From positions 5,700,001 through 5,732,000 of the forward strand of contig NC_009925.1 in assembly GCF_000018105.1 (NCBI RefSeq): 32,000 nucleotides of DNA. Reading direction: 5' to 3'. Origin of the DNA: Acaryochloris marina MBIC11017. GTDB lineage: Bacteria > Cyanobacteriota > Cyanobacteriia > Thermosynechococcales > Thermosynechococcaceae. This document shows positions 1 to 32,000 of the stretch, one piece after another. How positions within the stretch are numbered: the stretch's first letter is position 1; each line of letters starts with the position of its first letter. The position numbers were made by a program, and so were the translations under genes. The notes under the pieces were generated by a model. That model searched no databases, was not told the DNA's origin, and saw only the letters and a list, made by a program, of their open reading frames with translations.

Positions 1-807
1 GCCTGATAGTAATTTATGAAATGAGACAGTCTCAAATGCTTTGGGATGGTTGCGAAAATTGAGCAGCATTTGGACATCTGCATTCCCAGTATTGGTGCGA
101 ATATAGCCCCCAAAATTAGGTCGAATTCGAGGAATCTCCGCAGACTTAAATCTCATGGCTACGGGATCATTGATGCCATTATCTAGATGGATATTTTGGG
201 CAATTAGAAATTTCTCGGCTAGGAGTAATGCTAGGGAGTATCGGAAGACTTGTTTTTTCGTTTGAGTTCCCAGCATGACCCGACGTTGGCTACCGTCCAG
301 ATCGACAGGGGCATCAGCAAATCCAACTCGGTCTAGGGGTAAGCCGGGGGGAGGATTCACTCGTTCCGATTGGTTCTCATCCAGTTCTTTCTTATTCTCA
401 TCCAGAATTTTATCGATACCAAATAGATTTTCCATCTCCTGAAAGGCGGTGGCCAAGTCTGCTGAACCCGGTTCTACGGGGATATCTCGGAATAAATCCA
501 GACCAATTGCTCTAGGCTCATGCTCTTGAAGAATGTTGAGCGACTGGGCGAGGTATTGATCGGGAATGGGATAGCGGCCAATCGAGCGAATACTATCCTC
601 ATCAATCGTGACCAACAGAATGCGTTTGTCTTGGGTTTCTGTCGGTTGATATTTCAGAAAGAGATCTAAGACTTGCAATTCCCAGGATTGGAAGGTTCCT
701 GCCCATCGTCCACCGAGGATTAGGCCCAGTATAAGTAAGCTGGGGAGCGCCACAAGCTTCAGTGGGGCTAATGGTTGACGAAGTTTATGCCAAATCTCAG
801 ACTTCAA
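1..807 (-). CDS. CHASE2-domain sensor protein, N-terminal part (gene continues beyond the left edge)
   Basis: This ORF is absent from the ORF track because it has no stop in the window. I translated the minus strand from TTG 807..805, which has AAGGGGA 6 nt upstream and an in-frame TAA two codons upstream. The product is MKSEIWHKLRQPLAPLKLVALPSLLILGLILGGRWAGTFQSWELQVLDLFLKYQPTETQDKRILLVTIDEDSIRSIGRYPIPDQYLAQSLNILQEHEPRAIGLDLFRDIP... and stays open to base 1. It shows one N-terminal TM helix followed by the pattern I recognise from CHASE2 extracytoplasmic sensor modules. The output domain is off-window. Confidence 0.75.
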   Translation of the reverse strand, partial: MKSEIWHKLRQPLAPLKLVALPSLLILGLILGGRWAGTFQSWELQVLDLFLKYQPTETQDKRILLVTIDEDSIRSIGRYPIPDQYLAQSLNILQEHEPRAIGLDLFRDIPVEPGSADLATAFQEMENLFGIDKILDENKKELDENQSERVNPPPGLPLDRVGFADAPVDLDGSQRRVMLGTQTKKQVFRYSLALLLAEKFLIAQNIHLDNGINDPVAMRFKSAEIPRIRPNFGGYIRTNTGNADVQMLLNFRNHPKAFETVSFHKLLSG

Positions 808-895
808 TCCTTATCCCCTTAATTCGTGATATGTGATATGAACCCATTCCCCCTGCAATCCTCGAATTCTGGTCTAGATTTCGTTTTGAAGATCA

Positions 896-964
896 ACCTG
901 AACGCTCTGATTATCAATACCTGAACTTTGGCTGAAGTTTCCTGATGATAACGGGATTTTTTCT
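896..964 (+). promoter_or_regulatory. Copy A of the phased CTGAA / CGGGATTTTTTCT cis-module, upstream of the small-ORF/DUF928/CHAT operon
   Basis: The sequence is ACCTGAA(896) ..ACCTGAA(919) ..CTGAA(932) ..CTGAT(942) ..CGGGATTTTTTCT(952-964). The last three elements are spaced exactly 10 nt apart. The CGGGATTTTTTCT 13-mer is identical to the one at 11513-11525. The module lies 55 nt upstream of ATG 1019. Confidence 0.6.
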
Positions 965-1018
965 GCCAACAAGCTCAATTAAGGTAATTTCAATAACCGA
1001 ATTACGGGGAGATCTGAT

Positions 1019-1201
1019 ATGCCTTCTGACTTTAGGTATGGAGAACCGATACACATTACACTGCCATCATTGTCATCAATGATGGCAGTGATAAAGGAGC
1101 AATTTCAGGAATGGGTCCGTCGAGAAATTATTGATTTTGACCCCTATGACGACGAAGGGGGATTAAGCAATTTTCCAGAAGAATTGAGAATAGATAAATA
1201 A
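1019..1201 (+). CDS. Small hypothetical protein (60 aa), first gene of the CHAT operon
   Basis: This is an ORF-track ORF. GGGGAG (1006-1011) lies 7 nt before the ATG. The gene sits just downstream of cis-module copy A and 13 nt upstream of the next ORF. I recognise no family. Confidence 0.5.
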   Translation: MPSDFRYGEPIHITLPSLSSMMAVIKEQFQEWVRREIIDFDPYDDEGGLSNFPEELRIDK

Positions 1202-1214
1202 AGGAGGTATTACT

Positions 1215-1409
1215 ATGTTTTTAGAGAAAACCCGCCACTACTTCCGTTCCGCTACCCAACGATTACGAGTGTCATTAGAACCTTGGCAGGAGGCCGCTTT
1301 GGGATGGATCGATCAGAACTTACAGATCATTGCTGATCGAGATGATTGTTCTACTCAGGGGCAAACAGAACAGATTGCGATCGCATTTTGTACCGTCAGT
1401 GCTAAGTGA
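1215..1409 (+). CDS. Small hypothetical protein (64 aa)
   Basis: This is an ORF-track ORF. A strong AAGGAGG (1201-1207) lies 7 nt before the ATG. The stop overlaps the GTG 1406 of the next ORF (GTGA), which suggests translational coupling. I recognise no family. Confidence 0.55.
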   Translation: MFLEKTRHYFRSATQRLRVSLEPWQEAALGWIDQNLQIIADRDDCSTQGQTEQIAIAFCTVSAK

Positions 1410-2326
1410 GGTATGCACCTATGGTTATGGCTCATCTCAATCCAATTCATCTGCTGAAAAGGCGCCGGGGAGAAAGACAGAACGGCTTCAGCTATCGTTT
1501 CGGGCTAGGTCTATTGCTCGTGTCCCTGTCGATATTGCCTTCCCCCGCTTGGGCAAGACGATATCAGCCGCCCAAGGGTGATCCGCCGAAAGGTAAGTTT
1601 GGGTCCAATGGTTCTCGGGGTTGTAGTTCTGCCCCATCCAAGTCATCGGCTTTGAGTCGTCCAACGGTGCCAGAGCAAAATCATGCCCAGACGGCAGCGG
1701 CTCAGCCCAGCAGCATTCCCGTTACCCTGTTAGCTCCCAGTACTCATGTGGGGAGAACCAGTGTGGTGGCACCTACGCTGGCTTGGTTTGTAACGGCAAC
1801 GGATCCCTATCGCGTCAGAATTTCTCTATTTATTCTGGATGCGGATCAAAGTTCTGAACTGATCCATGAGTTGGAATATATCGAAACGTCTTCTGGACTG
1901 GTTCAATACACTGTGCCAGCGGACCAGACCACCCTTGAGGATGGCCAACGGTTTTTTGTGGAGTTGAGTATTGCCTGTAAACCGGATGACGATCGATTTA
2001 GTCCCCCCTTTGTGGCTGAAGTAGATGTTGATTTGCCGGATACTGCTTTAAAAAAGGCATTATCGAAAGCTGAGACGCCTAGTCAGAAAGCAGCGTTGTT
2101 TGCAAAAGCCGGTTATTGGTTTGATGCGGTTAGAGAGCTGTTATTGGAAGCCAATGAGTCCCAGTCATACCAAAAACTTCGGACCTTTCTGAAGGAACAA
2201 GCTCAGGCTGGTGAAGGGGAAAAGCATAGCCAGACATTGGTTAATATTGCTGATCAGCTAGAGGATACAAATCTAAAGTCTGTTGTGCGGCCTTTGGATA
2301 TGAACCCATCCCCCGCTACCCCTTGA
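1406..2326 (+). CDS. Secreted DUF928-like protein (family call tentative)
   Basis: This is an ORF-track ORF. The more likely start is ATG 1421, with GTGAGG 9 nt upstream. That start gives MVMAHLNPIHLLKRRRGERQNGFSYRFGLGLLLVSLSILPSPAWA, which looks like a signal peptide. It is followed by YQPPKGDPPKGKFGSNGSRG, which resembles the PP..G.P....GGGSRG N-terminal signature I associate with DUF928. The gene context (CHASE2 plus CHAT) matches the usual cyanobacterial DUF928 neighbourhood. Confidence 0.7.
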   Translation: MRYAPMVMAHLNPIHLLKRRRGERQNGFSYRFGLGLLLVSLSILPSPAWARRYQPPKGDPPKGKFGSNGSRGCSSAPSKSSALSRPTVPEQNHAQTAAAQPSSIPVTLLAPSTHVGRTSVVAPTLAWFVTATDPYRVRISLFILDADQSSELIHELEYIETSSGLVQYTVPADQTTLEDGQRFFVELSIACKPDDDRFSPPFVAEVDVDLPDTALKKALSKAETPSQKAALFAKAGYWFDAVRELLLEANESQSYQKLRTFLKEQAQAGEGEKHSQTLVNIADQLEDTNLKSVVRPLDMNPSPATP

Positions 2327-2378
2327 ATTGAAAGTTGTGTGTTCCCGTCTTTAGTACACTTTCATTAGCCATAAGATT

Positions 2379-5300
2379 ATGAAAAGGATTGGGTGCGATC
2401 GCATCCTGATACAACATTGGGTAAGGCCAGCCATTGCTCCCCTGATGGGAGTGATTTTGAGTCCACTGATGTTCTCGAAAATGGTGTTGGCTCAACTAAT
2501 TGTCCCCGACAATACCTTGGGACCAGAACAGTCTGTTGTTGCCCCGGGCGCGACGGCTGACGAATTTTTTATCGATGGTGGGGCTCAGCGAAATACTGCC
2601 CTGTTCCATAGCTTTGAACGCTTTGGCATCAATCCCAATCAAACTGTTTTTTTCAGTAACCCGGCTATTGTCGAAAATATCTTTACCCGGGTGACCGGGG
2701 GGACGGCTTCCAACATTAATGGGTTGCTGGGTGTGGACGGTCCAGCTAATCTGTTTTTCGTCAATCCCAGTGGGATTTTGTTTGGCCCCAATGCTCAGTT
2801 GGATGTGGCAGGTGCATTTGTAGCCACTACGGCGGATCGATTTTTGCTGCCCAATGGTAATTCCTTTAATGCGGTGAATCCAAATGCGCCCCCGCTGCTG
2901 ACGGTTTCGGTACCCTTGGGGGTGCAGTTTGGCGCTACTCCTCAACCTATCTCAGTCAATGGTTCCACTCTAGAAACGGCCGTAGGAGAACCCTTCGCCT
3001 TGTTGGGGGGGCAGGTCAATCTCAATGGAGCTGAAATTTTGGCACCTGGAGGCCGGGTGGGTCTCAGTGGCCTGTCCCAACCTGACACTCTCCTTTTTGA
3101 TTTAGAAGCAGCAACACCTGATACTTTTCTGACTGTTCCGGTGGGGGGACGGTCTAATCTGACCCTCACTAATTCAACCATCGATACGGTAGAAGAGGGT
3201 GGGGGAGATATTGTCTTTGAGGCTGGGAATACCTCTCTCAATCAAACGAATCTATTCGTGGGGCTGAATGCGGATGTTGCTGATGTTAATGCCCAAGGTG
3301 GATCCGTTCTTCTGAATGGAACTGGGGATATTCAACTCATTGACAGTACTGTTCGAAGCTTGGTAGAAGATCTGGGGCAAGGTGAAACCGTCAGGATTAG
3401 CGGCCAGAATCTGACTCTGCAGGACAATTCTCAGATTTTGACGAGTACGTTAGGAGATAGCTCTAGTGGCGATATCCGCATTGATCTAACCAACCGTCTT
3501 CGCCTAGAGAGAGGGTCAGAAATTGTAAGCCAATCCTCAGCGGATGGGTTTATGAGTGATGCAGGATCTATCTTAATCAACGCACCTGATATTCGTCTTA
3601 GTTTCAGCTCTGGCATTAGCTCTGAGAGTGCTGGATCGGGAGGAGATATTCGTATTACGACGAATTCTCTTTGGGTTCGAGAGGAAAGTGGTATTAGCAC
3701 GAGAAAACTGGGACCGAATACCTCGGAGGGAGATATTCGCATTCAGGCCAATAGTATTTTGGTGGATGATCGAGGCGGACCCACGCTAGATCGATCGCCG
3801 ATTGGGATTACAACTAGTGTGACCTTCTTCCCTGAAGATTTAGGACTACCCCCTGAAACCCTGGGTGGAACAGGAGGAAACATCGAGATAGATACCCAGA
3901 ATCTGACCCTAATTGGTGGACTGATTGCTCCCGTTGTCTTTGGGAATGCCCAAGGGGGAGATCTGACGATTCGAGCTGGAGATACAGTCCAGTTAATTGG
4001 GGATCCAGCCGCAGCTCGAACGGACTTTGCTGGGGTGGCCGAGTTGTCCACTGCCATTCGGGATTCGACAACGGAGGGGTTTAGTGGCGATATACGCATC
4101 AATGCTCGCCATTTAATTCTGAGAGATGGTTCCATTATTGATGCTGGGGCTGAAGGGTTAGGCAATAGCGGCGATATCTTTATCAACACAACAGAGTCCG
4201 TGACCCTGCAAGGCACCTTGAATGGACAGCCCAGCCGGATTCTGACCCAATTGCAAAACCCTGGTCTGTTTGAAGGCGGCAATATCGATCTGGTAACTGG
4301 ACGGCTAACCATACAAGATGGTGGACAGATTTCAACCTCAACTACGACTAACTCGATTGGGAATGGGGGAGATATCTCAGTCGTTGCCAATCAAAGTGTT
4401 CTAATCACTGGTTCATCGCCTCGGGTGACATTACCTGCTGCTGATGCAGATTCCCCTTTTGTTCTGGATTCAACGAATACCCTATTCCCGAGCGGGATCT
4501 TTGCTACTGCACCCGGTGATGGGAATGCCGGTGGGATAGAAGTTGTTTCTCCCAATATCACCTTGAGAAATGGTGCTCAATTGTCAGTGAGCAGTAGGAA
4601 TGATGGCTCGGCAGGAAATTTATTTGTGCGTTCCAACAGGTTTGTATTGGATGATGCAGCCCTGTTAGCTGAGGCTGTGGAAGGGAATCAGGCGGATATT
4701 GGGTTGATCGTCAGGGATTCCTTGCAAATCCTGAATGGGAGTCGAATCTCAACGCTGGCTGGAGGGAATGCTGATGGCGGCAATATTGAATTAACAACGG
4801 GGCAGCTGACGATACGAGATGGAGGGCAGATCACGGCATCGACCACTGCTGATTCCGTTGGGAATGGCGGGATTGTAAGGGTGAATGCCAATCAAGGTAT
4901 TTCCATCACTGGCTCTATGCCATCTCCCACTGGGATTTTTACCAGCTCTTTAGGGGAAGGGGATGCCGGTGATGTGGAGATTGTGACCCCCACTTTAATG
5001 GTCAGTAATGGTGCTCAAGTTTCCGTGAGTAGTTCGGCGGGTGCTGCGGGATTTTTATCCATTGACGCCAACAAGGTTACCTTGGATAATTCCGCACTTC
5101 TGGCTGAGGCGGCTGACGGAAACCTGGCTGATATACGGCTATCCATTCGTGACTCACTGCAACTGCTCAAGGGGAGTCGGATTTCGACGGTGGCTGGGGG
5201 GAATGCGGATGGCGGCAATATTGAATTAACGACTGGGCAGCTGACGTTACGAGATGGGAGCCAGATTTTGGCATCGACGACTGCTGATTCAGTGGGAAAT

Positions 5301-8300
5301 GGTGGCGTTGTTCAAGTTAATGCTAATCAAGGTATTTTGATTACTGGTTCATCGCCAGTTCCCAGTGGAATTTTTGCTAGCTCTCTGGGAGAGGGAGATG
5401 CCGGCGATGTGGAGATTGTTACCCCCGCTTTAATGGTCAGTAATGGTGCTCAAATTTCGGTGAGCAGTGCGATGGGGGCTGCGGGCCTTTTATTTATTGA
5501 TGCCAACACCGTTGTTTTGGATAATGCTGGACTCCTGGCTGAGGCAGTGGAAGGGAATCTTGCCAATATCGAGCTGTCGGTTCGAGATTCATTGCAGCTT
5601 CTGAACGGAAGTCGGATCTCAACCGTTGCTAGTGGTGATGCGGATGGAGGCAATATCTTTATTGGCGGGACTGATACACAGCTACTGCGATTTTTAACCC
5701 TCCAAGGCGGTTCAATTATTTCTGCAGAAAATTCTGGTGGATTTGGTGATGGCGGAAGTATTGATATTAGTGCTCAGTTTATTATTGCTTTTCCCAGTGA
5801 ACTGAATCGCATTATTGCCAATGCCTTTGAGGGGGACGGAGGCGATATTGATATTTTTACGAATGCAATTTTTGGCCCACAGTTTCTCAACATCTCTGCA
5901 TCGTCGCAGTTAGGGTTGAATGGCGAGATTAATATTGAGACCATTGCTACGGATCCGGCGAGTGCCCTCAGTCAACTCCCCGAAAATGTGTTGGATTCAA
6001 GTACGCGAATTGCAGATGCTTGCGCTGTTCCGCGTACGGGGCAATCGCAATTTGTGGTGACGGGCCGAGGTGGGTTACCTCTGATGCCCTCCAGCCGACC
6101 CGCCGGGAGTTATCTGTTAGTGGATTTAGGTACTCAAGCACTTCCGGAGGTTACACCTGCTTTGCAAGAAGCGAAGCAGCTAGTGGTTACAGCCAGGGGA
6201 GACTATTACCTGCAGGGAGAATCGTCTCGTACCCTCCCCAAGCTGCTAGAAGAGGGTCGTCAAGCCTATCAACAGGCTAACTATGCCGATGCAGTTGTCC
6301 ACTGGACGCAAGCTGCAACTCAATTATCCAAACACCCTGATGCATATGCTTCAGTTCAGAGTCATTTAGCTTTGGCCTACCATTATCTAGGAGATTGGGA
6401 GCAGGCGAGAAGCGCGATAGAGTCTAGCCAAAGGGCATTGACCCCTGACCTCATAGCTGAGCAACCTGCTCTTCAGGCTCAGGTGCTAAGTGCAAGGGCG
6501 AGTTTATTCCTTGCTCGGGGTGATACTCGTAGCGCTCTGGAGGATTGGCAAGCGGCGGCGAATGCCTATCAACGGGCGGGGGATGATTCGGGTAACCTGC
6601 AGGTACAGTTGAATCAGATTCAGGTTCTCCAAGATCTGGGCTATTTGCGCCAAGCTCAACAGCAGCTCGTGCAACTGATGCAGATTCTAGAGCAACAGCC
6701 GCCGTCACCCGTAAAGGCGATGACTCAGTTGAATCTGGGGAAAGTGTCGCGGGCTGAAGGGAACATGTTGCGATCGCAACGCCAAATCGAAGCTGCTCTA
6801 AATACCGCTCAATCCCTCAACCAGCCAGCCCTAACCAGTACTATCCTTCTGAATTTAGGCCATACTTTTCGGGGACAGGGAAATACCCAGAAGGCTTTGG
6901 ATTACTATCAACAGGCCCTTGGAATTGCACCGACCCCTCTGATTCAATTTCAGGTGCAAGTGAGTCGGTTTGATCTGTTAGTTGCTCAAAAAAATCCTGC
7001 AACATCAGAGCTTTTGCAAGAGCTACAGGAGCAAACAGGATCGCTTCCCAGCAGTAGAGAGGGGATTTATGCACAACTCCACTTGATCGAAACGGTTCTG
7101 ACTGCGGCAAAGAAGGATGAGTCCTCGACTCTATTGGACTTACTGAACCGAGCACAAAGTCAAGCCCAAGGGTTAGATGATCCCAATGCTCAGTCTTACA
7201 TTCTGGGGTATCAGGGACGGATTTATGGTGAGGCTCAACAATGGTCCCAGGCGGTGTCTTTGACGGAGCAAGCCTTACAACATGTCCATCGGCAGCAATC
7301 TCCAGAAGTGCTGTATCAACTGGCTTGGCAATTGGGCCGCTATCGTCGCCAACTCGGCAATCGCCAAGGGGCAATTTCGGCCTATCTCGATGCTGTGGCA
7401 GCCCTGGACTCTTTACGAGGAGATCTCAAAACAGCGAGTGATGATGTTCGCTTTACCTTCAGAGATGGAGTAGAACCCGTCTATCGAGAGTTGGTGGGGC
7501 TGCTGCTAGAGGGGGATATGACCCAGGCAGATTCTTCGAGTAATCTAAGGCGTGCCCGCAAGCTCATCGAAAATTTGCAGCTCAATGAAATTCGAGACTA
7601 CTTTCAGGATGCTTGTGTGCAAGCCGAACCGCGAGAAGTGGATCAAGTGGATCCAAACGCAGCGGTCATTTATCCCATTGTTTTAGAGGATCGAGTCGAT
7701 GTAATTATCAGTATCGGTGATCAACCCCTGCGCCACTACAGTACGCCGATTGAGCCTGGACAAGTGGATGATACGGTGAAACAACTGTTGCGATCCCTAA
7801 CCACGCCCTTGGGGTCCGTTCAGAAGAAAAACCTCACTAAACTTAAGCAAATTTACGACTGGGTGGTAGAGCCAGCAGCTGCAGATCTAGCCCAACAGGA
7901 TGTGGAAACGTTGGTGTTTGTCGCCGATGGAGCCTTGCGCACCTTACCCTTGACCATGCTCTACGATGGCGAGCAATATTTGATTGAACAATATAATGTG
8001 GCGCTCTCCCCCGGTTTAGATCTATTAGCGCCTCGTCCCCAGGCGAGAGAAAAGGTAAAGCTGCTTGTGGGAGGCGTAAGTGAGGCTCGGTCTGGTTTCC
8101 CGGCTTTGCCCTATGTAGCCAAAGAAGTAGAGCAGATTACGTCACAGATTCAAGAACATGCTGTTCTGTTTAACCAAGATTTGACCCAACAGAATTTGAA
8201 GGATTACCTGACAGAAGTATCTTCTGAAGTGGTGCATTTGGCGACCCATGCTGAGTTTGGTGCTAGCCCTGAAGATACGTTTATTCTCACTTGGGAAGGG

Positions 8301-8657
8301 AGACTCTCGATTCAGGCGATGGCCTCTTTACTCCGAACTCGTATTCGCACGTCTGAGGTTCCCATTGATTTGCTCGTCTTGAGTGCTTGTGAAACGGCTA
8401 CGGGAAATAGTCGGGCGGTGCTTGGTATTGCCGGGATGGCGATTCGATCCGGCGTTCGTAGTACTTTGGCTGGCTTATGGGCGTTGGATGATCAGGCGGC
8501 TGCGGCGTTTATGGGGCATTTTTATAAAGCGTTGGCTCAACCCCATACCACGAAGGCCGCAGCGTTTCGTCAGGCCCAGTTGGCTTTGATGAAGGACCCA
8601 CAATTTAAAGCCCCCTATTTTTGGAGTCCATTTGTGCTGGTAGGTAACTGGCTGTGA
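2379..8657 (+). CDS. Giant two-partner-secretion-type exoprotein: TPS (haemagglutination activity) domain, beta-helical repeats, TPR repeats and C-terminal CHAT protease domain (2092 aa)
   Basis: The N-terminus has a signal-like segment followed by a TPS-domain signature: IDGGAQRNTALFHSFERFGINPNQTVFFSNPAIVENIFTRVTGGTASNINGLLGVDGPANLFFVNPSGILFGPNAQLDVAGAFVATTA. About 1100 aa of G/S/N/D-rich beta-helix-type repeats follow. The FVVTGRGGLPLMPS motif lies at about 6050-6090. TPR-like helical repeats span about 6250-7400. The C-terminal CHAT domain carries the caspase-like dyad His in VVHLATHAEF (codon 8247-8249) and Cys in LLVLSACETA (codon 8388-8390). Confidence 0.9.
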   Translation: MKRIGCDRILIQHWVRPAIAPLMGVILSPLMFSKMVLAQLIVPDNTLGPEQSVVAPGATADEFFIDGGAQRNTALFHSFERFGINPNQTVFFSNPAIVENIFTRVTGGTASNINGLLGVDGPANLFFVNPSGILFGPNAQLDVAGAFVATTADRFLLPNGNSFNAVNPNAPPLLTVSVPLGVQFGATPQPISVNGSTLETAVGEPFALLGGQVNLNGAEILAPGGRVGLSGLSQPDTLLFDLEAATPDTFLTVPVGGRSNLTLTNSTIDTVEEGGGDIVFEAGNTSLNQTNLFVGLNADVADVNAQGGSVLLNGTGDIQLIDSTVRSLVEDLGQGETVRISGQNLTLQDNSQILTSTLGDSSSGDIRIDLTNRLRLERGSEIVSQSSADGFMSDAGSILINAPDIRLSFSSGISSESAGSGGDIRITTNSLWVREESGISTRKLGPNTSEGDIRIQANSILVDDRGGPTLDRSPIGITTSVTFFPEDLGLPPETLGGTGGNIEIDTQNLTLIGGLIAPVVFGNAQGGDLTIRAGDTVQLIGDPAAARTDFAGVAELSTAIRDSTTEGFSGDIRINARHLILRDGSIIDAGAEGLGNSGDIFINTTESVTLQGTLNGQPSRILTQLQNPGLFEGGNIDLVTGRLTIQDGGQISTSTTTNSIGNGGDISVVANQSVLITGSSPRVTLPAADADSPFVLDSTNTLFPSGIFATAPGDGNAGGIEVVSPNITLRNGAQLSVSSRNDGSAGNLFVRSNRFVLDDAALLAEAVEGNQADIGLIVRDSLQILNGSRISTLAGGNADGGNIELTTGQLTIRDGGQITASTTADSVGNGGIVRVNANQGISITGSMPSPTGIFTSSLGEGDAGDVEIVTPTLMVSNGAQVSVSSSAGAAGFLSIDANKVTLDNSALLAEAADGNLADIRLSIRDSLQLLKGSRISTVAGGNADGGNIELTTGQLTLRDGSQILASTTADSVGNGGVVQVNANQGILITGSSPVPSGIFASSLGEGDAGDVEIVTPALMVSNGAQISVSSAMGAAGLLFIDANTVVLDNAGLLAEAVEGNLANIELSVRDSLQLLNGSRISTVASGDADGGNIFIGGTDTQLLRFLTLQGGSIISAENSGGFGDGGSIDISAQFIIAFPSELNRIIANAFEGDGGDIDIFTNAIFGPQFLNISASSQLGLNGEINIETIATDPASALSQLPENVLDSSTRIADACAVPRTGQSQFVVTGRGGLPLMPSSRPAGSYLLVDLGTQALPEVTPALQEAKQLVVTARGDYYLQGESSRTLPKLLEEGRQAYQQANYADAVVHWTQAATQLSKHPDAYASVQSHLALAYHYLGDWEQARSAIESSQRALTPDLIAEQPALQAQVLSARASLFLARGDTRSALEDWQAAANAYQRAGDDSGNLQVQLNQIQVLQDLGYLRQAQQQLVQLMQILEQQPPSPVKAMTQLNLGKVSRAEGNMLRSQRQIEAALNTAQSLNQPALTSTILLNLGHTFRGQGNTQKALDYYQQALGIAPTPLIQFQVQVSRFDLLVAQKNPATSELLQELQEQTGSLPSSREGIYAQLHLIETVLTAAKKDESSTLLDLLNRAQSQAQGLDDPNAQSYILGYQGRIYGEAQQWSQAVSLTEQALQHVHRQQSPEVLYQLAWQLGRYRRQLGNRQGAISAYLDAVAALDSLRGDLKTASDDVRFTFRDGVEPVYRELVGLLLEGDMTQADSSSNLRRARKLIENLQLNEIRDYFQDACVQAEPREVDQVDPNAAVIYPIVLEDRVDVIISIGDQPLRHYSTPIEPGQVDDTVKQLLRSLTTPLGSVQKKNLTKLKQIYDWVVEPAAADLAQQDVETLVFVADGALRTLPLTMLYDGEQYLIEQYNVALSPGLDLLAPRPQAREKVKLLVGGVSEARSGFPALPYVAKEVEQITSQIQEHAVLFNQDLTQQNLKDYLTEVSSEVVHLATHAEFGASPEDTFILTWEGRLSIQAMASLLRTRIRTSEVPIDLLVLSACETATGNSRAVLGIAGMAIRSGVRSTLAGLWALDDQAAAAFMGHFYKALAQPHTTKAAAFRQAQLALMKDPQFKAPYFWSPFVLVGNWL
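4662..5660 (+). repeat. In-frame tandem repeat of 435 nt (145 aa) inside the TPS-CHAT gene, about 2.3 high-identity copies
   Basis: The LLAEA(V/A)(E/D)GN.A(D/N)I motif recurs at 4662, 5097 and 5532, a period of exactly 435 nt. Long stretches are near-identical, for example GGNADGGNIELTTGQLT(I/L)RDG and GEGDAGDVEIVTP(T/A)LMVSNGAQ(V/I)SVSS. A more diverged copy precedes these at about 4230-4660. Confidence 0.9.
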
Positions 8658-8679
8658 TTTGGTCTGCTGATGGGCAATA

Positions 8680-15850: not shown

Positions 15851-16781
15851 CTGCATGGAAGGGATGGATGCAGGTCGCTATCAATCCAGGGCGTTTCAGC
15901 AGGCTAATTCATGGCTGGCGAATTTTTTTCCACCGCTTTCGGTAAGTTGATCATCTCTAGGAGGGTTCAGCATTTCTACCTATCGGTAGAGGCGATTCTT
16001 ATCACTCTTTTGTTTAGGTGGATATAGATCAGCCCCATGATTGGGTGGAGAGTATGTATAGCGCGATGGAGGCTCCAAGTTCTTTGGGTGAGGACTTATC
16101 GATTATGGCCCAATCAACCTCCGAACTATCGATGCTCGGAGGTGGTGAAAAGAGTCTTTTCCTCCTCCCTGTAAGAGAGCCAAGGATTTTACCTTGCTGT
16201 ATTCAAACGTATTGAATGTGCCTGTATGAGTTATTTTCGAAACTTTAGACGATTTTTTCAGCCATTGAGTCATCTTTGGCGTTGGTTGGCTTTGGCCGTA
16301 GCTACCGCTATTCTTTGCAGTAATTTTGTCTGGATATCAGCGGCCATGGGTCAAATTCCTGGTAGCTTCCTGCCATCGATATCAGGCCAGGCGAATTCGT
16401 CCGCCAATCCAATTAAGGGACTGAAACAAAATTCCTCACTGAATGAGGATTTTGTGGTTAAGGGTATTTATTTAGATGGTCGGCGAATGGTTGATATTGC
16501 CGTTCCAGCTTCGAAAGTCCAAAATGACTCATCGGAGGAAACTGAAGAGTCTACGACGTCCGTGTCAATTTCTAACCGGGCCGAAGTGATTCAAGATCGG
16601 TTGCAAGACTTAGCGCAAGATAATCTCAATCGCAGCTCTCTGACCGTTGATTTTCAAATAGATCCTGAAAACCAGTTGCCTCGAATCATGGTCAATGGGA
16701 GCTATTTGATGACGGTGACGACCAGCGATGCAGAGGTTCAAGGGGACAATCTAGTGCAGAGATCTGTAAATAGTTCATCAG

Positions 16782-17477
16782 CTATAGTCGAGGTTGGAAT
16801 CCCTTAAATTGCCATTGGAAAGGTTTGGCCATCGTGTGATTGAAATACTCAATAAATTCGAGGATGCGCTGTTGCAAATCATCCTTGGAGGTGAAATTGC
16901 CTCGACGAATCAATCGACGCACCAAAATACTAAACCAGCATTCAATCTGATTGAGCCAGGAGGTATGTTTGGGGATATAAACAAATCGGATCCGATGGCT
17001 GGGGTCGCTCAAGAAAGCTGTGCGAGTCTCCATCGATTTGAGAATACCGGATTGACCTTTAACACCTAACTCTGAATCCATACCGCAACAAGCAGCAACC
17101 CATCGCACCAAGGAAGCAGAGCGATGGGTATTGAGTTGGTCGAGTAGAAAAATCCATCCATCGTCCGGTGCTGTTTCAACGGTATTGGCAATATGATTGG
17201 CAAAGTCAAACTCTTTTCGAGTGGGTCCGATAGAAGGCGCAATCACCTTTCCCAGAGCCACGTGCCAGTTGGCAATCAAACTGAGGGTACCGTGCCGTTT
17301 ATATTCAAATTCCAAGCGACGTGGTTGCCCTGGTTTCATGGCTTGGTCTAGGTATAGTCGTTCAAGCGCTTGAATGCCCGTCATTTCATCCGTACTGACA
17401 AGGTGAATCTGTTGAGCTGCCAATTCAGCTGCTGAGTCATACAGTTGACAAATCTGACGCACTTTCGCCTCGAACAC
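16782..17477 (-). CDS. IS630-family transposase, DDE catalytic part (orfB, +1 frame relative to orfA)
   Basis: This is an ORF-track ORF of 231 aa. It contains LVSTDEMTGIQALER, WIFLLDQLNTHRS and HTSWLNQIECWFS, which is a DDE/Tc1-mariner-like signature. The frame stays open upstream to the orfA overlap (GEAQLQPHRSRYWLNANPEDPEVFEAK). Confidence 0.8.
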   Translation of the reverse strand: MFEAKVRQICQLYDSAAELAAQQIHLVSTDEMTGIQALERLYLDQAMKPGQPRRLEFEYKRHGTLSLIANWHVALGKVIAPSIGPTRKEFDFANHIANTVETAPDDGWIFLLDQLNTHRSASLVRWVAACCGMDSELGVKGQSGILKSMETRTAFLSDPSHRIRFVYIPKHTSWLNQIECWFSILVRRLIRRGNFTSKDDLQQRILEFIEYFNHTMAKPFQWQFKGFQPRL

Positions 17478-17493
17478 CTCTGGGTCCTCAGGG

Positions 17494-18030
17494 TTAGCAT
17501 TGAGCCAATAGCGACTCCGATGGGGCTGCAGCTGAGCCTCTCCCCAAAAAACGTCTCACACTGCTGGCCGACAGGTGAGGGACGATGCCGCGTTTAATCG
17601 CTTCATCAGCAATCTCTTCAGGTGTCCATTGACTCACAGGTCGGGCTGAGTCCTGGGGAGATTCACAGGCAATAGCCACAATTTGGATCACCTGCTCTGG
17701 GGTAAAGGTGGGTGGGACACCTGGACGCGGGGCATCTGTTAAAGCCTCCAACACTTGCTGGTGCAATTCTGTTTCGCTGTCGTCTACCTGCTCACAAAGG
17801 GCAAGACGCTCTTGATTATCAAGCCAGCGCTGACGCCAATAGCGAACTTGGTTGCGGTCGAGTTGCCATTGACGGCTAATCTGGGTGTTACTTTCGCCTG
17901 AGGCGGCTGATAGGATGATGCTTGCTCGACGTACCAAGCGATAAGGATTGGTGGTTTGTCGCACGATTTGGGTCAAACAATGGTGTTGTTGCTGCGATAG
18001 TTCGATTGGAGAAGCTTTGGGAGTTGGCAT
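17494..18030 (-). CDS. IS630-family transposase, N-terminal HTH part (orfA)
   Basis: This is an ORF-track ORF of 178 aa with helix-turn-helix regions. The expected ..FLGRAQLQPHRSRYWLN.. continuation is in the +1 frame, after a T6G4 run (plus-strand 17542-17551). Confidence 0.8.
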   Translation of the reverse strand: MPTPKASPIELSQQQHHCLTQIVRQTTNPYRLVRRASIILSAASGESNTQISRQWQLDRNQVRYWRQRWLDNQERLALCEQVDDSETELHQQVLEALTDAPRPGVPPTFTPEQVIQIVAIACESPQDSARPVSQWTPEEIADEAIKRGIVPHLSASSVRRFLGRGSAAAPSESLLAQC

Positions 18031-19173
18031 TGGCAGAAATCATATCTTGTGAAGAGGGTTTCTCTGACACTATCCGATTGATGACCAATCTTGTATAACT
18101 GCCGGATTATCTTCAAAATCTAGGACTAGAAACAGCGACTCAGGGAATCATTCAATCCATTAAGGATGGGCTTCAAAACTATAAGCGGGAACGTCAACCC
18201 GATTACCTAAGACGGCAAGGGTTGATTGCAGGTGGGCTCACCGTCGGATTGCTGGTATTGACGATTGGCATTAAGTATCGACAGCGACAACTTAAAGCTC
18301 GATACAAACAGATTTTGGCTGAGATTGAGAAGGCTGAGTCATTCGTAATTTCTTCTTCTGAATCAGATACCAATTCTAAGGAAACGTTATCTGAGCAGAG
18401 CAACGGGGTGGCCCAAAAGCAGCTTGCCAAACACAAAAGATTGAAAGTATGGATGGAACTTCGACAAAGATTATTGACGATTGGTCTGATTGGAATTTGG
18501 GCCGGAGGAGTGGCGTTAGTCTTGCGCCTTTTCCCCCAAACCCGGTGGCTGCAGTCATTGGTGTTGTCTGGTTTAGGGCAGGTACTCCTAAAAATTATTG
18601 TCATCCTAGTGGCGACCTATTGGGCGGTTCGGATCAGTTTTGTGTTGATCGATGGGATCTTCACTTTCTTGGGTCGAAGTAGTCTCCTCTCTTCTCCAGC
18701 CTCAGTGCGAAAACAGCAGCGGCTGCAAACGGTCGCAGGCATTGCTAAAGGAATTGTCACCATTTTGATGGGAATTATTGGATTCCTGATTGCGCTATCA
18801 ACCCTGGGAGTCAATATTGGTCCTTTGCTAACAGGAGTAGGGATTATAGGTGTGGCGATATCCTTGGGTGCTCAGAATTTAGTGAAGGATATGATTAATG
18901 GATTTTTTATCCTGCTGGAAGATCAGTTTAGTGTGGGGGATGTGATTACCATCGGGGATGCGTCGGGATTTGTCGAAAAAATGAATTTGCGCATTACTCA
19001 ATTGCGCAGTATTGACGGTGAATTAATTACGGTTCCAAACAGCAGTATTTCAGAAGTCAGAAATCATACGAATAAATGGTCTCGGGCCAACTTAGCGATC
19101 GCAGTTGGGTATCACACTGATCTGGATCAGGCGATTTCGATTATTGATGATGTTGCTCAAGAGATGGGTAGTC

Positions 19174-19566
19174 CTAGTCCTGTAAGGATGCATTGTAGTG
19201 ATGGACAAACATCCAGATTGCTCCAATATGATTCTCTAGCTTTTTCGAAAACGACAGTGTCTTTCGAACTAACCGAGACACTCGCTGGCGCATGGTGCAA
19301 TTAAATCGTTCAATGTAGCAGGTTTGGCCTGTTTCCTTGCCCACAGCTTGATGTCGTTGTTTGGGGAAAACACAGCCGTAGGCATCCCAAAAATCCGTGT
19401 AGGCAACCGCACATTGACGATAGATTCCTGGCAAGGAATTCCATAGCTGACGAGCACCTTGCTTGGAGCGTGCCCCCACATAAACACCGACTATCTCACG
19501 CGTGATGACATCAAGAGCAAGCCATATCCACTGTTTATTGCTCTTATCGTTCACAAATGACCACAT
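19174..19566 (-). CDS. insB: IS1-family InsB (DDE part), in the +1 frame relative to insA
   Basis: The product begins MWSFVNDKSNKQWIWLALDVITREIVGVYVG...YTDFWDAYG...IERFNCTMRQRVSRLVRKTLSFSKK, which is IS1 InsB-like. The frame is open upstream through an A8 run (plus-strand T8 at 19594-19601), giving ..KKGRLTLQCDEMWSF. Confidence 0.85.
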   Translation of the reverse strand: MWSFVNDKSNKQWIWLALDVITREIVGVYVGARSKQGARQLWNSLPGIYRQCAVAYTDFWDAYGCVFPKQRHQAVGKETGQTCYIERFNCTMRQRVSRLVRKTLSFSKKLENHIGAIWMFVHHYNASLQD

Positions 19567-19570
19567 TTCA

Positions 19571-19888
19571 TCACATTGAAGAGTTAATCGGCCTTTTTTT
19601 TGATGATATGTTCACAGTACGAGGCACTGCTTCATACTTACAGTTCACGTACTCTTGTAACCAGCTTTCAGAAACATCACAGACCCTGGCAATACCTGCC
19701 AGAGGTATCTTTTCAAGCAATAGCTTATCGATCAGGCCTTTAGTGGATGAATCAATTCGCTTTTGCTGAGGAGCTTCCACAAACTGACGACCACAGGTTT
19801 TACATTTGTGGTTTTGCTTGCCATTATGGATTCGACCGTTTTTGACAACGTTTTGAGAACGACAGTTAGGGCAGGTCAATGTCGACAT
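19571..19888 (-). CDS. insA: IS1-family InsA (zinc-ribbon / HTH)
   Basis: The product begins MSTLTCPNCRSQNVVKNGRIHNGKQNHKCKTCGRQFVE..., an InsA-type CxxC...CxxC ribbon. I use ATG 19888 because the ORF-track start 19966 lies outside the IS in mscS flank DNA. Confidence 0.85.
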   Translation of the reverse strand: MSTLTCPNCRSQNVVKNGRIHNGKQNHKCKTCGRQFVEAPQQKRIDSSTKGLIDKLLLEKIPLAGIARVCDVSESWLQEYVNCKYEAVPRTVNISSKKRPINSSM

Positions 19889-20350
19889 TTGTGATGCTGG
19901 ATTTTGGATGTTGGATATATCTATCCTTACATCTGGCGGACTACCCAAGAGATGAATCGGGTGCAACCCTGGCAGGACCTTATCTTAGAGCCTCCTACAG
20001 TATTGGGGGTGGATGAATTCAATGAAAATCATCTGACGATTCGGTTGTGGATTAAGACTAAGCCGTTGAAGCAGTGGGATGTGGCTCGAGAGTATCGCCG
20101 TCGCCTTAAGAATGCCTTTGATCGAGAAGGCATTTCTAATCCTCTCCCCCACCGAACGATTCAGATTGAGAGTGCAAGTGAACTAAGCAATCTCAATGGT
20201 CGTAAATAGACCTCTGACATAAATTACAAAGGGCGGTATGTATCGTTCTAGCCGATTTTTTAATCGTCCTCAAACGTATACCCAGGTACAGCCAGATATG
20301 ACAGGATTTACGATAATAGAAACGATGAATAATACCCTTTACAAACTTCC

Positions 20351-20944
20351 ATGAAATCTATCGCTGAACGCTATAAAAGTCTCGCCGGAGCTTATGTCAA
20401 ACTCTCTGACAAATTTCATCAGCTCGACGTGGCTCATATGAATCTCAAGGAAAAGCTGTTGCCTGCCGTTAAAGCTATCAACAGCTATCGTTCCTTAATC
20501 CAACAGCTTCAGCAGGATAAAGCCGAACTTGAGCGGACGGTTCAGACGCTCACAGAGCGACAGAAGTATTTGGAGGACAATCAGCTCACCCTGCAAGCGA
20601 AAGAGGTTGAGCTGTCGATGGCAGTCAATACCCTGACAAAGGAGAATACTGATTTACAGGTTGCCCTCCAAGACTTTCAGGCGAAGTACGAAGTGGTGTC
20701 TGGTTTTGAATCTCTATTAGCGTCTGAGCCTCAAGCCATGCTGACAGAGGCGGAACAGCAGATGGAACTAGTGGAAGAAACTCTGCAAGAGATCGCGCTC
20801 AACAGTGATCCTGACCTGAGCCAGGAAGAAAAAGAACTGATAGAGGCTTATCAAAAGGAAACCGAGAGTTTGTTTGGCTCTATGGAGCCTTTAAAGGACT
20901 GGGATTCTCCAGAAGTGCCAGAAGCGATACCCTGCGTTGCATAG
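20351..20944 (+). CDS. Hypothetical coiled-coil protein (197 aa)
   Basis: This is an ORF-track ORF. The sequence is heptad-like and rich in E, Q, L and K, for example LIQQLQQDKAELERTVQTLTERQKYLEDNQLTLQAKEVEL. The tail is acidic. I recognise no family. Confidence 0.6.
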   Translation: MKSIAERYKSLAGAYVKLSDKFHQLDVAHMNLKEKLLPAVKAINSYRSLIQQLQQDKAELERTVQTLTERQKYLEDNQLTLQAKEVELSMAVNTLTKENTDLQVALQDFQAKYEVVSGFESLLASEPQAMLTEAEQQMELVEETLQEIALNSDPDLSQEEKELIEAYQKETESLFGSMEPLKDWDSPEVPEAIPCVA

Positions 20945-20981
20945 GTGTAAATTTCTAAGGCGTTTTACTGTTATTTTGTAA

Positions 20982-21016
20982 CTCCCCTGCAGTTGACGAT
21001 GCGGGGGAGATTTTTG
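20982..21016 (+). terminator. Probable intrinsic terminator after the coiled-coil gene
   Basis: CTCCCCTGC (20982-20990) pairs with GCGGGGGAG (21001-21009), including one G-U pair. The loop is 10 nt. ATTTTTG follows. Confidence 0.6.
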
Positions 21017-21152
21017 ATGTGCGATCGCATGTTCAATACCGGGATGCGATCTCAACTTACAGGCTACTCAACCGACTTGGGGATAGAACAGACACAGGAC
21101 AAACGCATTGACAGAAATTACACCCAATGTTCAAGAGAGCTATCCCAACAGT

Positions 21153-22635
21153 CAATGGCACTGACTTAAGAAGTCAGGAAAAAGCTACAAGTCTTGATAG
21201 ATATAGGATCAAGACTTGCACGCCATAAACTTCTGCCTTTCACTATGTCTGAGTCAGCCGAAATTCTCAAGCAGCAATTTTCCCAAAGCCTGGGTTTACC
21301 GTGGACAGATATCCTTCCAGCCTCAAGGTTAGAGGAACTCCTGAAAGAAGAAGCATTCTCCTATCGCAACCGGATATATAGCCCCATCGTTACGCTGTGG
21401 GCCATGCTTTACCAAGTGCTATCAGCCGATAAAAGCCTTCGTAACACAGTCAAATGCATCACGACTTGGCTCACAGCGGCTGGCATCCAACCGCCCTCAT
21501 CTGATACCGGAGCCTACAGCAAAGCCAGAAGTCGCTTTCCAGAGTCACTGTTGCAACGTTTAATTCCCGAAAGCGCTGAGTGCTTAGCGCAACCCCTCTC
21601 CCCAGAGCACCTCTGGTGTGGTCGGCCCGTCAAGGTCTACGACGGAACCACCGTGTTGATGGCTGATAGTGCGGCCAACCAAGCATCATATCCACAACAT
21701 GGCAATCAAACAGCAGGCTGTGGTTTTCCCATCGCTCGCTTGGTAGTGTTCTTCTGCTTGGTTACCGGTGCAGTGGCGTCAGCTTGTATTGCCTCCTGGG
21801 ACACCAGTGAAATTGTCATGAGTCGTTTGCTCTATCAAGACCTTGAGGTCGGTGATGTGGTCATGGCGGACCAAGCTTATGGCAGCTATGTTGATCTAGC
21901 CATCATTCAACAACACAGGGCTGATGGAGTGTTGCGTAAACATCATGCTCGCAAGACTGATTTCCGCAAAGGCAACAAGCATGGCATTGGTGATCATCAG
22001 GTGACATGGCATAAGCCAGCCCAACGGCCTGAGCACATGAGTGAGCAAGATTTTGCCCTGATTCCTCAAACATTGGTCGTTAGAGAGGTGTGTTTGCGCT
22101 TATCCCTTAAGGGCTTTCGCGACCAGCACATTATTGTGGTGACGACGCTGCTGGATGCTCAACGCTACAGCGCTGGGCAACTGACTCGCTTGTATGGCTG
22201 GCGTTGGCCAGTGGCGGAAGTCAATCTGCGCCATCTCAAAACCACCTTAAAAATGGAGATGCTCAGTGCCAAAACTCCGGATATGGTGCGCAAGGACATT
22301 TGGGTACATTTGTTGGGCTATAACCTACTCAGAAGTCTCATGGAACTTGCGGCACCGCTAGCAGATAATGCTAGAACTCAACTGTCTGTGCAAGGAGCAC
22401 GACAACACTTCAATCAGATGCTTGCTTTGTTGGCGACAGCCAACCGTGCGACCAGAAAGCGGTTGTTTACTCATCTACTTGAGACCATGGCAGCCGATCT
22501 ATTACCCTCTCGACCGAATCGGCACGAACCGAGAGTCGTCAAACGCAGACCCAAATCTTTCCCGCGAATGCGACAACCTCGCTCTGCTCTCAAAGCTAAG
22601 CTAGCTGTTTGATTGAGCTTAAGTCAGTGCCATTG
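21153..22635 (+). mobile_element. IS4-family insertion sequence, 1483 bp, nested in the IS701-family element
   Basis: Perfect 18-bp terminal inverted repeats CAATGGCACTGACTTAAG lie at 21153-21170 and, as reverse complement, at 22618-22635. A perfect 11-bp target duplication ATCCCAACAGT lies at 21142-21152 and 22636-22646. The size of the duplication fits IS4. Confidence 0.92.
21194..22612 (+). CDS. IS4-family DDE transposase
   Basis: This is an ORF-track ORF whose 21194 start is a TTG. ATG 21245 (MSESAEILKQ..) is more likely. The N-terminal IS4-type region (RNRIYSPIVTLWAMLYQVL) precedes the DDE domain (VYDGTTV, VVMADQAYGSY, YGWRWPVAEVNLRHLKTTLKM). An 8-bp hairpin (GTCTTGAT/ATCAAGAC, 21191-21215) lies in the leader. 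Confidence 0.88.
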   Translation: MIDIGSRLARHKLLPFTMSESAEILKQQFSQSLGLPWTDILPASRLEELLKEEAFSYRNRIYSPIVTLWAMLYQVLSADKSLRNTVKCITTWLTAAGIQPPSSDTGAYSKARSRFPESLLQRLIPESAECLAQPLSPEHLWCGRPVKVYDGTTVLMADSAANQASYPQHGNQTAGCGFPIARLVVFFCLVTGAVASACIASWDTSEIVMSRLLYQDLEVGDVVMADQAYGSYVDLAIIQQHRADGVLRKHHARKTDFRKGNKHGIGDHQVTWHKPAQRPEHMSEQDFALIPQTLVVREVCLRLSLKGFRDQHIIVVTTLLDAQRYSAGQLTRLYGWRWPVAEVNLRHLKTTLKMEMLSAKTPDMVRKDIWVHLLGYNLLRSLMELAAPLADNARTQLSVQGARQHFNQMLALLATANRATRKRLFTHLLETMAADLLPSRPNRHEPRVVKRRPKSFPRMRQPRSALKAKLAV

Positions 22636-23656
22636 ATCCCAACAGTGGTTGTTCAAGAATGAACTGTCGCGCAACCTCCTGATATAAATTACGCTGGAGG
22701 GCATACCAGTTGTCTATCTGTTGGTGCCAGACTTGTAATTCAAGCTCTACAAAAGCCCTCAGAGCGCAAAAAACATGGGTATGAACAGCTTCCGTCAAAC
22801 GCACCCGAAATCGCTGAAGCCCACACAGTTGTTTACCTGCACGATGAAAGCATTCAATACCCCAGTGCAGGGTATGTAAGTGCTCAAACTCTGCTTTACC
22901 AGCATAAGCTAGCTCTTTCGGGTCTGGCGCATAGAGAAGGTAATAGCGACACGATCCGTTTTTGAACCGCTGGCAAAAAAACTTGACGATGCCCACCCCT
23001 TTGAGATGAACGTGTAATCCTTGTTCTGAAATAATGAGGTTATCCACTCGTTGATACTGCTGAGCGCCCACTCGCACCTGTCGATTTTTGGCAACACCAA
23101 CCAGGAATCCCATTTGCACGTCTTTGAGTAAATTGAGATTGGCCTTGGACGCATACCAAGCATCGCTAGTGAAGGTCGTCGGTCGGAGCCCCCAATCCAG
23201 AACTTCTTGGAGCATCTCCTGAAGATATTGATTCTTTGTTTTACCCTCCTGTTTGTCATAAATTCGATAGTTGATGGGGACTCTCAAGCCATTCGGACTG
23301 CTGTAGTACAGGGTGATTAAGGGAATTCCTAAAATGGGTTTGCTATATTTGCTACTCCAGTAATATCCCAGCAAGTCCATTTTCTTGGGGTTGCTGTAGA
23401 GTTTTTCGAGGATGGTATCATCAGCACTCACAATGCCTCCAGTAAGCTCAACCCATCCATTACCAACCAGCAAATCAAATAGGTCTTTGGGTTCATACCG
23501 TTCTCGAAGCAAAAAGCGATTGATGCTGTCGTGAGAGACATCTTGGAGGATTTCAGCCATATGGCTGCACCCATCTCCTTTGGGTTGAGCCAAGAGATAG
23601 CGGACATACAAGTCTTGGGTGCAATGAGCTGTTGAAGGCTTACTGGGTATTCGCAA
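22619..23656 (-). CDS. IS701-family DDE transposase (last residues replaced by IS4 end sequence)
   Basis: This is an ORF-track ORF of 345 aa. It contains ..TSDAWYAS.. and HWGIECFHRAGKQLCGLQRFRVR, which is an IS701/IS4-superfamily signature. Its present C-terminus ..LLGSMALT* reads into the IS4 inverted repeat. Removing the IS4 element gives ..LLG* with the stop at 21140-21142. Confidence 0.82.
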   Translation of the reverse strand: MRIPSKPSTAHCTQDLYVRYLLAQPKGDGCSHMAEILQDVSHDSINRFLLRERYEPKDLFDLLVGNGWVELTGGIVSADDTILEKLYSNPKKMDLLGYYWSSKYSKPILGIPLITLYYSSPNGLRVPINYRIYDKQEGKTKNQYLQEMLQEVLDWGLRPTTFTSDAWYASKANLNLLKDVQMGFLVGVAKNRQVRVGAQQYQRVDNLIISEQGLHVHLKGVGIVKFFCQRFKNGSCRYYLLYAPDPKELAYAGKAEFEHLHTLHWGIECFHRAGKQLCGLQRFRVRLTEAVHTHVFCALRAFVELELQVWHQQIDNWYALQRNLYQEVARQFILEQPLLGSMALT

Positions 23657-23711
23657 GAGAGGTAGAACGTTAACAGCCTTTATCTCTACAACTCACACAA
23701 TAAAGTCCATG

Positions 23712-24434
23712 TCAATGCGTTAGTCCTGAGACAATCCGAAACCCCTGAATTAAACCAGCAATAGGACTGCGACCACGATTCGCACAGCGACAGAGCCTCG
23801 GACCGCTGATGTAGGAACCGCCACGAGCTACATGATATTTAGGATTATGATCACTCCAAGCATTCCCATCCGTTGGCGCACCTTTATAGTTCCCATGCCA
23901 GGTATCAAGGCATAATTCCCAAACATTTCCATGCATGTCGTATAAACCAAATCCATTGGGAGGAAAGCAACCGACCTCTGTTGTCTGTTGCTGATTCTTT
24001 CCCTCGGAGCCATAGTTAGCGTCGTTATAGTTGGCAAGGGCGGGGGTAATCGTCTCTCCATAATGAAAGGGAGTTGACGTTCCGCCTCGGCAGGCATATT
24101 CCCACTCTGCTTCACTCGGAAGGCGGTAGTCCTTGCCACTTTTCTGGGACAGTTTTTGGCAAAAGCCCACTGCCTCATTCCAAGTAATATTTTCGACGGG
24201 CCGATTCGCTCCTTTGAATTGAGAAGGGTTTGACTCCATGATGGCTTCCCACTGGGCTTGAGTCACAGTAAACTGACTCATCAAAAATGGGGCGATGATC
24301 ACATGATGTTGAGGCCGTTCCCGATCCCAACTTCCTTCCTCTGCTTCAGATGCGCCCATGATAAATTCCCCTCCTGGTATCTCAACCATATAAATAAAGG
24401 GTTGTTGATCAAGATGTTCAATATATTGCTGCAA
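23712..24434 (-). CDS. Formylglycine-generating-enzyme (SUMF1/EgtB/PvdO) family protein, 3' end displaced by the IS701-family element
   Basis: The sequence contains MVEIPGGEFIMG, RPQHHV, ENITWNEAVGFC, YRLPSEAEWEYACRGG, GLYDMHGNVWE, RGGSY and GFRIV, the classic FGE-sulfatase fold signature. The present tail SGLTH* is IS-derived. After in-silico excision the ORF continues as ..GFRIVCSIPKSVE* and ends at 21064. Confidence 0.85.
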   Translation of the reverse strand: MQQYIEHLDQQPFIYMVEIPGGEFIMGASEAEEGSWDRERPQHHVIIAPFLMSQFTVTQAQWEAIMESNPSQFKGANRPVENITWNEAVGFCQKLSQKSGKDYRLPSEAEWEYACRGGTSTPFHYGETITPALANYNDANYGSEGKNQQQTTEVGCFPPNGFGLYDMHGNVWELCLDTWHGNYKGAPTDGNAWSDHNPKYHVARGGSYISGPRLCRCANRGRSPIAGLIQGFRIVSGLTH

Positions 24435-24526
24435 GGCGGTTCATTGGGTAGAAAAGCCGATTTAGCCCCCAGTGTATTCCGATTTGTGTTGATGCTTGAA
24501 AGAGATGAAGTTGATCTCCAGGCTAG

Positions 24527-32000: not shown

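Follow-up and report, generated by a model that had tools for sequence, protein, structure and literature searches.

The stretch of DNA analysed here (the window: Acaryochloris marina MBIC11017, NC_009925.1 5,700,001-5,732,000, 32,000 nt; all coordinates are in window numbering) contains what we take, with moderate confidence, to be a compact, fused form of a conserved, widespread and unstudied cyanobacterial cell-envelope signalling cluster, in which a CHAT protease would act on a DUF928 protein, and this in turn on a CHASE2 kinase. The evidence consists of the domain identities, an intact catalytic dyad, the signal peptides, the association of the genes, the relationship between a fused protein and its separate relatives, fusions of DUF928 to anti-sigma factors, and similarity of fold; from these we infer all function of the cluster. 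Full-text literature searches found no published work on a DUF928/TPR-CHAT/CHASE2 system, in keeping with an earlier note on this DNA, whose author was aware of no experimental characterisation.

Genes and domains of the locus

ORF calls and Pfam placed all the features of the earlier note where it had reported them (Table 1). The E-values for TPS, CHAT, DUF928 and CHASE2 are far past chance level.

Table 1. Features of the locus, in window coordinates
Feature	Position	Strand	Evidence
CHASE2 sensor histidine kinase, first 269 codons, runs off left edge	1..807	-	Pfam CHASE2, E 1.9e-37
Small ORF, 60 aa, no family match, no hydrophobic segment	1019..1201	+	63% aa identity, same position, L006
Small ORF, 64 aa, no family match	1215..1409	+	70% aa identity, same position, L006
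DUF928 protein, 301 aa	1421..2326 (ORF start 1406/1421)	+	Pfam PF06051, E 2.5e-23
Arg66 codon of DUF928, candidate P1 for CHAT cleavage	1616..1618	+	Invariance, disorder, HetF precedent
TpsA::TPR-CHAT fusion protein, 2092 aa	2379..8657	+	ORF, Pfam, homolog alignment
Predicted Sec signal peptide, residues 1-38, ending ...KMVLA before QLIVPD	2379..2492	+	Read from sequence
TPS domain, residues 41-245, INPNQ and VNPSGI motifs	2499..3113	+	Pfam PF05860, E 7e-49; NCBIfam TIGR01901 (adhes_NPXG), 2e-25; HxuA (4i84) match
Gly-rich repeat shaft, presumed beta-helix	3114..6020	+	Gly-rich repeats; homology to cyanobacterial TpsA shafts
Junction motif CAVPRTGQSQFVVTGRGGLPLMP, end of TpsA part	6021..6089	+	Motif comparison among TPS homologs
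TPR superhelix, ~22 helices	6282..7604	+	AF2 model; Pfam TPR families (residues ~1341-1634)
CHAT caspase-fold protease domain, residues 1822-2090	7842..8648	+	Pfam PF12770, E 3e-58; Foldseek Csx29, DdvA, separase
Two HlyC-type acyltransferase genes (9926-10564, 10846-11379) and 1419-aa RTX repeat protein (11536-15795)	9926..15795	+	Pfam HlyC, HemolysinCabind

The giant protein has the TPS, TPR and CHAT architecture described before. Pfam, run on the ORFs as had been proposed, matches both the TPS and the CHAT profile, and the codons of the intact dyad agree exactly (His1957, CAT 8247-8249; Cys2004, TGT 8388-8390). It is identified as a TpsA by its N-terminal signal peptide and by the TPS domain behind it, in which NPNL-like and NPNGI-like motifs occur; the AQ-x-VPD-x-TLG N-terminus is kept in an alignment of its homologs. 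The shaft is presumed to form a right-handed beta-helix, judging by its Gly-rich repeats and its homology to cyanobacterial TpsA shafts; it includes a 435-nt tandem duplication at 4723-5656 (2.1 copies, 79% match; TRF). The junction motif CAVPRTGQSQFVVTGRGGLPLMP was found in 51 of 120 TPS homologs, of which most TpsA proteins without CHAT have it 70-118 aa before the C-terminus, against 720-880 aa for those with CHAT. The CHAT domain carries the conserved His and Cys of a clan CD cysteine protease, both invariant across 25 aligned homologs. [quoted passage not shown]

Upstream on the same strand is the DUF928-like protein with a signal peptide that the earlier note had recognised. The signal peptide is Sec-type (residues 1-45, ending AWA before RR) and is followed by a disordered segment, residues 46-66, with the conserved N-terminal motif RRYQPPKGDPPKGKFGSNGSR. 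The AF2 model (pLDDT 72.5) then has a beta-sandwich (101-203) and a five-helix bundle (208-279), and matches only generic Ig-like folds in the PDB. The profile match and the predicted secreted beta-sandwich with helical bundle place the protein in the DUF928 family, whose profile is matched by 1192 clusters at 50% identity. Arg66 occupies one of the three alignment columns that do not vary at all among 83 DUF928 sequences, and sits in a low-confidence, disordered stretch of the model.

The divergent CHASE2 sensor is likewise present. The full gene in a near-identical A. marina genome (L001) encodes an 805-aa CHASE2-HisKA-HATPase_c kinase, which supplies the output domain sought beyond the left edge, and a REC-GGDEF regulator gene lies downstream of it. 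The assignment as a CHASE2 sensor histidine kinase thus combines CHASE2 on the window fragment with HisKA and HATPase_c on the L001 gene; an N-terminal TM helix precedes the periplasmic CHASE2 domain. The two small ORFs had no Pfam, NCBIfam or PADLOC match. In L006, another Acaryochloris genome, the counterpart of ORF 1019-1201 also lies between the CHASE2 and DUF928 genes.

Gene association across cyanobacteria

To quantify the neighbourhood, we used 80 cyanobacterial DUF928 loci (the best 80 of 274 hits) from genomes of different species, several genomes giving two loci; many are from related Nostocales, and the loci are not phylogenetically independent. Neighbours within 10 kb were classed using home-made HMMs and heuristic ORF calls, with representatives of each class confirmed by Pfam, and percentages were also taken for a subset of 45 loci flanked on each side by at least 8 kb. 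CHASE2 was found at 59/80 loci (74%; subset, 78%), TPR-CHAT without TPS at 44/80 (55%; subset, 60%) and a TPS-only TpsA at 39/80 (49%; subset, 67%), whilst CHASE2, CHAT and TPS occurred together at 27/80 (34%; subset, 49%). The genes immediately beside DUF928 included 32 CHASE2 and 32 CHAT. The CHASE2/DUF928/CHAT association, which the earlier note had drawn from genome annotations and suggested quantifying, is therefore real and strong. Normally, the cluster comprises a CHASE2 kinase and response regulator, a secreted DUF928 protein, a TPR-CHAT protein of ~900 aa with a signal peptide, a TpsA filament protein and sometimes a TpsB.

All 13 loci whose DUF928 is closest to that of the window (L006-L017, L023) have a CHASE2 gene, which encodes a CHASE2-HisKA-HATPase_c kinase wherever Pfam was run. 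Orthologs of the REC-GGDEF regulator are present at 9 of the 13, four of these nine with the degenerate motif RYGT-x-(T/V)-FA. Sampling from the other side, six TPS-TPR-CHAT loci were fetched without reference to DUF928; DUF928 lay within 10 kb at one (L087; not L002, L003, L004, L088 or L090) and is thus no obligate partner of this architecture. A plasmid paralog in the same genome as the window keeps DUF928 and TPS-CHAT, with no CHASE2 gene nearby.

The giant protein is a fusion

The standalone TPR-CHAT partners of DUF928 (862-961 aa) can be aligned over their full length with residues 1296-2092 of the window protein, at 28-40% identity. The giant protein is therefore a fusion of a TpsA and a TPR-CHAT protein that are usually separate. 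Its CHAT half is orthologous to the normally periplasmic, signal-peptide-only TPR-CHAT that partners with DUF928: 37 of 37 standalone proteins examined begin with a basic stretch and then a hydrophobic signal sequence. The link between TPS and CHAT recurs in three forms: fused, including in other phyla with an adjacent TpsB (L004, L087, L090); as neighbouring genes, in 17 of the 80 DUF928 loci; and in a TpsA-TpsB-CHAT operon carried by Nostoc punctiforme plasmid pNPUN02 and by an A. marina S15 plasmid.

These relationships bear on the earlier suggestion that the protein is built for export to the cell surface. A signal peptide and TPS domain are indeed present, and TPS normally means TpsB-dependent export to the surface; were the whole protein secreted, CHAT would no longer share a compartment with the DUF928 and CHASE2 domains in the periplasm. 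Given the orthology of the CHAT half to periplasmic TPR-CHAT proteins, surface export is only one of two possible topologies. As the earlier note had said, the window has no cognate TpsB: no POTRA/ShlB gene was found in the window or within 10 kb upstream, past its left edge. ShlB genes are present on six plasmids of other Acaryochloris strains.

DUF928 in anti-sigma factors and a proposed pathway

Outside cyanobacteria, at two loci, DUF928 is the periplasmic domain of zf-HC2 anti-sigma factors encoded beside ECF sigma and TPR-CHAT genes. At L087, the ECF sigma gene and a zf-HC2-TM-linker-DUF928 protein adjoin TpsB and a TPS-TPR-CHAT gene. At L091, the order is ECF sigma, zf-HC2::DUF928, TPR-CHAT, and the start of the TPR-CHAT gene overlaps the gene before it. 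A metagenome scan returned no further anti-sigma::DUF928 loci, so the total stays at two. Together with the structural precedent of DdvA, these fusions beside TPR-CHAT genes point to transmembrane signalling, which fits better than the surface-protein processing or cell death roles raised by the earlier note.

Both fusions keep an Arg at the position aligned to Arg66 (in a gapped alignment). To our knowledge, HetF is the sole characterised CHAT protease of cyanobacteria. This Anabaena PCC 7120 enzyme cleaves strictly after Arg, requiring Arg at P1 (PMC9457339), which supports the invariant Arg66 of DUF928 as a P1 residue. With its invariance, the local disorder and the Arg in the fusions, Arg66 is a candidate site of CHAT cleavage.

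We infer the physical interactions, the cut and its position, where CHAT finally resides and which way information flows as follows. The TPR-CHAT part would work in the periplasm or on the periplasmic side of the outer membrane, perhaps still attached to a TpsA shaft exposed at the surface. A cue from the envelope or surface would switch the protease on, whereupon it would bind DUF928 and cut, most likely after Arg66 in the disordered N-terminal segment. The input sensed by the histidine kinase encoded next door, through its periplasmic CHASE2 domain, would thereby change, and the kinase output would run through the REC regulator with its degenerate GGDEF domain.

In its full form, this would be a previously undescribed trans-envelope cell-surface signalling pathway of TpsA/TpsB, TPR-CHAT, DUF928 and the CHASE2 kinase, whose place a DUF928-bearing anti-sigma factor would take in other phyla. 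A surface beta-helix filament would gate a periplasmic caspase-like protease that cuts DUF928 after an invariant Arg and so switches a transmembrane transducer. The cut would release a conserved 21-residue N-terminal peptide from free-standing DUF928, and would detach the DUF928 domain from the anti-sigma stub in the fusions. We regard so specific a scheme as unlikely; if true, it would give the CHASE2 sensor domain its first ligand or partner, and DUF928 a function.

Alternative readings

Alternatively, and this we find somewhat unlikely, the giant protein may be a polymorphic TpsA exoprotein with the TPR-CHAT protease as its cargo, exported completely to act outside the cell on the producer's own surface proteins, the matrix or competitors. 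DUF928 would then be a securin-like pseudosubstrate inhibitor or a chaperone that silences the protease in transit, and the CHASE2 system would only regulate expression. The TPS domain and signal peptide are genuine, the C-terminal cargo varies behind a conserved junction motif, as it does in polymorphic toxins, and TpsB adjoins homologs in other phyla. The conserved disordered segment of DUF928 could also fill the active site as securin does that of separase, and separase-securin is among the fold matches. However, at most DUF928 loci the CHAT partner has a signal peptide but lacks TPS, and is periplasmic rather than exported; a VENN-type pretoxin motif is missing; CHASE2 is the commonest neighbour of DUF928, ahead of CHAT; and the anti-sigma::DUF928 fusions are hard to explain for a mere inhibitor.

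A quite improbable variant has the TpsA shaft deliver TPR-CHAT into the periplasm of a sibling, where it would cut the sibling's DUF928 and switch its CHASE2 kinase, giving a cell-to-cell channel in aggregates or filaments. Burkholderia BcpA contact-dependent signalling is an analogue. The CdiA-like architecture (TPS domain, shaft, junction motif, cargo) is consistent with this, as are the periplasmic receiver components encoded alongside the giant protein and the enrichment of the cluster in filamentous and aggregate-forming cyanobacteria. Nevertheless, the standalone periplasmic TPR-CHAT of the usual cluster needs no delivery, and receptor-binding or translocation domains were not identified. 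Typical CdiA toxin domains are also far smaller than an 800-aa folded TPR-CHAT.

It is very unlikely that the genes are neighbours merely through common ancestry of a syntenic block: whilst synteny could be inherited among the many Nostocales loci, and starting from the CHAT side yields a weak association, the association extends over several cyanobacterial orders in which the genes are differently ordered and oriented, and independent fusions in other phyla join TPS to CHAT and DUF928 to anti-sigma factors.

Hardly credible is the earlier suggestion that the RTX protein, acylated by HlyC and encoded nearby, is a substrate of the CHAT protease: the order DUF928, TPS-CHAT, HlyC, HlyC, RTX is kept in two diverged A. 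marina paralogous blocks, chromosomal and plasmid (DUF928 ~52% identical, CHAT ~68%), but a single segmental duplication can account for this, an opposite-strand amidohydrolase gene stands between the CHAT and HlyC/RTX genes in the window, and none of the 80 DUF928 loci outside A. marina (the top 80 among 274 hits) has RTX or HlyC genes. L016, which encodes the one other complete TPS-TPR-CHAT fusion reached through DUF928, is among these loci. Membership of the HlyC/RTX genes in the cluster, linked to it within A. marina only, is doubtful.

Comparison with known systems

In FecA-FecR-FecI, DegS-RseA and CpxP-DegP-CpxA, an envelope cue leads to periplasmic proteolysis of an accessory protein or domain and thence to a change in an anti-sigma factor or kinase that spans the membrane. 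The families are unrelated to those of the window cluster, and the likeness would lie in the proposed logic only.

FhaB, HxuA and CdiA resemble the window protein in having a signal peptide, a TPS domain, an extended repeat shaft and a conserved junction, after which the C-terminal cargo varies. The window protein differs in its cargo, an 800-aa TPR-CHAT protease, in the lack of an adjacent TpsB, and in its junction motif, which is C...F-x-V-T-G-R-G-G-L-P rather than VENN; no immunity-like gene lies downstream. A CdiA-type toxin was ruled out, since there is no VENN, VDNN or ELYN motif and the downstream gene is the opposite-strand amidohydrolase.

HetF is, like the window protein, a cyanobacterial CHAT protease, and has a single specific substrate, PatU3 (PMC9457339). 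It differs in architecture, and works in cell division and heterocyst differentiation.

The best structural matches are Csx29 of the type III-E CRISPR Craspase and eukaryotic separase, which have the TPR superhelix and CHAT caspase fold in common with the window protein at a sequence identity of only 10-13%. Both are allosterically gated and each cleaves one dedicated partner (Csx30; cohesin, with securin as inhibitor) (PMC11506125). They reside in the cytoplasm or nucleus and are switched on by RNA or the cell cycle, whereas the window protein has a signal peptide and TPS domain. A type III-E Craspase was ruled out by this signal peptide and because no gRAMP/Cas7-11, Csx30/31 or CRISPR array lies within 10 kb; PADLOC gave a weak TPR match only.

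DdvA is a periplasmic TPR-CHAT anti-sigma factor and, like the window protein, an extracytoplasmic TPR-CHAT with a His-Cys dyad. DdvA joins CHAT and the anti-sigma factor in one polypeptide, and three helices present in other CHAT domains are missing from its active site; there is no DUF928, TPS or CHASE2 component. In the window, by contrast, the protease is separate from its transmembrane partner and fused to a TpsA; that partner would be the CHASE2 kinase, with DUF928 between them. A DdvA-type anti-sigma identity was ruled out, as the N-terminus is a signal peptide and TPS domain and the locus has no zf-HC2 or sigma gene. DdvA operates in a transmembrane signalling pathway, the placement that we propose for the window protein. 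Its authors propose CHAT as the first-step ('site-1') protease that releases an ECF sigma factor, a logic that parallels the ECF sigma, anti-sigma::DUF928 and TPR-CHAT genes of L087 and L091.

Architecture of the giant protein and its surroundings

The ORF map and Pfam searches bore out the earlier note's reading of a single 2092-aa protein joining TPS, TPR and CHAT domains (see table). A filamentous-hemagglutinin N-terminal model (NCBIfam) also matched, and the TPS signature motifs are INPNQ and VNPSGI. The CHAT His and Cys lie exactly where that note had placed them and are unchanged across a 25-homolog alignment. The model of the TPR-CHAT region was confident (pLDDT 87.4, pTM 0.84), and its best PDB matches were Csx29 (type III-E Craspase), human separase and DdvA. 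These results show an intact catalytic dyad on a TPR-CHAT fold of the signalling type. The region is no known defence system: PADLOC yielded no meaningful match. The length of the shaft is strain-dependent, the homologs of the giant protein ranging from 1756 to 2092 aa.

Features of the window and of related loci (window positions unless a locus or residues are named)
Feature	Position	Strand	Evidence or remark
CHASE2 fragment	1-807	-	Pfam CHASE2, E 1.9e-37
Two small ORFs	1019-1201 and 1215-1409	+	between CHASE2 and DUF928 genes
DUF928 ORF, 306 aa	1406-2326	+	Pfam DUF928, E 2.5e-23
Giant protein ORF, 2092 aa	2379-8657	+	ORF map
TPS domain	residues 41-245		Pfam, E 7e-49
435-nt tandem duplication	4723-5656		inside giant-protein shaft; 2.1 copies, 79% match
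Junction motif CAVPRTGQSQFVVTGRGGLPLMP	residues 1215-1237; 6021-6089		TpsA/TPR-CHAT boundary
TPR repeats	residues ~1341-1634		Pfam, various E-values
CHAT domain	residues 1822-2090		Pfam, E 3e-58
Catalytic His1957, codon CAT	8247-8249	+	
Catalytic Cys2004, codon TGT	8388-8390	+	
Amidohydrolase gene	8680-9717	-	between CHAT gene and HlyC genes
Two tandem HlyC-type acyltransferase genes and ~1400-aa RTX-repeat protein	9926-15795		3' of TPS-CHAT gene
Plasmid counterpart of HlyC/HlyC/RTX genes	L005 16651-20906		AP026078.1, same genome as AP026075.1
REC-GGDEF regulator	L001 (near-identical A. marina chromosomal record) 4723-6000	-	just left of window
TpsA-TpsB-CHAT operon, N. punctiforme pNPUN02	NPUN_RS36135-36145		
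Extended plasmid cluster, pNPUN02	L139 9289-20754		NPUN_RS36135-36160
Extended plasmid cluster, A. marina S15 plasmid	L086 12248-26324		

AP026075.1, a 6.4-Mb Acaryochloris marina chromosome, encodes an identical giant protein. Positions 1-8641 of the window are 100% identical to this record and the sequence beyond is about 95-96% identical, a pattern suggesting either that the window comes from another strain or that a recombination boundary falls close to the CHAT gene's 3' end. Two insertions relative to AP026075.1 (16755-18125 and 19167-19945) both lie downstream of 8641; a 1.37-kb IS630-like insertion splits a mechanosensitive-channel gene, and the other is 0.78 kb.

Past the left edge, AP026075.1 supplies the output domain of the CHASE2 protein: at full length (805 aa) it is a histidine kinase of CHASE2-HisKA-HATPase_c architecture, with a 425-aa REC-GGDEF response regulator as its operon partner. 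The extracytoplasmic CHASE2 sensor domain is not known to have a ligand or partner. The GGDEF motif of the regulator is degenerate (RYGTFTFA) and the closest orthologs retain RYGT-x-(T/V)-FA, so that the regulator is probably no diguanylate cyclase. About 100 aa at its N-terminus (precomputed match PF26355, HTH_VMAP-M9) recur in larger proteins encoded nearby, ~1090-1215 aa long (L005 2428-6075, in the plasmid paralog block, and comparison loci L007 17105-20377 and L013 13025-16285); the one in L005 bears WD40-type repeats.

As the earlier note had stated, the window holds no cognate TpsB, and we found no POTRA/ShlB gene either there or within 10 kb upstream in AP026075.1; PLSDB plasmid matches for TpsB came only from Acaryochloris strains other than that of the window. 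A second Acaryochloris genome, L006, has both small ORFs in the corresponding place, at 63% and 70% aa identity, respectively; neither ORF has a family match or a hydrophobic segment. The amidohydrolase gene is missing from the plasmid paralog and is therefore probably a later insertion outside the module.

A recurrent cyanobacterial gene cluster

A profile search placed the DUF928 family at 1192 clusters at 50% identity. We then used a 13-sequence DUF928 alignment as a query against one genome per species, which returned 274 DUF928 relatives, and fetched the best 80 of the 274 loci with 10-kb flanks. Neighbouring ORFs were called, clustered without prior labels and classed by home-made profiles, with representatives checked against Pfam. 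Every named locus among these best 80 of 274 was cyanobacterial.

Genes within 10 kb of DUF928 in 80 loci, which were selected by DUF928 similarity and are phylogenetically non-independent
Gene	All loci	45 loci with at least 8 kb on both sides
CHASE2	59/80	78%
TPR-CHAT without TPS	44/80	60%
TPS-only TpsA	39/80	67%
REC-GerE regulator	37/80	58%
ShlB-type TpsB	7/80	13%
CHASE2, CHAT and TPS together	27/80	49%

The association of CHASE2, DUF928 and CHAT genes in cyanobacteria given in the earlier note was correct, and the cluster is bigger than described there. Across these 80 phylogenetically non-independent loci, the four proteins are encoded together far beyond chance; the genes directly flanking DUF928 include CHASE2 32 times and CHAT 32 times. 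The usual order is a small membrane protein, a REC-GerE regulator, CHASE2 (~630 aa) and DUF928, followed by a signal-peptide TPR-CHAT protein (~900 aa) on the opposite strand, then TpsA and sometimes TpsB. The ~630-aa CHASE2 protein has a weak, sub-threshold HATPase_c match. In the subclade to which the window belongs, a CHASE2 gene is present in all 13 of the closest DUF928 loci and, where Pfam was run, encodes a CHASE2-HisKA-HATPase_c kinase; nine of the 13 have orthologs of the REC regulator, four of these with the degenerate RYGT-x-(T/V)-FA.

In 20 of the 80 loci (L059 3825-4559, L062 10290-11012 and 18 others), the usual cluster opens with a gene for a ~240-aa protein that has a single TM helix at its N-terminus and matches nothing in Pfam; an H-box-like IHND motif, seen by eye, suggests a stripped-down histidine-kinase-like protein. 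A separate DUF928 subfamily of 269-284 aa (L029, L031, L035, L038, L047 and L079, each at position ~10001; hosts Floridaenema, a Phormidium strain and a cyanobacterial MAG) lies in a conserved neighbourhood of another kind, in which none of CHASE2, CHAT and TPS is encoded within 10 kb.

The giant protein combines two cluster members

Residues 1296-2092 of the giant protein align end to end with the standalone TPR-CHAT partners of DUF928 at 28-40% identity, the top matches (40%) being those of loci L064 and L084. Judged by these alignments, the giant protein is a fusion of two members of the cluster, TpsA and TPR-CHAT. All 37 standalone partners examined start with a basic stretch and then a hydrophobic signal sequence, which makes them extracytoplasmic yet not TPS substrates.

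A junction motif, C-x(5-16)-F-x-V-T-G-R-G-G-L-P-x-x-P, closes the shaft in 51 of 120 TPS homologs. It lies 70-118 residues from the C-terminus in most cyanobacterial TpsA proteins without CHAT and 720-880 residues from it when CHAT is present. What follows the motif varies: a ~100-aa tail, TPR-CHAT, or a POTRA and ShlB barrel (homologs P0055 and P0105). The latter two look like single-chain TpsA-TpsB proteins.

The fused TPS-TPR-CHAT architecture also occurs in cyanobacteria, Myxococcota, Desulfococcaceae and others, and of four non-cyanobacterial loci examined, three have TpsB next to the fused gene. Both A. marina S15 and Nostoc punctiforme PCC 73102, the latter a laboratory model strain, have a plasmid-borne TpsA-TpsB-CHAT operon. 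Its CHAT proteins are homologous across the TPR and CHAT regions; that of A. marina S15 starts with a signal peptide, and that of N. punctiforme, as annotated, has no N-terminal hydrophobic segment. Such independent cases of fusion and adjacency favour a joint function for TpsA and the TPR-CHAT protease.

Downstream of the operon come a hypothetical gene and genes for a Ser/Thr kinase and an NB-ARC protein, an arrangement kept on the two distant cyanobacterial plasmids. This cluster is a second CHAT-TPS type, without DUF928 or CHASE2.

DUF928 and its fusion to anti-sigma factors

The AF2 model of DUF928 (pLDDT 72.5) comprises a signal peptide, a disordered stretch (46-96), a beta-sandwich (101-203) and a five-helix bundle (208-279). 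A fold search returned only generic Ig-like beta-sandwich matches (TM-scores of 0.34 or less), and thus no function can be transferred. Some of the most strongly conserved DUF928 positions fall in the disordered stretch. All 83 sequences have Arg66, which makes up one of three invariant columns; a disulfide probably links Cys68 to Cys186, both nearly invariant.

In a Myxococcota locus (L087), a TPS-TPR-CHAT gene and TpsB adjoin an ECF sigma gene and a gene for a 510-aa protein in which a zf-HC2 anti-sigma domain leads, through a TM helix and a Pro-rich linker, to DUF928. On a marine scaffold (L091), an ECF sigma gene is followed by zf-HC2::DUF928 and then by a TPR-CHAT gene, which begins within the gene before it. 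DUF928 can, as these fusions show, serve as the sensory domain of an anti-sigma factor. In a gapped alignment both carry an Arg at the position of Arg66, between the membrane linker and the beta-sandwich. A metagenome scan with the anti-sigma::DUF928 alignment and zinc-finger patterns found 47 anti-sigma relatives, all of them lacking both DUF928 and CHAT.

A model for envelope signalling and its alternatives

All four proteins present their relevant domains outside the cytoplasm. Taken together, the association, fusions and folds point to an envelope proteolytic signalling module, a reading to which we give an even chance. The CHAT protease would bind DUF928 and cleave it after Arg66, changing the input to the CHASE2 kinase; in the fused anti-sigma::DUF928 version, cleavage would permit release of the sigma factor. 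The fused CHAT domain may be kept in the periplasm, tethered to the surface shaft, or be fully exported; if tethered, TpsA would be an outside-facing antenna. Against the general model, among six TPS-TPR-CHAT homolog loci chosen from the protease side, a single one has DUF928 within 10 kb; the plasmid paralog of the same genome has no nearby CHASE2 gene; and anti-sigma::DUF928 was seen at two loci only, to which the metagenome scan added none.

The main alternative, that the protease is a secreted effector with DUF928 as its securin-like periplasmic inhibitor, is appreciably less probable, and contact-dependent kin signalling is improbable. The earlier note's suggestion that the RTX protein is the CHAT substrate is very improbable and was dropped as the main reading, because the five-gene block on which it is based (DUF928/TPS-CHAT/HlyC/HlyC/RTX) is duplicated within A. 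marina and absent from DUF928 loci elsewhere. Two HlyC paralogs beside one RTX protein seem unusual.

The proteins themselves are not new, since their domains and the fused architecture are already in public database annotation. The earlier note was aware of no experimental characterisation, and we found no study of the cluster in the literature searched. That literature likewise held no account of the cluster as a system, of the TpsA::TPR-CHAT fusion relationship, or of DUF928 as a shared periplasmic element joining CHAT proteases to CHASE2 kinases or anti-sigma factors; DUF928 received a passing mention in a single paper. Here a large family (about 1200 clusters) belongs to a recurrent cyanobacterial cluster with caspase-like proteases, and the TpsA::TPR-CHAT and anti-sigma::DUF928 fusions sharpen a vague gene association into a specific and cheaply testable hypothesis: a periplasmic CHAT protease would act on DUF928 at one invariant Arg and thereby govern either a CHASE2 kinase or an ECF sigma factor.

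Cleavage after Arg would have parallels. HetF, the sole characterised cyanobacterial CHAT protease, has a single substrate, PatU3, which it cuts strictly after Arg (PMC9457339), and separase also cuts after Arg (PMC11506125). DdvA is a Myxococcus transmembrane anti-sigma factor with TPR-CHAT as its periplasmic domain, for which a first-step ('site-1') cleavage by CHAT, followed by intramembrane cleavage by RseP, has been proposed, the trigger being unknown (PMC11506125). If correct, our model would extend the theme of Craspase and DdvA, in which TPR-CHAT proteases are dedicated signalling switches rather than bulk degraders. DdvA is the nearest precedent for the proposed module, which would be another case of protease-gated transmembrane signalling.

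Follow-up and report, generated by a model that had tools for sequence, protein, structure and literature searches.

The CHAT operon and the HlyC/RTX locus of Acaryochloris marina are adjacent within the window, the whole 32,000-nt stretch of DNA analysed here. The question raised by this locus is whether the short repeats upstream of the CHAT operon are the same regulatory element as those upstream of the HlyC and RTX genes, and if so what kind of element this is and which regulator could act on it.

Four copies of a phased module in the window

A sequence-only reading had described 896-964 as a fourth copy of a 10-nt phased module oriented toward the CHAT operon. We found that the sequence matches that description on direct reading and that 932-964 fits the pattern CTGAW-N5-CTGAW-N5-CGGGATTTTWTCT exactly. 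The 13-mer CGGGATTTTTTCT is common to this copy (952-964) and the RTX copy (11513-11525) without a mismatch, as had been claimed, and it recurs with one mismatch at 9817 and 10739. The claimed phasing holds for the last three elements (932, 942 and 952) and fails for the boxes at 898 and 921: CTGA or CGGGA starts at 898, 921, 932, 942 and 952, and the first three starts are 23 and 11 nt apart. A 10-nt step separates the two proximal boxes, and another separates the second of them from CGGGA. We could also reproduce the 55-nt distance to the first start codon (from 964 to the ATG at 1019) and the presence of TAAGGT (980-985) at the equivalent distance, +28 from the C of CGGGA, the position of GATAGT in copies 1-3. 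The parts of copy 4 are as follows.

896-902, plus strand: distal box ACCTGAA (CTGA from 898), kept in four of four Acaryochloris orthologous intergenic regions, its flanks not
919-925, plus strand: box ACCTGAA (CTGA from 921), A(C/T)CTGAA in the orthologues
932-946, plus strand: proximal boxes CTGAA (932-936) and CTGAT (942-946), an exact pattern match, the orthologues differing by one base
952-966, plus strand: element CGGGATTTTTTCTGC, at about -40 to -26 from the predicted start, in place of a -35 hexamer
980-985, plus strand: -10-like hexamer TAAGGT, at the +28 offset found at all other sites, TAATCT or TAATGT in the orthologues
992, plus strand: predicted transcription start of the CHAT operon, from the 'CA' at +39/+40, TTTCA being kept in the orthologues

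The region from ACCTGAAC to the ATG is conserved between the window and L008, L033 and L045, and the other half of the intergenic region is unalignable. The 'ctctgat' at 905-911 is not kept in the orthologues. The genes on either side of copy 4 were assigned with Pfam, which bore out the earlier naming of the CHASE2, DUF928, TPS-CHAT, HlyC (two genes) and RTX products, and with the gene calls of the near-identical genome L064. The identity of pyrC was borne out by the TIGR00856 equivalog.

1-807, minus strand: N-terminal part of a CHASE2-HisKA-HATPase histidine kinase (Pfam CHASE2), divergent from copy 4
1019-8657, plus strand: operon served by copy 4, consisting of the four genes below
1019-1201, plus strand: ORF1, 60 aa, conserved in L008, L033 and L045
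1215-1409, plus strand: ORF2, 64 aa, conserved in the same three
about 1421-2326, plus strand: DUF928 gene (Pfam)
2379-8657, plus strand: TPS-TPR-CHAT exoprotein, 2092 aa (Pfam)

The other three copies lie further into the window, ahead of the HlyC and RTX genes.

9795-9857, plus strand: copy 1, HlyC-1 promoter, with boxes at 9795-9801 and 9805-9811, CGGGATTTTATCTAC at 9817-9831, GATAGT at 9845-9850 and a predicted start at 9857
10717-10779, plus strand: copy 2, HlyC-2 promoter, with boxes at 10717-10723 and 10727-10733, CGGGA at 10739, GATAGT at 10767-10772 and a predicted start at 10779
11466-11553, plus strand: copy 3, RTX gene promoter, with boxes at 11466, 11479, 11491 and 11501, CGGGATTTTTTCTAC at 11513-11527, GATAGT at 11541-11546 and a predicted start at 11553
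9926-15795, plus strand: genes served by copies 1-3, HlyC-type acyltransferases at 9926-10564 and 10846-11379 followed by the RTX protein (Pfam)

The RTX gene probably starts at the ATG at 11591 and ends at 15795; the L009 orthologue begins MGRVVKK at the equivalent ATG. An intrinsic-terminator-like hairpin is present at 11420-11446, ahead of copy 3.

Exact matches to the phased pattern are found at 932-964, 9797-9829, 10719-10751 and 11493-11525, all on the plus strand of the 32,000-nt window. There was no fifth match in the window even when up to three mismatches were allowed, and no match in any of 100 dinucleotide-preserving shuffles. An independent repeat search grouped the same four stretches in register (family D14). 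We then scored the window with a weight matrix built from 28 cyanobacterial sites, with the window sites left out. Copy 4 scored 44.6 bits and copies 1-3 reached 64-80 bits, the best score among 200 Markov shuffles of the window being 9.9, and no fifth site was detected. The distance from the C of CGGGA to the -10-like hexamer is exactly 28 nt in all four copies, and each has "CA" at +39/+40.

One shared 13-mer per 32 kb is not rare in itself, and the copies could be read as chance similarity or as dispersed copies of a MITE-like mobile repeat that has no part in regulation. The full-pattern and weight-matrix statistics oppose this reading, as do the fixed offset to the -10 hexamer, the strictly intergenic placement with orientation to the downstream gene, and the conservation of the element at orthologous promoters across genera. 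We regard such an origin as extremely improbable.

Architecture of the probable promoter

Relative to the predicted start, the C of CGGGA is at -40. In the consensus operator, (CCTGAATAAA-CCTGAACTTTT) occurs twice and the boxes fall at about -82, -72, -60 and -50, which corresponds to -42, -32, -20 and -10 relative to CGGGA. The number of direct CCTGAA decamers, all on one helix face, varies between two and five from site to site. The invariant CGGGATTTT(T/A)TCT(G/A)C covers -40 to -26, the usual place of the -35 hexamer, and a good -10 hexamer, nATAnT, occupies -12 to -7. Among the 28 sites from outside the window, TTCTGC at +9 to +14 is conserved though the search pattern did not demand it, all 28 have A at +29 and T at +33, and 23 of the 28 have A at +40 with C or T before it. 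The predicted start of the CHAT operon at 992 is placed by the conserved CA at +39/+40.

We detected no sigma-70 consensus promoter with a -35 in 700-1300. By direct reading, TTTT(T/A)T is found 16-18 nt upstream of the -10 in every window copy. The module thus has a -10 at a fixed offset, a poor or absent -35 and an intergenic, gene-oriented placement, the features of a class II-like sigma-70-type promoter. It also has at least two direct repeats one helical turn apart (932 and 942, then CGGGA at 952), as do operators of the Pho-box/tor-box kind. We consider it rather probable that 896-992 serves the CHAT operon as promoter and operator, that it belongs to an activator-dependent cyanobacterial class, and that the likeliest activator is the response regulator encoded after the CHASE2 kinase.

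One of the closest known arrangements is the Pho box of E. coli, where phosphorylated PhoB is bound head-to-tail to tandem direct repeats at or over the -35 of promoters with a good -10. Like these, the module has repeats phased by about one helical turn that abut or replace the -35, together with a good -10, and the Pho box text CTGTCAT-AAAT-CTGTCAC is reminiscent of CCTGAAT-AAAC-CTGAAC. However, the period is 10 nt in the module and 11 in the Pho box, the module has up to five boxes in 22-nt pairs and an extra invariant CGGGATTTTTTCTGC element, and the candidate regulator carries an N-terminal helical HTH whereas PhoB has a C-terminal winged helix. The Pho regulon itself was rejected, there being no phosphate-acquisition genes among those downstream of the module. 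The tor boxes bound by TorR at E. coli torCAD are four decameric direct repeats (CTGTTCATAT), the proximal one reaching the -35 region. The module shares with them the decameric direct repeats and, as a candidate, the two-component control. The repeat sequence is different, and TorR (OmpR family) controls a single operon whereas the module is found at dozens of promoters in many genomes. RpaB binds HLR1, (G/T)TTACA(T/A)(T/A)-N2-repeat, which is likewise a direct-repeat operator at many cyanobacterial promoters. HLR1 has two repeats, in contrast to the 2-5 boxes and CGGGA element of the module, and the sequences are unrelated. Although rpaB is encoded in the window (27341-28072, NF045944 equivalog), the boxes are CCTGAA(T/C) and none of the four copies contains a TTACA repeat, and rpaB and the module are not recurrently linked across genomes. 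HLR1 was therefore set aside.

The promoter could also be read without an activator, with CGGGATTTT as the extended -10 of a group-3 sigma factor (SigJ/SigF type) and the upstream CTGAA as its -35. The GGGA core resembles the J-Box of Nostoc punctiforme, GGGaAtacT (PMC6495340), the first CTGAA is 14-15 nt upstream of GGGAT, and surface and secretion genes are among the SigJ regulons. However, the near-invariant A and the 'tacT' are absent, the element reading GGGATTTT(T/A)T and the module having ATTTTT, and a -10 hexamer and CA, conserved and separate from the element, follow 28-40 nt further on. A J-Box promoter would leave unexplained the invariant A/T of nATAnT (+28 to +33), the conserved CA at +40 and the presence of 2-5 phased boxes instead of one. 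We consider it improbable that the module is a promoter of this kind. The start predicted for a J-Box would lie about 7 nt after GGGATTTTT (at about +16), as against +40 after nATAnT.

A terminator scan flags 940-956 followed by TTTTTT, and the fold of copy 4 has an energy of -14.3 kcal/mol (z-score -4.3). This would fit an element that acts as RNA, in which the proximal CCTGA pairs with TCGGG before a T-run to give a terminator or attenuator hairpin or a leader. Shuffled sequence, however, folds as well as copies 1-3 do (z -0.4 to -1.2), the stem is 4-5 pairs only with a G-U pair included, and there is no Rfam match in the whole window. The element lies upstream of the conserved -10, and at copy 4 and several other sites the intergenic region is divergent and offers a terminator nothing to act on. 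A function as RNA is in our judgement very improbable. The hairpin at 940-956 appears to be incidental, with copy 4 alone being stable and its outer stem not kept in the orthologues.

We also compared the locus with hlyCABD-type operons, in which HlyC acylates the RTX protoxin and control is by RfaH/ops. Here too an RTX gene is immediately preceded by genes for HlyC-family acyltransferases. Unlike those operons, the locus has two HlyC paralogues and a separate module copy for each gene, and no type I secretion genes adjoin the HlyC/RTX genes within the window. The GGCGATAG of copies 1-3 resembles the ops element GGCGGTAG. It is found in Acaryochloris copies only, where it is the local version of the -10 region; elsewhere this region reads GCCATAGT, GAGATAAT, GGCATACT and similar, and across genomes only nATAnT is conserved. 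RfaH ops/JUMPStart was thus rejected as the identity of the element.

The module in other genomes

The phased pattern was searched in 185,579 representative genomes, a set that does not include the source genome. The search gave 63 loci with 64 sites, of which 28 loci (29 sites) are cyanobacterial, often with several per genome. We found that the cyanobacterial sites all extend past the pattern, with TTCT(G/A)C, G at +26, A at +29, T at +33 and CA at +39/+40, and that the same extension is present in none of the 35 non-cyanobacterial sites. Only one of the 29 cyanobacterial sites falls within a long open frame, compared with 27 of the 35 non-cyanobacterial ones. With the weight matrix, 63 sites score at least 25 bits and nearly all have a co-oriented ORF 50-300 nt downstream. 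Overall, at least 15 cyanobacterial genomes from at least six lineages carry the module, at about 60 sites that are intergenic and point towards a gene. A metagenome scan with the 33-nt pattern gave 6 loci, each with the full module. The strict motif was not found in the standard model cyanobacteria.

The genes that follow these sites encode RTX proteins, HlyC, cadherin-like proteins, small proteins and a contractile-injection-system regulator operon. Several of them keep the module across genomes: HlyC and RTX in L009, L039 and L058, a rotamase gene in L054 and L069, and two small-protein families in different genomes. DUF4278 protein genes carry the module four times. In L002 and L063 the module drives a LuxR-type (REC-GerE) response regulator, with Pvc16 and an AAA+ ATPase downstream and a sheath gene opposite.

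In three other Acaryochloris genomes the module precedes both the CHAT operon (L008, L033, L045) and HlyC/RTX (L009, L039, L058), and the two loci remain adjacent there. On sequence grounds, then, the module is a cis-element common to the CHAT operon and the HlyC/RTX locus. The regulon is not confined to these two loci, as had been proposed, since the module precedes dozens of other genes in at least six cyanobacterial lineages. The findings that the sequence-only reading had named as counting against it included two on placement, a motif at many unrelated promoters and a motif inside genes at background frequency. Given the dozens of other genes, the first of these is in part what we found, and the second is not.

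A literature search with the exact strings of the module matched only an unrelated yeast paper containing one string. Searches for 'CCTGAA' in cyanobacteria and for 'VMAP-M9' found nothing, and searches on DUF928/CHASE2/CHAT and on DUF4278 found no description of the module. The module apparently marks a regulon that is absent from descriptions in the literature searched. To our knowledge very few cyanobacterial regulons have been defined by their cis-element outside model strains, and we know of nothing on the control of the abundant cyanobacterial CHAT proteases, DUF928/CHASE2 neighbourhoods, HlyC-associated RTX proteins or contractile injection systems.

A candidate regulator and the neighbouring kinase

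The module is physically linked to a regulator gene. Directly after the CHASE2 kinase gene, just beyond the start of the window, is a response-regulator gene of HTH-REC-GGDEF* type, and the full kinase-regulator operon was found in L064 (at 6083-9789) and in L045. This 425-aa protein begins with an HTH (Pfam HTH_VMAP-M9), which is followed by a receiver that carries the phospho-acceptor Asp, then by a stalk helix and finally by a GGDEF domain that is catalytically dead. The receiver-stalk-GGDEF part was modelled with high confidence and matches the structures of WspR and PleD (E about 1e-25). Unlike these REC-GGDEF proteins, the family has an extra N-terminal HTH (PF26355) and reads GTLTF or GTFTF at the GGDEF signature with no RxxD site, thus c-di-GMP synthesis is not expected. 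The A. marina protein reads RYGTFTF in place of an intact GG(D/E)EF active site and the motif is degenerate in 44 of 44 aligned family members, and on this ground we rejected c-di-GMP signalling by this neighbouring 'diguanylate cyclase'. The family conserves the acceptor Asp as well as YS(A/P)KYVKQDVAPKLW, the putative recognition helix. With the GGDEF domain dead, no output domain other than the HTH is plausible. The HTH itself gave little in structural searches. A Pfam profile scan did not recover HTH_VMAP-M9 (PF26355), which precomputed annotations do give, and a PDB sequence search with the N-terminal HTH returned nothing meaningful. The single-sequence model of the isolated HTH was poor (pLDDT 65), and in a fold search it had only non-significant matches to sigma region 4.

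Orthologues of the regulator were picked by protein homology alone. Those with at least 62% identity (L067, L068, L069, L080 and L081) have 2-6 sites within 8 kb in five of five cases, the nearest of which is either in the divergent region upstream or shortly past the gene. Homologues of at most 60% identity have nearby sites in none of six cases, with a similar recognition helix kept, so adjacency could mean 'regulon member' and not 'regulator'. The earlier proposal that the CHASE2 sensor may feed the regulon has circumstantial evidence in its favour, namely a histidine kinase co-operonic with an HTH-REC-(dead GGDEF) regulator whose close orthologues lie amid clusters of motif sites in five other genomes.

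The module could be the same promoter element bound by another transcription factor encoded elsewhere, with the CHASE2 kinase, HTH-REC-GGDEF* and dCache kinases as members or targets of the regulon. Besides the distant homologues without nearby sites, this agrees with the presence of the module ahead of the dCache hybrid kinase gene itself in L067 and L068, of a weak site ahead of an HTH-REC paralogue in L045, and of the module-driven LuxR-type regulator in L002 and L063; signalling genes are thus clearly among the targets of the module. In the other direction, all five close orthologues adjoin sites, often in divergent upstream regions, an arrangement typical of a regulator beside its target, and the candidate has an HTH while its other possible output domain is dead. 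The LuxR-type regulator lies within a contractile-injection-system (eCIS) cluster, where it looks like a local sub-regulator. It is found in two genomes only, so we treated it as a target and not as the primary regulator. We view a factor encoded elsewhere as a somewhat doubtful alternative.

The gene neighbourhood suggests that the regulon is probably controlled by the adjoining sensor kinase and response regulator. We infer activation, not repression, as well as the identity of the regulator and of the signal. A signal received by CHASE2 would pass to the kinase, from there to the phosphorylated regulator and then to the module. The DNA-binding activator would oligomerise head-to-tail along the phased boxes and bring in RNA polymerase, with a sigma factor of group 1 or group 2, where the promoter offers no usable -35. 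With polymerase recruited at each module, the module-bearing genes would therefore be switched on together, in the window the CHAT operon, both HlyC genes and the RTX gene.

We put forward, tentatively, a broader possibility for marine and benthic cyanobacteria: that one widespread two-component pathway, with an unprecedented regulator (sigma-region-4-like HTH, receiver, dead GGDEF) acting on phased CCTGAA decamers, co-activates an arsenal of secreted or injected effectors. If so, the arsenal would include HlyC-acylated RTX proteins, a two-partner-secreted caspase-like (CHAT) protease, cadherin-like surface proteins and contractile injection systems. It would form a dedicated 'conflict/secretion' regulon, with CHASE2 or dCache kinases sensing the extracellular cue that triggers it. 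The module provides a compact, sequence-searchable handle that predicts which genes fire together, and it names a testable sensor-regulator pair. It also offers a plausible job, DNA binding, for the HTH_VMAP-M9 domain and for a large family of 'diguanylate cyclases' unable to make c-di-GMP. If the regulon is confirmed, the physiological roles of secreted caspase-like proteases and acylated RTX proteins in cyanobacteria would become directly testable by turning it on or off.

Outside Acaryochloris, the kinase gene beside the regulator usually encodes a dCache hybrid kinase or a giant Pkinase-GAF-HK protein and not a CHASE2 kinase. Within Acaryochloris, paralogues with the same HTH are present as P0035 and as a 297-aa HTH-REC protein in L045.

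Copies of the module and the gene map of the window

Pfam and NCBIfam searches bore out the gene map that the sequence-only reading had assumed. HIP1 octamers (GCGATCGC), a cyanobacterial hallmark, were found in the window. Locus L064 (AP026075.1), whose position 8983 corresponds to position 1 of the window, was used to read past the left edge.

Genes and features of the window
1-807, minus strand: CHASE2 protein, N-terminus (Pfam/NCBIfam)
1019-1201 and 1215-1409, plus strand: two small ORFs
about 1421-2326, plus strand: DUF928 (Pfam/NCBIfam)
2379-8657, plus strand: TPS...TPR...CHAT exoprotein, 2092 aa (Pfam/NCBIfam)
8680-9717, minus strand: pyrC (TIGR00856 equivalog)
9926-10564 and 10846-11379, plus strand: two HlyC-family acyltransferases (Pfam/NCBIfam)
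11420-11446: terminator-like hairpin
ATG 11591 to 15795, plus strand: RTX protein (Pfam/NCBIfam)
Rest of the window: insertion sequences, MscS, radA, rpaB and others

The module consists of phased CCTGAA boxes, a CGGGA element, a -10 hexamer and CA. Three copies precede the two HlyC genes and the RTX gene (copies 1-3), and the earlier observation of a fourth, ahead of the CHAT operon, was correct by exact pattern match and by weight-matrix score. We found CGGGATTTTTTCT exactly at 952 and 11513 and with one mismatch at 9817 and 10739. The pattern CTGAW-N5-CTGAW-N5-CGGGATTTTWTCT had four exact matches in the window, all on the plus strand, and up to three mismatches yielded no further match there; shuffled versions of the window gave none. 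An unprompted repeat search placed all four stretches in one family (D14), in register. Using a weight matrix trained only on sites from other genomes, copy 4 scored 44.6 bits and copies 1-3 scored 64-80 bits against a null maximum of 9.9, with no fifth site in the window. In copy 4 TAAGGT (980-985) starts at +28 from the C of CGGGA, the offset at which copies 1-3 carry GATAGT. The 10-nt phasing described for copy 4 holds for its last three elements (932, 942, 952) and not for the other boxes, which start at 898 and 921.

The intergenic region of copy 4 was aligned with its orthologues from three other loci (L008, L033 and L045). We found that ACCTGAAC (896), the boxes, CGGGATTTTTTCTG, TAA(G/T)(G/C)T, TTTCA and the ribosome-binding site are kept, up to the ATG, while the half on the kinase-gene side could not be aligned among the four. 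The copy-4 region is a classical phylogenetic footprint. The stretch ctctgat (905-911) is not kept in the orthologues.

The longest RTX ORF opens at TTG 11536, inside the copy-3 module, whose -10 hexamer lies at 11541-11546. The true start is almost certainly ATG 11591, behind AAGGAG; the orthologue in locus L009 starts MGRVVKK at the corresponding position. No type I secretion genes (ABC transporter, membrane fusion protein) adjoin the RTX gene within the window, and directly past the locus lies an insertion-sequence cluster (16782-23656: DDE_3 with HTH, IS1 InsA/InsB, two DDE_Tnp_1 transposases). Further on, in region 25710-28072, rpaB (27341-28072, NF045944 equivalog) is divergent from radA (25710-27182); rpaB is unrelated to the module and a potential confounder in a response-regulator search of the window.

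Recurrence of the module and the genes it serves

We scanned 185,579 species, one genome each, with CTGAW-N5-CTGAW-N5-CGGGATTTT and found 63 loci with 64 sites, the cyanobacterial share being 28 loci and 29 sites. Three Acaryochloris MAGs held 3-5 sites apiece; the other hosts were Adonisia, Leptothoe, several marine Leptolyngbyaceae-like MAGs, a Synechococcus-labelled MAG, Pseudanabaenales, Microcystaceae, Dapis and Xenococcaceae. All cyanobacterial sites extend past the search pattern, with more CCTGAA boxes upstream and, downstream, TTCT(G/A)C, G at +26, nATAnT at +28 to +33 (its A and T invariant in 28/28 sites) and CA at +39/+40. None of the 35 non-cyanobacterial sites has this extension, and 27 of them lie inside long ORFs versus 1 of the 29 cyanobacterial ones. 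We regard the non-cyanobacterial sites as chance background.

At the level of sequence there is good support for a shared regulatory input to the CHAT and RTX loci, and the two remain adjacent in other Acaryochloris genomes. The notion of a private two-locus system was wrong: in the loci collected the module recurs at 63 sites of at least 25 bits by weight matrix, ahead of diverse genes in many cyanobacteria, and almost all have a co-oriented ORF 50-300 nt downstream. The window's module is a single example of a promoter class spread across the phylum. Among the genes downstream of the sites are at least 7 for RTX proteins, HlyC genes and the DUF928-TPS/CHAT operon. Others encode a cadherin/Big_9 protein, DUF4114 and DUF4329 proteins, an alpha carbonic anhydrase, PpiC-type rotamases (twice), fatty-acyl-AMP ligases with a carrier protein, a desaturase, an amine oxidase and a MatE transporter, DUF4278 proteins (four times), dCache hybrid kinases, and a LuxR-type regulator whose gene is the first of a Pvc16/AAA+ operon belonging to a contractile injection system. 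Two unannotated small-protein families retain the module across different genera. Though heterogeneous, the targets are weighted towards secreted, surface and "conflict" functions.

Small-protein families behind the module
Family 1, 73-84 aa, ...DLKY.ELEML...PYPW.P..P...ESQWL.LLRQL: L067 9449-9670, L069 11203-11454, L068 12676-12930
Family 2, 57-90 aa, ...GLD.LADYSEF...: L032 6088-6258, L069 1684-1956

CHAT-protease genes recur beside sites, and not in Acaryochloris alone: Adonisia, Dapis and Leptothoe show this too. They immediately adjoin sites far above expectation (L043, L052, L058, L009, L039, L057, L032, L028), the usual Acaryochloris order being CHAT gene, module, then RTX/HlyC/DUF4329 gene. 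At L063 (105-7300) the module is followed by genes for a LuxR-type response regulator, a Pvc16_N protein and an AAA+ ATPase, with a tail-sheath gene opposite, and on a Tara Oceans contig (L081, 1-2768 and 14533-17308) phage-tail-like genes (gp19 tube, P2 gpI baseplate) flank a regulator/CHASE2/DUF928 neighbourhood. The gene content suggests that the module may control an extracellular contractile injection system. L039 has a decayed module at 5349 (CATAATTTTTTTGG) with no HlyC behind it, and L054 (4588-4802) has an intact module, a 35-aa HlyC N-terminal remnant and then a rotamase gene. These decayed promoter and gene copies suggest turnover of the genes served.

Literature searches (full text) on the motif strings, on CCTGAA with cyanobacteria and on VMAP-M9 returned nothing relevant, and those on the DUF928/CHASE2/CHAT neighbourhood and DUF4278 gave no description of the module. 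Promoters with a built-in response-regulator operator are of a familiar kind; the novelty appears to lie in this particular element, in its regulon and in the regulator's architecture.

Anatomy of the predicted promoter

Numbered from the conserved CA as predicted start, the module has the C of CGGGA at -40, its proximal boxes at -50 and -60, further boxes near -72 and -82, and the -10 hexamer at -12 to -7. The -35 position falls within the invariant CGGGATTTTTTCTGC and reads TTTT(T/A)T. In the consensus a 22-nt unit (CCTGAATAAA-CCTGAACTTTT) occurs twice and is then followed by CGGGATTTTT, seemingly a variant of the second decamer. No consensus sigma-70 promoter was detectable in the copy-4 region, where the predicted start (992) would give a 27-nt leader ahead of ORF1. 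The layout is what an activator-dependent promoter would be expected to have: a protein bound head-to-tail on one DNA face would stand in for the -35 contact. Pho boxes and tor boxes, at which a head-to-tail bound protein takes the place of the -35 contact, have a similar layout.

Readings of the module as the SigJ J-Box, the RfaH ops element or the RpaB HLR1 each failed on sequence. An Rfam scan and folding found no conserved RNA structure in the module copies. As RNA, 925-970 of copy 4 has an unusually stable fold (-14.3 kcal/mol, z -4.3) owing to TTGGC...GCCAA on either side of the core; its outer stem is absent in the orthologues and the other copies.

A candidate regulator

Beyond the left edge of the window, L064 shows the CHASE2 protein to be a histidine kinase of 805 aa. 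Next in its operon (L064 6083-7360) is a 425-aa protein with PF26355 (HTH_VMAP-M9), receiver and GGDEF domains, an arrangement also found in L045. Its homologues are numerous, and the named ones among the best 120 matches are all cyanobacterial; a large cyanobacterial family annotated "diguanylate cyclase/response regulator" has the N-terminal HTH. In the AlphaFold model (pLDDT 88), five helices make up the N-terminal domain; a receiver, a long stalk helix and a GGDEF fold follow, and from receiver to GGDEF the structure resembles WspR and PleD. Among 44 aligned family members the acceptor aspartate and the helix YS(A/P)KYVKQDVAPKLW are conserved, the GGDEF signature is GTFTF/GTLTF in essentially all, and the RxxD site is absent from the family. 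Since the GGDEF domain is degenerate throughout, the regulator cannot be a cyclase and the HTH is the sole plausible output. The family probably consists of transcription factors, not cyclases.

L022 and L035 had already shown a regulator orthologue next to the motif. We added eleven more by protein similarity alone and counted sites within 8 kb. All five with at least 62% identity to the A. marina protein (L067, L068, L069, L080, L081) had 2-6 sites of 29-76 bits, the nearest typically in the divergent upstream region or directly after the gene. The six at 51-60% (L070, L071, L072, L073, L082, L083) had none except one weak match of 13.8 bits in L072. Mainly because close orthologues adjoin module sites, strong guilt by association makes this regulator, which in Acaryochloris would be fed by the CHASE2 kinase, our favoured candidate reader of the module. 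The same adjacency could arise if the regulator proteins were core members of the regulon instead of its reader. The proposed CHASE2 input is plausible, and gene context now supports it.

Recurrent in the regulator neighbourhoods are DUF928, CHASE2 kinases, TPS proteins, HlyC with RTX (L072) and phage-tail-like genes (L081). In L072 (7107-9311), a Prochloraceae MAG, a more distant regulator homologue is divergent from an HlyC gene and a 999-aa RTX gene, a locus with no detectable CCTGAA boxes. The sole weak match there (16218, CTTTTCGGGATTTTTTTTGCC, without boxes) lies ahead of an ECF sigma factor gene.
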